Part shown: positions 1-64,000 of the stretch, piece by piece
Position numbering within the stretch: position 1 is the stretch's first letter
Layout of the letters: every line of letters begins with the position of its first letter
Origin: Candidatus Nanoarchaeia archaeon
GTDB lineage: Archaea; Nanobdellota; Nanobdellia; Jingweiarchaeales; Jingweiarchaeaceae
Reading direction: 5' to 3'
Assembly: GCA_038874075.1 (NCBI GenBank)
Contig: JAVZDD010000001.1
Span: forward strand, 136,701-200,700
Length of the DNA: 64,000 nt
Program-made: the position numbers and the translations under genes
Notes under the pieces: generated by a model
Told to the model about the DNA's origin: nothing
The model's input: only the letters and a program-made list of their open reading frames with translations
The model's database searches: none

Positions 1-976
1 GTGGAGGTTCCAAGTATTTTGCTATTCCTGATACGGGTACCTCTCGATAACCACCTGTAATGGATTCAATTCTTTCGTATCTTCCTAATATTGGTATATT
101 GGCATGATAAAGCATAATACCCCAAAATTGGAGACTTGCAACTAATGAAGCAGTTAAAATTACTGGAATGTTGCTTGTGTACATGAAATTTATTGGCCAT
201 CTTATACCGAAACCTCTGACCCTCCCAAAGCTCAATGGAACCTGAACGTTTATGGATTGTAGAAATGTTGCTAATGCAAAAACAATTAAAGTTGCGATGA
301 TGGATAGAAGCGGCCATGTGATTTCAATATATCTTCCTTGAATCAGTAAAGATATTATTTTGGGAATAGCGCCATAGGGAACCGAAGGATCGCTTGGGTC
401 TGAGAATGGGGAAAATCCTTGAACAAATATTTCCCTAGCAACACCTGCTACAATAAATAATGAAATACCTGAACCTATACCCCACTTACTTGATATCTCA
501 TCAAGCAACATTAGTATGAATCCACCTAAAATAAGTTGTAGTATCATAATTGCTGAAATGAGAATTGAAGGATACGCTGGAGGTAATGCTCCACTGAGTA
601 CATACATTCCATTTTCAAGAAAAATAAATGCAACTGAAAAAAGTTTATGTAGACCCTCATACATATTTTTTCCTTCTGGTGTTTGTGTATCTATCTTTAT
701 TATTTCGGCTCCCATCATTAATTGTAATACAATACTACCTGTAACGATCGGTCCAATTCCAAGCGTGATGAGAGAGCCAAATTGGGCTGCTAATAAAACA
801 GCAAGTGCTTCAAAACGGGAAACATAATTTTTATTTAAACCATAAAGTGGAATGAGAGAAAGTACAAAGTACAGAATTAGAACGATTGAAGTCCATGTCA
901 ATTTCTCTTTGAGGCTTAATCTCTTTTTTGGTTTTTCAACTTCAGGTAATAAAAATAATAAATCTTTCAATGCCAA
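1..976 (-). CDS. secY: Preprotein translocase SecY, N-terminal about 325 aa; gene runs off the window edge
   Basis: Reverse-strand translation from TTG/GTG at 976-985 gives LALKDLLFLLPEVEKP...GSLITLGIGPIVTGSIVLQLMMGAEII, the SecY signature. It lies immediately downstream of L15, the conserved L30-L15-SecY order. The ORF track misses it because it has a non-ATG start and no in-window stop. Confidence 0.8.
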   Translation of the reverse strand, partial: MALKDLLFLLPEVEKPKKRLSLKEKLTWTSIVLILYFVLSLIPLYGLNKNYVSRFEALAVLLAAQFGSLITLGIGPIVTGSIVLQLMMGAEIIKIDTQTPEGKNMYEGLHKLFSVAFIFLENGMYVLSGALPPAYPSILISAIMILQLILGGFILMLLDEISSKWGIGSGISLFIVAGVAREIFVQGFSPFSDPSDPSVPYGAIPKIISLLIQGRYIEITWPLLSIIATLIVFALATFLQSINVQVPLSFGRVRGFGIRWPINFMYTSNIPVILTASLVASLQFWGIMLYHANIPILGRYERIESITGGYREVPVSGIAKYLEPP

Positions 977-977
977 C

Positions 978-1394
978 CTACTCACCCACTATTTTTCCTC
1001 CAGCTCTCTCAATCTTTTCTTTAGCTTTTTTTGAAAATGATTTTGCTTTTACAATTATTTTTTTTGTTACATTCCCACCACTTAGTAGTTTATCATAACC
1101 CAATTTTGAGATGTCAATCACATAGTATTCTCCATCCTTACTTGCGATTCCCTTCTCTAATAAGCTTTCTATTTTTTCATCAATAAAGCCTATGTTTATG
1201 CCTCTCTCGTGTTTCTTTAATATCGGAACAAAACCTCTTTTTCCAATCGTATTACTCGCTGCGCTTGATACCTTCTGTTCCCCTCTTTTCCCCATTCCTG
1301 ACTTTCCTCTTCCACCCCGGTGGCCTGCACCTCTTCTCTTCTGTCCGAGTCTTCTGCTGTATCCTCTTTTTTTTCTTGATTTTTTTCTGCCCAT
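978..1394 (-). CDS. rpl15: 50S ribosomal protein uL15
   Basis: MGRKKSRKKRGYSRR..GAGHRGGRGKSG, the glycine/arginine-rich uL15 N-terminus; position between L30 and SecY. Confidence 0.9.
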   Translation of the reverse strand: MGRKKSRKKRGYSRRLGQKRRGAGHRGGRGKSGMGKRGEQKVSSAASNTIGKRGFVPILKKHERGINIGFIDEKIESLLEKGIASKDGEYYVIDISKLGYDKLLSGGNVTKKIIVKAKSFSKKAKEKIERAGGKIVGE

Positions 1395-1859
1395 TTAAAT
1401 CATCTTTTTTAGGAGCACATTTATCTTTTCTCCCCTGTAACCAAGCGCTCCTCCTTCTTTGAAACTTACTTTAATTCCCTTTCTCTCAAATCCACCACTT
1501 GGTGGCTTCAATCTAAAAACTTTTTTAACCCCAAGTTTCCTTATGTCTTCTTTTCCTTCAATTATAAGCTTACAAAATTCCTCTATTTCCATATTTACTT
1601 TGCTCTTCACATATTCTCTATCTATTCTCTTTCCTTTCTGGATATAGCCTCGCTTTAGTAAAAGTTGTGATAATGTATCGGCATTGATCTCTCCCCATGT
1701 AATAAAATCCTTAACCTTTTTTAACATTCCAAGATTTACTTTGTCATCATCTAAAATAACACAGCTATTTTTCTTATTAAGTCCTAATAATTTTAATGTG
1801 TATCTAATGTCATGTGGTGCTCTCACGCTACCTCTTATTCTTATCGCAGCTAACTTCAT
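1395..1859 (-). CDS. rpl30: 50S ribosomal protein uL30
   Basis: MKLAAIRIRGSVRAP..IRYTLKLLGL, a uL30/L7 family start; operon position. Confidence 0.9.
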   Translation of the reverse strand: MKLAAIRIRGSVRAPHDIRYTLKLLGLNKKNSCVILDDDKVNLGMLKKVKDFITWGEINADTLSQLLLKRGYIQKGKRIDREYVKSKVNMEIEEFCKLIIEGKEDIRKLGVKKVFRLKPPSGGFERKGIKVSFKEGGALGYRGEKINVLLKKMI

Positions 1860-2590
1860 TCTTTTTTACCCTCCACGATGCCCAAGCTCTTCTTCTGTAT
1901 TTCACCAATCTTGTAATATGAAAGTTTTTTAAGTGCATCAAAACATGCAAATGCAAGATTTATCCTTGTCCTTGTTTCACCAAATGTTTTGCTCCATACA
2001 TCACTTATACCTGCAAGGGATAAAATTTTTTTCAATTCGTTGTGAACACAGAGACCTATGCCTTTCGGTGCTGGTAATAATTCAACTCTTACACTGCTAC
2101 ACCTGCCTTTTATTTTAAATGGTATCGAGTGCGCCTCTCCACAATTGCATTCCCAACTACCACATCCTCTCTTTATTTTTATCACATTCAATTTTGCATT
2201 TCTGATCGCTTTCTCTCTTGCTGGAACTGTTTCAGGCGAAGAACCTAAACCTATTCCAACATAACCATTTCTGTTTCCAACAACAGCCAGACAGACAAAT
2301 TTTATTCTGCTCCCTTCTGCTGTTTTTTTCTGTGTTTGTCTGAAAACTTTTCTCTGTCCGCCACCAAATTTTCCCTTACTCTGTCCTATTAGAACTAGAT
2401 CACTCTCAAGATTTGGAATCAGAAAATCAACAATCTCTGGTTCCCTAATCTTTATACCTTTATCAAGTATTTCATCTATGTCAGAAATCTTTCCTTCTTT
2501 TACCAATTTCCCTATCTTTGTCTTTGGTATCCATTCTTCTTTAGTTTCCTCTTTAGTTTCCTCTTTTTCCTCCAATTGTTCCTCATCCAT
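1856..2590 (-). CDS. rps5: 30S ribosomal protein uS5 with acidic N-terminal extension
   Basis: GGGQRKVFRQTQ...GYVGIGLG core of uS5; operon position. Confidence 0.9.
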   Translation of the reverse strand: MDEEQLEEKEETKEETKEEWIPKTKIGKLVKEGKISDIDEILDKGIKIREPEIVDFLIPNLESDLVLIGQSKGKFGGGQRKVFRQTQKKTAEGSRIKFVCLAVVGNRNGYVGIGLGSSPETVPAREKAIRNAKLNVIKIKRGCGSWECNCGEAHSIPFKIKGRCSSVRVELLPAPKGIGLCVHNELKKILSLAGISDVWSKTFGETRTRINLAFACFDALKKLSYYKIGEIQKKSLGIVEGKKE

Positions 2591-3155
2591 TTTTTACACC
2601 AAAACTATCAATTATTTTCTTCTTTACTTCCTCAAAATGGTTTTCGAAGTTCTCAACATCAAAATTTGATTTTTTGTACATTGAAAACTGATTTTTCATT
2701 TCTTTCTCTTTCAGGATTTTAAAATAATTTGAAATATGTTTACCTCTTATTCGATCCTCGCTTGGAAGTACTTCTTTGTCAAATGGAACATTTATGCCAG
2801 AATCAACGAAACCCTTTAAACAAGCATAAAGCGAAGAACCTTTTGTTGGAACATGCATTCCTATGTCAAGTATTGCTTCATTGATTTTGTTTCTGGCTCT
2901 TAATCCACATAAAAGACCTGTTAAATATGCTGCTGGAATATTATTGGGATGTGCCTTCCAACCAAATTTTTTCAGCTCTAATGAATTTGCGCTCGCAATT
3001 GTTCTATCCCCTTTCTCATCATAAATCACTACTTGGGAAATAATCGAGTTCAATTTTCTTCTAACCACTAATCTTGGCTTTCCAGAAAGTAGTAGTTTCA
3101 ATCTTTTCCTATAATTTGTCTTTTTTTCTCTCCTGCGTTTGTATGCCAATCTCAT
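2583..3155 (-). CDS. rpl18: 50S ribosomal protein uL18
   Basis: MRLAYKRRREKKTNYRKRLKLL...PRLVVRRK, the uL18 N-terminus; operon position. Confidence 0.9.
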   Translation of the reverse strand: MRLAYKRRREKKTNYRKRLKLLLSGKPRLVVRRKLNSIISQVVIYDEKGDRTIASANSLELKKFGWKAHPNNIPAAYLTGLLCGLRARNKINEAILDIGMHVPTKGSSLYACLKGFVDSGINVPFDKEVLPSEDRIRGKHISNYFKILKEKEMKNQFSMYKKSNFDVENFENHFEEVKKKIIDSFGVKNG

Positions 3156-3601
3156 ACTTTCACTCCAAATTCTTTATCTATGTAAAGTTTGATGTGGGAA
3201 ATGCTTCTGAAAAATCCACCCTTCGAAAGCAAATACAATTTTCTATATTGTGTTTTTGTAATTTTTCCCGTATTTTTAAGTTCTTTTAAGAAACTTCTTT
3301 GTACTCTTATTTTATTTACCCAAACTTGAGCGTGAGGTACTCGTGCTGATTTTTTACCCTTCCTTGAACCAGGACCTCTCCTCCTACCCTTCCTCTTCTG
3401 TTCCTGAATTTTTTTGGCTCTGAATCTTGAAATACCTCTTTTCTTCTTTATTTTTATCGCTCCTTCTTCTATCAGCGCAAGTAAATCTGCTCGAGTAATC
3501 GCTTCTTTAATATCTTTAGCTCTAGCTGGATCCAACCAGATTCTCTTCTTTCCAACACCTAAGATTCTACTTATTAGCCTCTTTTGCTGATCCAGCTTCA
3601 T
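3152..3601 (-). CDS. rpl19e: 50S ribosomal protein eL19
   Basis: [26 protein letters not shown]19e family. Confidence 0.9.
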   Translation of the reverse strand: MKLDQQKRLISRILGVGKKRIWLDPARAKDIKEAITRADLLALIEEGAIKIKKKRGISRFRAKKIQEQKRKGRRRGPGSRKGKKSARVPHAQVWVNKIRVQRSFLKELKNTGKITKTQYRKLYLLSKGGFFRSISHIKLYIDKEFGVKV

Positions 3602-4016
3602 TTTTCTTCGCCTCGAATTTCTTCAAAAATTCTTCAGGTTTTTTTAAGTTGAGTATTTTAATTCCTCTTGCCATCGCTTCCTTTACAATCTCAACCTTTT
3701 TTTTCTTACCAACAGCTGCGATTCTAATCCCTTGTCTTTCTTTATCCTTAACCTTTTCCAAATCTTTAACATTTGCAACGTAAATTTCTTCCAGACCAGA
3801 GGGATGCAGGAATTTAACTTCTTTTGGTGAGGAATAACTTGGTGACGGCATCTTTGATACATATGATTTTTTCTTTCTTACCTTGCTATGCAAACCTTTT
3901 GGTCTTCTCCATACTTCCTTCAATCTTTTCCTTCGATGACATTCCCTTCTGATGAATATTGGTTTCTTTCTCTTTATCTTTCTCCTTAATTTTAAGAGTC
4001 TTTTAATTTCACTCAT
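3567..4016 (-). CDS. rpl32e: 50S ribosomal protein eL32
   Basis: [30 protein letters not shown], the L32e core. Confidence 0.85.
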
Positions 4017-4563
4017 TCACCTTCGCCTTTTCAACAATGTATATTCCGTCTTGAAAGACTCTTCTATCAAGACCTCTAATCCTTGTTGCCCTTTCAATGT
4101 TAGCGGCTGTCTGTCCCACTTTTTCTATGTCTATCCCTTCAACGCAAATCTCATTACCTTTTACTTTGACATCCACTCCCTCAATAATCTTTGCTCTTCT
4201 TGGATTTCTTTCTCCCAAAAAATTTTCAATGATCAATTCGTTGCCTTGTAATTTGACATTCATCGGAAAATGGGAAAAGCATATTTTCAGTTTACATACA
4301 AAACCTTTTCTAACACCATCGAACATGTTCCTTATATGGGCAGCAAAGGTGTTCACCATCCTCTTCTCTTTTCTTGTATCTTTTGCTGCATTAATAATAA
4401 TTTTTTTATCTTTAATCTCAATTGATATATTCGGATATGCGAATTTTCTTTTTATTTCACCCTTTTCTCCTTTTATAACTAAAAAATTTCCATCCATATT
4501 CACATCTACTCCAGTTGGTATTTCTATTTCCTTATGGATTTTTTTCTTAGTAGACATAGGCAA
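4009..4563 (-). CDS. rpl6: 50S ribosomal protein uL6
   Basis: Two-domain L6-like sequence (IEIPTGVDV..); operon position between S8 and L32e. Confidence 0.9.
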
Positions 4564-4936
4564 TTAAAACACCACCTAATTTCTTGTTTTTTGCTTCCAG
4601 GTGTGTCATCATTCCTTTATTTGTTGATACAATGATGATACCAAAATCCTTTGCTGGTAAGTATCTTTTTTCAAACTTCTCAATTTCATCAATTGTGTAG
4701 GAAAATCTGGGTTTTATTGCGCAGCATTTGTTTATCCTTGCGATCAATTTAACTTTAAAAATTCCACCTCTGTTGTTCTCAATGAATTCATAATCACCAA
4801 TGTATCCGTGTTCCTTCATTATTCTAAGTACTTCTTTTATCTGTTTCGATGCTGGTTTGATAATGCATTCACTTTTACCAGTTTTCTCAGCATTCATTAT
4901 GATTGTTAATGCATCTGCAAGTGTGTCTGTTTTCAT
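4547..4936 (-). CDS. rps8: 30S ribosomal protein uS8
   Basis: [24 protein letters not shown]...GGVLIAYVY, the S8 signature. Confidence 0.9.
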
Positions 4937-4938
4937 TC

Positions 4939-5178
4939 TTACACCTCGTGCCCATATTTTTTAAAACCTATTTCCTTTGCAATCTCCCTGAAGCATTGTC
5001 TACATACATTCAATCCATATTTCCGAATGTGTGCTCCTCTCCTTCCACACCTAGTACATCTCCTCACATCCTTACCAAATTTCTTATCCTTTGGTTTGTT
5101 ATATTTTAAAAATCGCTGTAATTTAGCAGGCTTCCTTACTAATTGTTTCAATATCTTTTCATAACTTGAGCTCGTCAT
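4939..5178 (-). CDS. rps14: 30S ribosomal protein uS14, zinc-binding type
   Basis: [25 protein letters not shown], a CxxC...CxxC zinc ribbon. Confidence 0.9.
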
Positions 5179-5699
5179 TTTTGAATCACTTCTACCCCAA
5201 AATTTTTCTTAAGGAAATCAATTACTTCTTCCTTTTTTATCATGTGTTTTTTTGATATTTTTCCACTCATTCTCTTTCTTTTTATCCTGAAACCAGGTCG
5301 CTCGAATGTAATACAAACACTTAGACCAATAATTCCTATGTTTGGATCATACTTAACCCCGGGTATGTGAATGTACTCTTCTATTCCAAATGAGAGATTT
5401 GCTCTCTCATCAAACTTTGAAATTTCTATTTTATTGTCAACTGCTTTAAATAATTTTTTGAGTATCTCAAATGCCTCTTGTTTTCTCAAAGTAACTTTGG
5501 CACCTATTTCAAGACCTTCTCGAATGTTGAATTCTGGAATTCTCCTCTTCGCTTTTGTTTTGATCGCTTTTTTACCTGTAATCATCTCTAACAGTTTTAC
5601 TGCTTTCTCCAACTTCTCTCCTGGTTCTCCGACACCAATATTCAATGTCACTTTTTCTATTCTTATTTCCCTCATTGGATTTTCATTCAATGTATTCAC
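5175..5699 (-). CDS. rpl5: 50S ribosomal protein uL5
   Basis: [17 protein letters not shown]...; operon position. Confidence 0.9.
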
Positions 5700-6399
5700 C
5701 TACTAAATTTATCATTGGTTTATCTGTGCCAATTACATACACGTATTCCTTGGATGTCTCGAAAATTTTACCTGCATCACTTCTTAAAATGACCCTTGCT
5801 GGGACCGTGTCCTTTGGTGGTATTATTTTCTCAATCACTGCAATCGTACCTATGTGCCTTCCAGAGGCAACAAATACCTTTGAACCTTCAACAAATTTGA
5901 GATGTTGTTTTATTTCTTGATTTGGTAAAGAAATTAAAAGGGAATCACCAACTTTATATTTATTATCATTTGTCAAAATACTTCTTCCATCATGCAAGTT
6001 TAGTTGTATCTTATTCTTAGGAATCGTTCTCTTTCCAATTATCTTGCATATCTTTGTATTTTCAGAAGCATCAATTTTGATCAATGAAATCCTACCTTTT
6101 CTATTGAGAATGACCCTATAGTTAAGTGCTAATTTTGGTATTGAAAGAATGTCAAAAAGACCTACGCCAAATTTTGGATCTTTTCTTATCTTAAAATCAA
6201 CTAAAACTTCACCTCTTTTCAGAATCTTCTTTGTTTCATCCGAATTTCTTGTAATTTTCAGTATATCTCGAATGATGATCAATAAAGGTATGCTTCTGTC
6301 ACTCGGGTGTGGTCCTCTCGGTTTTGGTGCAAACTTCACAATTTTTCTTGGAATCTTCCAAGCCTTCGGAATTGCGAGTCTCTTTAAATGTTTTTTCAT
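5683..6399 (-). CDS. rps4e: 30S ribosomal protein eS4
   Basis: MKKHLKRLAIPKAWKIPRKIVKFAPKPRGPHP, the S4e N-terminus. Confidence 0.9.
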   Translation of the reverse strand: MKKHLKRLAIPKAWKIPRKIVKFAPKPRGPHPSDRSIPLLIIIRDILKITRNSDETKKILKRGEVLVDFKIRKDPKFGVGLFDILSIPKLALNYRVILNRKGRISLIKIDASENTKICKIIGKRTIPKNKIQLNLHDGRSILTNDNKYKVGDSLLISLPNQEIKQHLKFVEGSKVFVASGRHIGTIAVIEKIIPPKDTVPARVILRSDAGKIFETSKEYVYVIGTDKPMINLVGEYIE

Positions 6400-6401
6400 T
6401 T

Positions 6402-6791
6402 TTACACCTTTGTAATTTTGCTTTCAATCTTGCTTTTTCTCAATTTATCATTCAAATTTAATTCAACGATCATCAAATTTGATGGTTTCAATGGATAACT
6501 TGTCTTTGTTCCATCTGCTTTCTCAATCTTTGCGACATCAACAAAAACATTACCTTTTCTCAAATCAATTCTTTCAACAGTACCAACCATTTTCTTAAAT
6601 CTTCCCTTCATAATTTTCACTTTATCACCTTTACAAATCGTTACACTTCGTCTTTTGTACTTTGCTCTCAATTCCTTTGATAGATTAACAGATAAAAACT
6701 TCCTTCTAATATGAAGTGGGGCATTATACCTATACTTACGCTGCTTGCTTGGTTTTTTGCTACTCTTCCATTTTTTACTCCAATATTTCAT
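6402..6791 (-). CDS. rpl24: 50S ribosomal protein uL24
   Basis: KOW motif KGDKVKIMKGRFKKMVGTVERID. Confidence 0.9.
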   Translation of the reverse strand: MKYWSKKWKSSKKPSKQRKYRYNAPLHIRRKFLSVNLSKELRAKYKRRSVTICKGDKVKIMKGRFKKMVGTVERIDLRKGNVFVDVAKIEKADGTKTSYPLKPSNLMIVELNLNDKLRKSKIESKITKV

Positions 6792-6799
6792 TTTTACAC

Positions 6800-7231
6800 C
6801 TAAGCCACGATACTTGCAACTTTTGAAATATTTGGAAATCTTTCGATTACTTCCTTTGCGATTGGTCCCTTCACAATCGTTGCTTGAGGATCCTTTGTCT
6901 TAAGGTCTTTTAGCAAAATTGCTGCATTGTCTTCAAACTTTACCCTTAAACCATTCGCTCTCCTGTATTCTTTTTTCTGCCTAATTATTACTGCATTCAC
7001 GATCTTATGTTTCATCTCTGGTGTTCCATCTTTAACTACTGCTGTTATTATGTCACCAACACCTCCTGCAGGATATCTGTTTTTTACACCCTTGTATCCT
7101 CTTATAGATATTACTGTAATCAATCTTGCTCCTGAATTATCCGCCACTTTTATTGTTGAATTTACCGGAATTGCTCTTGTTACGTGTGCTTTGATTGGTT
7201 TAATACCAACTGTTTTTCTTCCTACACCCAT
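6800..7231 (-). CDS. rpl14: 50S ribosomal protein uL14
   Basis: IKVADNSGARLITVISIRGYKG... Confidence 0.9.
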   Translation of the reverse strand: MGVGRKTVGIKPIKAHVTRAIPVNSTIKVADNSGARLITVISIRGYKGVKNRYPAGGVGDIITAVVKDGTPEMKHKIVNAVIIRQKKEYRRANGLRVKFEDNAAILLKDLKTKDPQATIVKGPIAKEVIERFPNISKVASIVA

Positions 7232-7236
7232 TTATC

Positions 7237-7563
7237 TCACCCTATCTTCTCAATAATGACAAATTTCTTTATTTTGCTTAAAGGTCTACATTCCATTATC
7301 CTTACCCTATCGCCTTCTTTTGCATTTATGCAGCTTGGATTATGAGCATAAACTCTTGTTTTTCTTCCTTCATATCTTTCAAATTTTTTTAGATACCTGA
7401 AATACCTCCACTCAACAATTGCGGTCTTCGCTGGCTTTGATCCAATGACTTTACCCTCGAACATTCTCCCCCTAACTCTAAGCTTACCATGAAAAGGACA
7501 GTTCCTATCTGTGCATTCCTTCGTTGGTACCTTTACATTTATTCCAATATTTCTTACCATCAA
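7237..7563 (-). CDS. rps17: 30S ribosomal protein uS17
   Basis: GKVIGSKPAKTAIVEWRYFRYLKKFERYEGRKTRVYAHNP, an OB-fold S17. Confidence 0.9.
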   Translation of the reverse strand: MMVRNIGINVKVPTKECTDRNCPFHGKLRVRGRMFEGKVIGSKPAKTAIVEWRYFRYLKKFERYEGRKTRVYAHNPSCINAKEGDRVRIMECRPLSKIKKFVIIEKIG

Positions 7564-7564
7564 A

Positions 7565-7828
7565 TCACCTTTTCAATCTATCCTCTGGTCTGCCAATTAA
7601 AAGATTCCCATCTATCCTAATCTTTCTACCTTCAATCTCAAATTCAAATATCGTGTCTTTTTTTGGAACCATTTTTTCCCTTCCCATTTGCTCGATTACC
7701 AGCATGTTCTTTGTCTCGTCCACTACTTTCCCTACAATTTTTTCGTATGAGTTATTTATGCTTTTCTTTACCTTCACTTTTAGCCCTATCAGTTCATGTC
7801 TGGTGATATTCTTCGGACTTATCATCAT
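7565..7828 (-). CDS. rnp1: RNase P protein component 1 (Rpp29/Pop4)
   Basis: 87 aa, HELIGLKVKVKKS...GKVVDETKNMLVI; conserved archaeal position between SUI1 and S17. Confidence 0.7.
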   Translation of the reverse strand: MMISPKNITRHELIGLKVKVKKSINNSYEKIVGKVVDETKNMLVIEQMGREKMVPKKDTIFEFEIEGRKIRIDGNLLIGRPEDRLKR

Positions 7829-8133
7829 GAAACTTCGATAGTTTCCGGTGCAAATCCAAGTTTTACTAGTATCTCTTTTGCTTTTTTCCTGTGATCTCCC
7901 TGCAGTTCAAGTGTATTGTTCTTGATTGTTCCACCACATGCCAATTCTGTTTTCATTTTTTTCACGATTTCTTTAAGATCTATTTGTTTTGTGTCAATCC
8001 CTGAAATCACTGTCATAAACTTGCCAAATCGTTTCTTCTCTAATTTTATCATAATTTTTGTTTGCTCCTTCGCTATTATTTCACATGCACAAATGTCCTT
8101 TGGTAAACCACACTTTGGACATGTTTCACTCAT
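7825..8133 (-). CDS. Translation initiation factor SUI1 / aIF1
   Basis: CGGTIKNNTLELQGDHRKKAKEIL, the SUI1 signature; position between L29 and Rpp29. Confidence 0.8.
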   Translation of the reverse strand: MSETCPKCGLPKDICACEIIAKEQTKIMIKLEKKRFGKFMTVISGIDTKQIDLKEIVKKMKTELACGGTIKNNTLELQGDHRKKAKEILVKLGFAPETIEVS

Positions 8134-8333
8134 TTTATTTTTTTCTCTCCCTTTAACATCAATATTCTTGCAATTGTTTTTTTAATTTCTTTTATTTTCC
8201 CTGGATTGTCCGGATTAACTTTACTTGCGATTTTTGTGCGAGCATTAATTAATTCTTTCCTGAGTTCCGAAAGTTTTTCATCTAATTCTTTTTCACTCAT
8301 TTTTCTGAGCTCTTTCATCCTTATTATTGCCAT
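8130..8333 (-). CDS. rpl29: 50S ribosomal protein uL29
   Basis: MKELRKMSEKELDEKLSELRKELINAR. True start is probably an internal Met, since the ORF-track start overlaps the S3 end. Confidence 0.85.
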   Translation of the reverse strand: MAIIRMKELRKMSEKELDEKLSELRKELINARTKIASKVNPDNPGKIKEIKKTIARILMLKGEKKIK

Positions 8334-9042
8334 TTGTCTTACCCTCCAACTCCTCTTGTTTTAATCTTTCCTCTTCTTTCTCCATTTCTTCTTTTTCTTC
8401 TTTCGTTAATTCTCCGCTCTCAACCTGAACTTCTACCTTTTTCTCTTCTACTTTCAATTTTATATCATCTGGCATTTCTACATTCGGCGGCAAGATTTTC
8501 ACAGTGACTCCAACTATTCCTGGAGGTAACAATATCGCCTTGAATCCTTTCAAAACTTGCGTCTGTGCGATTTGACCACATTTCGGGAGATAACCAGCAA
8601 AAAATCGCCAATAATTGGCTCTCTTTCCGGGCACTTTTCCTGCGATCTTAATTTCAGCTCCTATTGCACCAGCTTTCATTATTCTTTCAATGTTCTTGTG
8701 ACCTATTGCCTTGAAGCGAGAAACCCCAAATCTATAGAGTTGGTTTGCAACTCGCTCAGCCATTATTTGTGGATCGAGTTCTTGAACTTCAACTTCCTTA
8801 ACTTCAAGTTGGGGATTCTCAATATTGAATTTATTCTTCAGGGTTTCAACTATTTCATTGATGTTTGCACCCTTTCTACCCACAATTAAACCAGGTTTTG
8901 CGGCGTATATCACAATCCTAGTACCAAGTGGTACTTTTTGAATCTCAACATGACTATATCCAACATTCTTTAGTATTTCATTTAGATAATTCCTCACTTG
9001 AAATTCCTTCATCTTCTCTTTGATGAACTTGTGCGCGATCAT
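8293..9042 (-). CDS. rps3: 30S ribosomal protein uS3 (KH domain) with Glu/Lys-rich C-terminal tail
   Basis: KH motif VIYAAKPGLIVGRKGANINEI; operon position. Confidence 0.9.
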   Translation of the reverse strand: MIAHKFIKEKMKEFQVRNYLNEILKNVGYSHVEIQKVPLGTRIVIYAAKPGLIVGRKGANINEIVETLKNKFNIENPQLEVKEVEVQELDPQIMAERVANQLYRFGVSRFKAIGHKNIERIMKAGAIGAEIKIAGKVPGKRANYWRFFAGYLPKCGQIAQTQVLKGFKAILLPPGIVGVTVKILPPNVEMPDDIKLKVEEKKVEVQVESGELTKEEKEEMEKEEERLKQEELEGKTNGNNKDERAQKNE

Positions 9043-9506
9043 TTTTTCTCACTTAATTCGATTAAAACATTTGTCCCTTTACCATAACCGTACTTTTGCA
9101 TTTTTTTCTTTGAAATTCCTCTCGTAACTAATATCTTAGATATGTACAGTTTTCCTTCATCCATGTTATGGTACTTTGCATTTGCAATCGCATTTTTTAA
9201 GAGTTCTAACATGTACTTCGTGGGTTTTGTTGCATATCTGCCAGCCGCAATCCCCTTACGGTGTGGAACATCTCGCTTGTATCTCTTAAATGGAACTGCT
9301 CTCTTAAACTCCAAAACTTCTTCTAAAATCTTCTTTGCTTTTGAAACATCTTTCCCTTTGATCATCATTGCAATGTTCACACATTTCTTGAATGAGATTG
9401 GAAGTCTCCATCCTCTTGCACTTGCAACTTCTAATTTTCCCTTAACTACTTTAACCTCCTTCTTCTCTTTCTTTTCCTCTTTTTTCTCTTCTGCCATTTT
9501 GCTCAC
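9039..9506 (-). CDS. rpl22: 50S ribosomal protein uL22
   Basis: [25 protein letters not shown]... Confidence 0.9.
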
Positions 9507-9904
9507 TTTATTGGCACGAATGCACTACCCCTTGTAGCACCAACACCTGGTGCTCCATGCTGAACCCTTTTCCTTGTTAAAACAAAATCTCCTAGTCTAA
9601 ATCCAATCATCTCTGGTTTTATTTCGATTACAACGAATTCTTTTCCGTTGTGAACAGCAAACTTAAGTCCAATCATATCTGGTAAAATTATCATCTCTCT
9701 CAAATTTGTCCTAATAATCGTATCTGCGCTTAATTTACCTTTCTTTATCATCTCTATCTTCTTTAATAATTTCTTCTGCTCTTCATTGAATCCACGCAAT
9801 AAACTCCTTCTTTGTCTTGCTGGTAAAAGCTTTGCAAATTCCTTTAAATCCATCTTTTTAAGTTCTTCAATTTCATATCCACGGTATGTAAATTTCTTTA
9901 CCAT
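9503..9904 (-). CDS. rps19: 30S ribosomal protein uS19
   Basis: [30 protein letters not shown]. Confidence 0.9.
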
Positions 9905-9910
9905 TTTTCA

Positions 9911-10630
9911 TCACTTCTTCCCAGTTCTTTTAGCAGCTATGCTTCCAACTTTTGCTCCTGGTGGCTTCCTTCTTGAAACGGTTTTGTTCTTCTTCGTTCT
10001 TGAGCCTTTTCCACCATATGGATGAGCATAAGCACTCATCGCAACACCTCTAACAACTGGCCAGTATTTTCCTCGAGATTTCATTTCATACCACTTTTTG
10101 CCTGCTTTTATAAATGGTTTCTCGGTTCTACCTGCGCCTGCTATTGCGCCTATCATGGCTCTACAATTCGGATTAAAAGCTTTAAGTTCTTTTGAAGGAA
10201 GTTGGACGATCACTTTATCCGCTTCTCTGGTAATCACAGTTGCATAACCCCCACTTGCTCTAACAATTTTCCCACCATCTCCTGGTCTCAATTCAATATT
10301 AGATACCTGCGTTCCCTCTGGTATCTTCAAAAGTGGAAGTACATTACCAACTTTAATACTTGCATTGATACCACTTTCCACGACATCTCCTGTTTTTATT
10401 CCATTTGGCGCAGGAAGCAAAACTTCTTTTTTGTCTTCATATTTTATCTTCATCAAAGGCGCAGTTCTACCGGGATCATGTAAAATATCGACTACTTTAC
10501 CTCTAACAACATCTGTCCTTTCTTTTTCATCGAAGATCCTAAAACAAGCGTCCCCTAAGTATCTGAATCCATGAGTCCTAAAAACATTTGTTCCCTTTCC
10601 TCTCCTTCTTTGTTTTATCCTGTGTGTCAT
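9911..10630 (-). CDS. rpl2: 50S ribosomal protein uL2
   Basis: SGGYATVITRE..AMSAYAHPYGGKGSRTKKNKTVSRRKPPG. Confidence 0.95.
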   Translation of the reverse strand: MTHRIKQRRRGKGTNVFRTHGFRYLGDACFRIFDEKERTDVVRGKVVDILHDPGRTAPLMKIKYEDKKEVLLPAPNGIKTGDVVESGINASIKVGNVLPLLKIPEGTQVSNIELRPGDGGKIVRASGGYATVITREADKVIVQLPSKELKAFNPNCRAMIGAIAGAGRTEKPFIKAGKKWYEMKSRGKYWPVVRGVAMSAYAHPYGGKGSRTKKNKTVSRRKPPGAKVGSIAAKRTGKK

Positions 10631-10638
10631 AAAAACAC

Positions 10639-10899
10639 CTAAATCAACTTCAGTTTTGTTGCTACATCTATCGCTTTGAATTCTTTATTTAATTTTACGA
10701 TTGCTTTTTTTTCTCCCTTTATCGTGAGCATTGTCCTAACATTATCTACCTTCACGTTGAAAAGCTTTTCAACAGCATTTTTTATTTCGTTTTTATTTGC
10801 CTTTTTGTCAACGATGAAGGCAAGTTTATTCTCTTTCTCCATTAATCTAACTACCTTTTCGGTTGAAATTGCATTTTTTATTATCTCTTCTGGTTCCAT
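10639..10899 (-). CDS. rpl23: 50S ribosomal protein uL23
   Basis: 86 aa, ISTEKVVRLMEKENKLAFIVDKKANKNEIK. Confidence 0.85.
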   Translation of the reverse strand: MEPEEIIKNAISTEKVVRLMEKENKLAFIVDKKANKNEIKNAVEKLFNVKVDNVRTMLTIKGEKKAIVKLNKEFKAIDVATKLKLI

Positions 10900-10905
10900 T
10901 TTTCA

Positions 10906-11721
10906 TCACAAAAATTTATTTTTTAATTCCTCGATCGCTGATTTTGTCCATATCACAAACCTTCCTGGCTTCCCTCCAGGCGCTAGTTGTTCAACGTTCA
11001 AATCCTTTAAAATTACAGCATCGCATCCTGGAATATTCCTTGCAATTTTGTAAAGATCACAATATTTTGAAACAACGAAAAGTATCCCTTTTTTCTCTTT
11101 ATATCTCCTTCCCCTGAACTTACCTTTTCCTGCCTTTATCTTTTTCTCTTCAGTCCTTTCAAGCTCTTTTTCTAATCTGAAATTCTTTAATACTTTAATC
11201 AAATCTTTTGTTTTTTTCAGATTCTCAATTTTATCCTCGATGATAAGTGGAATTTCAGGAACATCATTTACCTTGTGTCCCCTTGATAATACGAGCTCTT
11301 TTTTTCCAGAAGCAGCAATCGCAGATCTTATTGCTTTCTTCCTCTCTTTTTTATTTATTTTTTTGAAGATTACTTTTTCTGTCCTTGGTGGATGTGCCTC
11401 TCTACCACCAACAGTATGTGGCGCAAAGGCTCCGACAAGGTGAAATTGCATTCCCCTCCTCATCAATGTCTTTCTTGGAGTTCTGCTCCTACCAGCACCA
11501 TAAACACTTTTGTATCTCCTTCTTTCTTTTGTTAACCAAACCACTTTCTTCTTTCCAGCTAGCTCATCTCTACCTTGTGTTTGTTTTTTATGTGATTCCA
11601 ATGCAATGAATACTCTTCTAATTAAATCTTCTCTTACTTCTTCACTAAAGTGCATTGGAAGTTCAACTTCGCCAATTTTTTGGCCATTTATCGAATAAAC
11701 ATTTGCGTTCATTTCATGCAC
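10906..11721 (-). CDS. rpl4: 50S ribosomal protein uL4
   Basis: 271 aa, RSRTPRKTLMRRGMQFHLVGAF; operon position. Confidence 0.9.
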   Translation of the reverse strand: MHEMNANVYSINGQKIGEVELPMHFSEEVREDLIRRVFIALESHKKQTQGRDELAGKKKVVWLTKERRRYKSVYGAGRSRTPRKTLMRRGMQFHLVGAFAPHTVGGREAHPPRTEKVIFKKINKKERKKAIRSAIAASGKKELVLSRGHKVNDVPEIPLIIEDKIENLKKTKDLIKVLKNFRLEKELERTEEKKIKAGKGKFRGRRYKEKKGILFVVSKYCDLYKIARNIPGCDAVILKDLNVEQLAPGGKPGRFVIWTKSAIEELKNKFL

Positions 11722-12712
11722 CTTTTGCTATATGGACAATTTTTGGCGCTTGTTGGAATGTTTTTCTGGATGGTCTAACTGCGAGCCTGAATCTTAAAAG
11801 TCTTTTCCTTGAGCCTGGTACAGAACCAGCAATGAGCATATAATCAGTGTTTACATTTCCATAATTTAAAAATCCACCACTTTTGTTTATCTCTGCTGGA
11901 TTGCTTGAAATTTTTAAAATTACTTTATTAAGTTCTGTTCTTGTCTGAAAGCCCATTTGACCAGCCCTACCAACACGCCATGTCTTTGTGTATGGTCTCC
12001 AAGGTGAGAGTGCTCCTGGTTTTCTTCTCACTCTCTTCGTCTTTCTTGTCAAAATCTTCATTCCATGTCTCATGATTGGCCCTTGTATTCCTTTTCCTTT
12101 CGTTACTGCGATAACGTCAACTTGTTCTCCTTCTTTCAGTACTTCATTTACTTTTATTTCCTTTCCAAGTATTGACCTGGCAAACTCAATTTTTTCCTTG
12201 ATATCCTTTCCACCAATTGCAATTTCAAATATCTCTGGTTTCTTTTTCAATTTTGCTAATCTTGGTTGTGTGTGTGCTAAAATTCGTAAATCGCATATTT
12301 TATTGATGTTTGCTTCGATTTTTTCAAATTCCTTTGCTAATTCTTTTCTCTTTTTGGGAATTTTTATCTTTCTTTCTAAATCTTTACTCAAAGAATCTGA
12401 TAGAATGTCACAAAAAACTTCTTTTTTACCTTGATCCATTCGATAGAATCTTATACCAAAAATTTTTAGTGGTGGTGTTTCAATGATTGTGACGGGTAAA
12501 GCAATTTCTCCTTTGGTTGGCGAATGCTTTCTATCATCAATTACGATCGCATGCGTCATTCCTACCTTATAACCTGCGAATCCGAGAATTCGCTTTTCTT
12601 CAATTTCAGGCCAATTCTTTATTCTAGGATAAATCCTCTTAGCCCTAACCCTAGGCCAATATGCCAAACTGCCCCTGTGTGGATATCTCTTCCTTCCTAC
12701 TTTATGTCCCAT
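11714..12712 (-). CDS. rpl3: 50S ribosomal protein uL3
   Basis: MGHKVGRKRYPHRGSLAYWPRVRAKR..FAGYKVGMTH; first gene of the operon. Confidence 0.9.
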   Translation of the reverse strand: MGHKVGRKRYPHRGSLAYWPRVRAKRIYPRIKNWPEIEEKRILGFAGYKVGMTHAIVIDDRKHSPTKGEIALPVTIIETPPLKIFGIRFYRMDQGKKEVFCDILSDSLSKDLERKIKIPKKRKELAKEFEKIEANINKICDLRILAHTQPRLAKLKKKPEIFEIAIGGKDIKEKIEFARSILGKEIKVNEVLKEGEQVDVIAVTKGKGIQGPIMRHGMKILTRKTKRVRRKPGALSPWRPYTKTWRVGRAGQMGFQTRTELNKVILKISSNPAEINKSGGFLNYGNVNTDYMLIAGSVPGSRKRLLRFRLAVRPSRKTFQQAPKIVHIAKGA

Positions 12713-12979
12713 GCATTACACCGCAATTTTTTAAATACCACTATGTTTTTAAATATTTCTATCCCAGCCGCAGAATTCCGATCAGGTTGCGTATATTAAT
12801 AAATTTTGGGTAATTTAAAAAGTTTTTCTTTTTATCATAGTTATCATTTGATAAATACAAACCCATAATCTTTTTATAGTAGTAAATAATTACGAATAGT
12901 AAAATGAAGAAATGGGTAGCTCATCTTGAGTTTCTATTTATAGCTACGATTCAGATATCTAAAAATTCTGGGGATAAAA
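12713..12979. promoter_or_regulatory. AT-rich divergent intergenic region between rpl3 (minus) and the 706-aa ORF (plus); presumed promoters with several TATA-like TTTAAATA / TTTAAAAA boxes
   Basis: 267-bp non-coding gap upstream of two divergently oriented operons. TATA-like elements are read by eye only. Confidence 0.4.
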
Positions 12980-15100
12980 ATGAAAAATAAAATCACTCTT
13001 GTGGGTCTGGGTGAGCTCGGTCTAGGCACAAAATATGGCTATCCTGAAGCGATAACGGGATTAACACATGTATTGAAAAATGAAGATATTGACGCAATAA
13101 TTATCACTGGTGGCTTATTGCCGAGGGTTCCAAGGGTTGCAAGTAAGAGAAATTCTCAATACCTAGATACGCTTGCATCAGATGAGATAGATTCTATCCA
13201 AAAAGCTTCGATTGAAAGTAAAAAAATAATTGAACCGTTAAAAAATGTCACAAAGAAAGCAAAATGGTATTATGCGTGTGGTGAAGAGGATAGAGGAAAT
13301 CTTGAAGAGCTAGTTGATGTTAGAATTGCTGAAGCATTGGACTTACCAACAATTGTTGAAAATTTGAAAACTAAAATTGCAACATTTAGTGAGCAATTAA
13401 AATCAAAAAAGAGGGAACTTGAACTTCTAAGAGAAGAATTTGAAAAATTTGGTAAGAATAATCATGATAAAAATTATTTAAGTGAATATAGGAAAAGACG
13501 GAGGGAAATAGAGAACGAAATAAAAAGAATCGATACTGAACTTAGGGAAGATGAAGCAAATCTCGTTCAGAGACAAGAGGCATTGAAGAAGTATGGTTTC
13601 ATTAAATTTACTGGACGTTATCCACTAAAAAAAGAGGAACGTGATTTATTCTTAGAAGAGGCAAAAAGAGAGTATAAAGAATTGATCTTTCATAGCATTG
13701 GTCATGATGCAAATATAATTTTACCTGATTCGGAAGCAAATATTAAAGTAAAGGGAATGGAAATTAAAGTTGCGCACAATTCTAACAGAAAATCAGACGT
13801 ACCCTTACAGGTTGGGATACAAAGAAGGGTAATGAAAAATAAATTTAAAAATGTTACAAAAGAAAATGTTCCAGAATTGGATATCGAGGGACATCATGCT
13901 GGTGGATTCAGGGTATACATCCAGCGAAAAAGAAGAAATGTTCCTGAGCAAGTCTTCTATGTTCAGCTACCAACACTTCATCACATTGGAAAACTTGAAG
14001 AAATGCTCGCAGAAGGAATTAATAATTGGGATGTTAAAAGACTTTATGAGGGATATAGCAGCGGTTATGCTTCTGGTGCAGTAATAATGAGAAAAAGAAA
14101 TGATGGTGTAAGAGAATTTGAATTCTTTTCGTCTGATGAATTGGCAAAAATAAAAGATACTGGAATCGAAAGTTTGAGAAACAAACCAATAAAGATAGAA
14201 GCGCTTGCTGATATGCACATAGGTTGTACGAATGAGCCATCACTTCCGAATTCAATGAGTAATTATGCATTGGTGGAAGCATACAAAAATTATCAAAGGA
14301 TTCATGGTTTACCAAATATTATCGTAGCGCTTGGGGATATGGTGCAAGCAGGACCATATCGTGGGGCTGAAAGTGAAAGTAGAGTGGAAATGACAAGATT
14401 CCAGCTTGAGCAAGAAAGAGCTAAAATAATGAAGAGTAATTTGAGTAACGAAGAAAAACTTAAGAAAATTGAAGAATTGGATCGAAGCTACTTGTCATAC
14501 ATACCAATCACGAACATTAGTGAGCAAAAGATGGAGTTGAGGGATAGGTGGATTAAGCCACATGTACATAAAGTACTTGACAATGGTGGAAAAGTGTTGC
14601 TCGTCAGCGGAGATCATTACAACAAAACACTTGGTGGAAAAGAAGACGAGGCAACTGAAATAGCAAATATGATTGATGAGAGATTTAGGGACAAAGTATA
14701 TGTGCTCAAAGGGAATGAGTTCGGAACCGGGAAAAAAGTAATAGACAATTTGAGAATTTACGCGCAGCATAAACCAATGTACTCAAATCAAGATGAAGTA
14801 ATTGGTGGGATGAAACACTTGATTAGAATAAATGAAGATTGCGACATTGCATTCTTTGCGAACTGGCACCATCCTGGTTTTGGTTACATAAATAGCGCTA
14901 GTGGTGGTGTTCTAATCACTGCCTTACCTTCCTTCCAACCTGATAATCCTTATGTATCAGCGATCGGCAAGCAATCTTCAACAAATGGTTTTTACAACAT
15001 CTTCGTAAAACCCGGAAGGCAATGGTTTAAGATTGAAGTTGTGACAGATGATGCGCTATTAAATTATGTGCCTGGATTAGAAAAGAAGCCAAGAGTGTGA
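12980..15100 (+). CDS. Large uncharacterized protein (706 aa). The C-terminal half carries a divergent calcineurin-like metallophosphoesterase motif set; the N-terminal region contains a coiled coil.
   Basis: Motifs in order: LADMHIG (DxH), ALGDMVQAGPYRG (GDxxD..R), LLVSGDHY and LKGNEFG (GNH[DE]-like), MKHL, FANWHHPGFGY (GHxH-like). A K/E/R-rich coiled coil spans residues about 140-230. Separated by 4 nt from the next gene, so operonic. Confidence 0.45.
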   Translation: MKNKITLVGLGELGLGTKYGYPEAITGLTHVLKNEDIDAIIITGGLLPRVPRVASKRNSQYLDTLASDEIDSIQKASIESKKIIEPLKNVTKKAKWYYACGEEDRGNLEELVDVRIAEALDLPTIVENLKTKIATFSEQLKSKKRELELLREEFEKFGKNNHDKNYLSEYRKRRREIENEIKRIDTELREDEANLVQRQEALKKYGFIKFTGRYPLKKEERDLFLEEAKREYKELIFHSIGHDANIILPDSEANIKVKGMEIKVAHNSNRKSDVPLQVGIQRRVMKNKFKNVTKENVPELDIEGHHAGGFRVYIQRKRRNVPEQVFYVQLPTLHHIGKLEEMLAEGINNWDVKRLYEGYSSGYASGAVIMRKRNDGVREFEFFSSDELAKIKDTGIESLRNKPIKIEALADMHIGCTNEPSLPNSMSNYALVEAYKNYQRIHGLPNIIVALGDMVQAGPYRGAESESRVEMTRFQLEQERAKIMKSNLSNEEKLKKIEELDRSYLSYIPITNISEQKMELRDRWIKPHVHKVLDNGGKVLLVSGDHYNKTLGGKEDEATEIANMIDERFRDKVYVLKGNEFGTGKKVIDNLRIYAQHKPMYSNQDEVIGGMKHLIRINEDCDIAFFANWHHPGFGYINSASGGVLITALPSFQPDNPYVSAIGKQSSTNGFYNIFVKPGRQWFKIEVVTDDALLNYVPGLEKKPRV

Positions 15101-15104
15101 TTTA

Positions 15105-15989
15105 ATGGTAAGGATTGTGGGAACTATTCCTCGCTATCAAAAAGACGAAAATTGTAAGATTTGTGAAATAGAGCGAATTGTGGAAAAATCTAATGGAGAC
15201 ATTATCATATTACCTGAAGAATACTTCGGTGGTCCAAAAGTAGCCTATGAAAAGGAAAGCAGCTTGGTTGACAAACTTGAAAAAATTGCAAGAGAAAGAA
15301 ACGTTGGTTTAGTTGTTGGTGTGATAGAAAAGGAAGACGATAAGAAATACCAATCAATCTGGTTCTTTAATGAAAAGGGTAAATTTCTTGGCTCTGAAAA
15401 AAAGTACAACCTTGCTGGATACGAAATGGATCCTGATTTCTACAACCTAAGTGCAAATCCATCAAAATTCTTCGAGAGAGGTGCGTATGAGATTAAGGGC
15501 ACAAAAGGAACTGGGGTCATATGTTGGGAAGTTTATGACTTACATACAAAAGTTGCATGTGATAGTGCCAACATAGACTGGATTGCTAATTTGATAAAGT
15601 TCCCAATTAATTACTTTCCTGTGTATGAAAGGAGTGGGAATAATTATGTAATAAGACAATTGGTGAAATCGGAGGAAGAGTATGTAAGATGGATGGAAAA
15701 ATTACAGGAGCTCGCGAGTGATACATTGAGTTTGGTCATCGCTTCTTGCAACCCAACTTTTCCAGGATTGGAAAATTTGGTGCCAAAGGATGCAAAGGCA
15801 TTGGCGTGTATACTACATCCAAAAAATGGTTTAGTTAGGACTACAAATTTAGAAGGTATGTTCGTTAGTTTTGATTTTGAACCTGAGACGATAAGGAATA
15901 TTAGAGAGAGTAATGATCTAAATGCAAAAGCATGGAGAATAAGACACAAATATGATAACAGAAAGGTGAAAATAGAAAGATCAGGGTGA
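15105..15989 (+). CDS. Carbon-nitrogen hydrolase (nitrilase superfamily) protein
   Basis: Catalytic triad motifs in canonical order: IILPEEYF (Glu), SEKKYNL (Lys), GVICWEVYD (Cys-Trp-Glu). 294 aa. Confidence 0.65.
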   Translation: MVRIVGTIPRYQKDENCKICEIERIVEKSNGDIIILPEEYFGGPKVAYEKESSLVDKLEKIARERNVGLVVGVIEKEDDKKYQSIWFFNEKGKFLGSEKKYNLAGYEMDPDFYNLSANPSKFFERGAYEIKGTKGTGVICWEVYDLHTKVACDSANIDWIANLIKFPINYFPVYERSGNNYVIRQLVKSEEEYVRWMEKLQELASDTLSLVIASCNPTFPGLENLVPKDAKALACILHPKNGLVRTTNLEGMFVSFDFEPETIRNIRESNDLNAKAWRIRHKYDNRKVKIERSG

Positions 15990-16868
15990 AACGAGTTCTG
16001 ATAAAATTTCAATTAAATCTTTTTGTGTTTCAGCAACCCACTTATTCAATCCAAATTGTTTATTGTGATTTGAAATTTCTGGAATTACTTCCCAATCAAC
16101 TGCATGGTCAGGAACTACTTCATATTTTCCAGCTTTTGGCCAGATGTATTTGTGTATTCCAATTACTGGTTTTGAAGATGCAATTGTGTATCCTGTTTCT
16201 ATCCAAGGACCTATGTTGTTTTCATCATCGACCCTTGTGATTATGCCATCTGACATATCAATTAAGTCTAAGCAGTATCTTGCGCCTTTTTTACCTGGCT
16301 GCACTTTCTTGAAGTTTTCTTCTGGTAGTGCAGATAGATCATTGCAGTAATTTTCATAAGGATTGTAGTTATCCACTAATTTCTGTGGATTAATCGCATT
16401 GAAGGCATATCTTTTTAAGAATTCTTCCATCCATACAAAATAACCTGTTTTATCTGCAAATCTCACATCCCCAGCGATGTAGAAAGTTGGTGGACTCTGA
16501 AATCCTTGAAAATTTCTAAAATTTTTTTTACCTCTAAAGTTCTCAATTTTTTGAAGCGTATCACTAATTTGAGAAGTTTCAGTTATGGTTATTGGTAGAA
16601 CGCCATAGAAACCGTAGCTTGGTGCTTCTTTCTTTAAATTCCAAAATGCAATGATAGGTAAATTCAGGCCGAGCGCATAACCAACCCCAGTCCATATCTC
16701 TGGTGTTCTTTGGTCTCTTCTTACGAGAACGAAATCACTATCTTTTATTTTTGAAAGTGAAAATTCAAGATTTTTATTTAAAACCTCTACGTCATTCTTC
16801 TCTAGCTCTTCAAGAACATCATCGATTACGCTTTTTCTTTCGTTTATTGCTAAGATTGTAGTTTTCAT
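15981..16868 (-). CDS. Tandem nucleoside 2-deoxyribosyltransferase-like (NDT / SLOG-fold) protein; N-terminal copy degenerate
   Basis: C-terminal domain has FYIAGDV...DMSDGIITRVDDENNIGPWIETGYTIASSKPVIGI, matching the NDT signatures (hYhAG..; D..G..E.GYA) including the nucleophile Glu. The N-terminal domain has FVLVRRDQRTPEIWTGVGYALGLNLPIIAF with the Glu displaced. Confidence 0.6.
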   Translation of the reverse strand: MKTTILAINERKSVIDDVLEELEKNDVEVLNKNLEFSLSKIKDSDFVLVRRDQRTPEIWTGVGYALGLNLPIIAFWNLKKEAPSYGFYGVLPITITETSQISDTLQKIENFRGKKNFRNFQGFQSPPTFYIAGDVRFADKTGYFVWMEEFLKRYAFNAINPQKLVDNYNPYENYCNDLSALPEENFKKVQPGKKGARYCLDLIDMSDGIITRVDDENNIGPWIETGYTIASSKPVIGIHKYIWPKAGKYEVVPDHAVDWEVIPEISNHNKQFGLNKWVAETQKDLIEILSELVSP

Positions 16869-16914
16869 TCTTTATGCAAAATGAACAACGAATATAAATT
16901 TTACTACTTAAAAA

Positions 16915-17397
16915 TTAAAAAATAATCATATAAAAATCGACTTGTGAACTGTCCTTTCTCCTTTGACCAATTTCTAGGATTACACTTTCAAGATCTTTCT
17001 TTATTTCTTTTGGGATTTTTCTAAAGATGTTACACTCTGGCATTGAATTTTCTTTTCTAAATTCATTTTCTAAGATTTCGGCAAAAAAATGCGCGATCTT
17101 TGCTCTTTCTCCCTTCTTTTTCCAAATCAATTGCGCAAACGATGGATATTTATTATAAAATCTCGGATCCTGCGAATAGCATTCCGTTATCTCGTGGACA
17201 AGAATTGCGCACCTCTCTTTAAAATCTTTGATCATCGAAAATTTATTTGGATTTAATTCTACAATTGGTGGTGTTTTCCATGGATAAGAGGTGCACGCCT
17301 CACCTATTTTATTTTCTAAAAATAAAATTGGTATATCTAAGTTTGTGAAATTTTTAACATAATTTTTTGCTTCTTCTATTTCACTAGAGAATTTCAT
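16915..17397 (-). CDS. Hypothetical protein (160 aa), translationally coupled to the upstream Cas4-like gene by an ATGA overlap
   Basis: ORF only; no recognisable motif. The 4-nt overlap with 17394..18995 indicates an operon. Confidence 0.3.
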   Translation of the reverse strand: MKFSSEIEEAKNYVKNFTNLDIPILFLENKIGEACTSYPWKTPPIVELNPNKFSMIKDFKERCAILVHEITECYSQDPRFYNKYPSFAQLIWKKKGERAKIAHFFAEILENEFRKENSMPECNIFRKIPKEIKKDLESVILEIGQRRKDSSQVDFYMIIF

Positions 17398-18995
17398 TTT
17401 AGATCAAGCGGCTCAGTAATTTGAATGCTACTTCTTAAATTGGTGACGTGTTCAAACGGAAATCTTGAAGATGCTATTCCCACGCTTTGAATTAAACCTT
17501 TTTCTTTTAGTGCTTTCTCCCTAGCTTTGAAGATTTTTTTGAGAAATGTTGTGTATGGTGTACCACATTCCCTTAACTTTTGCATCATTTCTTCTTTAAA
17601 TTCGTTCAATGCTTTTTGCTCCTTACCCACCATCTCATGCTGTTTTTTTCTTCTATAAACAACTGTTCTTTTCCTGTTAATTGGATTGATTATTTCCTGC
17701 TCTCTGACCCATCCAAGATTCTTTGCAATTTTAAGTAAAGTTGAAATCGATGTTGGTGAAATATGTGTATAGGCGCTGATTGTGGAAATTGATCTCTCTT
17801 TATTGTCTTCAAGTCCAAGGAAAAGTATTGTAAAAAGTCTTAGTGTCGAATAGTCATTTGCTTGTCTTTCCATCCATCGTAATTCACTTTCAAGCCCAGT
17901 GATATTTTTTTCTTTTGTCCAATATCGCAATGGCTTAAACTCTTCCTTTATCCTGGCCTCTTTAAGTTTTGTATTTCCATTATCAATTGCGATTTGTGTA
18001 AGCATTCCTTCAATTCCAATCGTCCTTCTTCTACCAATTATATATTCTCCATTTTCATCTTTTCTTGCCACTATCTCTCCCCTTCTCTCAACTGCTTCTT
18101 CTAAGCAAGGTGAGCATCTCTCATAGTATTCAGAATACCTGCATTTCTTCATTCTTCCTGGTTTAACATTAAATTCTTCAATTATTTCTTTTGCTAAAAT
18201 TTCATTTTTTTTCTTCAAATTTGACATTAAATCAGAAATGAATTGGAATTCGTAGAGCTCCCCTTCGCTTGGTTCGTATTCTATCATCTTCTTCGGAAAG
18301 AAAAGATAAAGTAATGATTTCCTTGAATCACCAAGTTCCCTTGCAAGTATGATCTCACCTTGCATTTGTCGCTTGACGATTGAATCAAGGAAACCATCCA
18401 ATTTCATTTCGACAGGAACCGATTGACCTTCGTGAAATTCGATTTTATCCGGTCTTCCAATTAAATTTGTTTTCTTTGAAATTATCTCTGGATTCACCAT
18501 TGCTTTAACATAAATTCCATCAAATGCTTTCTTTGAATTTAAATTTGAATAGAAAATCTCATGAAATCGCTTTGCTTCAAATTCGGATTTTGTGTGAATA
18601 AAAATATTCTTTAGTTTATCTACTTGTTCATCATTTAAGAAAACAAATTTATTGTTGTAATTGAAAATGTCTTGTAGGTATGCATCAGCAATCTTACTCT
18701 TCGTGATTTCTCTGTTTATATCAATGCTATTTCCTCGTTCTATTTTTGAAATCAGATCTGATGCTAATTTTTTATCAACATTACAAGAAATACTGAACAA
18801 ATCATGAATGAGTTTTCCCCTCTCCATAGATCTATTTAAAATTGTTCTTCCACGATTGTATTTCCAGTGCCATTCTAATGGACAATGATCGAATGTAACA
18901 ACTTCGCTAATGGTGTTAAGCATCGATTCCATTTTATTGGATACAAGATTTGGTTTTTTAAGATTTACTCTATAGTAGTAATTATAGATTTTCAC
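17394..18995 (-). CDS. Cas4-like PD-(D/E)xK nuclease with Fe-S cysteine cluster, fused to a C-terminal winged helix-turn-helix domain
   Basis: N-terminal FDHCPLEWHWKY (Cas4 YxxCPRxxW-like). GKLIHDLF; GRPDKIEF...VPVEMKLDG (D...ExK). C-terminal CRYSEYYERCSPC (CxxxxxxxCxxC), completing a 4-Cys cluster. Residues about 390-450 RLFTILFLGLEDNKERSISTISAYTHISPTSISTLLKIAKNLGWV resemble a TrmB/MarR-like wHTH. Confidence 0.6.
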   Translation of the reverse strand: MKIYNYYYRVNLKKPNLVSNKMESMLNTISEVVTFDHCPLEWHWKYNRGRTILNRSMERGKLIHDLFSISCNVDKKLASDLISKIERGNSIDINREITKSKIADAYLQDIFNYNNKFVFLNDEQVDKLKNIFIHTKSEFEAKRFHEIFYSNLNSKKAFDGIYVKAMVNPEIISKKTNLIGRPDKIEFHEGQSVPVEMKLDGFLDSIVKRQMQGEIILARELGDSRKSLLYLFFPKKMIEYEPSEGELYEFQFISDLMSNLKKKNEILAKEIIEEFNVKPGRMKKCRYSEYYERCSPCLEEAVERRGEIVARKDENGEYIIGRRRTIGIEGMLTQIAIDNGNTKLKEARIKEEFKPLRYWTKEKNITGLESELRWMERQANDYSTLRLFTILFLGLEDNKERSISTISAYTHISPTSISTLLKIAKNLGWVREQEIINPINRKRTVVYRRKKQHEMVGKEQKALNEFKEEMMQKLRECGTPYTTFLKKIFKAREKALKEKGLIQSVGIASSRFPFEHVTNLRSSIQITEPLDLK

Positions 18996-19078
18996 ATAAA
19001 AATATCAAAATGACTACAAAATGTAGTCAATTCTGAATTCCAGGAAAAAATTTATCCAAGTAAAATATTGTTTTAACC

Positions 19079-19591
19079 ATGGATCTGTTTGTTGATAAGG
19101 AAAAAATAGTATGGATATTGTTTCTGTTTCTAATTTTTTTGAATAGTGTGGTAAAGCCAGAATTGGAGGAGCAAATAGAAAGAATGGAAATAATTAGGTT
19201 AAGTTTGGAGAAATCAGCTGAAGAAATGAGGCAAACAACAGAAAGTTTCGAGAAATCAATAAAGGAATTGCAAGAAACACAGAATAAAAGTGAAGATTGG
19301 ATTAGGTTGAGGAATTTGATGGAAATAACCAGTTCGTTGAATGTAAGTAGGTGTGAAGAAATCAAAGAAGAAGTTTTTCAGATACTTTGCGTTGGATACA
19401 TAGTGAATGAAACGCAAGATTACACAAAATGTTGGCAGATAAATGAGTCTTCAATTGTCTACAATAATAGTTTAAGGGATTGGTGTTTTTATTTTAGTGC
19501 GCTTGTTGAACTAAAAAATGCTTCACTATGTAATTATGTTAGTAATACTTCTCTTAGGCAAGAATGTTTTTTAAGATCAAGAAATATTTAA
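19079..19591 (+). CDS. Small secreted/membrane-anchored cysteine-rich protein (170 aa), unknown function
   Basis: N-terminal hydrophobic segment IVWILFLFLIFLNSVV, coiled-coil middle, eight Cys in the C-terminal half. Confidence 0.3.
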   Translation: MDLFVDKEKIVWILFLFLIFLNSVVKPELEEQIERMEIIRLSLEKSAEEMRQTTESFEKSIKELQETQNKSEDWIRLRNLMEITSSLNVSRCEEIKEEVFQILCVGYIVNETQDYTKCWQINESSIVYNNSLRDWCFYFSALVELKNASLCNYVSNTSLRQECFLRSRNI

Positions 19592-21036
19592 CCCTTGCAT
19601 ACACCAATCGGTACCAACCTAACAACAAGTTTTCCTATTCCTGCTCGGTTACTGACATTGGCTACTTCATCGATGTCTTTGTAAGCGCCTGGTGCCTCTT
19701 CAGCGATCACTTCCCAAGAAGCTGCTCTGACTAAAATTCCTCTGTTCTCAAGTTCCTTTGCAACGGTTTTGCCCCAATACCTCCTTATCGCCTCATTTCT
19801 TGACATTTCTCTACCTGCACCATGCGCGGTTGAATAGAAGGTTTTCTGGGCTTCTTTGTTGCCAACGAGCACATAACTTGCCGTTCCCATGCAGCCTGGT
19901 ATCAAAACTGGTTGGCCAACACTTTGATAAGCTGCTGGTATATCTGGGTGTCCTGGTGGAAACGCTCTTGTTGCCCCTTTCCTATGAACAAAACATTTTA
20001 TTCTTTTTCCATCAATTTCGTGTTCCTCAATCTTTGCAATGTTATGAGCGACATCATAAATTAATTTTAAACCCATTTTTTCAGCATCTTTTTTGAAGAT
20101 TTCCTGAAAACTTTCTCTTACCCAATGTAAAATCATCTGTCGATTACACCAAGCATAATTGGCTGCGGCGCACATTGCGCTAAAATAACTATCTGCCAAT
20201 TCGCTATTTGATGGTGCATAAACTAATTCCCTATCGGGAAGCTTCGAAATTACTTCGTGATATTTTCGCTCTATCTCTCTCAAGTAATCACTACATACTT
20301 GATGACCCAAACCTCTTGAACCTGTGTGGATCATCACAGTTATTTGATTCTCTTCTTCTATACCAAATGTTTTTGCAACATTTTGATCATATATCTTATC
20401 GACCCTCTGAATTTCGAGAAAATGATTACCTGCGCCTAAACTGCCAAGTTGTGGCATACCTCTCTGTTTTGCATTATTGGAAACTTTTTTGGGATCAGCT
20501 TCTTCCATACATCCCTCCTCTTCCATATGCTTAATGTCTTCTTCCCAACCATAACCATTCTCTACAGCCCACTTTGCTCCAAGTCTTAGTACCTCATCTA
20601 ATTCATTCAATGAATGGACTTTCACCTTTCCTTTGCTTCCAACTCCAGATGGCACATTTCTAAATATTTTCTCCAGTAATTCTTTTAACACTGGACGAAT
20701 ATCGTTCTCCTTAAAATTAGTCCTAATTAAGCGAACACCACAGTTTATATCGTATCCAACTCCACCAGGACTAATACAACCTTCTTCATAATCTATGGCC
20801 GCTACACCACCAATTGGAAAACCATAACCTTCATGCCCATCTGGTAGTGTAATTGAATACTTGTGGATTCCTGGTAAGCAAGCAACACCTGCTGCTTGAA
20901 TCAATGTTCTATCCTGCTTCATTTTTTCTAGTAGCTTTGGACTTGCAATCACTAGGCCAGGCACTTTCATTCCTGGAATTGTACTTTGTGGTATCTCCCA
21001 TTCAATGTCATTTATTTTTTTCAATTGAATATCCAT
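19588..21036 (-). CDS. rtcB: RNA-splicing ligase RtcB
   Basis: GVACLPGIHKYSITLPDGHEGYGFPIGGVAA...GGVGYDINCGVR...HTGSRGLGHQV, the RtcB hallmarks; 482 aa. Confidence 0.95.
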   Translation of the reverse strand: MDIQLKKINDIEWEIPQSTIPGMKVPGLVIASPKLLEKMKQDRTLIQAAGVACLPGIHKYSITLPDGHEGYGFPIGGVAAIDYEEGCISPGGVGYDINCGVRLIRTNFKENDIRPVLKELLEKIFRNVPSGVGSKGKVKVHSLNELDEVLRLGAKWAVENGYGWEEDIKHMEEEGCMEEADPKKVSNNAKQRGMPQLGSLGAGNHFLEIQRVDKIYDQNVAKTFGIEEENQITVMIHTGSRGLGHQVCSDYLREIERKYHEVISKLPDRELVYAPSNSELADSYFSAMCAAANYAWCNRQMILHWVRESFQEIFKKDAEKMGLKLIYDVAHNIAKIEEHEIDGKRIKCFVHRKGATRAFPPGHPDIPAAYQSVGQPVLIPGCMGTASYVLVGNKEAQKTFYSTAHGAGREMSRNEAIRRYWGKTVAKELENRGILVRAASWEVIAEEAPGAYKDIDEVANVSNRAGIGKLVVRLVPIGVCKG

Positions 21037-21097
21037 AAGATAAATTAAATAGGAAAAGATATATAAAGTTTATAAGTGAAAGTGGGGTTTCGTTAAT

Positions 21098-21886
21098 ATG
21101 AAAAGTATTGAGGGGAAACTAGTAAAAATTGAAGGCTTAGAGAACTTAATCGTTGTTGGAGACTTACATGGTGATTTTAATAGTTTTAAAAAAATTGTTG
21201 ATGAGTGGAGAAAACAAAAAGGTTACATCATTTTTCTTGGTGATTATGCAGACCGCGGTAGCAGTGGCTTAGAAATCATAGAAAGTCTGATGGAATTGAA
21301 GAAAGATAAGAACGTAATATTGCTCAAAGGGAATCATGAAGACTACGATAAGTATGGCCGACCTTCATTTTCACCATGTACTTTGATTCATGAAGTTGAG
21401 CAAAAAATGGGTGAATGGAAATCTTATTTTTCAAAAAAATTAGAACCATTCTTAAATGAATTGAACTTGGCTGCGATTGTAGATAAAATTTTATTTGTTC
21501 ATGGTGGTATAAGTTCAAGAATAAGAAGTATCGAAGATTTGAAGCATCCTAGTAAGCAAATAGAAGAAGATGTGATATGGAGTGATCCTAAAAGTGATTG
21601 TGGGAAAGGAGAATTCCCAAATTATAGAGGTGCTGGAGTCGAATTTGGTACAGACATTGTCCAAAAAGTGTTCAGTAAGTTGGGTGTGGATTTATTAATA
21701 AGAAGTCACCAACCCACGATTGCAAAGTATGGTCCATATTTTGCGTTAAATGACATGGTTATCATAATTTCCTCTACTGACATTTATGGGGGAATACCGC
21801 ATTACTTAAACATACCAGGAAACAAAATTGATGCAATTGCCAAAAATTCAAGAGAAATTTTGAAATACACAAAATTTTTACATTAA
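21098..21886 (+). CDS. PPP-family Ser/Thr phosphoprotein phosphatase / ApaH-like metallophosphoesterase
   Basis: GDLHGD, GDYADRG, GNHE motifs in canonical spacing. Confidence 0.8.
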   Translation: MKSIEGKLVKIEGLENLIVVGDLHGDFNSFKKIVDEWRKQKGYIIFLGDYADRGSSGLEIIESLMELKKDKNVILLKGNHEDYDKYGRPSFSPCTLIHEVEQKMGEWKSYFSKKLEPFLNELNLAAIVDKILFVHGGISSRIRSIEDLKHPSKQIEEDVIWSDPKSDCGKGEFPNYRGAGVEFGTDIVQKVFSKLGVDLLIRSHQPTIAKYGPYFALNDMVIIISSTDIYGGIPHYLNIPGNKIDAIAKNSREILKYTKFLH

Positions 21887-22308
21887 ATGTCTAAGACAAC
21901 ATGAACGAAGAAATTGGAATCTTTTTTTCCAATGTCCATATTAAAGTAAGTAACTGCTTTAATTGCTGTCCTTGGCTCATGTTTATTCTCATCAAATTTT
22001 TCACCCATTGCTCTTGCTTCCAGCTTCCACACACCAGTAGTTTTCCATATTTTTATCACCTTAACTTTACCAAAGACAAGATCTTCTGCGTCATGAAATA
22101 TTAGAAACTTCTCAAGAAAATCATAAAGTAGGCTCTTCATATCCTCACTTTGTATACTAATTTCTTTTGTTGTTTTCAATTCGACTTTCTTTGTATTTAC
22201 CATCACTTCTTGAAGTGCAATTGCAGCATTTTCGAATGCTTCCTCAATCGTTTTACCTTGGGCTTCGTATTCAACATCTGCTGTGTGTCTGAAAAATTTA
22301 ATTTTCAT
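21883..22308 (-). CDS. Archease (RtcB activator)
   Basis: MKIKFFRHTADVEYEAQGKTIEEAFENAAIAL, the archease N-terminal signature; 141 aa; near rtcB. Confidence 0.85.
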   Translation of the reverse strand: MKIKFFRHTADVEYEAQGKTIEEAFENAAIALQEVMVNTKKVELKTTKEISIQSEDMKSLLYDFLEKFLIFHDAEDLVFGKVKVIKIWKTTGVWKLEARAMGEKFDENKHEPRTAIKAVTYFNMDIGKKDSNFFVHVVLDI

Positions 22309-22748
22309 TTTCTCTTTGTTATTTTTAGGATGTAATTTTTAAACTCTTCTTTTTTCTCATCATCATTTAATCCAATTTGGGTTGCATATCTATATATTAT
22401 TTCTTCTATTCCATTTCCCTTAAAAACATTGTCTGTAGAAGCAATTGGCATATCATACAACAACGATGCAATTATTAAGCTCAGATCTGCAAGGTGCTTT
22501 TTTTTACGTTCTCTTATCTGCTTGTGATACTTATCATATACTTTCATTAAGAGTGTTTCAACAGAAGGTACTCCAGACTTCTTTGGTAATATTTTCAAAT
22601 TTTTCGGTATGCGTTTTTTTGGAATTTCGGCGTAGACCGTTTGTGTGGTGTAAATTTCTTTGTCTCTAAGAAAATCTGCCAATGTTGGATCTACTTTGTT
22701 AATATCATAAAATACGTTTGTATCAACCAAAACTGCATTTTTCTTCAT
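22305..22748 (-). CDS. PIN-domain protein (VapC-like), translationally coupled to archease
   Basis: AVLVDTNVF N-terminal PIN motif, conserved acidic residues (D9, E41, D88, D105); 4-nt overlap with the archease start. Confidence 0.65.
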   Translation of the reverse strand: MKKNAVLVDTNVFYDINKVDPTLADFLRDKEIYTTQTVYAEIPKKRIPKNLKILPKKSGVPSVETLLMKVYDKYHKQIRERKKKHLADLSLIIASLLYDMPIASTDNVFKGNGIEEIIYRYATQIGLNDDEKKEEFKNYILKITKRK

Positions 22749-22799
22749 AATTATAACTGAGAAGAAGTCATTTTATATTTTTAATGGAATATAATACTT

Positions 22800-23303
22800 A
22801 TGGATATGGATGATTATTATGATAAAATAGCCAGGGGCTATGATGAACTTTACTTTGAAGAGCAAATGGACAAGTTAGAAAAGATTGAGAAGTTCGTAAA
22901 GTTTGATAAAGAGGATGTTGTACTTGACATTGGCTGCGGGACAGGTAAGATAACAAAGATAATAAAAGACAAAGTAAAGATGATTATCGGTATTGATATA
23001 TCAAGAGAAATGGCAAGGCTAACAAAAAAGAATCTCGTACCTTGCATTGTAGCAGATGCTGAAAATTTACCTTTCAAGAGGAATAAATTTGATAAAATTA
23101 TTTGTCTAACAGTAATACAGAATATTGAAGATCAGAAAATGGCAATAAATGAGATGGAAAGGGTCTGCAAAAAAGGTGGGATGATAATACTGACGATGAT
23201 GAAAAGAAGCAAGCGGGTCCACTTCTTGAGATACTTAATGGATAAGGGTACTTTATTTATTGGAGACATTGGTAAGGATTTTTTATTTATTTTGAAATTT
23301 TAG
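22800..23303 (+). CDS. Class I SAM-dependent methyltransferase
   Basis: VLDIGCGTGKIT motif I; acidic motif II; UbiE/small-MTase-like, 167 aa. Confidence 0.75.
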   Translation: MDMDDYYDKIARGYDELYFEEQMDKLEKIEKFVKFDKEDVVLDIGCGTGKITKIIKDKVKMIIGIDISREMARLTKKNLVPCIVADAENLPFKRNKFDKIICLTVIQNIEDQKMAINEMERVCKKGGMIILTMMKRSKRVHFLRYLMDKGTLFIGDIGKDFLFILKF

Positions 23304-23967
23304 GAAAATACTGGAGAATTTCACTTAGATTGTTCTTGTTTATGATAACATCCGCCACTTTTTTCAATCTTGCGTCGTTGGAATTAAATGCAATTGAAAA
23401 TGCACATTTCTTAAAAAGTAAATAGTCATTCCAACTATCTCCAATTGCTGCGCATTCATCTAACTTTATATTAAACTTTTTACATATTTTGATTAAACTT
23501 TTGAACTTTCCAACGAAATCCTTTCTATGAAAATCAGAATTTACATCTACACCAATCAGGTTTCCTCTTTGATCAAAAATTGCCTTACTACCGTGAATCA
23601 CTTCATCGACTCCTAATATTTTTTTAATGTTAATTGATACGTCTAGGCTTCCGGATATTACAACGATTTTGTACCCTCTTTTTTTCAGTTCATGAATTGT
23701 TTTTCTCACACCAGGATTAAGTTGTAGCATCACTTTTTTAAAAAAATTGAGTAAGTGGGTCTTCTTTGGTTTTGCATTTTTTATCCAGATTTTTATGATA
23801 ATTTCTGCCCACTTCTTATATGTAATCTTGTTTGCCATATACATATTAAAATATTTTTTGTCCTCTTCTTCACTAATACCAAATTTCTTATTAAGCGTAA
23901 ACCAACTAGATGAATTTTTTGTTAATATCCCTTCCAAGTCAAAAACAATCAATCTTATTTTTCTCAT
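23287..23967 (-). CDS. HAD-superfamily hydrolase, phosphoserine phosphatase (SerB)-like
   Basis: LIVFDLEGILT (DxDxT), KIVVISGS, AIGDSWNDYLLFK motifs. Confidence 0.75.
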   Translation of the reverse strand: MRKIRLIVFDLEGILTKNSSSWFTLNKKFGISEEEDKKYFNMYMANKITYKKWAEIIIKIWIKNAKPKKTHLLNFFKKVMLQLNPGVRKTIHELKKRGYKIVVISGSLDVSINIKKILGVDEVIHGSKAIFDQRGNLIGVDVNSDFHRKDFVGKFKSLIKICKKFNIKLDECAAIGDSWNDYLLFKKCAFSIAFNSNDARLKKVADVIINKNNLSEILQYFPKISK

Positions 23968-24557
23968 TTTGTTTTTGTCCTAGAAACTACTTTTGGACCA
24001 AATAGTAAAAATATGGGTGGAGTTAATAGCTCAGTTAATGTATTTAACGATTTAAAAATTTCTTCTTCATCTGTTTGTTTTAATTTATTTACATCAATGA
24101 ATAGTCTTGGTTTTCTTGGCCTTGAAATTACACTCATGTCTGGGAACCCAAGTTCTCTTGGATAAGTAAGATCTTCGATGCTTGGTACATCGTCAAAGAT
24201 ATGCGTATGGTGTATTATCACATAAAAATTGTCTTTTTTGAGCAAGGATTGCAGCGCTTGGTCTTCTTCATAATTACAATAAACTCCATCGATGTCTCTA
24301 TCAACGATCACACCCAAATCCTCAAGTTTTTCAGTAGATAAAGTTTTGATTTCAGAATCTTTATATGCAAACAAATCATATCTCTCCTTTCTTTCTTTCA
24401 ATGATTTCTCTAGGGAAGCATCCATCTCATTTATAATTTCAGTTGGAAGCGATGGTTCTGGATAGATTATAAATTTTTGAAATGTTTGCGCAGCTTCTAA
24501 AACTCTTTTATACATACCAAATGGCTTAACATTCAAATTTAACCTCATTAGAAGCAC
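23964..24557 (-). CDS. Hypothetical protein (197 aa)
   Basis: ORF with coding-like composition. Contains a near-JAMM HTH-x6-S-xx-D string, but the spacing is off by one, so no confident family call. Confidence 0.3.
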   Translation of the reverse strand: MLLMRLNLNVKPFGMYKRVLEAAQTFQKFIIYPEPSLPTEIINEMDASLEKSLKERKERYDLFAYKDSEIKTLSTEKLEDLGVIVDRDIDGVYCNYEEDQALQSLLKKDNFYVIIHHTHIFDDVPSIEDLTYPRELGFPDMSVISRPRKPRLFIDVNKLKQTDEEEIFKSLNTLTELLTPPIFLLFGPKVVSRTKTK

Positions 24558-24586
24558 ATAGAATCAAGCGTATTTAAAAATTTCCA

Positions 24587-24671
24587 CGCCAGGGCTGGGA
24601 TTCGAACCCAGGCAGGGCAGAAGCCCAACAAGCTTAGCAGGCTTGCCCCTTAACCGCTTGGGTACCCTGGC
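24587..24671 (-). tRNA. tRNA-Ser (anticodon GCU), long variable arm
   Basis: Reverse complement folds as GCCAGGG..CAAGC-CUGCUAA-GCUUG..long variable arm..CUGGG-UUCGAAU-CCCAG-CCCUGGC-G; anticodon GCU. Confidence 0.85.
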
Positions 24672-24722
24672 ACTTATTATTTAATGTAAAGGATTTAAAT
24701 CAATTTTGCTTTATTAATTTAT

Positions 24723-26678
24723 ATGGTTAAGATAAAATCGATTTGTCCTCACTGTGGATGTGGTTGCTATCTTCTATATGAAGTTGAAAATGGAAAATTA
24801 ATTAAAGTTTATCCGGATAAAAGTGATCCAGTAAGTGAAGGTAAACCTTGTATTAAGGGTTTGACTTGTTATGAAGCAATATATGAGGGTAGAATAAAGC
24901 AACCAATGATAAGAGAAAAAAAGAATTCGGAACTAAGACCTGTTTCTTGGAGGGAAGCGATTGATTTTATTTATGAAAAAACGAAGGGTATTGCACCAGA
25001 GGAAATATTTTTTAATGCATCTGGAAAAACAACGAATGAAAATAATTATATTATCCAAAAGTTTGCTAGAATTGTTTTTAAGACAAATAATGTTGATAAC
25101 TGCTGTGGTCGCCTCTGTCATTTGGCAACCGTACTCGCCGTAAAGCAAACATATGGTACTTCTATAAATCCATATTACATGAATGACTTGAGAGAATTGG
25201 ATTGTATTTTTTTAATAGGAACAAATCCAAGATCAAATTATCCGGTGGCGTTTAATAGGATTTTAGATGCAAAGAAGAAGGGTGCAAAGATAATTTCAGT
25301 ACAAAGTGTATTAAATTTGACCTCTGAATTCGCAGATCTACCAGTAACGATCGCGCATGGGACTGAGCTTGTACTCTTGAATGGTATCATAAATTTCTTA
25401 ATCAAAAATAAATTTTATGATAAGGAAGTAGAAAGCATACATGGTTTTTCTGAACTTTGTAGTACGGTTGAAAAATACGAACCTAGTTTGGTTTGTGAAA
25501 CGTGTGAAATCGATAGAAAAACATTCGATGAGATTACGAGAATGGTCAAAGAATCAAAAAATTTTGGATTAATGCACGGTATGGGAGTCACGCAGCATGT
25601 GAATGGAATAGAGAATGTTTTTGGGTTATTAAATCTAGTTCTATTGAAAAAAGGTAAGATATTGTCACTCAGGGGAGAGGTGAACGTGCAAGGCGCAGGA
25701 AATATGGGATGTCTACCTGAATTTTTACCCATTGGTCCGATGGTACTTTATAAAAAACTTGAAGAAATTTGGAATTATAAGTTGTCTTACAATAAGGGGA
25801 GGTCAATCACAGAAGCACTATTGATAAGTCCGGTCAAGGTTGCTTTTATTACAGAAATGAATCCCGCGCAGTCATTACCAAACTTAAATCAGGTACATAA
25901 AAACCTTAGAAAAATGTTTTTAGTTTACATAAATCCATTCTTCAATATTACTTCAACATTTGCAGATGTGATACTTCCATGCCCAACGATCATTGAAGAA
26001 ACAGGTACTATCACAAATGGTGAAGGTAGAATAAGGTTGGTAAACAAAGTGATTGAACCGTTTGGAGAGTCTAAATCTGTTTGGAAAATAATGAAGGAAT
26101 TAGCAGTTAAATATGGTCATGAAAAATATTTTAATTATGAAAGTGAAAGACAGATTTTCAATGAAATTACGCAGGTGATAAAAGACTACGAAGTTGATGC
26201 TGATAAGGTCTATTCTGGAGAAGAAGCGTTCATGAATAAAAAAATTAGATTTCTTAGATTTAATCCAAGTGAATTTGAGGGAGTAGAAGTAGTTAGGAGT
26301 AAAGAGTATCCATTCATCCTTGTAACTGCAAGGTCCCAGTTCCATTTTTTAACTGGAGACATCACAAGTAGATGTCCAACATTATTAAAGATGGAAAAAG
26401 AGGCACATTGTTTAATAAATAGTAAGGATGCTGGGGAACTTGGTGTCAAGGATGGAGAATTTGTAATCGTTGAATCAAGTAGTGGACAAATCAGAGTAAA
26501 ATTGAAAATAGATAATAGAATCCCGGATAAGACGATAGTAATTCCATTCCATTTCAGAAATGTACTTGTAAACAAATTGATGCCAACCCAATTTGATGAA
26601 AAAACATTCACACCAAATTATAAAGTGGTAGCAGTAAGAATAAGAAAAAAAGAAGAAGATTATTTTTCTATTGGATAG
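24723..26678 (+). CDS. Molybdopterin oxidoreductase, formate dehydrogenase-H (FdhF)-like catalytic subunit, cysteine type
   Basis: N-terminal CPHCGCGCYL...C 4Fe-4S motif. SWREAIDFI, FNASGKTTNE, VDNCCGRLCHLAT (Cys at the Sec/Cys position), and IFLIGTNPRSNYPVAFNRILDAKKKGAKII closely parallel FdhF. Confidence 0.8.
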   Translation: MVKIKSICPHCGCGCYLLYEVENGKLIKVYPDKSDPVSEGKPCIKGLTCYEAIYEGRIKQPMIREKKNSELRPVSWREAIDFIYEKTKGIAPEEIFFNASGKTTNENNYIIQKFARIVFKTNNVDNCCGRLCHLATVLAVKQTYGTSINPYYMNDLRELDCIFLIGTNPRSNYPVAFNRILDAKKKGAKIISVQSVLNLTSEFADLPVTIAHGTELVLLNGIINFLIKNKFYDKEVESIHGFSELCSTVEKYEPSLVCETCEIDRKTFDEITRMVKESKNFGLMHGMGVTQHVNGIENVFGLLNLVLLKKGKILSLRGEVNVQGAGNMGCLPEFLPIGPMVLYKKLEEIWNYKLSYNKGRSITEALLISPVKVAFITEMNPAQSLPNLNQVHKNLRKMFLVYINPFFNITSTFADVILPCPTIIEETGTITNGEGRIRLVNKVIEPFGESKSVWKIMKELAVKYGHEKYFNYESERQIFNEITQVIKDYEVDADKVYSGEEAFMNKKIRFLRFNPSEFEGVEVVRSKEYPFILVTARSQFHFLTGDITSRCPTLLKMEKEAHCLINSKDAGELGVKDGEFVIVESSSGQIRVKLKIDNRIPDKTIVIPFHFRNVLVNKLMPTQFDEKTFTPNYKVVAVRIRKKEEDYFSIG

Positions 26679-26827
26679 TTATCTATCTTTCCCCACCAGA
26701 ACATGTCTTTTATGCAATAGTATCCCCAACATCCCAACCAGCGGACTGCCAGGTCATCACCGCATTTTGGACACTTTTTAGGTACAAATGTAATCTTGAT
26801 TTCTTTTTCTTTCAAAGATTTTTTCAT
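26679..26827 (-). CDS. Small zinc-ribbon-like ORF (49 aa), below the ORF-track length cutoff
   Basis: Hand translation MKKSLKEKEIKITFVPKKCPKCGDDLAVRWLGCWGYYCIKDMFWWGKIDN with CxxC...C..C. Lies between the fdh-like gene and tRNA-Trp. Confidence 0.3.
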
Positions 26828-26840
26828 TTCATCACCTTAA

Positions 26841-26944
26841 TGGGGCTGCAGGGATTTGAACCCTGGTTTTTGGGTTTCTTCATCTTTAAATCTGCGCTCC
26901 AGTCTGCTGGAGCCCAATGTCCTACCGTGCTAGACTACAGCCCC
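26841..26944 (-). tRNA. tRNA-Trp (anticodon CCA) with an about 31-nt intron at the canonical 37/38 position
   Basis: Reverse complement GGGGCUG..UUGGG-CUCCAG[CAGACUGGAGCGCAGAUUUAAAGAUGAAGAA]A-CCCAA..CAGGG-UUCAAAU-CCCUG-CAGCCCC-A. The intron 5-prime end (CUGGAG) pairs with the anticodon region (CUCCAG), as in BHB-type introns. Confidence 0.8.
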
Positions 26945-26961
26945 ATATAAAAATATTAAGC

Positions 26962-28152
26962 TCATTTTTTAAACTTTAAGTTTATCGTTAATACAAGTAT
27001 AATAAATGAAAGCACTGCACAAAAAAGAAATGTTTTCGTATAACTAACTCTTTGGAGTAAAAAACCACCGATCAATGGTCCAGCGAATATCCCAATATCT
27101 TGTAACATTGAAAATAGACCTGTAAAAATACCACGTTGCTCATTCTTTGATATATCAACAATAATTGAATTGGTACTCAGATAAAAAATGATGTTCGAAA
27201 GGCTTATTATACCAAGTAGCAAAAAAATGATAAAGATGTTTTTAAAGAGTGGGAATAGCAAGAAAGAAATAATGTAAAGTACACAAACAATTACAATTGC
27301 ATATTTTTTTCCTCTTAAATCAATAAATTCTCCAATTTTGATTTCTGAAAATATAATTGGAAGCGTTGTTAATGCGATCAGGATCCCAATGTATTCATAG
27401 CTTAGACCCATCTCATTCAAAAAAATTGGTAAGAAATTGTTAAAGAAGCTCCATATAGAAAAAAATAAGATTATAATTAATGAAAAGGGAAGGAAAAAAT
27501 GGAACAAATTTTTTATTTGTGATATATCCTCTTTTATCAATGTGATAATGCTGTGTTTTGTTGTTATTTTCAAATCTGGAAGTTTAAAGTGCACGACCAC
27601 AAGAAGCATCAAACAGATCAAACTTAACAAATAAAATGGAAGTTGCCAATAAAAGAGCGCAATAAATCCACCAATTATCGGTGCTGTTGTACTTGCCAAA
27701 TCTGAGAAGAAAGAAAAGATACTTATTCCCTCTGTTTCATATCTTTTTTGGATTGTTCTCCTTAAATAAGTCCAAACCGAATTCCAAAATAAAACTGCAA
27801 CTATCGCATGTACAACCCTTATAATTACTAATTGTCGGAATTCATTAACAAGTGCATAAAAAATGATTAAAGGCACATATATTGTAAGAGAAAAAATTAT
27901 TATCTTTTTTAAGCTATACCTATCACAGATTAAACCTACTGGTAAATCAAATATTACTCTAACTAAACCAAAAATTGAAAATATAAATCCGGTTAGTAAG
28001 ACATCTTTAGTGATTTGTTGAATTCTGATTGAAAAGATGGGAGTAAGCAAACCCCAACCAAAAGAATATAAGAATATAATAAGAAAGAATATCATTAATT
28101 GCATGTATTTCTTCTTTTTCAATATTCCAAAATAGTACTCAACGAAAACCAT
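26962..28152 (-). CDS. Major facilitator superfamily transporter
   Basis: 396 aa, about 12 predicted TM segments, MFS-like loop motifs (GLICDRYSLKK). Confidence 0.75.
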   Translation of the reverse strand: MVFVEYYFGILKKKKYMQLMIFFLIIFLYSFGWGLLTPIFSIRIQQITKDVLLTGFIFSIFGLVRVIFDLPVGLICDRYSLKKIIIFSLTIYVPLIIFYALVNEFRQLVIIRVVHAIVAVLFWNSVWTYLRRTIQKRYETEGISIFSFFSDLASTTAPIIGGFIALFYWQLPFYLLSLICLMLLVVVHFKLPDLKITTKHSIITLIKEDISQIKNLFHFFLPFSLIIILFFSIWSFFNNFLPIFLNEMGLSYEYIGILIALTTLPIIFSEIKIGEFIDLRGKKYAIVIVCVLYIISFLLFPLFKNIFIIFLLLGIISLSNIIFYLSTNSIIVDISKNEQRGIFTGLFSMLQDIGIFAGPLIGGFLLQRVSYTKTFLFCAVLSFIILVLTINLKFKK

Positions 28153-28247
28153 TTTTTATCCCAAGTTCAAAGAATTTTAAAATAAATTCAAATTTTTAAA
28201 CATAGTTATTAGGGATAAACACATCATCAAGTGAATAATTTTAGTCA

Positions 28248-29147
28248 TTAATGCAATTCTTTGAATATGAGTTTGTTTTTTCTTCCCTTTCTTTCTTTTA
28301 TTATTATGTCCTTTTTAACAAGATCGGTTACGATTCTTGTCATTTTAGCTCTGGAAAGCTTGAGTTCTTTTCTTATTTTATTTTGATATTCAAATTTCCT
28401 TTCCATTAAAATTTGCACTACTTTTCTTTCATCTTCGCTAAATCCTTTTAAAAAGTAGGTGCTTCTTTTTTTATAAAAGTAGTAAATAAAAATTATTGAT
28501 ATGGTAACTATAAGTAGTATGAAAAATAGGAATATTTCAAGATTGAACATTGGTTCAAAATAAACTGAGAATGGAATTTCACCTTTTACATCGTACATAT
28601 TCCAACAAACAATAATTTTTTCCCCATCTGTACTCATGACACCATTTCTTGGAAAGAAACCTCCGTGAGAAATTTTAGTTCCACTTGGTAATTTGAAGCA
28701 TAAATTGAATCTCGGTGTCTCAATGGGAATTTGAACTATTGTGAAGAACAGATATTCCTCATTCCTTGTGATTAGGTCGTTCTTCCAAAATCTGATTTTT
28801 ATGTCAGTACAATTTTTTGGATAAATGTTGATATAAGAAGTACCATTAACAAAAGATACATCAAATTCTAGCCTTTTATCATTACACAGTACATAAACAT
28901 CATTTACATCCCCAAATATTACATAAGTAATCTTATCCTCAGTTAAATCTCTGATCTCAAGCTGAACAAATTCTAAAATTTTATTGTAATTGATCGCCTC
29001 CAATACAATCTCATAGTTTTGTATGGAGAAAGCATGAGTGTACGAAAATAAATAAAGAAAAATAAAAAATAAAGATAAATTCCTCAATGTCTTTGACATA
29101 TTTCTATTAATGAATTTGGCTTTATTTAAATCGTTTGATTTGGACAT
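28248..29147 (-). CDS. Membrane-anchored protein with signal peptide, extracytoplasmic domain, one TM helix and a C-terminal cytoplasmic winged-HTH
   Basis: N-terminal LSLFFIFLYLFSYTHAFS; TM IFLFFILLIVTISIIFIYYFY; C-terminal SEDERKVVQILMERKFEYQNKIRKELKLSRAKMTRIVTDLVKKDIIIKERKGRKNKLI resembling MarR/TrmB-type HTH. Confidence 0.5.
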   Translation of the reverse strand: MSKSNDLNKAKFINRNMSKTLRNLSLFFIFLYLFSYTHAFSIQNYEIVLEAINYNKILEFVQLEIRDLTEDKITYVIFGDVNDVYVLCNDKRLEFDVSFVNGTSYINIYPKNCTDIKIRFWKNDLITRNEEYLFFTIVQIPIETPRFNLCFKLPSGTKISHGGFFPRNGVMSTDGEKIIVCWNMYDVKGEIPFSVYFEPMFNLEIFLFFILLIVTISIIFIYYFYKKRSTYFLKGFSEDERKVVQILMERKFEYQNKIRKELKLSRAKMTRIVTDLVKKDIIIKERKGRKNKLIFKELH

Positions 29148-29821
29148 TCATCCACTTTTCTCCAAGTTGGTGGTACGTCACATGGTGTTGGAAATGCCAT
29201 GCAATTCCCAGTCTTAGGATTCATCGCATAGGTAATCACTTGGATGCATGCTGATTCATTTGCTCGTGTTCTATTCAATATTGCTTGATATTCTTGTCTC
29301 GTTTGAATCATCTGTAAAATCCTCTCATGTCCCCTACTAGCTCTTTCGATCACAAATGATGCTTTTAAACATGCAGTTGAGTTTGGTGCGATTTCACATG
29401 TCTTGTTTTTTACGTTTAGTAAAATTGTAATATGTTTCTCTGTTGCATTCAATGCATTGAGTAATCCGTTTATTGCTGCCTGGCCTTTCTGGACTGCTAT
29501 CTGATTATAAACCTCTGTTTTGTTTATTTCGTCCTCGTAGTCATCAATTAGGTTTTGGTATTTTTCTAGTTTTCCAAGTTTCTGCATTGCTCTTATTTCA
29601 GCTAATCGCATTTCTGCTAACCTAAGATGAAATTGTGCTCTCACTTGTTCTCTGAAAATAAATCTCTCTTGGAGTCGTTCGATGAATCGCTTAACCCCGT
29701 AGAGTGGACTGTCCGGTAAAATCCATGGTGTAGGTAGCTGATCTGTCTCGTTCTCTTGTGCATGCGCAATCGTAATTAACACAAAAAATAATGTGACGAT
29801 TGCCATAATCTTCTTTAACAT
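29126..29821 (-). CDS. Secreted protein with signal peptide, unknown function (start placed at an internal Met of the ORF-track ORF)
   Basis: MLKKIMAIVTLFFVLITIAHAQ signal; Cys-containing C-terminal half. Confidence 0.4.
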   Translation of the reverse strand: MLKKIMAIVTLFFVLITIAHAQENETDQLPTPWILPDSPLYGVKRFIERLQERFIFREQVRAQFHLRLAEMRLAEIRAMQKLGKLEKYQNLIDDYEDEINKTEVYNQIAVQKGQAAINGLLNALNATEKHITILLNVKNKTCEIAPNSTACLKASFVIERASRGHERILQMIQTRQEYQAILNRTRANESACIQVITYAMNPKTGNCMAFPTPCDVPPTWRKVDECPNQTI

Positions 29822-30137
29822 TTTTTTCACCTCTGTTATTATATAGAATGTTTCAAGTATATCTTTTTGACTTGAAACAATTGTGAAACAATTATTTCGG
29901 AGGCCGATTAGAAGCATCAATTAAAATACTCATATTATAAGATTAAATCTATGTGCCCTTATCAATTATCTTGTTTTTTATTTCTTTTTTACCAATGTTC
30001 TTTCTGAACCTTGTGATTAAGAAGCATGTATTTGCACCAAACCTAGCTAACTTTTATTAAGTGCATATAGAATCCAAGTTTATAATCTGTAGCTTCTTTT
30101 GGATATTCAGGTTTTTTAGCGCTTACATTTTCACAGT

Positions 30138-30518
30138 TCATCCAGTAAATTTTATTTTAATAAAATTTTCTTTAGATTGGAACAAAATGATACCTAAATA
30201 AACACCAATAAAATCTGCAATTAAATCAAAAAAACTAAAGATTCTATATGGAACAAAAGATTGATGTATTTCATCTGTCAGTGCATAAAAAAAACCAATT
30301 AAAATTGAAAATTTTTTGTCTCTTTTTGCATTGAAAATTAGAAAACCAAGGATTGAGTATTCAATCACGTGTAATGAAAATTTTGTTGGATCTAATAAGT
30401 CTATTATCTCTGGAAAATCTAAAGGTATTGAGGAGAGATAAAAAATAATTAACATATAAATGATAATAAGTGTGTAATTCAGCTCATTTCTACTATACTT
30501 AAATTTTATGTTTGGCAT
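30138..30518 (-). CDS. VanZ-like membrane protein
   Basis: Four hydrophobic segments and the ALTDEIHQSFVPYR motif typical of VanZ-family proteins. Confidence 0.55.
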   Translation of the reverse strand: MPNIKFKYSRNELNYTLIIIYMLIIFYLSSIPLDFPEIIDLLDPTKFSLHVIEYSILGFLIFNAKRDKKFSILIGFFYALTDEIHQSFVPYRIFSFFDLIADFIGVYLGIILFQSKENFIKIKFTG

Positions 30519-30523
30519 TTAAA

Positions 30524-30598
30524 TGGGCCCGGTGGGATTTGAACCCACGATCTACAGCTTAGAAGGCTGTCGCCTTATCCAGACTGGGCTACGGGCCC
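30524..30598 (-). tRNA. tRNA-Arg (anticodon UCU)
   Basis: Reverse complement GGGCCCG-UA-GCCC..ACAGC-CUUCUAA-GCUGU..GUGGG-UUCAAAU-CCCAC-CGGGCCC-A; anticodon UCU. Confidence 0.85.
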
Positions 30599-30679
30599 AC
30601 ATATTAGTTAAAATAATAGATATTTTATAATATTACCTATATAGAAATTCTTTTATTTTTATATTTCGTCTTTAAAAAT

Positions 30680-30940
30680 ATGTTCAATGAATTATTGACG
30701 TTTATTAGCATCGTTTTAACACTGGCTATTATTTTGGTAACGGTTGATTCATTAAGATGGTTGGTATTTGAGAAAGTTTATGTCGAAAACAAGTATTTTT
30801 GTATCACAGATAAGGACTGTGAGTCAATGTGTGCGTGCAAGAATGTAATTTATTCTTCTTACACATGCGAACCTGTCCCATTCAATGTAAATTTATCGTG
30901 TTCTTGTAGAGGATTTTATTGTGTAGCCAGAGCAACTTAG
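30680..30940 (+). CDS. Small membrane-anchored cysteine-rich protein (86 aa), hypothetical
   Basis: N-terminal TM (LLTFISIVLTLAIILVTV), then nine Cys in about 45 aa. Confidence 0.25.
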   Translation: MFNELLTFISIVLTLAIILVTVDSLRWLVFEKVYVENKYFCITDKDCESMCACKNVIYSSYTCEPVPFNVNLSCSCRGFYCVARAT

Positions 30941-30972
30941 TTTTATTGATAAAAATCAGCAAAAAATAAAAA

Positions 30973-33888
30973 GTGTATTTGACTAATTTAATGATTGGTG
31001 AATACATGCAAACAATTGAGATTGAGAGGAAATGGCAGGAGGAATGGAAAAAGGCAAAGATTTTTGAAGCAGAACCAGATAAAAGAAAAAAATTCTTCAT
31101 TACCGTACCTTACCCTTATACATCAGGTCCGTTGCACATAGGACATGGTAGGTCATATACGAACGGTGATATATTCGCTAGATATATGAGAATGCTAGGT
31201 TACAATGTTCTATTCCCAATGGCATTTCATATTACTGGAACACCAATTTTGAGTATATCAATGCGAATTGCGAATAATGAAAAGGAGACAATCAATCTAT
31301 TCAAAGAATACGTTTCTTTATATGAAAATGATCCAAAAAAGGTAAAAAAAATTGTTGAAAGTTTTAAGGAACCATGGAATGTGGCAAATTATTTTGCCGA
31401 AAAAATGATGGATGACTTTAAGTCAATTGGTTATTCAATTGATTGGAGGAGAAGATTTACCACTGGTGATAAGGCATACAAGGCATTTGTGCAATGGCAA
31501 TTTAGGAAATTGAAGGAAAGTGGGTATTTAATAAAAGGAAGTTATCCTGTGCTTTTTTGCATAAACTGTAATAATGCTGTTGGAGAGGATGATATAAAAG
31601 GTGGAGATGTAATTAAACCTGGGATATGTGAATTTTACTTGTTAAAGTTCAAGTTTGATGATCTTTATCTTGTTGCTGCCACGCTCAGACCAGAAACAAT
31701 TTTTGGTGTGACAAATCTTTGGCTAAATCCAAGTGCCACGTATAAAATAATTCAAATAGATGGTGAAAAATGGGTTGTATCTGAGGAGGCTGCTTTTAAA
31801 TTAAGTAAACAAAACAAAGAATTAAAAGAAATAGGAGAGATCAAAGCGAGCGAATTGATTGGCAAGTATTGCATTGAACCAATGAATAAAAATAAAATAT
31901 TAATTCTTCCAGCTGAATTTGTTGATACTTCGCAAGCAACAGGTGTTGTTTATTCTGTACCATCCCATGCACCATTTGATTACATAGGTTTAGTAGAAAT
32001 ATGGAATGGAAAATTCGTTGATGAATTCAAATTAAACATTAATGAAATTAAAAGTATAAAACCAATCTCATTGATAAAAGTGAAAGAGTTTGGTGATCAT
32101 CCCGCAATTGAACTTTGTGAAAGAGAAGGGATCAAGCAAGTAAGAGAAAAAGATAAGCTCGAGAAGGTGACACAAGAACTCTATAAACTTGAATTTTATA
32201 ATGGGATACTGAAAGAAAACTGCGGAAAGTTCGCTGGAAAAAAGGTATTTGATGCAAAGGAAGAGGTGTTCAGCTATCTTTATTCAATGAAATTAGCAGA
32301 TAAAATGTATGAAGTGAGTGCGATTGAAAAACCCGTGGTGTGTAGGTGTGGCGGTAATGTTATCGTATCTGTGATTTCTGACCAATGGTTTATTGATTAT
32401 GGTAACGAAGAATGGAAAAACAAGGCAAGAGTATGTTTAGATAGAATGGGGATTGTTCCTGAAATCTATAGAAAATTGTTTGAAGACACGATTGCATGGC
32501 TACATGAAAGGCCATGTGCAAGAAGGAGAGGTCTTGGCACGCCATTACCTTTTGATTCTAATTGGATAATTGAGTCATTAAGTGATTCCACTATTTACAT
32601 GTGTTTTTATATTATTTCAAAATACATAAATGAAGGTAAGATAAGAGCTGAGCAATTTGAAGATAAGGTGTTCGACTATGTTTTTCTTGGTAAGGGTGAA
32701 GTTGAGGACATAGAAGAAGACACTGGGATAAATAGGGAAATATTAAAGGCAATGCGCAAGGAGTTTGAATATTGGTACCCTGTAGATCAAAGACATACTG
32801 CGGTTGGGCACATCTCCAACCATCTAACATTTTATATATTCAATCACGTGGCAATATTTCCAAGCGATAAATGGCCGAAGAAAATTACATTAAATGAAAT
32901 GCTGATTCGCGAAGGTAGAAAAATGAGTAAGAGTTACGGAAACGTTTTACCGTTGGCCGAAATACCAAAAAAATATTCTGCTGATCTCTATCGTTTATAT
33001 GTCTCTTATGCTGCTGATTTGACTTCAACATTGGACTGGAGGGAAAATGATATAAAAAATGTTGCTGGAAAAATCGAGAGATTTTACAATATACTGGCGC
33101 ATGTAAAAAAAGGAAAATTCAGAAAAAGTATGTTAAAAAGATGGTTGATTTCAAGATTCAATAGAAAAATTAAGATGGCAGATGAATGTATAAAAAGTTT
33201 TAAGATAAGAGATTACATTCAGCATGCATTCTTTGATGTCCTGAATGACATCAATCACTTCGAACGTAGGGAAACGGACAAAAAAGAAGTTAATAGATTT
33301 TTATATTCAATTGCTGATGAATGGATAAGATTAATGTCACCAGTGATACCTCACTTATGTGAGGAACTTTGGCATTCACTTGGAAAAAAATCATTTGTTT
33401 CAATTGAAAAATGGCCGAGCGCAAATGATAAGTTGATTGATGATAAGATAGAATTAGCTGAAGAAACGATCATGAATACTCATGCCGACATTGTACAGAT
33501 AATTGAGTTAATAAAAAAACAACCAAAGAAAATAAATTTATTTATTGCAAGTGAGTGGAAATTTAAATTTTTGAATAAGTTAATCAAAATTTTTAATGAA
33601 AATAAAAAAATTGATTTTAATTTTATTATGGAAAAAATTAAAGAAGAAGATTTTTGGAAGGAAAAGAAGGAAGATGTCATTGTATTATTGAAAAAATTTG
33701 TGAAAGAGCCGGGTAAATTACCTAGTATAATCAATGAAAGAAATATCGAATTAAAGGCTTTTTTAGAAGCAAAGAATTTTTTTGAAAATGAATTTAAATG
33801 TAGTGTAGAAATAATAAAGGAAGAGAAGGCAACGATTGAAAAGGCAAGACAAGCAATGCCTGGAAAACCAGCAATATATGTGGAATAA
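30973..33888 (+). CDS. leuS: Leucyl-tRNA synthetase (archaeal type); true start possibly the internal Met at 31006
   Basis: PYTSGPLHIGHGRSY (HIGH), KMSKSYGN (KMSKS), CP1 editing-domain-like insert; 971 aa. Confidence 0.95.
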   Translation: MYLTNLMIGEYMQTIEIERKWQEEWKKAKIFEAEPDKRKKFFITVPYPYTSGPLHIGHGRSYTNGDIFARYMRMLGYNVLFPMAFHITGTPILSISMRIANNEKETINLFKEYVSLYENDPKKVKKIVESFKEPWNVANYFAEKMMDDFKSIGYSIDWRRRFTTGDKAYKAFVQWQFRKLKESGYLIKGSYPVLFCINCNNAVGEDDIKGGDVIKPGICEFYLLKFKFDDLYLVAATLRPETIFGVTNLWLNPSATYKIIQIDGEKWVVSEEAAFKLSKQNKELKEIGEIKASELIGKYCIEPMNKNKILILPAEFVDTSQATGVVYSVPSHAPFDYIGLVEIWNGKFVDEFKLNINEIKSIKPISLIKVKEFGDHPAIELCEREGIKQVREKDKLEKVTQELYKLEFYNGILKENCGKFAGKKVFDAKEEVFSYLYSMKLADKMYEVSAIEKPVVCRCGGNVIVSVISDQWFIDYGNEEWKNKARVCLDRMGIVPEIYRKLFEDTIAWLHERPCARRRGLGTPLPFDSNWIIESLSDSTIYMCFYIISKYINEGKIRAEQFEDKVFDYVFLGKGEVEDIEEDTGINREILKAMRKEFEYWYPVDQRHTAVGHISNHLTFYIFNHVAIFPSDKWPKKITLNEMLIREGRKMSKSYGNVLPLAEIPKKYSADLYRLYVSYAADLTSTLDWRENDIKNVAGKIERFYNILAHVKKGKFRKSMLKRWLISRFNRKIKMADECIKSFKIRDYIQHAFFDVLNDINHFERRETDKKEVNRFLYSIADEWIRLMSPVIPHLCEELWHSLGKKSFVSIEKWPSANDKLIDDKIELAEETIMNTHADIVQIIELIKKQPKKINLFIASEWKFKFLNKLIKIFNENKKIDFNFIMEKIKEEDFWKEKKEDVIVLLKKFVKEPGKLPSIINERNIELKAFLEAKNFFENEFKCSVEIIKEEKATIEKARQAMPGKPAIYVE

Positions 33889-33893
33889 CCATC

Positions 33894-34199
33894 ATGAAAA
33901 AAATATTGGTTTTTTTATGTTTTTTGGATATATTCTCTGGGTTCGTTCTTCTTTATAGCAATTTTTTCGTAAAGTTGGGTCTGCTTTTCATGCTGATAAT
34001 GTATTTATATATAATAAAGGGAAGCTGGTCAATTTTTTCAAGTGCAAGTGTTGGATATTATTATGATTGGATGGGTTTTGTTGACATGACTACAGGTATT
34101 TCTTTATTATTTGCCTACTACAATGTATACAATTTCAATATCTTTGGTGTAATAATGATAATAAAAGGATTATTTTGTCTCTTTAGTTTGGTTTTTTGA
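33894..34199 (+). CDS. Small integral membrane protein (101 aa), hypothetical
   Basis: Three to four hydrophobic helices, no motif. Confidence 0.3.
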   Translation: MKKILVFLCFLDIFSGFVLLYSNFFVKLGLLFMLIMYLYIIKGSWSIFSSASVGYYYDWMGFVDMTTGISLLFAYYNVYNFNIFGVIMIIKGLFCLFSLVF

Positions 34200-34200
34200 G

Positions 34201-34389
34201 TCACTCTTCTTTTTTCTTTAAAAATGTGATGTAACCTGCGATTTTATTTCTCATTTTCTTTGATGAAAATGTAATTAGTTCGTTTAATACTTGTTTATTG
34301 TGCTCAAAATCCTTTGTAAATCTATCCTGATACTTATCAAATATTTTCTTACCCTCACTTTTTATTAATTTTGTTCTGACTCTACCCAT
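34201..34389 (-). CDS. rps17e: 30S ribosomal protein eS17
   Basis: MGRVRTKLIKSEGKKIFDKYQDRFTKDFEHNKQVL, the S17e family N-terminus. Confidence 0.85.
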   Translation of the reverse strand: MGRVRTKLIKSEGKKIFDKYQDRFTKDFEHNKQVLNELITFSSKKMRNKIAGYITFLKKKEE

Positions 34390-34393
34390 TTTC

Positions 34394-35890
34394 TCACTTT
34401 ATAATGATTGGATTAATCTGTTTTAGAATATCTATTGCTTTATCAATTTTTCCCTCGCTTTCTGAATATAAAGTAAGCAATTTTTCTCTTTTTTTGACAT
34501 GGCTGTCGATGTGCTTATGTAAATATATTCCTGCTCCTTTATCTCTCGGACAACCTAATATCCTAGCAATATAAGAAATCATTGTATTGTCTATGAGTTC
34601 AACTTTCCCTGTTCTATCTGATAAAAAATCATAGGAATATTTGCCAATTGATATATCACTCACATTAACGTTTGGATTTCCATTCTGTGCTTTTATTATC
34701 TCGCGCATTTTCTTCAACGCTTTACCGGATATTAATATTTGCTCCGCTATTTTTCTACCTTTACCCCTCCTTACTTTACCACTCATTTCAAGTAGGTTCG
34801 CTGCAAGATTTAATGATTTTTCCCTAAGGTCTCTTGGTCCACGATTGTGTAAAACAAGTAAAACATCCCTTGCCTCGAGTGCTGGACCAATTCCATTACC
34901 AATTGGTTCATCACCACTTGTAAACACAGTCTGAATGTTTATGTTTAGTCTGGCGCCAAGTCTCAAGAATTGTCTTTGTAGGTGCCTTGCATGCTCAATG
35001 TCTTCAACTTTTCCTCCTTTTCCAATCGGTATATCAATCAATATATGCGTAGAACCAACAGCCATTTTCTTTGCGAGTATACTTGCCAGCATCTGTGATT
35101 CTGGGTCAAGTGAGAATGGATGCTCAATTTTTATGATCTTATCATCGGCTGGAGCTAAATTTAGACTGCCACCCCAAACAATACATCCATTTGTTTTTAA
35201 TACAATCTTTTTTAATTCATTTATATCAAAAGTTACATTCGCCAATACTTCCATTGTATCAGCAGTGCCAGCTGGTGAAGTAATCGCCCTCGAACTTGTT
35301 TTTGGTATAATCAAACCATATGCTGCGATGATGGGAACAATTATCATCGTAATTCTATTACCTGGCACACCACCTATTGAATGGAGATCCATTATTGGGT
35401 ATCTTTTAAGTTTCAATCTCTCCCCAGTATCAATCATCGCCTTCGTTAAGTGATACGTCTCTTCCAGACTCATACCTTTCATATAACAGGCAGAAACAAA
35501 GTATGTTAATTCGATTTCAGTAAGATTGTTTTTAACAATATCATTCACGATTGAATATATTTCATTTTTATTTAATTCTTCACCATTTATCTTTTTCTTT
35601 ATTGCTTCAATTGAACTTGGTTTTTCTGCAAGTTCAAATTCAATTGTATCACCGTCTCTCAATTTAAGATCTTTCCAAACTTCTCTGAATGTACCAATTA
35701 AACCTTCTCCGAGAATTACGCTCGCGAGATCAACTACCACAGTTAAACTTTTATTTCCTTTCTTTATCACTGCCCTATCCATAGGAAAAATACCAATGTT
35801 CTTTGCAAACTCCTCATTCAAAATTACGATGTGTTTTCCACCAGCGGTTAAATCAAAATTCCTCACTTTCAGCTTCATTTTAACCCCCAT
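34394..35890 (-). CDS. deoA: AMP phosphorylase (thymidine phosphorylase/DeoA family, long archaeal form)
   Basis: 498 aa with N-terminal extension; pyrimidine-nucleoside-phosphorylase family motifs (HSIGGVPGNRITMIIVPIIAA..TSSRAITSPAGTADTME); adjacent to RuBisCO III and R15P isomerase. Confidence 0.85.
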   Translation of the reverse strand: MGVKMKLKVRNFDLTAGGKHIVILNEEFAKNIGIFPMDRAVIKKGNKSLTVVVDLASVILGEGLIGTFREVWKDLKLRDGDTIEFELAEKPSSIEAIKKKINGEELNKNEIYSIVNDIVKNNLTEIELTYFVSACYMKGMSLEETYHLTKAMIDTGERLKLKRYPIMDLHSIGGVPGNRITMIIVPIIAAYGLIIPKTSSRAITSPAGTADTMEVLANVTFDINELKKIVLKTNGCIVWGGSLNLAPADDKIIKIEHPFSLDPESQMLASILAKKMAVGSTHILIDIPIGKGGKVEDIEHARHLQRQFLRLGARLNINIQTVFTSGDEPIGNGIGPALEARDVLLVLHNRGPRDLREKSLNLAANLLEMSGKVRRGKGRKIAEQILISGKALKKMREIIKAQNGNPNVNVSDISIGKYSYDFLSDRTGKVELIDNTMISYIARILGCPRDKGAGIYLHKHIDSHVKKREKLLTLYSESEGKIDKAIDILKQINPIIIK

Positions 35891-37101
35891 TTTTTAATTG
35901 CTAATTTTAATTCTTTTTTGTTTTTCATATAATCTTCGATCGGAATTCCATTGACTACTGCATCTATTGCCTGTCTCATTGCTTTTGCTCCAGAAAAAGT
36001 ACCATTTGGATGACCATGAACCCCTCCTCCAGCTTGTATAATAATATCTTTACCAAGTAATTCGATTAATTTTGGTATGGAACCTGGATGAAGTCCACCA
36101 GAGGCAACGGGGAATACAGATTTCAAACCAAAAAATTCTGATTTTAAAAACGAATTTATTTCTTTGGTTTCCTCTTCTCCACTTTCCATTTTCCCGATGT
36201 TTGCTGTGCCTGTGTGTATTTGATCTACACCAATGAGCCTTGATATTTTTGCGATTACTAACATTGAAATCCCGTGCTTTCCTTTTGTAAAAATTGCATG
36301 GCCTGCCCTGTGGGCGTGCAAAACTAATTTTAATTCATCATTCTCATTTCTTAGGGTCTGAAGCGCTGACCATCCTAATGTAATTATATCTACCATCACA
36401 TATTCATTACCAACTTCTCTAACAATCCTGGCCCTTCTCAGCATCTCCTTGACTTCAGCTGTAATATTTATCATGTAGATTTTCTTCTCTCCTGTTTCCT
36501 TCTCTGCTTTCTCCTTTGCATTGAATGTTTTTCTGAGTCTTTTTTCAAACCTATTAAACGAGAGTGAGGATAAATTCTCATCATCCTTAACGATATCAAT
36601 ACCGCCAGTCCAAGCTTCGTACGCTACTCTTGCATGTTCATTTTCGTTCAAACCAAGCTTTGGTTTTATTATCGTCCCGCATAATGGTCTATCATAAACT
36701 TTCAATAATTTTCTTATGCCATGAATTCCAAAGAGTGGACCTTTAAAAGATTTTACAATTTTTTCTGGAAAAATGATATTTTGAAGTTTCAAATTTTTGA
36801 TGATGTTCATTCCAAAGATGTTACCTGCGATACTTGAAAGAATTTGTGATATATTCCCTTCTTCAAATAATTCAATAGGATACGCGATTTTAACTTTATT
36901 TTTATCAATTTCAAAAACCTTTGCCCCCAATCTTTTTATCCTATATTTCATCGTCGCTACGTCAGTCCATGTGCCAATGCTTGACTCTGCAGCTATCTGT
37001 TCTGCAACCTTTTTAAATGGTATATCACGTGATGGTTCTACATAAAATTCTGTAATAAGGTCATTTTTTGATGGTTCATATTTTAAATTTATGTAACTCA
37101 C
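35875..37101 (-). CDS. rbcL: Ribulose-1,5-bisphosphate carboxylase large subunit, form III
   Basis: GGIDIVKDDENLSS (compare GGLDFTKDDE), IKPKLGLNENEHARVAYEAWTGG (carbamylated-Lys region), HAHRAGHA. Confidence 0.9.
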   Translation of the reverse strand: MSYINLKYEPSKNDLITEFYVEPSRDIPFKKVAEQIAAESSIGTWTDVATMKYRIKRLGAKVFEIDKNKVKIAYPIELFEEGNISQILSSIAGNIFGMNIIKNLKLQNIIFPEKIVKSFKGPLFGIHGIRKLLKVYDRPLCGTIIKPKLGLNENEHARVAYEAWTGGIDIVKDDENLSSLSFNRFEKRLRKTFNAKEKAEKETGEKKIYMINITAEVKEMLRRARIVREVGNEYVMVDIITLGWSALQTLRNENDELKLVLHAHRAGHAIFTKGKHGISMLVIAKISRLIGVDQIHTGTANIGKMESGEEETKEINSFLKSEFFGLKSVFPVASGGLHPGSIPKLIELLGKDIIIQAGGGVHGHPNGTFSGAKAMRQAIDAVVNGIPIEDYMKNKKELKLAIKKWGLK

Positions 37102-37105
37102 CTCG

Positions 37106-38029
37106 CTACCTCCTAAATAACCATGGATATTTTGATTGAATGATATGAATCAAGACTTGTGGGTGTTGGATTCCCTCCTCGCTAATTATGCCTGTTATGT
37201 ATTCATTTTCAGTCAAATCAAATGCTGGGTTTCTTATTTCTATCATTTTTCTCTTCGTCTTCCAAATTTCATTTCTATCTCTTTCCTCAATTATATAAGT
37301 TTCATCCAAACTTCTTGGATCAAACTTATATAATTCACATGCAACATAGAATGGAACCCATGCTTTTTTTGCAGCCAGCGCAATTAAAGAAGTACCAACT
37401 TTGTTTATTATCCCTTTTGGGGTGATTGCATCTGCACCAACAATGACGATATTCGCTTTCTCTATCATATAACTTGATGCGGCATCAACAATCATTGTCG
37501 TAGGTATACCAAGTGCACTTAACTCTTTTGCTGTTTTTCTTCCTTGAAATAGTGGTCTCGTCTCAGTACATATCACACTAAATCTTTTCCCGTTCTCTTT
37601 TGCCTTTTTAAGAATACCCATAACCGTTGAACTGTGGCAGTGAGTGAAGACAATTTCCTCGTCTTTTATAAGCGTGGAACCAACTTCTGCTATCTTGTTT
37701 TTTGCGCTTTCCAAATTGTGTAAAAATTCATTGGAATACAAGGATACAAGATGCTTTAGCTCTTTTATTTCATTAACGGGATTCTTTTCTAACATTGTGA
37801 TGATAAAATTCAGTGAATTTAACATCAAAGGTTCGGTTGGCCTTGATTCTGCTAAAATTTTTTTTGCCTCTTCAATTTTATTTATAAACTCATACTTATC
37901 ATTCACTTCTAATTTCTCACTAAATTCCTGTATTCTTTGAAGCGCAGATTTAGCGATATTTTCTGCTCCTTGAATCTTCAATTCTTTTATTTTACTTGCA
38001 GTTCTTTCAATAATATCGAATTGCTTCAC
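37106..38029 (-). CDS. Ribose-1,5-bisphosphate isomerase (eIF-2B alpha/beta/delta-like, e2b2 family)
   Basis: 307 aa; eIF2B-like fold signatures (IVVGADAITPKG...); gene order with AMPpase and RuBisCO III. Confidence 0.8.
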   Translation of the reverse strand: MKQFDIIERTASKIKELKIQGAENIAKSALQRIQEFSEKLEVNDKYEFINKIEEAKKILAESRPTEPLMLNSLNFIITMLEKNPVNEIKELKHLVSLYSNEFLHNLESAKNKIAEVGSTLIKDEEIVFTHCHSSTVMGILKKAKENGKRFSVICTETRPLFQGRKTAKELSALGIPTTMIVDAASSYMIEKANIVIVGADAITPKGIINKVGTSLIALAAKKAWVPFYVACELYKFDPRSLDETYIIEERDRNEIWKTKRKMIEIRNPAFDLTENEYITGIISEEGIQHPQVLIHIIQSKYPWLFRR

Positions 38030-38068
38030 AAGAAATTAATAAAAATTGATTTATTAAAAAAGTTATGA

Positions 38069-38347
38069 TTAAAATTCCTCTGTCAATCTAGTAACATCGT
38101 CAACGCTAACATCACTTATTCCTTTTATCTTCCTTATTTCCTCCTCTATTTTCTCAGTTCCACCCTTTGATTCATCCATTATAAATGTAAATACGATCGC
38201 ATTTATACCATATGCAATTGGTTGTATTCTTATATTTGCTATTTTACCGTGTTTATTTAGTATCTGTCTTGTTGCTTCCCCAATCTCTTCAAGTTTTATA
38301 TTTGGATTTTCCGGAAGTATTTTTAGTGTGACTGCAACTTGCGCCAT
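38069..38347 (-). CDS. Elongation factor 1-beta (aEF-1beta)
   Basis: MAQVAVTLKILPENPNIKLEEIGE...DVSVDDVTRL, the aEF1-beta family; 92 aa. Confidence 0.85.
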   Translation of the reverse strand: MAQVAVTLKILPENPNIKLEEIGEATRQILNKHGKIANIRIQPIAYGINAIVFTFIMDESKGGTEKIEEEIRKIKGISDVSVDDVTRLTEEF

Positions 38348-38351
38348 TTAT

Positions 38352-38891
38352 TCACCCCATTTTCTTTAGTGGAAGTTCCATCACGATTTGATTAATGTAT
38401 TTACCTTTATAAAATATTCTATTTTTTAATACGGCAACCCTCTTAAACCCTATTTTTTCATATACATGCTGCGCTACTTTGTTATTAGCATAAACAGTCA
38501 AATACAACAACTTCAGATCTCTATCTTTCTTTGCTAATTTTATAATTGCTCTTATCATCTCCTTACCAATTCCTAAGTTTCTATATTCTCTAATCACGGA
38601 CACGCCAAGTTCACCAGTATGTTTCTCCCTAAAACGACCCTTTCTTATTTCAACTGCACCAATTATTTTTCCATCAATCTCAGCAACTAAATATATCTTT
38701 CTTTTTTTATTTATGTCTTCAATAACGCCCTTCAACCACTTTCTCTCCTCTTTAAATGTCATTCTACGGTTGCAGAGTATTGGTGCATCTTCTCTTACCA
38801 GAGAGTTGATAAAATTTAGAAGTCCTTTGACATCACTCATCTTCGGTTTTCTCAGAACAACTTTTCTTCCATCCTTTGCTTTTATTATCAT
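38352..38891 (-). CDS. GNAT family N-acetyltransferase (start moved to an internal Met to avoid overlap with the Zn-ribbon gene)
   Basis: REYRNLGIGKEMIRAIIKLAKK (motif A Q/RxxGxG/A) and the typical GNAT core. Confidence 0.75.
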   Translation of the reverse strand: MIIKAKDGRKVVLRKPKMSDVKGLLNFINSLVREDAPILCNRRMTFKEERKWLKGVIEDINKKRKIYLVAEIDGKIIGAVEIRKGRFREKHTGELGVSVIREYRNLGIGKEMIRAIIKLAKKDRDLKLLYLTVYANNKVAQHVYEKIGFKRVAVLKNRIFYKGKYINQIVMELPLKKMG

Positions 38892-38892
38892 T

Positions 38893-39063
38893 TCATGGAC
38901 CTGTAAAATGGCATTCTGGACACTCATATGGAACTGCTAAAATTCTGCATTTGCCACATCTCACTATCTTGGTCTTTCCACAATTTGGGCAATTAAATAT
39001 TGTTGAATTTTCAACCGTACTTATGTCTGTTTTGCATGTACTACAGTATTCTTTGCTTCTCAT
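38893..39063 (-). CDS. Small zinc-ribbon protein of the COG2888 type (56 aa), unlisted in the ORF track
   Basis: Hand translation MRSKEYCSTCKTDISTVENSTIFNCPNCGKTKIVRCGKCRILAVPYECPECHFTGP: two CxxC pairs plus a CxxC..CPxC ribbon. This family is typically encoded next to aEF-1beta in archaea. Confidence 0.6.
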   Translation of the reverse strand: MRSKEYCSTCKTDISTVENSTIFNCPNCGKTKIVRCGKCRILAVPYECPECHFTGP

Positions 39064-39108
39064 CTGCCTAAAAAAAGCTTTTATTGTTTAAAAGTTTTTC
39101 TAAAATAG

Positions 39109-39459
39109 ATGAAACAAGTAATTGTAATAAGAAGTGACTTAAAATTAAGTAGGGGTAAGGCTTGTGTACAAGTGGCTCACGCATCATTAGTTAGTGCTTT
39201 AAAGGTACAAAAGAAGAATGAAAAACTATTCAAAAAATGGTTATTAGATGGACAAAAAAAAGTAGTACTAAAAGTAAGGGGTGAAAAGGAGCTCTTAGAG
39301 ATCTATGAAAAGGCAAGGGAAAATGATTTGGTTTGTGAAGTAATAAGGGATGCTGGGCTCACAGAGTTAGAACCTGGAACAATCACGTGTATTGGGATAG
39401 GCCCTGATGAAGAAAAAAAGATAGATAAGATAACTGGCAGCTTACCGCTTTTAAAATAA
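39109..39459 (+). CDS. pth2: Peptidyl-tRNA hydrolase, archaeal/eukaryotic type (Pth2)
   Basis: MKQVIVIRSDLKLSRGKACVQVAHAS...TVLAVGP-like core; 116 aa. Confidence 0.9.
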   Translation: MKQVIVIRSDLKLSRGKACVQVAHASLVSALKVQKKNEKLFKKWLLDGQKKVVLKVRGEKELLEIYEKARENDLVCEVIRDAGLTELEPGTITCIGIGPDEEKKIDKITGSLPLLK

Positions 39460-40086
39460 ACTTTCAAATAAATTTACCAATGAAAATTTTGCTCCAGGCC
39501 TCATTTCTTCAACTTTGTTTATTTTGTTTAAGTAAATATTTTTTTGCTGGTACTTAAGAAAATTATAATTTTTTAATCTTGCAAGTGTTTCAATTTCTTT
39601 GATTGGTATATTAAATAAAGGTCTTACAAGATTTCCATTTCTTGGTTTTATTTCATTGATCAAACTTAATTTTTTCTCAGCAAAGGCAATTATTAATTTT
39701 TCACAAGTATCCTCCAAACAATCGTTCAGGACGATTGTTTCTTTTGTCTTCCTTAATTTAAGGTTTTTTATTTCTTTAACCATCACACCATATTTTTTTG
39801 ATATTTCTTTTGCAACTTTGAGTGCTTTTTTTGTTGAAAGTAAGGTAAAACTTGTGTCTTTTCTTGATCCTAATAAATTAAATATGTGGAAGAAACAAAC
39901 AAAACTTGGAGCACTTCCATCAAAAATGAATGAAATTTTTTTATTGTTCAGCATCTTGTAGTGTTTGATATTTCTATTTATTCTCTTTCTCATTATTTTG
40001 ATGAAACAAGCATTACAAAAGTACTTTTTTAGATATGGGAGAAATATTTTTCCGTTTCTTTTTTCACAATTTCCACAAAAAATCAT
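39451..40086 (-). CDS. PP-loop superfamily (TtuA/NcsA-like) protein with N-terminal zinc finger and degenerate PP-loop
   Basis: N-terminal CGNC...CNAC; FIFDGSAPS in place of SGGKDS; NGNLVRPLF (TtuA/TilS RPL motif). Confidence 0.4.
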   Translation of the reverse strand: MIFCGNCEKRNGKIFLPYLKKYFCNACFIKIMRKRINRNIKHYKMLNNKKISFIFDGSAPSFVCFFHIFNLLGSRKDTSFTLLSTKKALKVAKEISKKYGVMVKEIKNLKLRKTKETIVLNDCLEDTCEKLIIAFAEKKLSLINEIKPRNGNLVRPLFNIPIKEIETLARLKNYNFLKYQQKNIYLNKINKVEEMRPGAKFSLVNLFESLF

Positions 40087-40087
40087 T

Positions 40088-41179
40088 TTATCTTGTAATT
40101 TCTTGTGTCTTTACAAACTCATAAAGCTCTCTTGCTTTTTTATCCTTCTCAAAATGTTCTCTTATTGGTCTTATCAATTCTTCCATTACATCAGAAACTG
40201 CGTTCTTCAAATCTTGGGGATGTAATTTTCCACTTAGAAAATCCTTTTCTAGTTTAGAATAATCAAAGTATTCAACATCTCCTCCAAATTTTGATGATCT
40301 CTTTATCAAAAATGAACTTTTTTTTCTAAATATGATGTATCTCACATATTCAAGGATTGGATTATTTTCAACTGTTTTTGGCGGGCAATAGGCATGCTGT
40401 ATTTTATTTCTAATTTCTTCGCTTGAATCGTGTACATACAAACAACTTTCAGGTATGCTTTTACTCATTTTACAACTTATTTGCTCTGATATTCGCTTAT
40501 CATCGTCGTAGAGAAAAATCTTTGATGGTTTTTTAAGACCCATCAACATATGGTGGTGTACAGCAACTGGCTTCCAAAGACCAAGTGATGGGCCAACTTC
40601 TCTTGCAAGTATGTTCGCGCGTCTTTGATCCATGCCTAACTGACATATGTCTGTTTTAAGTGTAAATATGTCTGCAACCTGCATTGCTGGATAGAACAAT
40701 TGTGATGATTCTTGAATTTCATCAATCTTTCTTCCCATGATCGTGAGACACCTAAGTATTCTTTTGAGTGTTGTTTTCTTTGCTACTTTTATTACTAGTT
40801 TCCAATAATCTGAATTTTTTACGATATCACTTGCCCAAATAACCTCAACTTTGTTTATGTCAATGCCTGCTGCCTTCCAGACTTCAATAAAATATTCACC
40901 TACTTTTCTTATCTTTTCTAAATCCCCACCCATCTTATTATTAATCCATGCATGCCAGTCAGCAAGTAGTAATTTAAATTTACAACCAGCATCCAACATG
41001 TCCTGTAATTTTATTGCCCGCAACAATGCGAAGTGAATTGGTGCTAATCCACTGGGCTCAAAACCATCATACGCAATCGGGTTGTTTTTCGTTTCTAAAA
41101 GCCTTCTAAGTTCTTCTTCAGTAATTATTTCTTCAGTTGGATCTTTTTTGATTAGTTCAATCCTTTCTTCAATGTCCAT
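40088..41179 (-). CDS. tyrS: Tyrosyl-tRNA synthetase (archaeal type)
   Basis: Co-linear with M. jannaschii TyrRS: EEIITEEELRRLL, YDGFEPSG, LLADWHAW, KKTTLKRILR, YPAMQVADI, KMSKS, AYCPPKTVENNPILEYV, KFGGDVEYFDYSKLEKDFLSGKLHPQDLKNAV. Confidence 0.9.
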   Translation of the reverse strand: MDIEERIELIKKDPTEEIITEEELRRLLETKNNPIAYDGFEPSGLAPIHFALLRAIKLQDMLDAGCKFKLLLADWHAWINNKMGGDLEKIRKVGEYFIEVWKAAGIDINKVEVIWASDIVKNSDYWKLVIKVAKKTTLKRILRCLTIMGRKIDEIQESSQLFYPAMQVADIFTLKTDICQLGMDQRRANILAREVGPSLGLWKPVAVHHHMLMGLKKPSKIFLYDDDKRISEQISCKMSKSIPESCLYVHDSSEEIRNKIQHAYCPPKTVENNPILEYVRYIIFRKKSSFLIKRSSKFGGDVEYFDYSKLEKDFLSGKLHPQDLKNAVSDVMEELIRPIREHFEKDKKARELYEFVKTQEITR

Positions 41180-41248
41180 AACTACACCTTTATTTAGGTA
41201 ATAAGTTCAAGAATAAAAATTTATTTACTTCTTTTATATTCTAGAAGT

Positions 41249-42259
41249 ATGATTGAAATAGATGGTTCAATTCTAGAAGGTGGAGGTCAAATAATTAGAA
41301 CTGCAATTGCTTTGTCCTGCATTACAAATAAACAAATACGTGTTTACAATATTAGGGCAAAAAGGGATAAACCTGGTTTGAGAGCACAACATTTACATGC
41401 GATAAAAGCTGCTTCTGAACTATGTAGTGCTGAAGTTGAAGGCTTAAAAATTGGTTCGATGGATATTAGATTTTTACCAGGTAAAATAAAAGGGAGAACA
41501 TTAAATATTGATATTGGCACTGCTGGCTCAATAAGCTTACTCCTCCAGTGTCTGATCCCAATATGTGTATTCGCGGATGACAAAGTAAGATTAAAGATAA
41601 GGGGAGGTACTGAGAACCTAAATGCGCCTTGTATTGATTATGTAAGATTTGTTATTTTACCTATGCTTGAGAAAATGGGTGTAAAGGTGAAAGTGAAATT
41701 ATTACGTAGGGGTTATTATCCGATGGGTGGTGGCTTCGTTGAGGTTTTCACTGAACCAGTGAATGATGGACAGCCACTAAATTTGGTTGACCAAGGAGAA
41801 CTGGTTGAAATTTTAGGAATATCAAATGCAAGTAATTACTTAAAAAAAGCCAATGTAGCTGAAAGACAGGAGAAAGCTGCAAGACAATTTCTGGTAAACA
41901 AATTTTTATGTCCTATTAAGATCAATGCAGAATATTGGAATTCGCTTTGCGCAGGATCAAGTATCACGCTTTGGGCAAAAACGAGCAGTGGTGCAATAAT
42001 TGGTGCTGATGCACTTGGAGAAAGAGGAAAAAGAAGCGAAGAAGTTGGGAAAGAAGTTGCAGAAAAATTGATAAGGGAAATAAAAAGTAACTCACCCGTT
42101 GATGTGCACTTGGCCGATAATTTGATATTATGGATCGCATTGTTTGGTGGTAAAATAAAAGTAAGTGAAATTTCACTGCACACAAAAACGAATATATTTA
42201 TATGTGAGGAAATACTTGGAAAAAAATTCAAGTTGGACGGGAATGTGATAGAATGTTAG
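41249..42259 (+). CDS. rtcA: RNA 3-prime-terminal phosphate cyclase RtcA
   Basis: MIEIDGSILEGGGQIIRTAIALSCITNKQIRVYNIRAKRDKPGLRAQHL, the RtcA N-terminus; 336 aa. Confidence 0.9.
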   Translation: MIEIDGSILEGGGQIIRTAIALSCITNKQIRVYNIRAKRDKPGLRAQHLHAIKAASELCSAEVEGLKIGSMDIRFLPGKIKGRTLNIDIGTAGSISLLLQCLIPICVFADDKVRLKIRGGTENLNAPCIDYVRFVILPMLEKMGVKVKVKLLRRGYYPMGGGFVEVFTEPVNDGQPLNLVDQGELVEILGISNASNYLKKANVAERQEKAARQFLVNKFLCPIKINAEYWNSLCAGSSITLWAKTSSGAIIGADALGERGKRSEEVGKEVAEKLIREIKSNSPVDVHLADNLILWIALFGGKIKVSEISLHTKTNIFICEEILGKKFKLDGNVIEC

Positions 42260-43344
42260 ATTTATTTGAAAAGATAAAAAGAGAACTTGAGGGAAAAGAA
42301 ATCGTTGTGTTTTACCATATAGATACAGATGGAATTTGTAGTGCGAAAATACTGAACGTGGCAATTAAATCACTGGGTGGAAGTGTAAAGAAATTTTTAC
42401 CTTGTTCTCCCGAGAAATTATCAAAAAGATTGAAGATGGAAAAATCTAATATTTTGTTTGTTGTTGATTTACCTTTCGACAAACTTGAAAATGAATCGAA
42501 AACAACGAGTAAAAAAATCGTTATTTTTGATCACCATCCGAGAAGCAATGTCATTGATAATGATAATATTATATTGGTTGAGCCTAGTGATATTGATTTA
42601 GATGAATATTGTCCTGCTTCAAGATTGGTTTATGAATTTTTTTCAAAATTCATAAATATGGAAATAGTTGACTGGATTGCATGTACAGGAACAATCGGAG
42701 ATGGTGGTGCAAAATATTGGAGAGACTTTATCGAAAAAACATTGAAGAAATATAATTATACAACTGGGAAAGATGAGAACTTCAATGACACATTTTTTGG
42801 TAACATTGATAAAATCATTGGATCGGGTAGAATATACAGAGGAGAAACTGGTGCAAGTGAGATACTGGATGTATTATTAAAAAGTGAAACGATTGGTGAA
42901 TTTTTATCAAAATCAAAGAAGTTTATTGAATGGAAGGAAAGAATTGAAAAAAACTTAAAGGAAATGATTTTAAAATTTGATGTAAGAAAAGAGGAGTATA
43001 AGGAAATTGAACTCTGTTTCTTTGAGATTGAAAACCCAAAATATAATATTGGTTCTGCACTTGCAAGTATGCTCAGTTATAAATTTCCAAATTTAACAAT
43101 CGTATTAATTGTTGAGAAAAGGAACTTTGCAACGGTGAATTTGAGAAGGTACGATGGGAAGATTGACTTAAATGTATTGGTAAGGGAAGCGATAAGAAAC
43201 ATCCCAAAAGCAAGTGGTGGAGGTCATAAGCAGGCGAGTGGTGCAACGATGTTAAAAGGTGATGTGAAAAAATTCAAACAGAGAATAATTGAATTATTGA
43301 AAAATTTTTATTTAGAAGAGAGCGCCAATAAGCAAAATCAATGA
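42253..43344 (+). CDS. DHH/DHHA1 phosphoesterase (NrnA-like nanoRNase / pAp phosphatase)
   Basis: VVFYHIDTDGICSA (motif I), IFDHHP (DHH), C-terminal ASGGGHKQASG (DHHA1 GGGH). Confidence 0.75.
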   Translation: MLDLFEKIKRELEGKEIVVFYHIDTDGICSAKILNVAIKSLGGSVKKFLPCSPEKLSKRLKMEKSNILFVVDLPFDKLENESKTTSKKIVIFDHHPRSNVIDNDNIILVEPSDIDLDEYCPASRLVYEFFSKFINMEIVDWIACTGTIGDGGAKYWRDFIEKTLKKYNYTTGKDENFNDTFFGNIDKIIGSGRIYRGETGASEILDVLLKSETIGEFLSKSKKFIEWKERIEKNLKEMILKFDVRKEEYKEIELCFFEIENPKYNIGSALASMLSYKFPNLTIVLIVEKRNFATVNLRRYDGKIDLNVLVREAIRNIPKASGGGHKQASGATMLKGDVKKFKQRIIELLKNFYLEESANKQNQ

Positions 43345-44547
43345 AATGATAAGCGATGCGATTGTTACACTCTTTCTTAGATTTTTATTTTCAGAATATC
43401 TCACCCAAAAAAATTTGTTTAACGTGGCTGATGAGCAGGCAATTAAGATCAACTTGCCAGCCGTTTCTATATCAATTATACCTTTTGCTGCTATTAACGC
43501 AGTACTTGCAACGACAGGACTAGAAGCGATGAATCCAGCGATAAATGAGATTAAATATAAAATATTTAATGATAAATTTTCACTTACGAATCCCATTATC
43601 AATGTCACAAAGAGGAAAAGAAGTGCAAATTTTAATGCAAACATAATTGAAAATGGTGAATGAATATTCACCTTTAACTTTGTTTTTGTTTTGATTGCTT
43701 TATAACAAAGCAATATCGCAATGATGATTGCGATTGAAGCTGGTAGAACAAAATTTCTTAGAATAAATAAAGAGCCATAGACAATCGGTGCGATGATGAT
43801 TCTATTCAAGATCATTGAAGCATTTGCCAGTATAATTCCGACAAATGCCTCATTCTCAATTCTAACATCTTTACTTTTTTCAGCGATTTTTTGTACCGTG
43901 GCTTCACTATTTATGAATCCGCCAAATATACCTGTAAGTATCAATTTGTTTTCTCCGTAACTCTTAAGTATGATGTATGTAACAAATTCTAGGAAGCTTA
44001 TTAAGACAACGACAAGCCAAAACTGTTTTGGATTTATAAAACTTATTGTTGTGTCTGGAAGAAAAGGAAATATCACAAAAGCAACAATTGCAAATTTAAT
44101 TGCATTTAAGATTTCTTCTCTTGTTAAGCCACGTACAAAACCATGTAGCTCTTCTTTAATTGCTAGAAAAGCAGTCATAATAATTGCGCTCGTCACTGCG
44201 ATTCCATATTCACCGATTCCAGCTAAGAAACCGACAATAAAAACAATTGGCATTGCCACATATGTTGTTGCACCAGTGAATTTATAAACAATCGCTCTTG
44301 TTATAAACGCAACCGTTGAAATCACTAACACTGTGGCGATACCAATTGCCAATGCACTTGTTATACCAATGGTATCAGATATAATTGCAAATAGAAAACC
44401 TAAAAGTGCGAGTAATATTGAAGTTCTTATCCCAAATATCACAATTTTCTTTTCAACTTCTTTTTTATATTCTCTTTCGATCCCGATCAAACATCCAAGC
44501 GCTAATGTCAAAACAAGTTTCTCAGCGATGTTTGCAAGTGCTACCAT
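43312..44547 (-). CDS. MgtC/SapB-family N-terminal domain plus DUF4010-like polytopic membrane protein
   Basis: N-terminal LVLTLALGCLIGIEREYKK (MgtC signature), then about 10 more TM helices; 411 aa. Confidence 0.6.
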   Translation of the reverse strand: MVALANIAEKLVLTLALGCLIGIEREYKKEVEKKIVIFGIRTSILLALLGFLFAIISDTIGITSALAIGIATVLVISTVAFITRAIVYKFTGATTYVAMPIVFIVGFLAGIGEYGIAVTSAIIMTAFLAIKEELHGFVRGLTREEILNAIKFAIVAFVIFPFLPDTTISFINPKQFWLVVVLISFLEFVTYIILKSYGENKLILTGIFGGFINSEATVQKIAEKSKDVRIENEAFVGIILANASMILNRIIIAPIVYGSLFILRNFVLPASIAIIIAILLCYKAIKTKTKLKVNIHSPFSIMFALKFALLFLFVTLIMGFVSENLSLNILYLISFIAGFIASSPVVASTALIAAKGIIDIETAGKLILIACSSATLNKFFWVRYSENKNLRKSVTIASLIISLILLIGALF

Positions 44548-44619
44548 ATTTTATTAAAGAAAATCAAAATTTTTATACTTATGTAACAAAGCTAATAAAT
44601 CTACAATTAATTAAGAAAG

Positions 44620-44871
44620 TTGATGGAATACGATATTGAATTAAAAAAAATTAAAAATGAAATTAAAAAAGCGAAAAGGATTTTGATACAGCTTCCAGAA
44701 GGAATTAGGAATAATGCATGTAAAATTGCTTGTGAAATTGAAAAAGAGAGAAAAATCGTATTTATATGGGCTGGTAGTTGCTTTGGCGCATGTGACATAC
44801 CAAATATACCTAAGAAGTTTGGAATTGACTTATTAATACATTTTGGACATAGTAAATTAAGGGGTGGGAGT
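44620..44871 (+). pseudogene. dph2: Remnant of diphthamide synthase Dph2 (N-terminal about 85 codons only), reading in-frame into the rnhB start region
   Basis: MMEYDIELKKIKNEIKKAKRILIQLPEGIRNNACKIACEIEKERKIVFIWAGSCFGACDIPNIPKKFGIDLLIHFGHSKL matches the Dph1/Dph2 N-terminal region (hLQFPEGL ... GACD ... LIHFGHS), but a full Dph2 is about 340 aa. The frame runs directly into the RNase HII N-terminus. Confidence 0.5.
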
Positions 44872-45580
44872 TTGGTTCTGAAAAAGAAAGAAACGATTTG
44901 CGGCATTGATGAGGCTGGTAGAAAGTTAAACAATGTTTAACTTACCAAAAGGCCCTCTGATCGGAAGTCTGTACATTTGTGGAATTTTAGTAGAAAAAGA
45001 TCGAATTAAAGAGTTAAAAAATATTGGTGTAAAGGATTCAAAAGAACTAAAAAAGAATGAAAGAGAAGAATTGGAATCAAAAATTAAGAAAATTGCAAAG
45101 GATTTTAAGATAGTCAAAATTACGCCAAAAGAAATAGACGAAAGGGCTTCTGTTGGTATGAACTTAAATCATTTAGAAGCAATAAAAATGGCTGAAATTA
45201 TAAATACGTTGAAACCGGACGTGGCAATCATTGATTGTCCATCACATAACACAAATGCGTTCAAGAAATTTTTGGAAAAATATCTTGAGCATAAATGTAA
45301 ACTAAAAGTCGAAAATTATGCAGATGAAAGTTATGTTACTGTTGGAGCTGCTTCAATTCTAGCAAAAGTGGAAAGAGACCGGGAGATTGAAAAAATCAGT
45401 AAAGAGTTAGGGATAGAATTGTACAATGGTTATCCGAATGATGAAAAAGCATTAGAATTGGTAAAAAATCTTGAGAAAATTCCTGGTGCTAGGAAATACA
45501 TAAGAAGCAGTTGGTACACATACAAAAGAATAGAAGAAGAAAAAAATTTAAGGAAACAAAAGAAGATTCTGGATTTCTAA
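44872..45580 (+). CDS. rnhB: Ribonuclease HII with reading frame interrupted after ...ICGIDEAGR by a 28-nt insertion (44923-44950). May be split, intron-containing or a pseudogene.
   Basis: Frame 1 ends ETICGIDEAGR-KLNNV*. Frame 2 restarts MFNLPK-GPLIGSLYICGILVEKDRIKELKNIGVKDSKEL...VTVGAASILAKVERDREIE (RNase HII core). Deleting exactly 44923..44950 yields the canonical GIDEAGRGPLIGSL in frame. Confidence 0.6.
44917..44950 (+). other. 28-nt helix-bulge-helix-loop element inserted in rnhB. It supplies a TAA stop for the upstream part and an ATG for the downstream part.
   Basis: GGUAG-AAA-GUUAAAC-AAU-GUUUAAC-UUACC: 5-bp helix with one G-U, 3-nt bulge, 7-bp helix, 3-nt loop; perfect inverted repeat GTTAAAC aat GTTTAAC at 44925-44941. 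Confidence 0.55.
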
Positions 45581-45643
45581 GCATTGGAAAATTGGTAACG
45601 CCATCAAAATATTTTAAATATTTACTGCTATTCATTAATTGGT

Positions 45644-46855
45644 ATGAAAATAAAATTTGCACATATCGGGGATACACATATTGGTGCAAGTAATTTCAAG
45701 CTAAGGGAGAGGGAAGAGGATTTTGAAAGGGCATTTGAAATAGCTGTAGACAAAATAATAGAAGAAAAAGTAGACTTTGTAATACATAGTGGAGATCTAT
45801 TTGATAGGGGGAGACCTTCACTCAAAACTTTTTTATTTTGTTTGGAACAATTAAAGCGATTAAAAAAAGCGAATATCCCAGTTTTTATCGTTCCAGGGTC
45901 CCATGACATCAGCACTGAAGGCACATCAATCTCGATCTTTGAAAGAGTTGATTTGATCAAGGATGTTTCTTCAAGGGAATTCTTTGAAATGGGTGAGGAA
46001 AAGAGTAATTTCAGTGGAATGATGTTTGAAATCAAAGGGAACAAAGTTTTCATCTGCGGTTTGCCAGGAAGAAGAGCAAGGATTAATGAAATCTATGAAA
46101 AATTTTATGTGGATTTACCAAAGGATGCATACAAGATATTTGTGTTTCACCATATTATTTCTGATATCCCAAATTCTGTGCCATTCAGTGATATCGCAAC
46201 TTCTCAGTTACCTAAGGGTTTTGATTATTATGCTGGTGGTCATTGGCATTCAAGATTTGAAATGAAATATAACAGTCATTTAATTGTCTATCCTGGATCA
46301 CTTGAATATTGCGATGTAAGAGAAATGGAATCAGATGCTGAAAAGGGTTTTTATATCGTGGAAGTTGATAATGGAAAAACAAGCTTAAAATGGATTAAAG
46401 TGAAAGTAAGAAAGATTATGGTGAGGAAATTAAACTGCAACAATTTAAGCGCTCATGAAGCGACTGAAAATTGTTTAAAATTGATAAGAGAAGAGGCAAA
46501 AAACCTAGAAAATGGCGTTCTCATACTAAAACTTGAAGGTAGATTAAAGAGTGGTAGCAGAGGAGAAATAGATAGGACAATAATAGAAAAAGTATCAAAG
46601 GAATTTGGTGTATTGATAACACAGGTTTATGTATCTGACTTACTTGACCCCACTTCAGCAATCTCTATTGACATTAGATCGAAAAGTTTAGAACAAATAG
46701 AACAAGAATATCTCGAAAGGCAGAAATATGATACGAAGATGATAAAAGTTGCAAGGGAACTCATTTCAATCCTTGGGCAAGAACTTGGTGGAGATGAAAT
46801 AGAGAGAGAAGTAAATAAGGCCTGCGAAATAATAGAAAAGGAGATACTTCAATGA
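45644..46855 (+). CDS. mre11: DNA double-strand break repair nuclease Mre11
   Basis: MKIKFAHIGDTHIG, VIHSGDLFDRGRPS, VPGSHD, GGHWHS phosphoesterase motifs; followed with a 4-nt overlap by rad50. Confidence 0.9.
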   Translation: MKIKFAHIGDTHIGASNFKLREREEDFERAFEIAVDKIIEEKVDFVIHSGDLFDRGRPSLKTFLFCLEQLKRLKKANIPVFIVPGSHDISTEGTSISIFERVDLIKDVSSREFFEMGEEKSNFSGMMFEIKGNKVFICGLPGRRARINEIYEKFYVDLPKDAYKIFVFHHIISDIPNSVPFSDIATSQLPKGFDYYAGGHWHSRFEMKYNSHLIVYPGSLEYCDVREMESDAEKGFYIVEVDNGKTSLKWIKVKVRKIMVRKLNCNNLSAHEATENCLKLIREEAKNLENGVLILKLEGRLKSGSRGEIDRTIIEKVSKEFGVLITQVYVSDLLDPTSAISIDIRSKSLEQIEQEYLERQKYDTKMIKVARELISILGQELGGDEIEREVNKACEIIEKEILQ

Positions 46856-48852
46856 TAATCAAAAGATTGAGGATCGAGAATTTAAGATCACATGAGAAGA
46901 GTGAGATCGAATTTAACAAAGGTATAACTGTTTTTACTGGTAGAACTGGTAGTGGAAAATCGTCTATTTTGATGGCAATTGAATATGCTCTTTTTGGAAG
47001 TGAAAGTGGAATCTTAAATTCAATGATAATGAGAAGGAGAAGTAACAGTACATTGATCATTCTGGAATTTGAACATATGGGTAAGAACTATAAGGTGGTG
47101 AGGGGGCTTAGGAGAAGTGGTTCGAGCATACAGGTTGATGTAAATAATTTGAAGATATTAGAAAATGATAGGCCAATAAACATACTTGCTAGAAGTACTG
47201 ACTTAAATGAGAAGATTATACAAATTTTGAATTATCCTAAGGATGTGAAACCTAGAGATTTGTTTGAAATTACTAGTTATACGAGACAAGATGAAATAAG
47301 AAAAATAATTGAGATGAAGCCACAGGAGAGACAGGTTTACATAGATAGGACACTGCAGCTCTCTAAGTATCAGAGAACATGGGAAAATATGAGGGATGTG
47401 ATAAGAAAATTTGAAAATATGGCTGAGTTGAAGGCAGTTAGAATTGAAAATTATGATTCGCTATTGAAAAAAATTGCTGAAAGAGAAGCGGAAAAAGATG
47501 AAAAAGAAAAAGAAATCGAAATAAAAAAATTAGAATATGAGAAAGCCGTTAATGATTATAGATTATGCCATGAGGAACTTATCAAATTAAAAGAAAAAGT
47601 CGAAGAAATCATTGAAAATAAACAAAGATATGATGCATTAAATGGAAAGCTAGTGAGAATAAGAGATGATATTAAAAATAATGAAAGGAATATATTATTA
47701 CTCGGAGACAAAATTAGTAAAATAAATGCTGAAAAAGACAAAATCGAAATAAAAGAAAAATTAGAGGAATTACAACACAAGAGGGGAGAGTTAAGCTCAA
47801 AGAGGGATTTCTTACTGGAAGAAAGAGAGAAAATAAAAAGAGAGGTTTCAAGGATAATGGAAATTGAAGAAGGAGAATGTCCACTCTGTAAACAGAAGGT
47901 TACCAAAGAACACATTAAAAATTTAGAGAAGGAGTACAAGCAGAGGATGGATGAAATTAAAGAAAAATTAGACGAAGTGGATGAAGAAGTAAAATTAATT
48001 TTGAAGAAAATAGAATTGGCAGAGAAGTTACAAGAGTTTGAGAGAGAATTGAACAAGTATAATTCACTTTTAAACGAGAAAAAAGAAGTTGTTAATGAGT
48101 TAATTAAAGAAGAAAATGAAATTAAAAAAGAATTAGAAAAATTGGGTGGAGAAATAAAAGATTATGAACTAGTAAAAAGAGCAATTGATGAGAAGAGCAA
48201 AATCGAGCGCGAAAGCCACATTTTTGTTGTTAGACTTGAAAGCGAAATCAAGCACTTGGAGCAAGAGATTGCTAGTCTCAATGAAGAAATTGCAGAATTA
48301 AAAAAAGAAGTTTTTGAAATTGAGAAGAATAGGAAAGAATATGAAAAATTAAAGAATTTGATTGATGTCTTAGTAAAATTAAGAGAAGACATCAGAAATA
48401 TCAGGGAAATTGTAAGGAATAAGTTTTTAGAAGATTTAAGGCGGGAATTTCAGCAAAAGTTTGAAGAAATAAGAAGATACGATCGAGAATACATCGTTGA
48501 TATAAAAAGCGATTATGAACCTGTAGCCTACACTTCTGAGGGAGAAGAAGTGCCAATTCAAAATTTAAGTGGTGGAGAAAAGACAAGTGTCGCGTTAGCT
48601 TATAGATTGGCACTTTCCAATTTGGCCGCCCAAATTTCTGGTGTGATGCAGAGTGAAATATTAATACTTGATGAACCAACAATTGGCTTCGACCGAGAAG
48701 ATATCAGGGCACTTCCGGAGGCCTTAAGGAATATTAAAACAATACCGCAAATTATTATTGTGACGCATGAGGAAGAGCTAAAAAATGCTGCTGATTATAA
48801 ATATGAAGTAAAGAAAGAGGGTGGTGTTTCAAGAATCGTTGAAGTAACCTAA
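46852..48852 (+). CDS. rad50: DNA repair ATPase Rad50 (SMC-like)
   Basis: Walker A FTGRTGSGKSSIL; long coiled coil with CPLC zinc hook (EGECPLCKQ); signature LSGGEKTSVALAYRLAL; Walker B ILILDEP. Confidence 0.9.
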   Translation: MIIKRLRIENLRSHEKSEIEFNKGITVFTGRTGSGKSSILMAIEYALFGSESGILNSMIMRRRSNSTLIILEFEHMGKNYKVVRGLRRSGSSIQVDVNNLKILENDRPINILARSTDLNEKIIQILNYPKDVKPRDLFEITSYTRQDEIRKIIEMKPQERQVYIDRTLQLSKYQRTWENMRDVIRKFENMAELKAVRIENYDSLLKKIAEREAEKDEKEKEIEIKKLEYEKAVNDYRLCHEELIKLKEKVEEIIENKQRYDALNGKLVRIRDDIKNNERNILLLGDKISKINAEKDKIEIKEKLEELQHKRGELSSKRDFLLEEREKIKREVSRIMEIEEGECPLCKQKVTKEHIKNLEKEYKQRMDEIKEKLDEVDEEVKLILKKIELAEKLQEFERELNKYNSLLNEKKEVVNELIKEENEIKKELEKLGGEIKDYELVKRAIDEKSKIERESHIFVVRLESEIKHLEQEIASLNEEIAELKKEVFEIEKNRKEYEKLKNLIDVLVKLREDIRNIREIVRNKFLEDLRREFQQKFEEIRRYDREYIVDIKSDYEPVAYTSEGEEVPIQNLSGGEKTSVALAYRLALSNLAAQISGVMQSEILILDEPTIGFDREDIRALPEALRNIKTIPQIIIVTHEEELKNAADYKYEVKKEGGVSRIVEVT

Positions 48853-49370
48853 TTTCTTACTATTTTCTTTCCTTTTTCTTGTGGAATTATCCTTACTTTC
48901 CCGTCAAACTTTTTCTCAAGCTCTTTTCCTTGAAAAAATTCATGTAAAAAAACTGCAAGTGCTGCAACTTCACTATGTGGCTGATTTGTAATTGAGACAT
49001 TAAAATCGGCAATCTCATAAACTTCTCCAGGTACTTTTGCACCCCCGACAACAATGATTTTATCTTTATTAGAGATTCTTATTTTTTCTATTAATTTGGT
49101 TATTGGTAATCCGTACATTGTTAAGTGAATAATTTCAAAACCTTCTTCCTTCTTTCTCTTTAAAAAGTTTCTCCAATTTTTTTCATAATTTATCTTGAAT
49201 TCGTCTCCCCATTCGCTCACTATTTTTTTTACGGAACAAATTAATTCTCTATCTTCATCGCCACTAAAAACTATTTCATTTGCGCAAAATGCTCTTGCTA
49301 CTAGTGCAACATGTGTAGAAATCCTTTTATCTCTCTTTATTCGATGCCCTAGACGAAGGACGACGATCAT
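48849..49370 (-). CDS. tRNA (cytidine56-2-prime-O)-methyltransferase aTrm56 (SPOUT)
   Basis: MIVVLRLGHRIKRDKRISTHVALVARAFCA, the aTrm56 N-terminal signature; 173 aa. Confidence 0.85.
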   Translation of the reverse strand: MIVVLRLGHRIKRDKRISTHVALVARAFCANEIVFSGDEDRELICSVKKIVSEWGDEFKINYEKNWRNFLKRKKEEGFEIIHLTMYGLPITKLIEKIRISNKDKIIVVGGAKVPGEVYEIADFNVSITNQPHSEVAALAVFLHEFFQGKELEKKFDGKVRIIPQEKGKKIVRN

Positions 49371-49416
49371 TTTATTATAGAAACTTTTTTAATTAAATAA
49401 AACTTTCTTCACTTTC

Positions 49417-50589
49417 ATGTACTTCTCTACAAGCACGACTGGTTTGGGTGGAAAAATAAAAAGTTTTCCTGAAGATTTCATTGTTGAGGAAATCACAGAA
49501 GAAAAAAGGATTTTAAGTGCAAATTACGGAATCATACAAAGAATTATTGATTCTCTCCCTAGGAAAAGAAAAGATTATCTACACTTCACACTTGTTAAAA
49601 GGAATTGGGACACAATAAGTGCATTAAGAGAATTGACACGGAGGTTACACATAAGTTTAAAGCGAATTGGTTATGCTGGGAACAAGGATAAATTTGCAAT
49701 CACTGCACAAAGGTGTTCAATATGGAAAATGGATGTAAGTGAGGTTAGAAGGATTAAACTAAAAGATATAATAATCAAAGACTTCGATTATTCGGATAAA
49801 AAAATTGAAATTGGTATGCTTTATGGTAATAGATTCACAGTTACAATTAGAGAAATACCTCATGATAAGAATGAAATCGCTGCGATACTTCATGAATTTA
49901 TGAAGTCTTCAGAGCACGGTATATTAAATTATTTTGGAATACAGCGATTTGGAGATAAAAGAAGTGTGAATCATCTAGTTGGCAAGGAGATTTTGAAACA
50001 TAATTTTAAAGAGGCGATTAGAATTTTTTTATGTGAGACGGATGGTGTTGAATATGGAAAAGAGGCAAGAGAGTATTTGGCAAGAAATTGGGGTAACTTC
50101 AAAGAGGTATTAAAGATTTTCCCAACCCACTTAAAACCAGAAAGGACCATCATCGCGCATCTCAGTAAATATCCAAATGATTATGTTGGTGCGCTAAGAA
50201 AACTACCAAAATTTCTTAGATTGATTTTTGTGAATTCATACCAAAGTTATTTGTTCAATTTAACATTAGACAAACTGTGGGAAAATGGGATGAGAAAAAA
50301 TGTAAAAGTACCAATGGTTGGTTATAATTTAAAATTGGGTGAAGATGAGATAAGTTGCATCATCAAGGAAATAATGAGAAGGGAAGGGATTGGATTAGAG
50401 GATTTCAAAGTAAAAAGCATGCCTGAGATGAGTGTCAGCGGATCTGAGAGGGATTATTTATTTTTTCCAGAAAATTTTGAAATATTAAAAATTTCAGATA
50501 ATTTGGTAAAGGTACGGTTCATATTGAAGAAAGGTTGTTATGCAACGACGCTATTGAGAGAGTTGATGAAAAGTGAAGATGGTAAATAA
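49417..50589 (+). CDS. truD: tRNA pseudouridine synthase TruD / Pus7
   Basis: FPEDFIVEEI, YAGNKDKFAITAQR (GxKD catalytic Asp), NYFGIQRFGDKR motifs. Confidence 0.8.
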   Translation: MYFSTSTTGLGGKIKSFPEDFIVEEITEEKRILSANYGIIQRIIDSLPRKRKDYLHFTLVKRNWDTISALRELTRRLHISLKRIGYAGNKDKFAITAQRCSIWKMDVSEVRRIKLKDIIIKDFDYSDKKIEIGMLYGNRFTVTIREIPHDKNEIAAILHEFMKSSEHGILNYFGIQRFGDKRSVNHLVGKEILKHNFKEAIRIFLCETDGVEYGKEAREYLARNWGNFKEVLKIFPTHLKPERTIIAHLSKYPNDYVGALRKLPKFLRLIFVNSYQSYLFNLTLDKLWENGMRKNVKVPMVGYNLKLGEDEISCIIKEIMRREGIGLEDFKVKSMPEMSVSGSERDYLFFPENFEILKISDNLVKVRFILKKGCYATTLLRELMKSEDGK

Positions 50590-51937
50590 AATTTTCATTT
50601 TTTTCATCATAATTTCTATTATTTTTAGATTTTCATTGATTAATTTAAATAAAGGATATTGGTGGGATGAAGTTGTTTATTTGGGGCTTGCGAAGAACTT
50701 GTATGAAAAATTTGAATTCGGGATTCCACCACCGATTGAGAGCTTCAGACCTGTTTTTTTACCAATTTTAATTGCAATCGGAAATCACTTTTATGAGATT
50801 GAAACAATTGCAAAGATAATTGTGTTATCCTTCTCCGTACTCTCACTCATCGCTGTCTTTGTACTTGCAAAAAACTTCTATGATGAAGAAACTGCATTGG
50901 TCACTTCTATCATGCTGGGTACGAATCATCTTTTTTTATTCTATGGGCAGCGGATTTTTACTGAATCTATTTTCATCACATTTTATTCTATTTCACTCTT
51001 CTCTTTTTTTATCGGCATTGAAAAGCAGAAGAAATTTTTGATCTTATCTGCAATGTCTGCTGCTATATGTGCACTAACAAAAAATTTTGGTTTTTTGATA
51101 CCAATAATCTTTATTATCTATTTCTTTCTTAGAAAGAAATTTGATCTCCTTAAAAGTTGGCAAATTTACGTGTCTATTTTACTGTATTTCATCGTGCTAA
51201 CACCTTTCTTATATTTCCTATTTTTAAACTATGGTAATTTTTTCAAATTTTTAAATGCACAAAGTAGTAATGTACCTGTAATGAACAGTGAGGTTGATTT
51301 TTATTTTACAAAATTTTTTGATGTTTTTGGATTGAATGGTATATTTATCTTGTTTGGAACTTTTTTCTTATTAAGAAAAATAGAGCATAAAAGTTTATTT
51401 TTATTACTGACAATTCTGGTTCCGATGATTGTGTTTAACACAATACTTTCACATCACAAAGAAGAGAGGTATTTAATTCCATTCTTTCCTTCTTTTTTCT
51501 TGATTGGGGCCTCATCTTTCAAATTTTTAAAAAAGGAGAAAAGAATTGCTCTTTCAGTGCTGATCTTTTTTTCAACTCTATCGTTCATTAATGGACACTG
51601 GTGGATCTTAAGTCAAGCAAATGCTGGAATAGCACTAAAGGATGCTTGTATGTTCTTAAAAGAGATTATAAAAAACAATGAATCAGTAATTTCAGAGTCT
51701 TATCCCTACGTTTTCTATTTTTCTGGGATGAATGCAATAAAACCCCCAAGTGATGAGCACGAGTTTTATAAGACAATTGAAGAAAGGAACGTTTCGGTTG
51801 TGTTGATATACTATTCAGAACCAGGAAATCCTGGATATCTAATTAAAGAATTACAAACAGAAAAATTTGAAAAATTGGGAAGTTTTATTAATGAATATAA
51901 TAGTGAAGAGGTAGCAATTTTTAGGTATAAAAAGTGA
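50573..51937 (+). CDS. GT-C fold membrane glycosyltransferase (PMT/ArnT-like, GT39/GT83-type)
   Basis: About 12 TM helices; first-loop GYWWDEVVYLGLAKN (DE motif); 454 aa. Confidence 0.55.
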   Translation: MKMVNKIFIFFIIISIIFRFSLINLNKGYWWDEVVYLGLAKNLYEKFEFGIPPPIESFRPVFLPILIAIGNHFYEIETIAKIIVLSFSVLSLIAVFVLAKNFYDEETALVTSIMLGTNHLFLFYGQRIFTESIFITFYSISLFSFFIGIEKQKKFLILSAMSAAICALTKNFGFLIPIIFIIYFFLRKKFDLLKSWQIYVSILLYFIVLTPFLYFLFLNYGNFFKFLNAQSSNVPVMNSEVDFYFTKFFDVFGLNGIFILFGTFFLLRKIEHKSLFLLLTILVPMIVFNTILSHHKEERYLIPFFPSFFLIGASSFKFLKKEKRIALSVLIFFSTLSFINGHWWILSQANAGIALKDACMFLKEIIKNNESVISESYPYVFYFSGMNAIKPPSDEHEFYKTIEERNVSVVLIYYSEPGNPGYLIKELQTEKFEKLGSFINEYNSEEVAIFRYKK

Positions 51938-53355
51938 AAAAATTGGAAAAAATAGAAAAGTGGATAATCGAACATAAATTGTTTTTTGTAGTTACTCTTT
52001 CTGTTATTTCCAGGATTTTTTTGTACAGATATTATAAGATGATGACGTGGGATGGTGCTGCATTTGTAATGAATGCTAAATATTTCTTGGGCCATAAGAT
52101 ATATTTTGAATTGATCAGACCCCCTATATTTCCTTTATTACTTGGTGTTGGTTTAGTTTTGGGTGACATTCACATTATACCGATCATAATCTCAATATTA
52201 AGCATCATTGTAACATTCCTGCTTGCTGAGAAATTGTTTGATGATAGGACTGCAATTATTTCGGTTATTTTATTGGCATTGAATCCCTTACATCTCATTA
52301 ATAGTGGATTCTTTCTAGCCGAAATCACATCACTTCTCTTCCTGATTTTATCTCTCCTTTTTTTTATTGACGTTAAGAAAATGAAAAAAGATGCTATAAA
52401 GTTGTACATTTCATCCTTTTTCTTCACTTTAAGTTTCTTAACGAAATATCAAAATTTTCTTTTCATTATTCCAGCAATTCTTATTTTGTACAAGAAAGGA
52501 ATATTGTTCAAAAAAGAGACATTTTTTTCCTCATTTATTATTTTGCTTACAGTTTCTCCATGGCTTTCATTCAATTTTATAAATTATGGTGATCCCTTCG
52601 AATCGATAAAATATGCGATACTTTATCCTAGCGAAGCGAAGCCAGAACCAATCTTCTTTTATTTAACTAAGTTACGGGAAGTCTTCGGATTTTGGTTTAT
52701 TGTTGTTTTAATATCATTAATTTTGGGTCTAAGAAAATTAAAAGAAGAAAATTATCTCATTTTGTATTCTTTTATTTTCATTTATCTTATTGCTGCTTCA
52801 ATTTTTCCTCACAAGGAGGAAAGGTATCTACTTCCAATCGTTCCGTTTCCATTGATTATCTCAGCCAAATTTTTGATTGATTTATTGAATCTTAAATTAA
52901 TGAAGAATGTACTATTGAGGAAAATGTGTGTGTCAATTTTCGTATTGCTTTTAATTTCATACTTTCCTCAAATCGCAATCGAATTAAATTCAAACAAAGT
53001 ACTCAAGTGTTATTCAAACATCATCAACGCAGCAAATTATGTGAGTGGAACAAACGGCACTGTTATCGCGCCAAATTGGCCGCTGATCGCCTATTATGGA
53101 AATGTGAAAACGATTCCATTTACATATGAACCAAAAGACTTTGATTGGTATGTAAGTTATTATAATGTCAGTTATGTAATTGTAAGTTTGGAAAGGGAGG
53201 TACTTGAAAGCTTTGGCTCAAGTGCTGGTGAAAGCATAAATTATGTGGTTAATAGAAGCTTTTTTGATCATAAAGATTACTTAGTTATGGAAAAAGAATT
53301 AAAAGATGAATGTGGTATATTCTTGATATACGGTGTTAGAAATTGGACATATTAA
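51934..53355 (+). CDS. Second polytopic GT-C-like membrane glycosyltransferase, paralogous architecture
   Basis: 473 aa, multi-TM N-terminal region with a TWDGAAFV loop and a soluble C-terminal domain; overlaps the previous gene by 4 nt. Confidence 0.45.
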   Translation: MKKLEKIEKWIIEHKLFFVVTLSVISRIFLYRYYKMMTWDGAAFVMNAKYFLGHKIYFELIRPPIFPLLLGVGLVLGDIHIIPIIISILSIIVTFLLAEKLFDDRTAIISVILLALNPLHLINSGFFLAEITSLLFLILSLLFFIDVKKMKKDAIKLYISSFFFTLSFLTKYQNFLFIIPAILILYKKGILFKKETFFSSFIILLTVSPWLSFNFINYGDPFESIKYAILYPSEAKPEPIFFYLTKLREVFGFWFIVVLISLILGLRKLKEENYLILYSFIFIYLIAASIFPHKEERYLLPIVPFPLIISAKFLIDLLNLKLMKNVLLRKMCVSIFVLLLISYFPQIAIELNSNKVLKCYSNIINAANYVSGTNGTVIAPNWPLIAYYGNVKTIPFTYEPKDFDWYVSYYNVSYVIVSLEREVLESFGSSAGESINYVVNRSFFDHKDYLVMEKELKDECGIFLIYGVRNWTY

Positions 53356-54590
53356 TATTACTGGCATTAATTGCAAACTTTTATTTACTATACTTCTCAA
53401 TATTTTGGCTCATTACTTTCTTTGAGAACAATGGGAGAATACATGAAAAAAAGAAATTGAATAGATTTCCACTTGTTTCGATTGTAATCCCAGCCCATAA
53501 TGAAGAAAAAAATATCAAAAATGCAATTGAATCTTGTTTAAATTTAAATTATCCTAAAAATAAATTAGAAGTGATCGTAGTAAATGATGGAAGTACAGAC
53601 AGGACAGTAGAGATATGTAAGAGTTACGAGGAAAAAGGATTAATAAAACTAATAAATAAGGAGAGGGGTGGCAAAGCAAGCGCCCTAAACCTTGGTCTAA
53701 AAATTGCGAAAGGTGAAATATTTGCATGTCTTGATGCTGATTCGATTTATGCGAAAGATGCGCTAATTAAAATGCTTGCTTACTTTGATGATGAAAATGT
53801 TGCCACAGTTACACCTGTGATAAAGGTTAAAGAATCATCGAATACCTTGGAAAAATTTCAATACATCGAGTACTTAATAAATGCACTGTATGCTAAATTG
53901 TACAGCTTTCTAAACTGTATATATGTAATACCTGGTCCTGGTTCTTTATATAGAAAAGAAGTATTAGAGAAATTGGGTGGATTTGATGAAAATAGCCTAA
54001 CGGAAGACATGGAAATAACATTCAGGATACATAAATATGGGTTTTGGATAAAGAACTGTTTTGATGCAATTGTATTGACGAGCACTCCGAAAAGCATAGT
54101 AAATCTGTTTAAACAAAGATTGAGGTGGAATACGGGTTTCTTGGAAACACTTTCGAAACATAAAGATGTGCTTTCGCGGGAATACGGTACATTTGGTACA
54201 TTTCTGTTACCTTCTGTGCTAATTGGTCTCGTGATATGCTTGATTTACTTATTAATCATCCTTAAACCATTCTATAATTATATCAAGAGTTTCTATCATT
54301 TTTCAAAAATAAACTTTGATATTTTTCCATTTCTAGGTGATTTCAAGATAAACATTGATGTGTTTTCAATAAATACATTAAGTTTTATTTTCTTCTGCGC
54401 ATTTCTCATATATATCTTGTACTTTTACCTAGCCACAAAACATCAAAATGAATTTACTAAAAATAGACTCAAAGATGCTGTATTCGCTTCCATTATATAC
54501 ACACCTCTACTTTCGGTCTTTGCGCTTTGCTCGCTCATTAATTTTGTGAAAAGAAGAATAAAAAGAGAGAAAGATGCGTGGAAAAAATGA
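53343..54590 (+). CDS. Family-2 glycosyltransferase, processive type (cellulose/chitin-synthase-like)
   Basis: VSIVIPAHNEE, VVNDGSTDRT, CLDADS (D,D,D) and QRLRWNTG (QxxRW), with flanking TM segments. Confidence 0.8.
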   Translation: MDILILLALIANFYLLYFSIFWLITFFENNGRIHEKKKLNRFPLVSIVIPAHNEEKNIKNAIESCLNLNYPKNKLEVIVVNDGSTDRTVEICKSYEEKGLIKLINKERGGKASALNLGLKIAKGEIFACLDADSIYAKDALIKMLAYFDDENVATVTPVIKVKESSNTLEKFQYIEYLINALYAKLYSFLNCIYVIPGPGSLYRKEVLEKLGGFDENSLTEDMEITFRIHKYGFWIKNCFDAIVLTSTPKSIVNLFKQRLRWNTGFLETLSKHKDVLSREYGTFGTFLLPSVLIGLVICLIYLLIILKPFYNYIKSFYHFSKINFDIFPFLGDFKINIDVFSINTLSFIFFCAFLIYILYFYLATKHQNEFTKNRLKDAVFASIIYTPLLSVFALCSLINFVKRRIKREKDAWKK

Positions 54591-55255
54591 AAATTCAGAA
54601 GTATGCGCTACCATTCTTACTAGCATTCTTAATATTTATTTCTGGACTTTACTTTGATTCTTTATTGAATCGTGTGAAAACATCTAAAATAGAGCAAAGT
54701 GTCGAGGATATTAAAAATTCATTGGTAAATGTTGAACTTGAATTTTTGTTCATGGATGTAATGAAGGAACAACTTTCCTGTAACTATTTCCGGGCGGAGC
54801 TATCGAAAATGTTAAAAGAGATCGATGATCTGATGTCGAAGCTTGAGAGATACGAAGAAAATAAAGGGATAGATACAACAGGATTTATCGAAGCGAAGAA
54901 GAGTTACACATTGAGTCTGGTTAAAATGTGGTTAATATTTGAGAAGGTGAAAAAAATATGCAACGAAAATTATACGACTGTACTCTACTTTTACACGAAA
55001 GACTGTGGAAATTGTCCATTGCAAGGTTTTTATCTTACTTATTACAAAAAAATAGAGCCAGACAAAATAATGGTATTTGCGCTTGAGAAGGACTTGAATT
55101 TACAAATCATCGATTCAATGATTTACAATTACAACATAACGATTTATCCCACATTAGTAATAAATGGGAAGAACAAATACGAAGGTTTTAAGGAAAGGGA
55201 TGAACTTGCTGAAATTTTTTGTAATGAAACGAATAAAACACTCGTCTTCTGTTAA
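54578..55255 (+). CDS. Membrane-anchored protein with thioredoxin-like CxxC (DCGNCP) region
   Basis: N-terminal TM (ALPFLLAFLIFISGLYF); FYTKDCGNCPLQGFY resembles a thioredoxin-fold CxxC; fold assignment is tentative. Confidence 0.35.
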   Translation: MEKMKIQKYALPFLLAFLIFISGLYFDSLLNRVKTSKIEQSVEDIKNSLVNVELEFLFMDVMKEQLSCNYFRAELSKMLKEIDDLMSKLERYEENKGIDTTGFIEAKKSYTLSLVKMWLIFEKVKKICNENYTTVLYFYTKDCGNCPLQGFYLTYYKKIEPDKIMVFALEKDLNLQIIDSMIYNYNITIYPTLVINGKNKYEGFKERDELAEIFCNETNKTLVFC

Positions 55256-55555
55256 TCATTCTACTTGCACGATTCCTATTCGCTGTATCGTCCCATTCAC
55301 ATTGCATTCGCAAGTACAAAGTATTTCAGCTTCTCTTAACATACCCTCTGGATTCACATGCTCATAAAAGCAGTTGCAGCTTTGATTTTTCTCTCTGAGC
55401 TTTTCGCTAAATTGTGCGCAATAAGCATTTCTTTGTCTTACCATCTCTTGGAATCTTATCTCCCTAAAATAATTGAAAATAAATATGGTTCCAAAAATTA
55501 GTATTGAGAGAAAGATAAAAATTTCGATGTGAGATTTCTTTATTTTGATTTTCAT
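55256..55555 (-). CDS. Small membrane-anchored cysteine-rich protein (99 aa), hypothetical
   Basis: N-terminal TM, C-terminal CNCFYEHVN...CTCECN. Confidence 0.2.
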   Translation of the reverse strand: MKIKIKKSHIEIFIFLSILIFGTIFIFNYFREIRFQEMVRQRNAYCAQFSEKLREKNQSCNCFYEHVNPEGMLREAEILCTCECNVNGTIQRIGIVQVE

Positions 55556-55593
55556 TCAAAAATTAAGGAAATAAAAAAAGAAAAAGGTTTTGT

Positions 55594-57837
55594 TTATTCT
55601 ACAACAGTTACTCCTGTGTATACGCCAGCACTTGTATCTAAGATTAATTTTGTACCTGTGAATTTTCCTGCTAATACGTCTGTACCTTGTAATTCGGCAG
55701 CAACAACCTGGCTCGCTAATACTGTGTCCTTTGCATCGTAACCTGCAATCACTAATGCTGTGTAGTCACCAAATGCATTGTCCACTAATTGTATTAGTGC
55801 TCTATTGCTTGTTAAGTTGGCAGCACATTCAGGCCATGCTTGGCTCACTCCTAATGCTCTTGCAGCTAAGGAGTTAGCACATGGACCTCCAACGATGATC
55901 ACTGGCTTTGTTGGTGTTGCAACATCAATATCTAACTTTGAAAATCCAACACCAACTGGTTTCATTACTACTCCGCCAACACTGTCCAATCTAATTGTTG
56001 TGTTTCCTACTGCTTGTTCTCCACCAACGCTCAATGTCATCGGAGTCATTACATAAGCTCCGATTGCATATGTAGCATCCTTTCTTGGGAATGTAATTGT
56101 CAATGAACCAACAGTGCTATTTAAATCTTGGAATCCATCATCCCATACAAACAACGAGCCGTATGAACTCTTCGTGTTGTTTGCTGGTAAGCTATATGCT
56201 TTTACATAGAATGCTGTTTCATTCTTGTCAAATGTAACTGTCCACTCAGCTCCATCTGGCTCCTTGAATTTAAATACAGAGCCATCAAATGCAAGAACTT
56301 CTCCGTAGCTCAATGGTTCTGTTTGTACTGTCCCGCCTTTGTATACACCACTTACTCCATATCTTATAGAGTAAGTATCACCAGCAGCACTTACTGTTGT
56401 TCCCACTGCTTTGAATGTTAATTCACCATTGCTTACTCTTACAAAGTTTGTTCCACCACTTGTCGTGTAATTGTCACCATTGCTACCCAATGCTTGTACT
56501 GTTGTGTTCTTATCTATCACCATTATGTTACCAATGAAATTTCCAGAGGTAGTGTTCACTTTGAATTGTGCGTAGCTACCATCTGCATCAACAAGTTTCA
56601 AGATGTCTCCATCACTAAGCGTCAAACCATAACCACAAGTTATTGTGTAAAATAACTCTGTTGTTGGGTCTCTCCTTTGTAGGACTGCTCCTGGCATTGT
56701 GTAGCAATCCCATGCACTAGTACTACTATTCCATTTGACTTTACCGCTCAGTTCTGATGCACTTTCACCAACTGTAATTGTGTGATTGTATGTTTCCATC
56801 TTATCTGTCTTTTCTTTGTAGTAAAATGTGAATGCATTGTTTGGTCCTGTTAGATTTCCTAAGTCTGATAAGCTTAAGTCTGCTTTGTTCTTGAGTATAA
56901 TTTTCTTTGCATCTGATAAGTCCACGGTAAATCTGGTATCAAGAGGCCAATCTTTATTGTGTTCCCATCTCGCAGTTGATGTTATTAAACCTACATTTGC
57001 TGTTCTTGTTAATGCACCTACCCATACACTGTCTACGGTTATTGTAATTCCTCCAACTGTGTGTGATGTAACACCTACAGAAGTGTTACCATCTATTGTT
57101 ATTACAGCATACCCTGTTGAATTTACATCATCAACTGAGAAGGTGTGGCCTTGCCACTCACCACTCCAGGGTATCGATGCTCTTTCATATGTTGTTTTTT
57201 CACCTAAGCTAACATTTCCATTTTGGGTGAAGTTTACAATATAATAGTTTGTCTGGGCAACACGTATTGTTTGCTCAGGTGCAAGGTTTATCAATGTTCC
57301 ATCTCTATCCAACTGAGATGTCAATGCCATGTAGCCTGCTGGTATTTTTAAACCCAGATGCTCATCCACAGTTACATTTGTTATCAATACATATTCTACG
57401 GCAGTATAATTGTGACTGTCTTTTACGTAAGTATAATTTGGTAATACAGCTATTGCATCATCAGTGCTTGCACCATAACCAGCTCTTAAATTTGGATTGT
57501 TACTAGAATATATTGGTGTGCTAGCGTCTGGTGTTCCTTTAAATGTCTTTACTGATATGCCAGCTGTTCCAGAACCTGGTCCTGTTGCTGTTGCTTTCTG
57601 CGCAAATGAGGATGCAACTTCAATTGCACCTACTATGTCGTCTGCCCTTGCATTCTTACCGACTACCACATATGCGTCAAATGTACCGTCTGTCTTTACA
57701 AATGGAGACGGAAGTGTGCTCAAGTCGCTAGCTGCGAATACACCTGCAATCGTTGCTCCAAGAATCAGTGCGCTTCCAGTCAATGCGGCTATCTTTTTTA
57801 TTGTTTTTTTAACTTTTAGTTCAAATCTTTCATCCAT
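55594..57837 (-). CDS. Large cell-surface (S-layer-like) glycoprotein candidate
   Basis: 747 aa. N-terminal hydrophobic signal/anchor (IAALTGSALILGATIAGVFAAS). Thr/Gly/Ser/Val-rich with many N-x-S/T sequons. Local GC clearly above surrounding genes. Strong GGAGG Shine-Dalgarno. Confidence 0.55.
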   Translation of the reverse strand: MDERFELKVKKTIKKIAALTGSALILGATIAGVFAASDLSTLPSPFVKTDGTFDAYVVVGKNARADDIVGAIEVASSFAQKATATGPGSGTAGISVKTFKGTPDASTPIYSSNNPNLRAGYGASTDDAIAVLPNYTYVKDSHNYTAVEYVLITNVTVDEHLGLKIPAGYMALTSQLDRDGTLINLAPEQTIRVAQTNYYIVNFTQNGNVSLGEKTTYERASIPWSGEWQGHTFSVDDVNSTGYAVITIDGNTSVGVTSHTVGGITITVDSVWVGALTRTANVGLITSTARWEHNKDWPLDTRFTVDLSDAKKIILKNKADLSLSDLGNLTGPNNAFTFYYKEKTDKMETYNHTITVGESASELSGKVKWNSSTSAWDCYTMPGAVLQRRDPTTELFYTITCGYGLTLSDGDILKLVDADGSYAQFKVNTTSGNFIGNIMVIDKNTTVQALGSNGDNYTTSGGTNFVRVSNGELTFKAVGTTVSAAGDTYSIRYGVSGVYKGGTVQTEPLSYGEVLAFDGSVFKFKEPDGAEWTVTFDKNETAFYVKAYSLPANNTKSSYGSLFVWDDGFQDLNSTVGSLTITFPRKDATYAIGAYVMTPMTLSVGGEQAVGNTTIRLDSVGGVVMKPVGVGFSKLDIDVATPTKPVIIVGGPCANSLAARALGVSQAWPECAANLTSNRALIQLVDNAFGDYTALVIAGYDAKDTVLASQVVAAELQGTDVLAGKFTGTKLILDTSAGVYTGVTVVE

Positions 57838-57849
57838 TTTTCCACCAAC

Positions 57850-57913
57850 CTCCTCCTAGGAGGGGCTAATACATTAAAATTACACTTGTTATTTAAATTT
57901 TGCTATTAGCCCC
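57850..57913. promoter_or_regulatory. Palindromic elements in the 5-prime leader/promoter of the surface-protein gene: CCTCCTAGGAGG (overlapping the SD) and inverted repeat GGGGCTAATA ...35 nt... TATTAGCCCC
   Basis: Perfect 12-bp palindrome at 57850-57861. 10-bp inverted repeat arms at 57862-57871 and 57904-57913 flank an AT-rich (TATA-like) spacer. Confidence 0.3.
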
Positions 57914-57968
57914 TTTCTGAATTGGCGCCTTGTATTAACATAATTAAAATTTCATCATTTATAAACTT

Positions 57969-58445
57969 TCATTTTTCTTTATCTTTTTCTTCGTTTTTAA
58001 TTTTATCACTTTCCTGTTGTAACAAATTTAGATTTTTTTGAAGGATGATATTGTTCGCTGTTAGTATTTTTATTTTTTGATCCATGTCATGAACTTTTGC
58101 AATCATATCATTTAGCATACTCTCTACTTCTTTACTCTTTATCTCAATTTTATCAGGTGAAAGAATTTCAATCGTGCTTGGTCCAAAATCAAAAATTATC
58201 CCTGAAAGTGTGGTAAAATCTTTAACCTCACACTCGAATTCTACAAATGATGAAAAAATTTTCTCACCAACTTTTTTTGGCTCAGCATAAAATTCTTTTT
58301 TTACAACAGCTCTTTCTTTCAATTGCTCAATTGCTTTCTTTAATGTTGCTTTCAATACTTCAGGTGGAAATCCCATTAATTCAATTATCATTCTTGTCCT
58401 TATCACTTGAATCGCCTGAATAAAATGATTAAGCTGAGCAGACAA
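57969..58445 (-). CDS. Hypothetical coiled-coil protein (probably starts at an internal Met near 58391)
   Basis: ORF with Lys/Glu-rich C-terminus; no motif. Confidence 0.3.
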   Translation of the reverse strand: MSAQLNHFIQAIQVIRTRMIIELMGFPPEVLKATLKKAIEQLKERAVVKKEFYAEPKKVGEKIFSSFVEFECEVKDFTTLSGIIFDFGPSTIEILSPDKIEIKSKEVESMLNDMIAKVHDMDQKIKILTANNIILQKNLNLLQQESDKIKNEEKDKEK

Positions 58446-59644
58446 ATGAAAAACATTGCTAAATATAAGTTTATCTGCTGCTCTTTCAATACTGAAAAAC
58501 TAGTTAATGTTACATCATGCTCATTTTTTATTAATTCGTTCGAACTTTTATTCACGCCCACAAGAACGGGTTGTACTTTGACCGGTAAGCTCATGTTCAA
58601 TTGTTTTATATCAATCAAACTATTTTCTTGGAAGAGTAGAAGGAAAACGATTGTTCTATTTGTTTGAAAAGAAAATTCCTTCGTTGTTTTTCCACCAATC
58701 AACATGTCTTCTTTCACGATTTCATCATCAATCAAAACTAAACTCGCGTTCCTGGCAATATTGCCGTGATTAACGACATCAATGAAGATGGTATTGTTTG
58801 AAAAATCTAATCTTGATATTGTCACGCTCTTTTTCACCAGAATTTTTGTTGTTAGATCATATTTTGTTTCATTTATCTTCACTCTGACCCTCAAATTGTA
58901 GTTTCCTTCGCTTGCGTTTTCAATGATTCTGTTTGAAAGAGCGATAATTGCTGATGAACCTGAAGATAAAAAAACATCTTTTTCATTCGCATTCCATGAA
59001 TAAATATAATTAAGTTTGTTCCTACCCATTGAAATAAGCTCGGTCTTGTTTTGCGAATAGTCATACACATATGAATAAACTTTAAGGCTCGCATCTTCAC
59101 CCAGGTTTGTTAAGTTAATGATGACGTCAAAGGACTGGCCTGGTGAAACTTCGCTTGGTGCGCTTAATAAACTAATTGTTACATTTGGCTTCCTCTCGAC
59201 ATAGATAACCCTTTCAGTGACCGAGTTCTTTTGGAGCATGTAGTCATCATACGCGCAGAATGTTAAATCATCAATGGTCAAATTTGCAAATAACCGGTAT
59301 AACCATGGCTCAAGCTCAGAGATTGATATCTGAAAAACACCTGTGTTTGTATTTATTTCTCGAAGAATCACTTTTTTCACATCGTAACTTCCGTAATAAG
59401 AGAAGGAATTGCTTTGCAATTGGTATTTCTCAACAAAAATATTAATTGTTGCATTCGTAAAGCTATGGTTAAAGACGTAACTCAATTCTAAATTACCGTC
59501 ACCATATTTTGGATTTAAACTTACTCTAAGTTCTTTATTTGTAGAATTGCAGCTAGCGAAAACTAATTCTAGATTCAGAAAGATTAAAACTGTGACAAAG
59601 ACGGCTCTCCGAATATCGGTATTTTTTCCCCACATTTTGGACAT
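58403..59644 (-). CDS. Secreted, C-terminally membrane-anchored protein with many N-glycosylation sequons
   Basis: Signal peptide AVFVTVLIFLNLELVFASC; C-terminal TM LYLAMFFICLLSLIILF followed by RRFK; beta-rich Asn/Ser/Thr-rich body. Confidence 0.4.
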   Translation of the reverse strand: MSKMWGKNTDIRRAVFVTVLIFLNLELVFASCNSTNKELRVSLNPKYGDGNLELSYVFNHSFTNATINIFVEKYQLQSNSFSYYGSYDVKKVILREINTNTGVFQISISELEPWLYRLFANLTIDDLTFCAYDDYMLQKNSVTERVIYVERKPNVTISLLSAPSEVSPGQSFDVIINLTNLGEDASLKVYSYVYDYSQNKTELISMGRNKLNYIYSWNANEKDVFLSSGSSAIIALSNRIIENASEGNYNLRVRVKINETKYDLTTKILVKKSVTISRLDFSNNTIFIDVVNHGNIARNASLVLIDDEIVKEDMLIGGKTTKEFSFQTNRTIVFLLLFQENSLIDIKQLNMSLPVKVQPVLVGVNKSSNELIKNEHDVTLTSFSVLKEQQINLYLAMFFICLLSLIILFRRFK

Positions 59645-60609
59645 TTTTTATCCTTTGTAATGTGATAACCTAATAAATAAACATTGTATCTCTTTATCAA
59701 AAGCTCATTGCAGTTCGGACAATAAGTATTCTCTTCTTTACTACCAGGAACATTTCCAAGATAGACATACTTCAGTCCTTGTTCCTTTGCTGTTTCGTAC
59801 ACACGCTTTAATTTTTCATAAGGTGTCGGTTTAACATCCATCATCTTATAAGATGGGAAGAAAGCAATGAAGTGAATTGGAACTTCGTCGGATAAGTTTT
59901 CCTTTATCCATGAGCAAAATTGTATGATTTCTGCTAAATCATCATTGTAACCAGGAATCACGAGATTTGTTATTTCGATCCATTTTAATGACCTGTAATA
60001 AGTTTTGAGCGCATTCAAGACTGCTTCTAGATCACCACCGCAAAATTTCCTGTAAAATTCCTTATTAAAACCTTTAAAATCAATCACTGCAGCATCCAAA
60101 TACTTTGAAATTCTTTTGATTGGCTCCTCATTTATGAATCCATTCGTGACAAAGTTCGTGTAAAAATTGTTTTCTTTCGCAATCTTCGCAATATCATAAG
60201 CATATTCATAAAATGTTGTTGGCTCGTTGTAAGTGAATGAGAACCCATTTGCACTGTATTCTTTTGCCATCTTTATTGCATCCTCCACTCTTAAATCACT
60301 TAGTGATCCATCACTGAACCTCTCCTGAGATATTTCCCAATTACAGCAATACGGGCAAGTGAAATTGCATCCAATTGTACCAATTGAAAATGACCTGGAA
60401 CCCGGATAAAAATGAAAAAATGGTTTTTTTTCAATTGGATCAATATTTATTGAAGAGACTTTTTCATAAACGATCGAATAAAGCTTATTATTGACATTCT
60501 TCCTAACACCACAAAATCCAAATTTATCTTTTAATATCGTGCACTCTCTTGGACAGAGATGGCATCTTACCTTGTCATCGATCTTCTCATAGAACATTGC
60601 TTCTTTCAT
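59584..60609 (-). CDS. Radical SAM enzyme (pyruvate formate-lyase activase-like / AmmeMemoRadiSam-type) with C-terminal zinc ribbon
   Basis: CNFTCPYCCNW (CxxxCxxC); N-terminal RCHLCPRECTILKDKFGFCGVRKN cysteine motif; C-terminal CPNC...CPKC. Confidence 0.7.
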   Translation of the reverse strand: MKEAMFYEKIDDKVRCHLCPRECTILKDKFGFCGVRKNVNNKLYSIVYEKVSSINIDPIEKKPFFHFYPGSRSFSIGTIGCNFTCPYCCNWEISQERFSDGSLSDLRVEDAIKMAKEYSANGFSFTYNEPTTFYEYAYDIAKIAKENNFYTNFVTNGFINEEPIKRISKYLDAAVIDFKGFNKEFYRKFCGGDLEAVLNALKTYYRSLKWIEITNLVIPGYNDDLAEIIQFCSWIKENLSDEVPIHFIAFFPSYKMMDVKPTPYEKLKRVYETAKEQGLKYVYLGNVPGSKEENTYCPNCNELLIKRYNVYLLGYHITKDKKCPKCGEKIPIFGEPSLSQF

Positions 60610-60689
60610 GATATTTTTAGAATTGAGTAGTAATAAAAACGTATCGGAAAGATTAATATAATAAAAATACTAAGAAAAATTGAGCTAAA

Positions 60690-61319
60690 ATGGCACTATT
60701 CGATGTTTTTAAGGGAAAGAAAAAGGAAGAAGTAGCTTTTCCTGAGCCAGTACCGGCATTTCCACAAGTAGAAAGTGCACAAACTTTTCCTGATATCAGA
60801 GCACCTGAGAGGAGACCTATGGCCCCCACTCAACCAGTGCAAACGCAACCAAGTCCATCCTTAACACTTACTCCAGAGCAAATTCCAAAGTTACCTCCAG
60901 GAGTACCGGAAGAATTGATTCCGAGACCAAGATTTTCAAGACCTGAGCTACCACCCCCACCACAACCTAGAGAAAGCTATGAAGAACCAAAATATTTACC
61001 TACGCCTCCTGAGCCAATTGTACCACCAAGAGTCAGACCAAGACCAATGGAGATGGAAAGAGCTCCTGAAACTAGAGAAAGACATGTGGAAAGGTCGTAC
61101 AAGCCATTCATGTATGTGAGGGTAAGCAGGTATAGGGAAGTTGTTGATTCAATCGATAGAGTAAGGGAAACGATCAGTGAACTAAAAAGATGTTTGGATG
61201 GAATGGCGAGAGCAGCTGAAGAAGAGAACAGAAAAATCAGTGAATGCGAGGAAATCACAAGAAGGATAGATGAAATAACAAGATTCTTTGAAAGGATATT
61301 TACACAACCAGAAGAGTAA
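60690..61319 (+). CDS. Proline-rich low-complexity protein with C-terminal coiled coil, hypothetical
   Basis: Residues 15-115 are about 30 percent Pro (PEPVPAFPQ..PPPPQPRE..PPEPIVPPRVRPRP). GC content well above neighbours. Charged helical C-terminus. Confidence 0.3.
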   Translation: MALFDVFKGKKKEEVAFPEPVPAFPQVESAQTFPDIRAPERRPMAPTQPVQTQPSPSLTLTPEQIPKLPPGVPEELIPRPRFSRPELPPPPQPRESYEEPKYLPTPPEPIVPPRVRPRPMEMERAPETRERHVERSYKPFMYVRVSRYREVVDSIDRVRETISELKRCLDGMARAAEEENRKISECEEITRRIDEITRFFERIFTQPEE

Positions 61320-61357
61320 GCTTTTTCTATTGTTTTTATTAAATAATTATATGTAGT

Positions 61358-61429
61358 GCGGTTGTAGTCTAGCGGTTAGGACCTGAGCTTCCCGAGCTCA
61401 TGACCCGGGTTCAAATCCCGGCAACCGCA
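61358..61429 (+). tRNA. tRNA-Gly (anticodon CCC)
   Basis: GCGGUUG-UA-GUCU..UGAGC-UUCCCGA-GCUCA..CCGGG-UUCAAAU-CCCGG-CAACCGC-A. Confidence 0.85.
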
Positions 61430-61948
61430 TTATGCTGTAATATTGGAAATCGTTAATGGTATTTCCTGTGCGTGGAGAACAAGCTCCTTTGCAATATATA
61501 TCTTGGAATTCGTTCTTAGTGCAATTGCAATTGCATCACTTGGTCTAGAATCTATCTGTAGCAATGTGAGGCCATCTCTTAAGTATATCGTGGCAAAAAT
61601 AGTGTTTGCCTCTTCCTTGTCAATCGTTGCAGCGATAAATTCAATGTTTTTCTTGAATAGTATTTGTTTAAACAAATCATGTGTTAATGGTCTTTCGCTT
61701 ACTTCATTTCTAAGTGCCTTTGAAATTGAATATGCTTGGTCAGGGGTTACATAGAAACTGAATGAGCCTATTTCTGTTTTCAATGTTAATTTTCCACTTG
61801 AATCAACCTCCGAAACATTCGCTGGTAGATAATTCTCTGGTGGAGAAAATGTGAATGCCTTTGTGAAGCCAAAGTAAATATTCAAAAAGAATAGTATACA
61901 TGCAATGATTACAATGGATGAAACTGTAATAAATATTAATTTACTCAT
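61430..61948 (-). CDS. Membrane-anchored DUF151 / bifunctional-nuclease (BFN) domain protein
   Basis: N-terminal TM (LIFITVSSIVIIACILFFL); C-terminal LLQIDSRPSDAIAIALR, matching the BFN DARPSDAIALA motif. Confidence 0.55.
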   Translation of the reverse strand: MSKLIFITVSSIVIIACILFFLNIYFGFTKAFTFSPPENYLPANVSEVDSSGKLTLKTEIGSFSFYVTPDQAYSISKALRNEVSERPLTHDLFKQILFKKNIEFIAATIDKEEANTIFATIYLRDGLTLLQIDSRPSDAIAIALRTNSKIYIAKELVLHAQEIPLTISNITA

Positions 61949-61987
61949 AATAAAAATAATAAAGAGGTAAAAAATAAATGTATTGAT

Positions 61988-62059
61988 GGGCTTGTGGTCT
62001 AGTGGTATGACGTTTCCCTCACACGGAAAAGGTCGCCGGTTCGATTCCGGCCAAGCCCA
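61988..62059 (+). tRNA. tRNA-Val (anticodon CAC)
   Basis: GGGCUUG-UG-GUCU..UUUCC-CUCACAC-GGAAA..GCCGG-UUCGAUU-CCGGC-CAAGCCC-A. Confidence 0.85.
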
Positions 62060-62068
62060 TGTGAGAAT

Positions 62069-62365
62069 ATGGCAAATGAAGAATTTTTTATAAAAATTGG
62101 AAATATAGAAGAGATAAACAGAAGAGTAAATGAACTAAAAAATTTGTTCAGGGGACTTGATGCATTGGAGAGAGAGATAAGGGAACTAAGGGAGCGAAGG
62201 GAAAAGTTTAAGGAGGAAGTGATTGAAAAAATAGAGCGGCTAATCAACGAATTGGATGAACTAGAAAGGAATTTACCGAGAGAAGAGGAAGAGAAAAAAA
62301 CAGAAGACGTGGGGAAACTAAGAAAAGAACTCGAAGATCTGAGGGAAAGTCTAACTTCACTGTAA
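62069..62365 (+). CDS. Small coiled-coil protein (98 aa) wedged between tRNA-Val and tRNA-Leu
   Basis: Continuous heptad-like E/R/K/L-rich sequence; starts 10 nt after tRNA-Val, ends 2 nt before the tRNA-Leu region. Confidence 0.3.
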   Translation: MANEEFFIKIGNIEEINRRVNELKNLFRGLDALEREIRELRERREKFKEEVIEKIERLINELDELERNLPREEEEKKTEDVGKLRKELEDLRESLTSL

Positions 62366-62367
62366 AA

Positions 62368-62520
62368 GCGGGGGGAAGCGGGGGTAACTTAACAATCGTT
62401 AAGTCCCCAAAGCCAAGCGGTCTAAGGCGATAGGCTCAAGAGCAGGTATCAGCTGAATGAAATGATGTTGTGATACCTATTGGCTTAGTGCCTTCGAGGG
62501 TTCGAATCCCTCCCCCCGCA
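62368..62520 (+). tRNA. tRNA-Leu (anticodon CAA) with a 34-nt canonical 37/38 intron (62441-62474) and an additional ~24-nt insertion after the acceptor 5-prime strand; GCGGGGG acceptor strand duplicated
   Basis: 3-prime half GAGGG-UUCGAAU-CCCUC-CCCCCGC-A. Anticodon arm AUAGG-CUCAAG[intron]A-CCUAU. D-arm GCC-AAGCGGUCUAA-GGC. Leu-type variable arm GGCUUAGUGCC. 5-prime acceptor GCGGGGG occurs at 62368 and 62378. Between 62385 and 62410 lies a GGGG-UA-ACUUAAC-AAUC-GUUAAGU-CCCC helix-bulge-helix-loop. Confidence 0.65.
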
Positions 62521-62587
62521 ATTTATTATTTGTCTATCCTTATTTTCGTTTAAGAACTAAATCTCTAAAAATCTACAAAAATTCTGA

Positions 62588-63037
62588 TCATTTTTTTATC
62601 TCTTCTAACGTTTGTAATCTTATTGGTTTCTCGATGCCCAATATCGCCTTAGCAAGGTGCAATCCACCTATCAATTCAGGTAGAACAAGAAGGTCCACGC
62701 CAGATTTGTAAAAGCTTTCAAGTGAGCTCTCATCGCTTACTCTTGCTGCAGTTTTTATTTTAGGATTCATTTCTTTCGCTTTGAGAATGACAAAAAGATT
62801 ATCAACATCCTTACCAAGGACGGCAATGAGCCAATCAGCGCATTCTATGTTTGCTTTCTTGAGTGTTTTTTCATCTAGTACATCACCAAGCAAAACATTA
62901 TAACCTTCTTTTTTAAAAAATCTTGCTACGTCTCGATCTCTTTCAATGATTGTAACATCTGCTCCATATTGTTTTAGTACGTTCGCCACCTTACCACCAA
63001 CTCTACCAGCACCACATACAATGTATTTTTTATTCAT
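62588..63037 (-). CDS. TrkA-N (RCK) NAD-binding regulatory domain protein
   Basis: IVCGAGRVGGKVANVL Rossmann GxGxxG; 149 aa. Confidence 0.75.
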   Translation of the reverse strand: MNKKYIVCGAGRVGGKVANVLKQYGADVTIIERDRDVARFFKKEGYNVLLGDVLDEKTLKKANIECADWLIAVLGKDVDNLFVILKAKEMNPKIKTAARVSDESSLESFYKSGVDLLVLPELIGGLHLAKAILGIEKPIRLQTLEEIKK

Positions 63038-63576
63038 TTGCTTGCACCTAAAAACTTAGTTAACAAAAAACAAACAAATGCTGCTGCAACGCCAAAAAAG
63101 CATGTTTTTATTCCTAATTTTAACATGTTCTCCTTTGAAATTTTTCCAATCAACATACCTAGTATGAATAAGGATGTAACAGATATCAAAATTGTCATTT
63201 GCAATGCAAGGTTAATATTATTGATAAACAAAAATGGTGTTATTGGAATTATGACACCTACTATCGTTGAAATCGCGTCAACAATGCTTCTCAAGTACGT
63301 CTCTGAAATCTTTTTCTTAAAAAACATCATATTTTTTATCTCTTTTTTATCAATCATCATCTTCTTCTCAAGCTCATTTATTTCTGTATACACATCTGCG
63401 CTCTCTGCGGTAACTGCACTGGCCAAATTCCCAAAACAATCTGCGATACCTCCAGAAAGTGCAGTGATGATGATAACTGTATTTGAATTAGAAATACTTG
63501 CACCCACCACGATACCAAATGCAGTAAGAATTCCATCTATCAGCCCTCTGACAAAATTTCTTAGGTATGGTTTCAT
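63034..63576 (-). CDS. VIT1/CCC1-family (DUF125) membrane transporter-like protein
   Basis: RNFVRGLIDGILTAFGIVVGAS N-terminal motif, four to five TM helices; overlaps the trkA-N-like gene by 4 nt. Confidence 0.5.
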   Translation of the reverse strand: MKPYLRNFVRGLIDGILTAFGIVVGASISNSNTVIIITALSGGIADCFGNLASAVTAESADVYTEINELEKKMMIDKKEIKNMMFFKKKISETYLRSIVDAISTIVGVIIPITPFLFINNINLALQMTILISVTSLFILGMLIGKISKENMLKLGIKTCFFGVAAAFVCFLLTKFLGASK

Positions 63577-63651
63577 ACTACTAATAAATTTTTTAATTCT
63601 TATATTCTTTATTGAGAAAAGATATATAATGATGATTTCTTTTTTAAAATT

Positions 63652-64000
63652 GTGGAATTAAAAAACATTCAATTAAGAGATTACCAAAAAAACATTTTGA
63701 ATACGGCAAGGAATGGGAATACGCTTGTTGTTTTACCGACAGGTTTGGGCAAGACACTAATTGCATTAAAACTTGCAATTGAAAGAATTAATCATTTCAA
63801 AGATCTTAAAGTATTGTTTCTTGCACCAACAAAACCACTTGTAAATCAGCATAGGAAATTTTTTCTAAATCACAGTGACTTGGAAAAAGAGCAAGTGATC
63901 GTGTTAACCGGTGCAATAAATCCAAATAAAAGAGCGAAGATGTGGAAAGATGCAATTGTGATCATGGCAACACCACAAACAATTATGAATGACTTAAAAC
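63652..64000 (+). CDS. Hef/FANCM-like (or related SF2) helicase, N-terminal fragment running off the window
   Basis: (V)ELKNIQLRDYQKNILNTARNGNTLVVLPTGLGKTLIALKLA...VLFLAPTKPLVNQH: Q-motif plus Walker A of Hef/XPF-family helicases; apparent GTG start. Confidence 0.65.
   Translation, partial: MELKNIQLRDYQKNILNTARNGNTLVVLPTGLGKTLIALKLAIERINHFKDLKVLFLAPTKPLVNQHRKFFLNHSDLEKEQVIVLTGAINPNKRAKMWKDAIVIMATPQTIMNDLK

What the first reader, a model, noticed from the sequence alone, without database searches (positions are those of the whole stretch)
12980..18995. Accessory island of two convergent operons: metallophosphoesterase-like giant protein + nitrilase, facing Cas4-like nuclease-wHTH fusion + unknown + tandem NDT-like protein
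This 6 kb block sits between the ribosomal superoperon and rtcB, and none of its five genes has an obvious housekeeping role. One operon has the 706-aa calcineurin-like phosphoesterase protein and a nitrilase-superfamily amidase, separated by a 4-nt gap. The converging operon has an Fe-S PD-(D/E)xK (Cas4-like) nuclease fused to a DNA-binding wHTH, then a 160-aa unknown gene overlapping it by ATGA, then a tandem nucleoside-2-deoxyribosyltransferase/SLOG-fold protein. NDT/SLOG domains, calcineurin-like phosphoesterases and REase-fold nucleases co-occur in nucleotide-signal-dependent conflict systems. An NDT domain with an amidase and a phosphoesterase could instead form a nucleoside/nucleotide salvage or modification module. 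Either reading is an uncharacterized system.
Basis: partly seen in the sequence, partly recalled or inferred. Interest (0 to 1): 0.75.

Follow-up and report, generated by a model that had tools for sequence, protein, structure and literature searches.

The report
Mixed Parvarchaeota gene cluster, not one system
The five genes and their domains are real, but they look like a vertically inherited patchwork of at least three separate units in a tiny symbiotic archaeon, not a defence island; the most notable part is a DPANN-wide, undescribed double phosphoesterase with a coiled-coil arm.

Summary
They are a 706-aa metallophosphoesterase (MPE)-like protein, a nitrilase-superfamily (CN) hydrolase, a tandem nucleoside-deoxyribosyltransferase (NDT)-like protein, a 160-aa unknown, and a Cas4-like nuclease fused to a winged-helix DNA-binding (wHTH) region.

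The window is a Candidatus Parvarchaeota MAG. The block has native GC and codon usage. It has no integrase, flanking repeats or CRISPR array. It gives no defence-model match except weak Cas4, and no phage or plasmid relatives.

The five-gene order is kept only in close relatives (ribosomal protein L3 about 80% identical). In a more distant relative (L3 56%), NDT, the CN hydrolase and a very divergent giant MPE stay between L3 and RtcB. The nuclease domain and the 160-aa gene are absent there, and six other genes are inserted.

The giant MPE belongs to an unannotated DPANN family (91 representatives). In seven distant genomes none of the other four genes lies within 1.5-10 kb (limited by contig ends).

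The structure model (pLDDT 92) shows a duplicated MPE fold: a degenerate N-terminal copy carrying a coiled-coil hairpin, and a C-terminal copy with ligand-capable residues at all metal-binding positions. The nearest solved fold is PolD DP1.

NDT and the CN hydrolase evolve about as slowly as ribosomal proteins and keep their catalytic residues.

Best reading: a composite chromosomal cluster, with nucleoside/nucleotide salvage as a weakly supported function. Moderate-to-low interest.

The parts
12980..15100 (+). 706-aa giant tandem metallophosphoesterase (MPE)-like protein; member of an unannotated DPANN-wide family
12980..13282 (+). First segment of the degenerate N-terminal MPE copy (aa 1-101); it resumes at 13700-14173 (aa 241-398)
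   Evidence: hhalign of the N copy against the C copy on the 70-sequence alignment: E 1.8e-5, 207 co-linear columns. Metal-ligand positions are replaced (GELGLG for DxH, GG for GD, GEED for GNH).
13283..13699 (+). Coiled-coil hairpin inserted in the N-terminal MPE copy (aa 102-240)
14177..15079 (+). C-terminal MPE domain (aa 400-700) with ligand-capable residues at all metal-binding positions
   Evidence: D411, H413, H546, H597 and H630 are >=90% conserved across 70 sequences. G452 and D453 are >=90% conserved in the 13-sequence alignment, and the family consensus there is GD. Motif III is GDH in the window against GNH in the family; motif V is N-W-H against [H/D]-x-H. Pfam Metallophos is hit by 9 of 47 members.
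15105..15989 (+). 294-aa divergent nitrilase-superfamily (CN) hydrolase, 4 nt downstream of the giant MPE gene
   Evidence: PF00795 at 40 bits, above GA. E38, K100, C140 and E142 are invariant in 5 orthologues. Best solved relatives are NIT4, yeast Nit3 and N-carbamoylputrescine amidase, at E 2e-5 to 5e-4. No NCBIfam equivalog reaches its cut-off.
15981..16514 (-). C-terminal NDT domain (aa 119-295) of the 295-aa tandem NDT-like protein; predicted active
16515..16868 (-). N-terminal degenerate NDT-like domain (aa 1-118)
   Evidence: hhalign against the C half: E 5.6e-4 over 69 columns, with Gly at the position of the catalytic Glu (WTGVGY against WIETGY). phrog_7995 'nucleoside deoxyribosyltransferase' hits aa 20-79 at 4e-4.
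16915..17397 (-). 160-aa unknown protein, possibly metallopeptidase-like; overlaps the upstream nuclease gene by ATGA
   Evidence: No significant family hit. H68-E69-x-x-E72-C73, H103 and E107 are invariant in 4 orthologues. Three of 4 orthologues hit PF18894 PhageMetallopep weakly (best E 0.014). Absent from L006.
18096..18932 (-). Cas4-like Fe-S PD-(D/E)xK nuclease domain of the nuclease-wHTH fusion (probable start ATG 18932)
   Evidence: PF12705 at 29.8 bits, above GA. Cas4 models score only 21-22 bits against a cut-off of 65. GRPD...VEMK, C285, C294 and C297 are conserved in all three orthologues; C38 is conserved where the N-terminus is available (window and L004; L008 is cut at its N-terminus). 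Start at M22 is supported by the NCBI gene call, the L004 N-terminus and an A/T-rich upstream stretch.
17394..18038 (-). C-terminal wHTH-containing region (aa 320-533 of the long ORF)
   Evidence: Weak wHTH hits: F-112 4.7e-4, MarR_2 1.6e-3. This region alone exists as a free 189-aa gene in L006, next to and divergent from the giant MPE gene (28-31% identity, E 1e-8 to 4e-10).
12713..12979 (.). 267-nt A/T-rich spacer between the divergent L3 operon and the giant MPE gene (presumed divergent promoters)
   Evidence: Read directly from the sequence. No promoter test was run, because the available scanner models bacterial sigma-70 promoters only.

Best explanation
The 6-kb block is a vertically inherited, lineage-specific stretch of a Parvarchaeota chromosome. 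It is not a mobile island and not a single five-gene system. It holds at least three units with different evolutionary histories.

(1) A giant single-chain double MPE. An inactive N-terminal copy carries a coiled-coil arm, and a C-terminal copy is predicted to bind two metals. It belongs to a DPANN-wide family and, in Parvarchaeota only, is co-transcribed with a divergent but catalytically intact nitrilase-superfamily amidase.

(2) A tandem NDT-like protein. Its C-terminal domain keeps the predicted nucleophile Glu and its N-terminal domain is a dead copy. This probably forms an intramolecular version of the NDT/Rcl dimer with one active site (inferred).

(3) A clade-restricted pair: a small HExxE protein plus a Cas4-like Fe-S nuclease fused to a wHTH region.

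Inferred mechanism for (1) and (2): scavenging of nucleic-acid-derived material in an organism with limited biosynthetic capacity. The phosphoesterase would cut phosphodiester or phosphomonoester bonds. The NDT domain would cleave or exchange the N-glycosidic bond of (deoxy)nucleosides or nucleotides. The amidase would hydrolyse an amide or nitrile on a base or by-product.

What is shown: gene structure, domain identity, conservation of catalytic residues, the internal duplications, the family's distribution and its gene neighbourhoods. What is inferred: substrates, any physical or metabolic coupling, and the salvage role. I put the 'composite, native, not a defence island' part at about 0.7 and the salvage mechanism at about 0.3.
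For: - Native composition. No flanking repeats, integrase or CRISPR array.
- No relatives in IMG/VR pattern scans (all five genes), in phage records (NDT and nuclease-wHTH only) or in plasmid records (giant MPE and CN hydrolase only; the CN hydrolase matched only generic family members).
- PADLOC returns only weak Cas4 hits.
- Rate calibration against L006: L3 56%, L4 56%, L2 58%, RtcB 74%; NDT 57%, CN hydrolase 50%. These two enzymes therefore evolve like core genes. The giant MPE drops to about 21%, and the nuclease domain and the 160-aa gene are absent.
- The giant MPE and the CN hydrolase are on one strand and tightly spaced in both lineages: a 4-nt gap in the window, and giant-137-90-CN with gaps of 48 nt and 4 nt and a 7-nt overlap in L006.
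- Catalytic residues are conserved: CN hydrolase E38/K100/C140/E142; NDT E224 and D214/D215; MPE D411/H413/D453/H546/H597/H630.
- Internal duplications.
- Distant giant-MPE loci lack the other four genes. Several have nucleotide-metabolism neighbours: dCMP/cytidine deaminase directly downstream plus a bona fide Q_salvage gene (L015); cytidine deaminase two genes downstream (L017); dCTP deaminase nearby (L010); NadA, NAD kinase and NUDIX downstream (L011).
- In L006 the NDT gene forms a tight operon with a 323-aa protein that has a weak Q_salvage hit and an EndoIII-type C-x6-C-x2-C-x5-C motif.
Against: - No substrate is known for any of the five proteins.
- The neighbours of the giant MPE in other DPANN are mixed. 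Proteases and chaperone-like genes recur as often as nucleotide enzymes do: Trypsin_2 in 3 loci, PAC2 in 2, and TldD and caspase-like peptidases once each.
- Retention of NDT, CN hydrolase and giant MPE between L3 and RtcB in L006 could be simple inherited synteny.
- Remote homologues of NDT, CN hydrolase, the 160-aa protein and the nuclease-wHTH could not be searched exhaustively. Wider co-occurrence therefore cannot be excluded.
- NDT-like and nitrilase domains do occur as effectors in some bacterial defence systems (retrons, UG/Abi reverse transcriptases; titles and term counts in the hit list, papers not read).
Confidence: 0.45

Rival explanations
1. The five genes have no functional link at all. 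They are unrelated lineage-specific genes that share a variable stretch between two conserved anchors (the L3 ribosomal operon and rtcB), and each acts in a different process.
For: Gene content between L3 and RtcB differs between the window clade and L006, with six extra genes and two losses in L006. The giant MPE occurs without the others in seven distant loci with mixed neighbours. Three different conservation regimes exist within the block.
Against: The giant MPE and the CN hydrolase are co-oriented and tightly spaced in two lineages that have diverged to 56% L3 identity. The ATGA overlap couples the nuclease-wHTH and 160-aa genes. NDT and CN hydrolase stay neighbours in both lineages.
Confidence: 0.3
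2. The block, or its minus-strand half, is a nucleotide-signal-dependent or nucleic-acid-targeting defence or conflict system. An NDT/SLOG-like sensor or effector would work with a Cas4-like nuclease-wHTH effector and a small peptidase-like regulator, with or without the phosphoesterase and nitrilase.
Confidence: 0.08
3. The giant tandem MPE is a nucleic-acid end-processing nuclease used in DNA replication, repair or uptake: a single-chain pseudo-dimer analogue of Mre11/SbcD or PolD DP1, with a coiled-coil arm standing in for a Rad50-like partner. It would not be a salvage enzyme, and its CN-hydrolase neighbour would be incidental.
Confidence: 0.2

Closest known systems
PolD small subunit DP1 and eukaryotic polymerase B-subunits (MPE fold)
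   Different: Sequence identity is about 11%. No OB-fold domain. Two MPE copies sit in one chain with a coiled-coil insertion. No full-length structural match (Foldseek TM-score normalised to the query <=0.24). No DP2 gene was seen in any neighbourhood examined.
Mre11/SbcD nucleases with Rad50/SbcC coiled coils
   Different: No capping domain and no ABC ATPase partner. The coiled coil is an insertion inside the dead MPE copy, not part of a partner protein. A canonical Mre11-Rad50 pair coexists with a family member in L010.
Nucleoside 2'-deoxyribosyltransferases and Rcl/DNPH1- or MilB-type N-glycosidases (PF05014)
   Different: Tandem architecture with a catalytically dead N-terminal copy. No sequence-level match to any solved structure. 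Only four relatives were found, all in Parvarchaeota-like metagenome contigs. Transferase and hydrolase activity cannot be told apart from sequence.
Nitrilase superfamily (PF00795): Nit, N-carbamoylputrescine amidase, Lnt and NAD-synthetase glutaminase branches
   Same: Pfam hit above GA. The Glu-Lys-Cys triad plus the second Glu is invariant.
   Different: No NCBIfam equivalog comes near its cut-off (best 23 bits against 427). PDB relatives reach only E 1e-5 to 1e-3 over the N-terminal 100-150 residues. About 120 C-terminal residues lie outside the Pfam match.
Cas4 / RecB-like Fe-S PD-(D/E)xK nucleases
   Same: PDDEXK_1 above GA, the D...ExK motif, and one N-terminal plus three C-terminal Cys.
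   Different: Cas4 equivalog scores 21.7 bits against a cut-off of 65. Cys spacing is C-x8-C-x2-C. No CRISPR array or cas genes are present. It is fused to a wHTH region of about 210 aa that is a separate gene in L006.

Membership tests
Metallophosphoesterase (calcineurin-like) superfamily - giant protein, C-terminal domain | Five motifs providing the dinuclear metal ligands (DxH, GD, GNH[D/E], H, GHxH) | tested here: met
   D411-x-H413, G452-D453, G544-D545-H546 (family GNH), H597, and N628-x-H630 (family [H/D]-x-H). D411, H413, H546, H597 and H630 are >=90% conserved in 70 sequences; G452 and D453 are >=90% conserved in 13 sequences. Two ligand positions carry conservative N/D or H/N swaps in the window protein.
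Metallophosphoesterase (calcineurin-like) superfamily - giant protein | Pfam PF00149 score at or above the gathering threshold | tested here: not met
   The window protein scores 18 bits against a cut-off of 21.5. Nine of 47 family members hit at E<=0.01, best 2.9e-6.
Metallophosphoesterase (calcineurin-like) superfamily - giant protein | MPE beta-sandwich fold | tested here: met
PolD DP1 / polymerase B-subunit family | OB-fold domain preceding the MPE domain, and pairing with a catalytic subunit (DP2) | tested here: not met
   The model's secondary structure shows MPE - coiled coil - MPE with no separate OB domain. No DP2-like gene is present in nine neighbourhoods. Physical interaction cannot be tested here.
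Mre11/SbcD | Capping domain and an adjacent Rad50/SbcC ABC ATPase | tested here: not met
   No ATPase is adjacent in the window or in most loci. L010 has a separate canonical Mre11 (417 aa) and Rad50 (785 aa) pair.
Nitrilase superfamily (PF00795) | Pfam gathering score and the catalytic Glu-Lys-Cys triad (plus second Glu) | tested here: met
   40 bits against a cut-off of 23.2. E38, K100, C140 and E142 are invariant.
A specific nitrilase-superfamily branch (Lnt, AguB, NadE glutaminase, nitrilase) | NCBIfam equivalog cut-off | tested here: not met
   Best hits are 23.1 bits (cut-off 427), 22.1 (410) and 19.1 (133).
Nucleoside 2'-deoxyribosyltransferase family (PF05014) | Pfam gathering score; conserved catalytic Glu nucleophile; flavodoxin-like fold | tested here: met
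Nucleoside 2'-deoxyribosyltransferase family (PF05014) | Transferase or N-glycosidase activity on (deoxy)nucleosides or nucleotides | not testable with these tools
   Needs enzymology.
Cas4 (TIGR00372) | Equivalog score cut-off and association with a CRISPR-cas locus | tested here: not met
   21.7 bits against a cut-off of 65. No tandem array in the window. No cas genes among the called neighbours.
PD-(D/E)xK nuclease superfamily with Fe-S cluster | D...(D/E)xK core and four cluster Cys | tested here: met
   PF12705 at 29.8 bits against a cut-off of 22. GRPD, VEMK, C285, C294 and C297 are conserved in three orthologues; C38 is conserved in the two that include the N-terminus. Cluster binding itself was not tested.
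Known anti-phage defence systems (PADLOC-DB v2) | A match of the component proteins to system models | tested here: not met
   There are no hits at E<=1 for NDT, CN hydrolase or the 160-aa protein. The giant MPE has only PbeC at E 0.021 in its coiled coil. The nuclease has only weak Cas4 hits (E 3e-5).
Mobile genomic island or provirus | Deviant composition, integrase or att repeats, relatives on viruses or plasmids | tested here: not met
   GC, GC3 and codon-usage distance are within the window's range. There are no significant flanking repeats. IMG/VR pattern scans found nothing for any of the five genes. Phage tblastn was run for NDT and the nuclease-wHTH only, and plasmid tblastn for the giant MPE and CN hydrolase only; these gave only generic CN-hydrolase matches.

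The most novel reading that the evidence does not exclude
The giant protein defines a DPANN-specific enzyme class: a single-chain pseudo-dimeric metallophosphoesterase with a Rad50-like coiled-coil arm. In Parvarchaeota it has been recruited, together with a dedicated amidase and a one-active-site tandem NDT, into a previously unknown route for harvesting and re-tailoring host-derived nucleic acid components. This would be a step in how ultra-small symbiotic archaea obtain nucleotides.
Probability: 0.15. Interest if true: 0.65.

Novelty: new variant of a known kind. Interest (0 to 1): 0.35.

Why it matters
How DPANN archaea acquire and process nucleotides is largely unknown, and they are described as having limited metabolic potential and relying on hosts. 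A conserved, confidently modelled and so far unannotated double phosphoesterase found across Woesearchaeota, Nanoarchaeota and Parvarchaeota is a concrete candidate for biochemical study. So are an NDT and an amidase that are as conserved as ribosomal proteins.

The analysis also removes a tempting but unsupported 'new defence system' label. Domain co-occurrence alone (NDT, nitrilase, MPE, Cas4-like) is not enough. Here the genes have separate distributions, native composition and, for two of them, core-gene evolutionary rates.

Tried and rejected
- Word-indexed homologue searches gave only 3 relatives for the 706-aa protein and 4 for NDT. Repeating the search with a 47-sequence profile added nothing, probably because coiled-coil words swamped the candidate list.
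- Pattern-based locus scans found nothing: GTDB genomes with NDT and with CN hydrolase; JGI metagenomes with NDT and with the nuclease-wHTH; IMG/VR with all five genes. Two alignments were too divergent to yield search patterns. These scans need near-exact 7-8-residue motifs, so the negatives are weak.
- tblastn against phage records (NDT, nuclease-wHTH) and plasmid records (giant MPE, CN hydrolase) gave nothing, or only generic CN hydrolases.
- PDB sequence searches for NDT, the nuclease-wHTH and the giant MPE gave no meaningful hits.
- The AlphaFold-database fold libraries were unavailable.
- The 160-aa protein could not be modelled with its orthologues, because those sequences were not admissible.
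- Considered and rejected: the giant protein as the PolD DP1 orthologue or the Mre11 orthologue (no OB fold or capping domain; a canonical Mre11-Rad50 pair coexists in L010).
- Considered and rejected: an Rtc-type RNA-repair operon with RtcB (the giant MPE is not near RtcB in other lineages).
- Considered and left open: a 7-deazaguanine/queuosine-type pathway. It rests only on an E 0.015 Q_salvage hit in L006 and one true Q_salvage neighbour in L015, and no such gene lies in the window.
- Literature searches for DPANN plus metallophosphoesterase terms returned nothing.

Full report
**Source and observation.** The window matches contig JAPDLF010000001.1 of MAG GCA_025920735.1, labelled Candidatus Parvarchaeota archaeon. 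The five ORFs are at the stated coordinates. The 706-aa gene and the CN-hydrolase gene are 4 nt apart. The nuclease gene and the 160-aa gene overlap by ATGA. The NDT and CN genes converge and overlap by 9 nt. The block is bounded by the L3-led ribosomal operon on one side. On the other side lies a 170-aa ORF, then rtcB, a PPP-type phosphatase gene and archease.

**Domain identities (unless noted).**
- CN_hydrolase: 40 bits, above the Pfam gathering threshold (GA).
- Nuc_deoxyrib_tr: 33.2 bits, above GA, on the C-terminal half of the 295-aa protein.
- PDDEXK_1: 29.8 bits, above GA, followed by weak wHTH matches (F-112 4.7e-4, MarR_2 1.6e-3).
- Cas4 models score about 22 bits against a cut-off of 65.
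- The 706-aa protein reaches only 18 bits on Metallophos, below GA.
- The 160-aa protein matches nothing significant.
- PADLOC returns only weak Cas4 hits.
- The nuclease gene probably starts at ATG 18932 (512 aa). This agrees with the NCBI gene call, the orthologue N-terminus and an A/T-rich upstream stretch.

**Is it an island?** GC, GC3 and synonymous-codon distance of all five genes lie inside the spread of 46 other ORFs in the window. The island's synonymous-codon distance is 0.07-0.17, against 0.138 +/- 0.034 for the rest. I found no significant flanking repeats, no integrase among the called genes and no CRISPR-like array. IMG/VR pattern scans found no relatives for any of the five genes. 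Phage tblastn (NDT and nuclease-wHTH only) and plasmid tblastn (giant MPE and CN hydrolase only) returned nothing beyond generic CN hydrolases. The block therefore looks native.

**Do the five genes travel together?** Close relatives L004, L005 and L008/L009 have L3 about 80% identical, and the block's proteins are 51-75% identical. They keep the same order next to L3. At that distance shared order says little.

A more distant relative is more informative. In L006 (GC 44%) the reference proteins are L3 56%, L4 56%, L2 58% and RtcB 74% identical. The interval between RtcB and L3 reads: 173-aa, radical-SAM-like 339-aa and 108-aa genes; then an NDT-97-323 operon; then, converging on it, giant(726 aa)-137-90-CN hydrolase; then a free 189-aa gene equal to the wHTH region of the window's nuclease fusion; then a 136-aa gene.
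- NDT is 57% identical and the CN hydrolase 50%. Both are as conserved as ribosomal proteins.
- The giant protein is barely recognisable (about 21% identity, BLASTP E 3e-5).
- The nuclease domain and the 160-aa gene are missing.

The block therefore contains units with different histories.

**The giant protein.** A full HMMER scan with a three-sequence profile found 91 representatives at E<=1e-3, 44 of them at <=1e-30. Most are 700-1000 aa. Named members come from Woesearchaeota, Nanoarchaeota, Nanoarchaeia and Parvarchaeota. No Pfam family covers them, although 9 of 47 hit Metallophos (best 2.9e-6).

Profile-profile alignment of the N-terminal part (aa 1-101 plus 241-398) with the C-terminal part (aa 400-700) gives E 1.8e-5 over 207 co-linear columns. 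This indicates an internal duplication. The C-terminal copy has ligand-capable residues at all metal-binding positions. D411, H413, H546, H597 and H630 are >=90% conserved across the 70 sequences, and G452-D453 across the 13-sequence set. The N-terminal copy has lost them and carries a helical hairpin of about 140 residues.

**Neighbourhoods of seven distant family members**:

| Locus | Genes around the giant MPE (G) |
|---|---|
| L010 | PAC2, G, ProRS, Mre11, Rad50 |
| L011 | G, NadA, NAD kinase, NUDIX |
| L012 | Trypsin_2, 248-aa, G, 95-aa, PAC2 |
| L014 | G, Trypsin_2 |
| L015 | G, dCMP/cytidine deaminase, Q_salvage |
| L016 | Trypsin_2, G, 170-aa, Peptidase_C14 |
| L017 | G, PmbA/TldD, cytidine deaminase |

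tblastn of the other four window proteins against these loci finds nothing. The flanks examined range from about 1.5 kb (L015) to 10 kb, limited by contig ends. The giant MPE is therefore an independent DPANN family. Its pairing with a CN hydrolase is specific to Parvarchaeota but holds in both Parvarchaeota lineages examined.

**The other enzymes.**
- CN hydrolase: E38, K100, C140 and E142 are invariant. No branch-specific model or solved structure comes close.
- NDT protein: the C-terminal domain keeps the YIAGD loop and the DD...WIETGY motif. The N-terminal domain aligns to it (E 5.6e-4) but has Gly at the position of the catalytic Glu, and it hits a phage NDT family weakly.
- NDT pseudo-dimer: NDT/Rcl enzymes are dimers with active sites shared between subunits (established knowledge). 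A tandem active-plus-dead arrangement plausibly forms a one-site pseudo-dimer; this is inference.
- 160-aa protein: it has an invariant HEIxEC motif plus H103 and E107. Three of four orthologues hit a putative phage metallopeptidase family weakly (best E 0.014). This is suggestive only.

**Interpretation.** I conclude that the block is a composite of native genes and not a single system. The defence reading lacks any positive evidence and conflicts with the core-like conservation of NDT and the CN hydrolase.

The salvage reading is the best available mechanism for the giant MPE - CN hydrolase - NDT part. It rests on three things:
- intact catalytic machinery for breaking phosphoester, N-glycosidic and C-N bonds;
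- nucleotide-metabolism neighbours of the giant MPE in four other lineages;
- an NDT operon partner in L006 with a nucleoside-glycosidase-like signature.

General background fits: Parvarchaeales are described as having limited metabolic potential and relying on hosts, and salvage pathways are highlighted for the sister order Jingweiarchaeales (PMC10134863). The case remains weak, because protease genes recur next to the giant MPE just as often and no substrate is known. The nuclease-wHTH and 160-aa pair is best treated as a separate, clade-restricted module of unknown role (DNA processing or regulation).

**Limits.** Absence of wider co-occurrence is therefore shown well only for the giant MPE. 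All functional statements beyond fold, motif conservation and gene context are inference.

Noticed in passing
window 26841-26944 (-): Rfam finds a 104-nt tRNA match (59.7 bits) that ARAGORN did not call. It is probably an intron-containing tRNA, which would fit the nearby RtcB ligase and archease genes.
   Followed up: no
window 21098-21886 (+): A 262-aa PPP-type metallophosphatase (GDLHGD / GDYADRG / GNHE motifs; Pfam Metallophos) sits between rtcB and archease. It is unrelated to the giant MPE family.
   Followed up: no
window 18933-18995 (-): The GTG-initiated 533-aa reading of the nuclease-wHTH gene is probably over-extended. ATG at 18932 matches the NCBI gene call and the orthologue N-terminus, and leaves an A/T-rich TATA-like stretch upstream.
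   Followed up: partly
L006 2046-3065 (-) and 4700-5671 (+): The distant relative's version of the locus has extra genes. One is a radical-SAM-like protein with a C-x11-C-x2-C motif (PF04055, E 6e-5). Another is a 323-aa protein with a weak Q_salvage hit (E 0.015) and an EndoIII-type C-x6-C-x2-C-x5-C motif, in a tight operon with the NDT gene.
   Followed up: partly
L010, L012, L014, L015, L016, L017 (around the giant MPE gene): Some neighbours of the giant tandem-MPE family recur across DPANN: Trypsin_2 protease (3 loci), PAC2 (2 loci), and dCMP/cytidine deaminase (2 loci). I cannot tell whether this reflects function or inherited synteny.
   Followed up: partly
window 12980-15100 vs L006 7368-9548 and L015 1503-3881: The window's giant MPE is much closer to members from other DPANN lineages (31% identity, E 1e-80 to L015) than to the giant protein of the phylogenetically nearer L006 (21%, E about 1e-3). 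This suggests very fast divergence or a paralogue/xenologue replacement in one lineage.
   Followed up: partly
window 19079-19591 (+): A 170-aa ORF with an N-terminal hydrophobic segment and a Cys-rich C-terminus lies between the block and rtcB, overlapping the rtcB 3' end by 4 nt. tblastn finds no copy of it in L004-L006 or L008. In L006 the gene next to RtcB at that position is an unrelated 173-aa gene.
   Followed up: no

What the first reader, a model, noticed from the sequence alone, without database searches (positions are those of the whole stretch)
17394..18995. Cas4-like Fe-S nuclease fused to a winged-HTH, with no CRISPR array or other cas genes
The N-terminal 330 aa carry all Cas4/RecB-nuclease hallmarks. 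These are a first Cys in DHCPLEW, G..IHD, GRPDKIEF...VPVEMKLDG, and a C-terminal CRYSEYYERCSPC. The C-terminal 200 aa look like a TrmB/MarR-type wHTH. A nuclease directly coupled to a sequence-specific DNA-binding domain suggests a targeting, autoregulated or defence-associated nuclease rather than a CRISPR adaptation protein. No repeats, cas1 or cas2 are present in the window.
Basis: partly seen in the sequence, partly recalled or inferred. Interest (0 to 1): 0.6.

Follow-up and report, generated by a model that had tools for sequence, protein, structure and literature searches.

The report
Orphan Cas4-like nuclease fused to wHTH
A tiny-celled archaeon carries a DNA-cutting enzyme of the Cas4/RecB type welded to a MarR-like DNA-binding module; it is real, rare and unrelated to CRISPR, it sits in a variable gene island beside a large phosphoesterase, and its job is still unknown.

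Summary
Window 17394-18932 (-) encodes 512 aa; the listed GTG at 18995 is probably not the start. Residues 1-284 are a Cas4-like PD-(D/E)XK nuclease: Pfam PF12705 scores above its gathering score, and the top fold matches are ACE1, MGME1, Dna2, Cas4 and phage Cas4-like exonucleases. Residues ~300-478 form a MarR-like winged-helix module. H43, G159-x-P161-D162, K177 and Q189 are invariant in all 7 known full-length relatives (E175 is D in one), so the nuclease is probably active. The Fe-S cysteines are not conserved: one member has none, and the window protein has a re-spaced set (C17, C264-x8-C273-x2-C276). It is not a CRISPR Cas4: it scores far below the TIGR00372 cut-off, and the 64 kb hold no array or cas genes. 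The family is tiny, with about 7 full-length representatives among 1.84 billion, all from Parvarchaeota-type DPANN archaea. It always lies between RtcB and the rpL3 operon, but 8 related loci join those flanks with 0-1 unrelated gene between them. The gene therefore sits in a variable island, and the RtcB link is positional. A large coiled-coil metallophosphoesterase is a recurrent neighbour. One lineage keeps only the wHTH module. The most likely role is a DNA-anchored dimeric nuclease in an accessory DNA-processing module. This is a new variant of a known kind, of moderate interest.

The parts
17394..18932 (-). Gene for the 512-aa Cas4-like nuclease-wHTH fusion (P0001). The maximal ORF extends to GTG 18995.
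18081..18932 (-). N-terminal PD-(D/E)XK nuclease domain (residues 1-284), PF12705/Cas4-like. Motif I is H43 (18804-18806), motif II is G159-R-P-D162 (D at 18447-18449), motif III is E175-x-K177 (18402-18410), and the Q motif is Q189 (18366-18368).
18882..18884 (-). First cysteine (C17, in DHCPLEW) of the putative Fe-S ligand set.
   Evidence: aligned to the first Cys region of Cas4 4r5q
18105..18143 (-). C-terminal cysteine triad C264-x8-C273-x2-C276 (CRYSEYYERCSPC). This is a re-spaced version of the canonical CxxCx5C seen in P0005 and P0008.
   Evidence: the AF2 model is low-confidence here
17499..18032 (-). C-terminal MarR-like module (residues 301-478): four helices, a wHTH core and a helical hairpin. 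The wHTH core is residues 360-430 (17643-17855), with an invariant S392/S395 recognition-helix start and the wing motif Y426-R427-R-K-K430.
18933..19078 (.). Divergent intergenic region. It holds a TATA-like TATAAT (18981-18986) and a perfect 8+8 palindrome TGACTACA-N3-TGTAGTCA (19011-19029). The palindrome could be an operator or a terminator-like hairpin; it is not statistically compelling.
16915..17397 (-). 160-aa ORF overlapping the nuclease stop codon by 4 nt, probably co-translated. It is conserved only in the closest relative (L001, 51% identity). No family match.
15981..16868 (-). 295-aa nucleoside 2-deoxyribosyltransferase-like protein, on the same strand downstream. It recurs next to the fusion in L001, L008 and L012.
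12980..15100 (+). 706-aa protein with a coiled coil and a C-terminal calcineurin-type metallophosphoesterase motif set (DxH, GD, GDH, HH). It is the recurrent neighbour of the fusion: L001, L006 (1143 aa), L008 (fragment) and L012/L013. L010's 838-aa protein is only a possible relative.
15105..15989 (+). 294-aa CN_hydrolase (nitrilase superfamily), co-oriented with the 706-aa gene. Also present in L001 and L012.
19079..19591 (+). 170-aa ORF with an N-terminal hydrophobic segment and a Cys-rich C-terminus, transcribed divergently from the fusion gene. Not conserved in other lineages.
12713..19587 (.). Variable island between rpL3 (11714-12712, -) and RtcB (19588-21036, -). In eight related loci these two flanks are separated by 43 bp to 1.35 kb (L015: 43 bp).

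Best explanation
The gene encodes an orphan ('solo'), non-CRISPR nuclease of the Cas4-like PF12705 branch of the RecB/PD-(D/E)XK family. Its metal-dependent active site is intact (H43, D162, E175, K177, Q189). The window protein probably also has an Fe-S-type four-Cys module with re-spaced ligands. The nuclease is fused to a C-terminal MarR-like winged-helix module. By analogy with MarR-fold proteins, I infer that this module dimerises through its flanking helices and docks the enzyme on duplex DNA, using the invariant S-x-x-S recognition-helix start and the YRRKK wing. The tethered nuclease domains would then nick or resect DNA locally, as shown biochemically for other Cas4-family enzymes. 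The gene is not a core gene and has no functional tie to RtcB. It belongs to a small accessory island inserted at a variable junction between RtcB and the rpL3 operon. There it recurs with a large coiled-coil metallophosphoesterase, which I infer to be its partner in DNA-end processing. One lineage keeps the wHTH module alone, head-to-head with the phosphoesterase gene. The wHTH module therefore probably also has a role of its own, as a regulator of the island or as a DNA-binding subunit. Shown here: domain identities, conservation of the catalytic residues, the tiny and patchy distribution, and the island context. Inferred: dimerisation, the DNA substrate, the partnership with the phosphoesterase, and the biological role (repair, or degradation or salvage of foreign DNA).
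For: PF12705 scores above its gathering score over the full profile, and 5 of 7 members hit it. PADLOC Cas4 models score down to 4e-8 in family members. The AF2 model has mean pLDDT 73.6. Its best PDB fold matches are ACE1, MGME1, Dna2 and Cas4 for the N-domain, and MarR-family proteins, AbfR2, BldR and TFE-alpha for the C-domain. Its best viral fold matches are phage PD-(D/E)XK / Cas4-family exonucleases at 1.6e-4. H43, G159, P161, D162, K177 and Q189 are invariant, and E175 is E or D. No CRISPR or cas genes were found in the window. The family has about 7 full-length representatives among 1.84 billion. RtcB lies upstream in every locus with context. Eight related loci join RtcB to rpL3 with 0-1 unrelated genes between them, and none of 80 RtcB loci holds the fusion or the phosphoesterase. 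The phosphoesterase homologue is adjacent in the window, L001, L006, L008 and L012/L013. A stand-alone wHTH module lies head-to-head with that gene in L012. Published Cas4-family enzymes are metal-dependent DNA nucleases whose Fe-S cysteines can be dispensable for catalysis (PMC12501428 abstract; PMC8610317 highlights).
Against: There are no biochemical data. The Fe-S region of the model is low-confidence (residues 16-30 and 254-299). The cysteines are not conserved; P0003 lacks all of them. The wHTH matches known families only below their curated cut-offs at sequence level. No conserved operator was found upstream of family members. Homology of the phosphoesterase in L010 is only marginal (hhalign E 3.9e-4, probability 35%). 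The two genes are usually convergent, not in one operon. The sample is small, at about 6 independent lineages. RNA cannot be excluded as the substrate.
Confidence: 0.5

Rival explanations
1. Defence or conflict module. The nuclease-wHTH, with the large phosphoesterase, is an uncharacterised anti-virus or anti-plasmid system in which the wHTH recognises foreign or modified DNA and the Cas4-like domain destroys it.
For: The gene lies in a variable island at a junction that holds different genes in relatives. Distribution is patchy among lineages with similar RtcB and L3. It evolves fast, at 24-32% identity where RtcB is 50-56%. There has been domain loss and ligand loss. The closest solved fold is ACE1, an Argonaute-associated defence nuclease (PMC12094033). 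Solo-Cas4 proteins of DPANN archaea have been suggested to act in defence (PMC5704561).
Against: PADLOC gives nothing beyond weak Cas4 hits for the fusion, and nothing below E 0.01 for the neighbours scanned. No methyltransferase, integrase, tRNA or flanking repeats mark the island. There are no homologues in the viral, phage or plasmid collections. The gene sits at the same chromosomal position in all lineages. Base composition is the same as the surrounding DNA.
Confidence: 0.2
2. Primarily a MarR-type transcription factor that regulates the island or itself. The nuclease domain would be a secondary accretion acting as a sensor or effector.
For: The C-terminal module is somewhat better conserved than the nuclease domain, at 33% against 27% mean pairwise identity. 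In L012/L013 it exists alone, head-to-head with the phosphoesterase gene across a 64-bp gap, which is a classic regulator-target layout. A perfect 8+8 palindrome lies next to the TATA-like box in the window.
Against: The catalytic residues are invariant in all seven fused members (E175 is D in one), which argues for selected nuclease activity. The palindrome is not conserved elsewhere. About one such palindrome is expected per 2 kb, giving p about 0.07 for this region, and it also scores as a terminator-like hairpin.
Confidence: 0.15
3. Nucleic-acid scavenging. The nuclease, the phosphoesterase, the deoxyribosyltransferase/DNPH1-like enzyme and, in L008, a queuosine-salvage protein break down DNA to bases and sugar phosphates for a host-dependent DPANN cell.
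For: The recurrent island neighbours are nucleotide- or nucleoside-handling enzymes: an NDT-like protein in the window, L001, L008 and L012, Q_salvage in L008, and the metallophosphoesterase. The same window encodes the AMP phosphorylase / R15P isomerase / form III RuBisCO salvage pathway.
Against: The proposal explains neither the wHTH fusion nor how the cell's own DNA would be spared. No secretion signal was noted in the fusion sequence, though this was not formally tested. The neighbours other than the phosphoesterase are not present in every lineage (L006 and L010 lack them).
Confidence: 0.1
4. RNA repair or processing partner of RtcB and archease.
For: RtcB lies immediately upstream on the same strand in every family locus with context. 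Other phosphoesterases lie nearby.
Against: RtcB and rpL3 are adjacent without the fusion in 8 related loci, and none of 80 RtcB loci holds the fusion, so the linkage is positional. From established knowledge, PD-(D/E)XK enzymes leave 5'-phosphate and 3'-OH ends, which are not RtcB substrates. The RecB/Cas4 motif set and fold matches are to DNA nucleases.
Confidence: 0.04
5. A genuine CRISPR adaptation Cas4 whose partners lie elsewhere.
For: The fold is Cas4-like and four cysteines are present.
Against: TIGR00372 scores 21.7 against a cut-off of 65. The 64 kb hold no array or cas genes, and none of the related loci does either. From PMC5704561, DPANN archaea mostly lack CRISPR-Cas.
Confidence: 0.01

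Closest known systems
Solo-Cas4 / Cas4-like nucleases of pfam12705 (Hudaiberdiev et al. 2017, PMC5704561; M. mazei Solo-Cas4, PMC12501428)
   Same: A RecB-type PD-(D/E)XK core with H, D, ExK and Q motifs, plus an N-terminal Cys and a C-terminal Cys triad. It is encoded outside CRISPR-cas loci and is over-represented in DPANN archaea.
   Different: It carries a ~180-aa MarR-like wHTH module at the C-terminus. That survey's text describes fusions to Cas1 and UvrD and a link to a YprA-like helicase, but no wHTH fusion in the passages read. The Cys spacing is re-arranged or lost. The N-domain has long helical insertions, at about 285 aa against about 200.
[quoted passage not shown]
   Same: They are the best fold matches to the N-domain (Foldseek probability 0.94-0.99). 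They are single-strand or end-directed DNA nucleases of the same superfamily.
   Different: Sequence identity is 11-15%. There is no Argonaute or helicase partner here. ACE1 works as a heterodimer with pAgo, whereas here the extra module is a fused wHTH.
CRISPR-associated Cas4 (TIGR00372 / PF01930; PDB 4r5q, 8d3q_J)
   Same: It shares the fold, the catalytic motifs and the first-Cys region (alignment).
   Different: The protein scores far below the curated cut-off, has no cas1/cas2/array context, has a different Cys spacing, and is fused to a wHTH.
MarR/Lrs14/BldR-type archaeal and bacterial wHTH regulators (e.g. PDB 3bja, 6cmv, 3f3x, 1jgs)
   Same: The C-terminal module aligns over 110-165 columns with whole MarR-fold proteins: helices, then wHTH with a beta-wing, then C-terminal helices.
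   Different: It falls below the Pfam gathering scores (MarR_2 19 against 27). It is fused to a nuclease. No ligand pocket or operator has been identified.
PD-(D/E)XK nucleases combined with winged-helix domains (Mrr-type restriction enzymes, Tn7 TnsA, FokI). This comparison is recalled from general knowledge and was not tested here.
   Same: The general logic is the same: a restriction-fold nuclease coupled to a winged-helix DNA-binding domain.
   Different: Those nuclease domains are not of the Cas4/RecB Fe-S type. The domain order differs for Mrr and FokI. No methyltransferase or transposition genes are present here.

Membership tests
PF12705 PDDEXK_1 (AddB/Cas4-like PD-(D/E)XK nucleases) | Score at or above the Pfam gathering score over most of the profile | tested here: met
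   29.8-30.0 bits against a gathering score of 22, covering profile positions 4-246 of 247. 5 of 7 family members match at E <= 0.1.
RecB/Cas4-type nuclease | Catalytic motifs I (H), II (hhGxhD), III (ExK) and Q...Y conserved | tested here: met
   H43, G159, P161, D162, K177 and Q189 are invariant in 7 sequences. E175 is E in 6 of 7 and D in 1. The Tyr of QxxxY is E in the window protein.
RecB/Cas4-type nuclease | Fold similarity to solved members | tested here: met
   Foldseek top PDB hits are ACE1, MGME1, Dna2 and Cas4 (probability 0.94-1.0, E 6e-3 to 6e-2). BFVD hits are phage Cas4-like exonucleases at E 1.6e-4. The model has mean pLDDT 73.6.
Cas4 / AddB Fe-S nucleases | Four cysteines, C...CxxCx5C, ligating a [4Fe-4S] cluster | tested here: inconclusive
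   The window protein has four Cys but with spacing C17...C264-x8-C273-x2-C276. P0005 and P0008 have the canonical spacing, P0006 has 3 Cys and P0003 has none. The model is below pLDDT 50 in both Cys regions. Cluster binding cannot be tested computationally.
CRISPR-associated Cas4 (TIGR00372 equivalog) | Score at or above the curated cut-off | tested here: not met
   21.7 bits against a cut-off of 65.
CRISPR-associated Cas4 | Encoded next to cas1/cas2 and a CRISPR array | tested here: not met
   No repeat arrays. No cas genes in the precomputed Pfam annotation of about window 8,000-64,000 (window 1-8,000 not profiled) or in any related locus.
MarR-family wHTH regulators | Pfam MarR/MarR_2 at or above the gathering score | tested here: not met
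   MarR_2 scores 19 bits against 27. The profile search against PDB gives MarR 3bja at E 0.057-0.26.
MarR-family wHTH regulators | MarR-like fold: wHTH with a beta-wing, flanked by N- and C-terminal helices | tested here: met
   AF2 secondary structure H363-373, H382-389, H393-405, E409-415 and E422-428, flanked by H307-357 and H436-477, with pLDDT mostly 76-94 over the wHTH core. Foldseek probability is 0.66-0.99 to many MarR-family and related archaeal wHTH regulator structures over 110-165 columns.
MarR-family wHTH regulators | Homodimer binding a palindromic operator | not testable with these tools
   There is only one unconserved palindrome upstream.
Known anti-phage defence systems (PADLOC-DB 2.0) | Match of the protein or its neighbours to a defence-system model other than Cas4 | tested here: not met
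   only weak Cas4 hits for the fusion. The neighbours give only chance-level hits (ZorA 0.0025 and Cas11e 0.02 on the 170-aa ORF, PbeC 0.021 on the coiled coil of the 706-aa protein, PDC-M18A 0.0039 on L008's NDT-like protein).
Restriction-modification-type endonuclease | A cognate DNA methyltransferase nearby | tested here: not met
   No DNA methyltransferase in the island or in related loci. The only methyltransferase nearby (22800-23303) is of the small-molecule/RNA Methyltransf_11 type.

The most novel reading that the evidence does not exclude
The Cas4-like nuclease-MarR fusion and the giant coiled-coil metallophosphoesterase form a previously undescribed two-component DNA-targeting system of DPANN archaea. 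It would be a defence system, or a system for degrading foreign or host DNA for salvage. It lodges at a fixed chromosomal hot spot between RtcB and the ribosomal protein operon. The wHTH module would act both as the DNA-recognition subunit and as the regulator.
Probability: 0.2. Interest if true: 0.6.

Novelty: new variant of a known kind. Interest (0 to 1): 0.35.

Why it matters
Solo-Cas4 nucleases are common in DPANN archaea and CPR bacteria, yet their cellular role is unknown. A version hard-wired to a DNA-binding module, with a recurrent phosphoesterase neighbour, offers a concrete route to that role. The binding specificity of the wHTH and the partner's activity could show which DNA the nuclease acts on. 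The family also shows that the Fe-S cysteines can be re-spaced or lost while the catalytic residues stay fixed. That agrees with recent biochemistry showing the cluster is dispensable for catalysis. The practical impact is modest, because the family is very small and confined to uncultivated archaea.

Tried and rejected
(1) AF2 with a 2-sequence alignment gave a useless model (pLDDT 32). It was redone with 10 sequences.

(3) The word-index protein searches found almost nothing beyond the nearest relatives. Only the exhaustive HMMER scan recovered the family.

(4) Pattern scans for the family found nothing in the viral contigs or the JGI metagenome collection, and only one locus in the GTDB representatives.

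(5) I first took the invariable RtcB/archease neighbourhood as a possible functional link to RNA repair. I rejected this after scanning 80 RtcB loci. RtcB and rpL3 are adjacent without the fusion in relatives, so the link is positional.

(6) I tested whether the island is a mobile element. It has no tRNA at its borders, no integrase, no flanking direct repeats and no compositional shift.

(7) I tested the upstream palindrome as an operator. It occurs once in the window, its base rate is about 1 per 2 kb, it is not conserved in other loci, and it also scores as a terminator-like hairpin. It remains only a lead.

(8) The small flanking ORFs (170, 160, 137, 100, 75, 178 and 133 aa) are not homologous across lineages, except between the window and L001.

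(9) The hit to P0011 (1735 aa, VWA domain, E 3e-5 over residues 326-406) was not followed up; I assumed it to be spurious.

(10) The Fe-S redox-sensor idea was rejected, because the cysteines vary while the catalytic residues do not.
Full report
OBSERVATION. The ORF is real. The true start is most likely ATG 18932, giving 512 aa, for three reasons. This is the NCBI-annotated product (P0001, 'PD-(D/E)XK nuclease family protein', Candidatus Parvarchaeota MAG GCA_025920735.1). The 63%-identical homologue P0002 starts at the equivalent Met and has an in-frame stop upstream. A TATA-like TATAAT (18986-18981) lies downstream of the GTG. Numbering below is for the 512-aa protein.

DOMAINS. Pfam PDDEXK_1 (PF12705) matches residues 8-273 at 30 bits, against a gathering score of 22, over profile positions 4-246 of 247. 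The Cas4 equivalog TIGR00372 scores only 21.7 against a cut-off of 65. PADLOC Cas4 models give 3e-5 for this protein and down to 4e-8 for relatives. A profile of the family hits the Pyrobaculum Cas4 structure 4r5q weakly, at E 0.009. That alignment matches the first-Cys region and motifs II/III/Q. An AlphaFold model built on a 10-sequence alignment reached mean pLDDT 73.6. Most of the nuclease domain and the wHTH were confident, but both Cys regions were below 50.

Foldseek against the PDB puts ACE1 (9iab/9iac), MGME1, Dna2 and Cas4 (8d3q_J, 4r5q) on top for the N-domain. For the C-domain the top hits are many MarR-family structures, together with AbfR2, BldR and TFE-alpha. BFVD gives phage PD-(D/E)XK / 'Cas4 family exonuclease' models at 1.6e-4 over about 270 columns. 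The secondary structure of residues 301-478 is four helices, then a wHTH (H363-373, H382-389, H393-405, wing E409-415/E422-428), then a helical hairpin. This is the layout of a whole MarR-fold protein. Sequence-level wHTH hits stay below curated cut-offs. The more exact label for the N-domain is 'Cas4-like, PF12705 type', not Cas4 proper.

FAMILY AND CONSERVATION. An exhaustive HMMER scan of 1.84 billion cluster representatives found only 10 proteins at E <= 1e-3. Seven full-length members are now known: six of those hits (P0001, P0003, P0005, P0006, P0007, P0008) plus P0002, which is represented there by P0001. They are 24-63% identical to the window protein. The other hits are fragments or short forms (P0004, P0009, P0010) and one hit I did not follow up. 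H43, D53, G159, P161, D162, K177 and Q189 are invariant across the seven, and E175 is E in six and D in one.

The cysteines behave differently. P0005 and P0008 have the canonical C...CxxCx5C. The window protein and P0002 have C17...C264-x8-C273-x2-C276, where the second ligand position is Ser and a new Cys follows the last. P0007 has another spacing, P0006 has three Cys, and P0003 has none. This fits published work in which Cys mutants of solo-Cas4 lose the cluster but keep nuclease activity (PMC12501428; PMC8610317). The C-terminal module is slightly better conserved than the nuclease domain, at 33% against 27% mean pairwise identity. Its invariant positions are S392 and S395 at the start of the recognition helix and Y426-R427...K430 in the wing.

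CONTEXT. The window is ordinary chromosomal DNA of a DPANN archaeon. It carries the ribosomal protein operon, tRNA synthetases, RtcB and archease, Mre11-Rad50 and a form III RuBisCO salvage cluster. It has no CRISPR array, and no cas genes were seen in the annotated part of the window. In every family locus with usable flanks, RtcB lies just upstream on the same strand. The loci are the window, L006, L007, L008 and L010; L001 has almost no upstream sequence. The rpL3 operon lies downstream in the window, L001, L006 and L010.

I first read this as a possible functional link to RNA ligation. To test it, I scanned a metagenome collection with the window's RtcB. This returned 80 loci whose RtcB is 57-82% identical. 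None contains the fusion, the stand-alone wHTH module or the 706-aa neighbour. In the eight loci that reach rpL3, RtcB and rpL3 are separated by only 43 bp to 1.35 kb, holding zero or one unrelated gene. So RtcB-rpL3 adjacency is probably the older arrangement. Window 12713-19587 is a variable island inserted at that junction, and the RtcB linkage is positional.

The island has no tRNA, integrase, flanking repeats or compositional shift. No homologues occur in the viral, phage or plasmid collections.

RECURRENT NEIGHBOURS. The gene that travels with the fusion is the 706-aa protein at 12980-15100. It has a coiled coil and a C-terminal calcineurin-type metallophosphoesterase motif set. Homologues are adjacent in L001 (73% identity), L006 (1143 aa, about 30%), L008 (a fragment at the contig end) and L012/L013. 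L010's adjacent 838-aa protein aligns only marginally over the phosphoesterase domain (hhalign E 3.9e-4, probability 35%). This protein has no match to Pfam above threshold, to NCBIfam, to PADLOC or to PDB beyond coiled-coil noise. A nucleoside 2-deoxyribosyltransferase-like protein recurs in the window, L001, L008 and L012. A CN_hydrolase recurs in the window, L001 and L012. L008 adds a queuosine-salvage protein. The small ORFs around the fusion are lineage-specific.

L012 is notable. Its RtcB is 73% identical to the window's, yet it encodes only the C-terminal module (P0010, 189 aa). That gene lies head-to-head with the phosphoesterase gene across a 64-bp gap. The same arrangement is seen independently in L013. 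More distant lineages have the full fusion, so the simplest reading is loss of the nuclease domain. This implies that the wHTH module has a function of its own.

MECHANISM. Shown:
- It is a Cas4-like nuclease with a conserved active site fused to a MarR-fold module.
- It has no CRISPR association.
- It lies in an accessory island.
- It has a recurrent phosphoesterase neighbour.

Inferred:
- The MarR-like module dimerises and anchors the enzyme on duplex DNA.
- The nuclease nicks or resects DNA, as other Cas4-family enzymes do.
- The phosphoesterase cooperates in end processing.
- The wHTH may also regulate the island.

Whether the biological role is repair, defence or DNA salvage cannot be decided from sequence. 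I give the generic model 0.5. The specific rivals score lower: defence 0.2, regulator-first 0.15, salvage 0.1, RtcB-linked RNA work 0.04, and true CRISPR Cas4 0.01.

COMPARISON AND NOVELTY. The closest described kind is the solo-Cas4 / pfam12705 Cas4-like nucleases surveyed by Hudaiberdiev et al. (PMC5704561). They note that most DPANN archaea encode solo-Cas4. In the passages I searched they describe fusions to Cas1 and UvrD and a link to YprA-like helicases, but no wHTH fusion. A full-text search for Cas4, winged helix, fusion, archaea and 'nuclease domain' together found no description of this architecture. I therefore rate it a new variant of a known kind: a rare, lineage-restricted domain architecture, not a new principle. 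Interest is moderate to low at 0.35. It would rise if the nuclease and the phosphoesterase prove to be a functional two-gene system.

Noticed in passing
window 12980-15100 (+); L006 8597-12028; L012 7368-9548: An orphan family of large proteins (706-1143 aa) with an N-terminal degenerate phosphoesterase-like half, a long coiled coil and a C-terminal calcineurin-type metallophosphoesterase motif set. It has no significant match in Pfam, NCBIfam, PADLOC or PDB. It is always beside the nuclease-wHTH or the wHTH-only gene.
   Followed up: partly
L012 9613-10182 (P0010) and L013 418-987: A stand-alone version of the C-terminal wHTH module (189 aa, no nuclease domain) lies head-to-head with the large phosphoesterase gene. 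The genome's RtcB is 73% identical to the window's.
   Followed up: partly
window 11714-21036; L014, L015, L016, L036, L037, L040, L049, L061: The RtcB / rpL3-operon junction is a variable spot. The gap ranges from 43 bp (L015) to about 6.9 kb (window). In different lineages it holds unrelated genes: a 157-aa ORF, a 208-aa membrane protein, a 355-366-aa protein, or a 280-aa protein.
   Followed up: partly
window 19011-19029: A perfect 8+8 palindrome TGACTACA-N3-TGTAGTCA lies 79 nt upstream of ATG 18932, just upstream of a TATA-like box. It also scores as a terminator-like hairpin followed by a T-run on the minus strand. It is not conserved in other loci.
   Followed up: yes
window 21098-21886 (+): A 262-aa metallophosphoesterase (weak ApaH/PrpE/Pnkp-phosphatase-like hits) is wedged on the opposite strand between archease (21883-22308) and RtcB (19588-21036).
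   Followed up: no
window 34394-38029 (-): AMP phosphorylase (498 aa), form III RuBisCO (408 aa) and an IF-2B-family protein (307 aa, presumably ribose-1,5-bisphosphate isomerase) lie in a row. This is the archaeal nucleotide-salvage pathway typical of DPANN and CPR genomes.
   Followed up: no
window 45644-48852 (+): Mre11-like (403 aa, Metallophos) and Rad50-like (666 aa, SMC_N) genes lie next to RNase HII, with no adjacent HerA or NurA. If NurA is absent from the genome, a Cas4-like 5'-3' nuclease could be relevant to end resection.
   Followed up: no
window 26841-26944 (-): Rfam finds a fifth tRNA, 104 nt long, that ARAGORN missed. It is probably an intron-containing tRNA, and so a substrate for the splicing endonuclease and RtcB.
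   Followed up: no
window 16915-17397 (-): A 160-aa ORF overlaps the nuclease gene's stop codon by 4 nt, suggesting translational coupling. It contains a conserved HEI(T/A)EC motif shared with the L001 homologue. It has no family match and is absent from more distant lineages.
   Followed up: partly
P0003 (L007 1837-3423): This family member has lost all four putative Fe-S cysteines while keeping every catalytic residue. It is a natural 'cluster-free' variant.
   Followed up: yes

What the first reader, a model, noticed from the sequence alone, without database searches (positions are those of the whole stretch)
44872..45580. RNase HII gene interrupted precisely inside the catalytic GIDEAGRGP motif by a 28-nt structured insertion; excising it restores the frame
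Frame 1 reads ...KKKETICGIDEAGR then KLNNV-stop. Frame 2 restarts MFNLPK-GPLIGSLYICGILV... and continues as a normal RNase HII. Removing exactly 44923-44950 (28 nt) gives ...GIDEAGRGPLIGSLYICG..., the canonical conserved motif in one frame. The inserted segment folds as helix(5)-bulge(3)-helix(7)-loop(3), with perfect inverted repeat GTTAAAC/GTTTAAC. Its architecture and sequence resemble the extra element in the tRNA-Leu gene at 62385-62410. Possible explanations are an archaeal BHB/BHL-type mRNA intron removed by the tRNA splicing endonuclease, a naturally split gene giving a 106-aa N-peptide plus a 215-aa C-peptide, a recent inactivating insertion (pseudogene), or an assembly error.
Basis: seen in the sequence. 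Interest (0 to 1): 0.75.

Follow-up and report, generated by a model that had tools for sequence, protein, structure and literature searches.

The report
tRNA-type intron inside RNase HII gene
The RNase HII gene of a tiny hot-spring archaeon (Candidatus Jingweiarchaeum tengchongense) is interrupted by a 28-base insert shaped like the introns that archaea cut out of tRNAs; if it is spliced as predicted, this is only the second protein family known to carry such an intron in its coding sequence.

Summary
Frame 1 reads ...ICGIDEAGR and stops five codons later. Frame 2 resumes at GPLIGSLY. Removing 28 nt (44922-44949, equivalently 44923-44950) gives an uninterrupted RNase HII.

The insert plus its flanks form a canonical archaeal bulge-helix-bulge (BHB) motif:
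- a 4-bp central helix, TGGT/ACCA
- two 3-nt bulges, AGA and AAA
- a 9-bp inner hairpin with an AAT loop
- a short G-C outer helix

Cutting between the 2nd and 3rd nucleotide of each bulge, the published rule, removes exactly the 28 nt.

Supporting context:
- The same architecture and rule, applied to a 25-nt element in the tRNA-Leu gene of this window, yield a normal tRNA-Leu.
- These two are the only strict motifs in 64 kb, against 0.15 expected.
- The window encodes RtcB, Archease and RtcA.
- The DNA is identical in independent assemblies.
- A syntenic relative (74% aa identity) and 23 more distant relatives lack the insert.
- The gene shows no other damage.

Best reading, at about 0.7: a recently gained, EndA/RtcB-spliced mRNA intron. 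This is a new member of a kind so far known in coding sequence only from crenarchaeal cbf5.

No RNA data exist, no EndA gene lies in the window, and a 26-nt alternative register is isoenergetic.

The parts
44860..44870 (+). Shine-Dalgarno-like AGGGGTGGGAG just upstream of the rnhB TTG start
   Evidence: Seen in sequence. The relative L006 has GAGGTGA at the equivalent place before its own TTG start.
44872..44921 (+). rnhB exon 1: TTG start and codons for (M)VLKKKETICGIDEAG, plus the first two bases (AG) of the Arg codon
   Evidence: The TTG start is conserved with L006.
44922..44949 (+). 28-nt BHB intron (equivalently 44923-44950). It holds the in-frame TAA at 44938-44940 and the spurious ATG at 44933 that gene callers use.
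44913..44915 (+). Outer helix, 5' strand (GGC). It pairs with GCC 44952-44954, which makes the 3' bulge 4 nt. In the strict 3-nt-bulge register only C44915-G44951 pairs.
   Evidence: Constrained folds and pair probabilities: C15-G52 0.54-0.98, G14-C53 0.50-0.87
44916..44919 (+). Central 4-bp helix, 5' strand TGGT (in exon 1). It pairs with ACCA 44944-44947.
44920..44922 (+). 5' bulge AGA. Predicted cut between G44921 and A44922.
   Evidence: Cut rule from PMC2738675.
44923..44943 (+). Inner hairpin: 9 Watson-Crick bp (AAGTTAAAC/GTTTAACTT) closing an AAT loop
   Evidence: G25-C41 probability 0.83-1.0 at 37-75 C
44944..44947 (+). Central 4-bp helix, 3' strand ACCA (inside the intron), complementary to the exon's TGGT
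44948..44950 (+). 3' bulge AAA. Predicted cut between A44949 and A44950.
   Evidence: Cut rule.
44950..45580 (+). rnhB exon 2: last base of the Arg codon, then GPLIGSLY... to the TAA stop
44623..44871 (+). Upstream Dph2-like mini-ORF (83 aa, matching only positions 1-57 of the 302-position PF01866). No stop separates it from rnhB exon 1, so it is in frame. In the relative L006 it ends at a TGA four bases before rnhB.
19588..21036 (-). RtcB RNA ligase (482 aa), the enzyme that would join the exon halves
   Evidence: PF01139 on the called gene
21883..22308 (-). Archease, a cofactor of RtcB
   Evidence: PF01951 (L003 18904-19329 plus an offset of 2979)
41249..42259 (+). RNA 3'-terminal phosphate cyclase (RtcA)
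   Evidence: PF01137/PF05189
62378..62520 (+). tRNA-Leu(CAA) gene with two introns. This is the internal positive control for the BHB rule.
62386..62410 (+). 25-nt non-canonical-position intron (after U8) of tRNA-Leu. It has the same architecture: central GGGG/CCCC, bulges GTA and AAA, a 7-bp inner hairpin, and a 2-bp outer helix.

Best explanation
The 28 nt at 44922-44949 are a bulge-helix-bulge (BHB) intron inside the coding sequence of rnhB (RNase HII) of the DPANN archaeon Candidatus Jingweiarchaeum tengchongense.

**Shown from the sequence**
- In the transcript, exon bases TGGT (44916-19) can pair with intron bases ACCA (44944-47) to make the 4-bp central helix.
- AGA (44920-22) and AAA (44948-50) are the two 3-nt bulges.
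- A 9-bp AT-rich hairpin closes the intron.
- A short G-C helix between the two exons closes the other side.

**Inferred mechanism**
1. The tRNA splicing endonuclease (EndA) cuts between the 2nd and 3rd nucleotide of each bulge, at G44921|A44922 and A44949|A44950.
2. RtcB, with Archease, ligates the exon halves and releases a 28-nt intron, which may be circular.
3. The join recreates the Arg codon AG|A. The reading frame shifts by one so that ...GIDEAGR continues into GPLIGSLY..., giving a complete 226-aa RNase HII with all four catalytic carboxylates.
4. Unspliced mRNA terminates at the TAA inside the intron.

**Inferred history.** The intron is a recent, lineage-specific gain.
For: 1. **Exact fit of structure to function.** A canonical 3-4-3 BHB, all Watson-Crick, has rule-predicted cut sites that remove exactly the 28 nt needed to restore the frame and the invariant GIDEAGRGP motif (rule from PMC2738675).
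2. **Rarity.** A strict scan found only two loci in 64 kb on both strands, against 0.15 expected in 40 Markov simulations. The criteria were a 4-bp central helix, an inner helix of at least 7 bp, a loop of at most 8 nt, and Watson-Crick pairs only. Both loci sit where excision restores a gene.
3. **Internal positive control.** The other locus is in the tRNA-Leu gene. Applying the same rule yields a canonical tRNA-Leu(CAA), which ARAGORN cannot find otherwise.
4. **Machinery.** RtcB, Archease and RtcA are encoded in the window. tRNA-Leu (two introns, one at a non-canonical position) and tRNA-Trp (31-nt intron) show that the organism must have an active splicing endonuclease.
5. **Gene integrity.**
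   - The spliced ORF has no other lesion and covers Pfam RNase_HII 1-198/199 at 147 bits.
   - It aligns gap-free with homologues and with PDB 1uax.
   - It is as constrained as the neighbouring mre11: pN 0.14 against saturated pS 0.78 versus the 74%-identical relative.
   - The SD-like sequence and TTG start are conserved.
6. **Clean insertion.** The syntenic relative L006 differs by a single 28-nt gap at this site. 23 further relatives are uninterrupted.
7. **Real sequence.** It is identical in independent assemblies and annotated as the truncated form in four MAGs.
8. **Precedent.** The cbf5 introns of Crenarchaeota are 16-44 nt BHB introns in a coding sequence.
Against: - No transcript evidence exists. 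No spliced or intron-less version of the protein is in the 5.8-billion-cluster protein collection.
- No EndA gene was found in the window or within about 10 kb on either side. Its presence is inferred from the tRNA introns.
- A second 3-4-3 register exists: central GGTA/TACC, excising 26 nt (44923-44948). It is isoenergetic (-19.2 versus -18.8 kcal/mol) and slightly more populated in the ensemble (A20-U43 0.42-0.63 versus A23-U43 0.28-0.43). It would give a premature stop.
- The outer helix is only 1 bp in the strict register, or 3 G-C bp if the 3' bulge is 4 nt.
- All available copies are essentially identical, so there is no covariation test.
- The intron is absent from every relative, which is also what a fresh disabling insertion would look like.
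Confidence: 0.7

Rival explanations
1. Recent pseudogene. A 28-nt hairpin-forming insertion, possibly a stray BHB element, inactivated rnhB. The transcript is not productively spliced, or is spliced mostly in the wrong 26-nt register, and the cell lives without RNase HII or with another enzyme.
For: - The insert is absent from all relatives.
- No RNA evidence exists.
- The alternative 26-nt register is equally stable.
- The stop codon of the upstream Dph2-like gene has also been lost, a second change at this locus.
- DPANN genomes lose genes readily (general knowledge).
Against: - A random insertion has roughly a 1e-6 chance of forming an all-Watson-Crick 3-4-3 BHB whose cut sites coincide with its own boundaries. 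That includes a 4-nt complement (ACCA) to the upstream exon. The strict motif is expected 0.15 times per 64 kb.
- No other lesion occurs in 226 codons, and strong constraint is still visible.
- No other copy of the hairpin is in the window. Exact copies of the 21-mer in JGI metagenomes lie in an unrelated sequence context without the BHB flanks. It therefore does not look like a repeat element.
- An organism that splices an identically shaped tRNA intron would be expected to cut this one too.
Confidence: 0.2
2. Naturally split enzyme. A short N-terminal peptide (or the Dph2-like ORF extended by it) and the 215-aa C-terminal ORF starting at ATG 44933 are translated separately and assemble into an active RNase HII.
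For: - Gene callers and four GenBank records annotate the 215-aa ORF.
- Split genes are known in DPANN archaea such as Nanoarchaeum (general knowledge).
Against: - The break lies inside the invariant DEAGRGP catalytic loop. The N piece would contribute only one beta-strand with two of the four catalytic carboxylates.
- ATG 44933 sits in the hairpin loop with no SD-like sequence.
- The 215-aa ORF lacks Pfam positions 1-7.
- The reading does not explain why the spacer is a perfect BHB.
Confidence: 0.04
3. Translational bypass (ribosome hopping, as in phage T4 gene 60). The ribosome takes off at AAG 44923-25 and lands at AAA 44948-50, skipping the hairpin.
For: - Matching Lys codons flank a hairpin that contains a stop codon.
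- The hop would be 25 nt and would restore the downstream frame.
Against: - It would insert an extra Lys into the invariant GRGP motif, giving GRKGP.
- The stop is five codons after the take-off site rather than adjacent to it.
- No bypass is known in archaea (own knowledge).
- The BHB geometry is left unexplained.
Confidence: 0.03
4. Assembly or sequencing artefact.
For: None found.
Against: - The junction sequence is identical in a Logan assembly and in NCBI GCA_025920765.1. Four MAG protein records carry the same truncated product, and up to 8 contigs carry the locus.
- One of those assemblies differs elsewhere by 2 mismatches and a gap, so it was built independently.
Confidence: 0.01

Closest known systems
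BHB intron in cbf5 pre-mRNA of Crenarchaeota (Desulfurococcales, Sulfolobales; Watanabe 2002, Yokobori 2009, PMC2738675)
   Same: - A short intron (16-44 nt there, 28 nt here) inside a protein-coding sequence.
- It is defined by a bulge-helix-bulge, cut between the 2nd and 3rd bulge nucleotides by the tRNA splicing endonuclease, with the exons then ligated.
- Removal is needed for the full-length protein, and the pattern across lineages is one of gain and loss.
   Different: - The gene differs (RNase HII, not the pseudouridine synthase) and so does the lineage (DPANN, not TACK).
- The cbf5 homologue of this organism is uninterrupted.
- The cbf5 motifs are described as relaxed BHBs, while this one is a canonical 3-4-3 with all Watson-Crick pairs.
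- The cbf5 intron is shared by whole orders and has cDNA proof. This one is confined to one species and has no RNA proof.
BHB intron in the 5' UTR of HVO_1309 mRNA, Haloferax volcanii (Schwarz 2020, PMC7714728; PMC10485636)
   Same: An EndA substrate in an mRNA outside tRNA and rRNA. It shows that mRNA BHB processing is not limited to Crenarchaeota.
   Different: It lies in the untranslated leader, not in the coding sequence, so it does not change the reading frame.
Non-canonical-position tRNA introns of archaea with broad-specificity EndA (for example the tRNA-Leu intron at 62386-62410 in this window)
   Same: The architecture matches: a 4-bp central helix, two 3-nt bulges with the 3' bulge AAA, a compact AT-rich hairpin of 7-9 bp, and a short G-C outer helix. 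Sizes are 25 and 28 nt. The same cut rule gives a functional product.
   Different: The host RNA is an mRNA under translation, not a tRNA. Sequence similarity between the two introns is not above background, so common descent or transposition is not shown.
Unconventional cytoplasmic splicing of XBP1/HAC1 mRNA (IRE1 plus RtcB in metazoa)
   Same: A very short intron (26 nt in XBP1) bounded by stem-loops is removed without a spliceosome and joined by RtcB. Removal switches the reading frame and so changes which protein is made.
   Different: The nuclease is IRE1, which recognises paired stem-loops, not EndA recognising a BHB. That system is eukaryotic and stress-regulated. No regulation is shown here.

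Membership tests
Archaeal BHB (EndA/RtcB-spliced) intron | Two 3-nt bulges on opposite strands separated by a 4-bp helix | tested here: met
   TGGT/ACCA between bulges AGA (44920-22) and AAA (44948-50), found by an explicit motif scan. The constrained fold is -18.8 kcal/mol, or -21.5 with a 4-nt 3' bulge.
Archaeal BHB (EndA/RtcB-spliced) intron | Flanking helices on both sides of the bulges (hBHBh') | tested here: inconclusive
   The inner helix is strong: 9 Watson-Crick bp with probability 0.83-1.0. The outer helix is 1 bp in the strict register. It becomes 3 G-C bp (GGC/GCC, probability 0.5-0.98) only if the 3' bulge is 4 nt.
Archaeal BHB (EndA/RtcB-spliced) intron | Cutting between the 2nd and 3rd nucleotide of each bulge yields a functional mature RNA | tested here: met
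   The rule removes 44922-44949 and restores the frame and GIDEAGRGP. The same rule restores tRNA-Leu. Caveat: a slipped 26-nt register is equally stable.
Archaeal BHB (EndA/RtcB-spliced) intron | The host encodes a tRNA splicing endonuclease (EndA) | tested here: inconclusive
   No PF01974/PF02778 protein was found in the window or about 10 kb of flanks. Presence is inferred from three tRNA introns in the window.
Archaeal BHB (EndA/RtcB-spliced) intron | The host encodes the 3'-P RNA ligase RtcB | tested here: met
   A 482-aa PF01139 protein at 19588-21036(-), with Archease at 21883-22308(-).
Archaeal BHB (EndA/RtcB-spliced) intron | Spliced RNA and/or excised (circular) intron observed | not testable with these tools
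   No transcriptome is accessible. No protein matching the spliced product at 100% is in the protein collection.
Ribonuclease HII (PF01351, archaeal type 2 RNase H) | Full-length domain with the N-terminal DE motif and the two downstream catalytic Asp residues | tested here: met
   Met only after excision. The product covers the Pfam profile 1-198/199 at 147 bits. In the 11-row alignment, which includes the truncated P0001 row, D13 and E14 are nearly invariant and D112 and D142 are invariant. PDB 1uax matches at E 1.9e-38.
Pseudogene | Further disabling mutations or relaxed constraint | tested here: not met
   No other stop or frameshift in 226 codons. pN 0.14 against pS 0.78, comparable to mre11. 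This cannot exclude a very recent inactivation.
Dispersed palindromic repeat / MITE-like insertion | Multiple copies in the genome or in related genomes | tested here: not met
   A single copy in the window at up to 3 mismatches. The 5 exact 21-mer hits in JGI metagenomes share a different flanking sequence, lack the BHB flanks, and lie in 44% GC stretches against 33.7% GC for the window. Only 64 kb plus flanks of this genome could be searched.

The most novel reading that the evidence does not exclude
The intron is a frame-switching control element caught shortly after it was gained. Because the upstream Dph2-like ORF has lost its stop and is in frame with exon 1, the two RNA forms would encode different proteins.

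- Unspliced RNA would give a 105-aa Dph2-like protein ending in the intron.
- Spliced RNA would give RNase HII, or a 309-aa Dph2N-RNase HII fusion.

Splicing efficiency, or the choice between the 28-nt and 26-nt registers, would then set the RNase HII level, as in the XBP1/HAC1 logic. The locus would also document de novo insertion of a tRNA-type intron into an mRNA in DPANN archaea. That bears on how protein-spliced introns spread into coding genes.
Probability: 0.15. Interest if true: 0.85.

Novelty: new member of a known kind. Interest (0 to 1): 0.66.

Why it matters
**How rare this would be.** Endonuclease-spliced (BHB) introns in archaeal mRNAs are known from only two cases:
- cbf5 in some Crenarchaeota, the only one inside a coding sequence;
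- the 5' UTR of one Haloferax mRNA.

A 2020 paper and a 2023 review both state this, and the review expects more to be found.

**What this locus would add.**
- A second protein family and a third archaeal lineage, DPANN.
- An unusually clean motif.
- A closely related intron-less orthologue, so it would be a dated example of intron gain in a protein-coding gene.

**Practical consequences.**
- Four GenBank records annotate a truncated RNase HII that lacks two catalytic residues. Completeness and metabolic inferences for such genomes can therefore be wrong when BHB introns are ignored.
- A strict BHB scan combined with frame repair is a workable way to look for more cases.

Tried and rejected
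1. **Loose BHB scans** (G-U pairs allowed, inner helix of at least 3-7 bp, introns up to 200 nt), with and without an ORF-joining test. Hit counts matched Markov-shuffled sequence (112 versus 94-141), and adjacent genes were joined spuriously. These scans were uninformative. Only the strict Watson-Crick, compact version discriminates.
2. **Homology between the rnhB intron and the tRNA-Leu intron.** The local alignment score of 18 lies between the 90th and 99th percentiles (16 and 19) of 60-nt windows from the same DNA. The claim of sequence relatedness or transposition was dropped.
3. **Exact 21-mer hairpin in JGI metagenomes.** The five hits share a different flanking sequence without BHB flanks, in 44% GC stretches. 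They look unrelated.
4. **Search of GTDB representative genomes for relatives with the intron.** 23 loci at 50% identity or less were found, all uninterrupted. The organism's own genome is not in that collection.
5. **Looking for EndA** among unannotated ORFs and in 10-kb flanks. None found.
6. **Looking for strain variation or covariation.** All assemblies are 99.7-100% identical.
7. **Testing whether the longer RNase HII homologues (257-290 aa) are Dph2-RNase HII fusions.** The three longest (279-290 aa) carry C-terminal extensions and the 257-aa one has an N-terminal leader with no evident Dph2 motifs. This was judged by eye; Pfam was not run on them.
8. **Strict scan of the extra 8-10 kb on each side.** Only one AT-only intergenic hit.
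Full report
**Source and context.** The window is AT-rich (33.7% GC). It comes from the DPANN archaeon Candidatus Jingweiarchaeum tengchongense, a relative of the Parvarchaeales from hot springs. The 215-aa ORF is the exact sequence of four NCBI MAG proteins carrying that name or 'Candidatus Parvarchaeota archaeon'. The paper that describes the organism does not mention introns (PMC10134863). The locus order is a Dph2-like mini-ORF, rnhB, mre11, then rad50.

**The observation.**
- Frame 1 reads ...KKKETICGIDEAGR and then KLNNV-stop. Frame 2 continues with GPLIGSLYICG.
- Removing 28 nt restores ...GIDEAGRGPLIGS.... Excising 44922-44949 or 44923-44950 gives the same product because both positions are A.
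- The repaired 226-aa protein covers Pfam RNase_HII positions 1-198/199 at 147 bits. The annotated ORF starts at profile position 8 and scores 126 bits.
- The repaired protein aligns without a gap through the junction with 9 full-length homologues and with Pyrococcus RNase HII, PDB 1uax, at E 1.9e-38.
- The closest relative with DNA available is L006, a Logan assembly of SRR11061215, at 74% aa and 80% nt identity with the same gene order. It has an intact rnhB, and the DNA alignment shows one clean 28-nt gap, GCTGGTAG^AGG.
- The junction sequence is identical in a Logan assembly and in NCBI GCA_025920765.1. That NCBI assembly differs from the window elsewhere by two mismatches and a gap. An assembly artefact is therefore excluded.

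**Anatomy.** Written 5' to 3', the transcript reads ...GGC | TGGT | [AGA] | AAGTTAAAC-AAT-GTTTAACTT | ACCA | [AAA] | G GCC...
- This is a 4-bp central helix (T16-A47, G17-C46, G18-C45, T19-A44) flanked by two 3-nt bulges on opposite strands.
- A 9-bp Watson-Crick inner hairpin carries a 3-nt loop.
- The outer exon-exon helix is C15-G51 in the strict register. If the 3' bulge is read as AAAG, it is GGC/GCC, with pair probability 0.5-0.98.
- This is the bulge-helix-bulge motif recognised by the archaeal tRNA splicing endonuclease.
- The published rule places cleavage between the second and third residues of each bulge (PMC2738675). Here that gives cuts at G44921|A44922 and A44949|A44950.
- Those cuts remove exactly the 28 nt that repair the gene. 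AG|A recreates the Arg codon and GGC CCT follows in frame.

**Is this more than chance?**
- Loose BHB definitions are useless in this AT-rich DNA. With G-U pairs allowed and any loop size, the window has 112 hits and Markov-shuffled copies have 94-141. An ORF-joining filter did not help.
- A strict definition is selective. It requires a 4-bp central helix, an inner helix of at least 7 bp, a loop of at most 8 nt, an outer helix of at least 1 bp, an intron of at most 60 nt, and Watson-Crick pairs only.
- Under it the whole window, both strands, has two loci against 0.15 expected in 40 simulations.
- One locus is the rnhB element. The other is a 25-nt element at 62386-62410.

**Internal positive control.**
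- The second locus interrupts a tRNA-Leu(CAA) gene that ARAGORN and Rfam both miss.
- Its parts are central GGGG/CCCC, bulges GTA and AAA, a 7-bp AT-rich hairpin and a 2-bp outer helix.
- The same cut rule removes 62386-62410 and leaves GCGGGGG-U8-A9-GCC... ARAGORN then calls this a normal tRNA-Leu(CAA) with a second, canonical 34-nt intron at 62441-62474.
- So this organism demonstrably relies on this architecture and this rule. The tRNA element is also AT-rich and also has a slippable register through its G run. Neither property argues against the rnhB element.
The score of 18 lies between the 90th and 99th percentiles (16 and 19) of the window background.

**Machinery.**
- The window encodes RtcB (19588-21036, minus strand), Archease (21883-22308, minus strand) and RtcA (41249-42259).
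- No EndA gene is in the window or in about 10 kb on either side.
- Its existence is inferred from tRNA-Leu (two introns, one outside the anticodon loop) and tRNA-Trp (31-nt intron).
- According to the literature, only (alpha-beta)2 and epsilon2 type enzymes cut non-canonical introns, with recent indications for loop-bearing alpha4 enzymes in DPANN lineages. DPANN EndA architectures are diverse (PMC5829648).
- From my own knowledge, a canonical 3-4-3 BHB is the substrate shared by all EndA types.

**Gene integrity.**
- Apart from the insert, rnhB has no lesion.
- Against L006, pN is 0.14 while synonymous sites are saturated (pS 0.78). This is the same pattern as the neighbouring mre11 (pN 0.17, pS 0.74).
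- The SD-like sequence and the TTG start are conserved with L006.
- This rules out an old pseudogene but not a very recent one.

**Distribution.**
- The intron is absent from L006 and from the other members of its 90% cluster that were read. It is also absent from the next closest proteins and from 23 loci in GTDB representative genomes.
- No intron-less or spliced version at 100% identity is in the protein collection.
- The exact hairpin 21-mer occurs five times in JGI metagenomes. All five hits share a different flanking sequence without BHB flanks, in 44% GC stretches.
- The simplest history is a recent gain in the J. tengchongense lineage. Its source is unknown.

**Uncertainties.**
- Because of the A runs, the helix can slip by one position to central GGTA/TACC with bulges GAA and AAA. 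That is also a legal 3-4-3 BHB. It would remove 26 nt (44923-44948) and give ...GRKAL-stop.
- The two registers are isoenergetic (-18.8 versus -19.2 kcal/mol). In the ensemble the productive pair A23-U43 has probability 0.28-0.43, against 0.42-0.63 for A20-U43, at 37-75 C.
- The enzyme may prefer one register. The productive one presents AG|A, the same 5' bulge as in my hand-derived, relaxed BHB model of the canonical tRNA-Leu intron. That model is not a tool result, and RNAfold's minimum-energy fold of that anticodon arm differs. It cannot be tested here.
- There is no RNA evidence and no covariation, since all copies are 99.7-100% identical.

**Rivals.**
- A fresh pseudogene is the main alternative, at about 0.2. 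It has to treat the exact BHB geometry as coincidence, including the intron's 4-nt complement to the exon, or accept that the insert is an intron by origin. In the latter case an organism that splices the tRNA-Leu element should cut it as well.
- A two-piece enzyme would have to reconstitute the catalytic DEAGRGP loop from a 22-aa peptide. The downstream ATG lies in the hairpin loop without an SD.
- Ribosomal hopping from AAG to AAA would insert a Lys into the invariant motif.

**Comparison with known systems.**
- A 2020 paper states that, besides the newly found 5'-UTR intron of Haloferax HVO_1309, the only BHB intron reported in an archaeal mRNA is in crenarchaeal cbf5 (PMC7714728).
- A 2025 structural paper still cites only the cbf5 work.
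- The cbf5 homologue of this organism is uninterrupted.
- The present case works like the cbf5 intron and meets the structural membership criteria. It differs in gene and in lineage, has a canonical rather than relaxed motif, and is confined to one species.
- Functionally it also resembles XBP1/HAC1 splicing, where a roughly 26-nt intron joined by RtcB switches the reading frame. The nuclease there is different.

**Side observation that may matter.**
- The upstream 83-aa Dph2-like ORF matches only positions 1-57 of the 302-position PF01866.
- In L006 it ends with a TGA four bases before rnhB. In this genome it has lost that stop and is in frame with exon 1.
- Unspliced RNA would therefore end this protein inside the intron, at 105 aa. 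Spliced RNA could also encode a 309-aa fusion, unless translation of RNase HII starts only at its own TTG.
- The three longest RNase HII homologues (279-290 aa) have C-terminal extensions. The 257-aa one has an N-terminal leader with no evident Dph2 motifs, judged by eye because Pfam was not run on it. None looks like such a fusion.

**Verdict.**
- The best explanation is an EndA/RtcB-spliced BHB intron in the rnhB coding sequence, at confidence about 0.7.
- It is a new member of a known but very sparsely populated kind.
- It is interesting to archaeal RNA biologists and directly testable with RT-PCR or an in vitro cleavage assay.

Noticed in passing
window 62378-62520 (+): tRNA-Leu(CAA) gene with two introns: a 25-nt intron after U8 (62386-62410) and a canonical 34-nt intron (62441-62474). 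ARAGORN and Rfam both miss it in the raw sequence. A second copy of the acceptor 5' strand GCGGGGG lies 10 nt upstream at 62368-62374.
   Followed up: yes
window 26840-26945 (-): tRNA-Trp(CCA) with a 31-nt intron at the canonical position. RNAfold's minimum-energy fold of the anticodon arm does not show a canonical BHB; it pairs CTCCAG with the intron's CTGGAG instead.
   Followed up: partly
window 44623-44871 (+); L006 138-380: An 80-83 aa 'mini-Dph2' ORF matches only the first 57 of 302 positions of the diphthamide synthase family PF01866. It is conserved next to rnhB in a relative. In this genome its stop codon is lost, so it reads in frame into rnhB exon 1. Whether the rest of Dph2 is encoded elsewhere is unknown.
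   Followed up: partly
window 19588-22308 (-) and 41249-42259 (+): RNA repair and splicing genes lie in the same 64 kb: RtcB, Archease (with a weak PIN-like ORF next to it at 22305-22748) and RNA 3'-phosphate cyclase RtcA.
   Followed up: partly
L035 13882-14856 (about 1.3-2.3 kb beyond the left edge of the window): The cbf5/TruB-PUA pseudouridine synthase homologue is called as one uninterrupted 324-aa gene. It is the only protein family previously known to carry a BHB intron in its coding sequence.
   Followed up: partly
L002 1258-2477 (window 45644-46855): In NCBI assembly GCA_025920765.1 the mre11 gene next to rnhB is called as two ORFs (211 and 191 aa). That stretch differs from the window by 2 mismatches and one gap. 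This is either a strain variant or an assembly error.
   Followed up: no
window 34394-37101 (-): Form III-type RuBisCO large subunit next to a glycosyl transferase family 3 protein (PF02885/PF00591/PF07831), probably AMP phosphorylase. From my own knowledge this is the nucleotide-salvage pair common in DPANN archaea.
   Followed up: no
L035 18540-18572: The only other strict BHB-shaped hit in the flanks is an AT-only hairpin in an intergenic region: TAAA[TAT]...TTTA[AAG]. It is probably chance or a terminator-like element.
   Followed up: no
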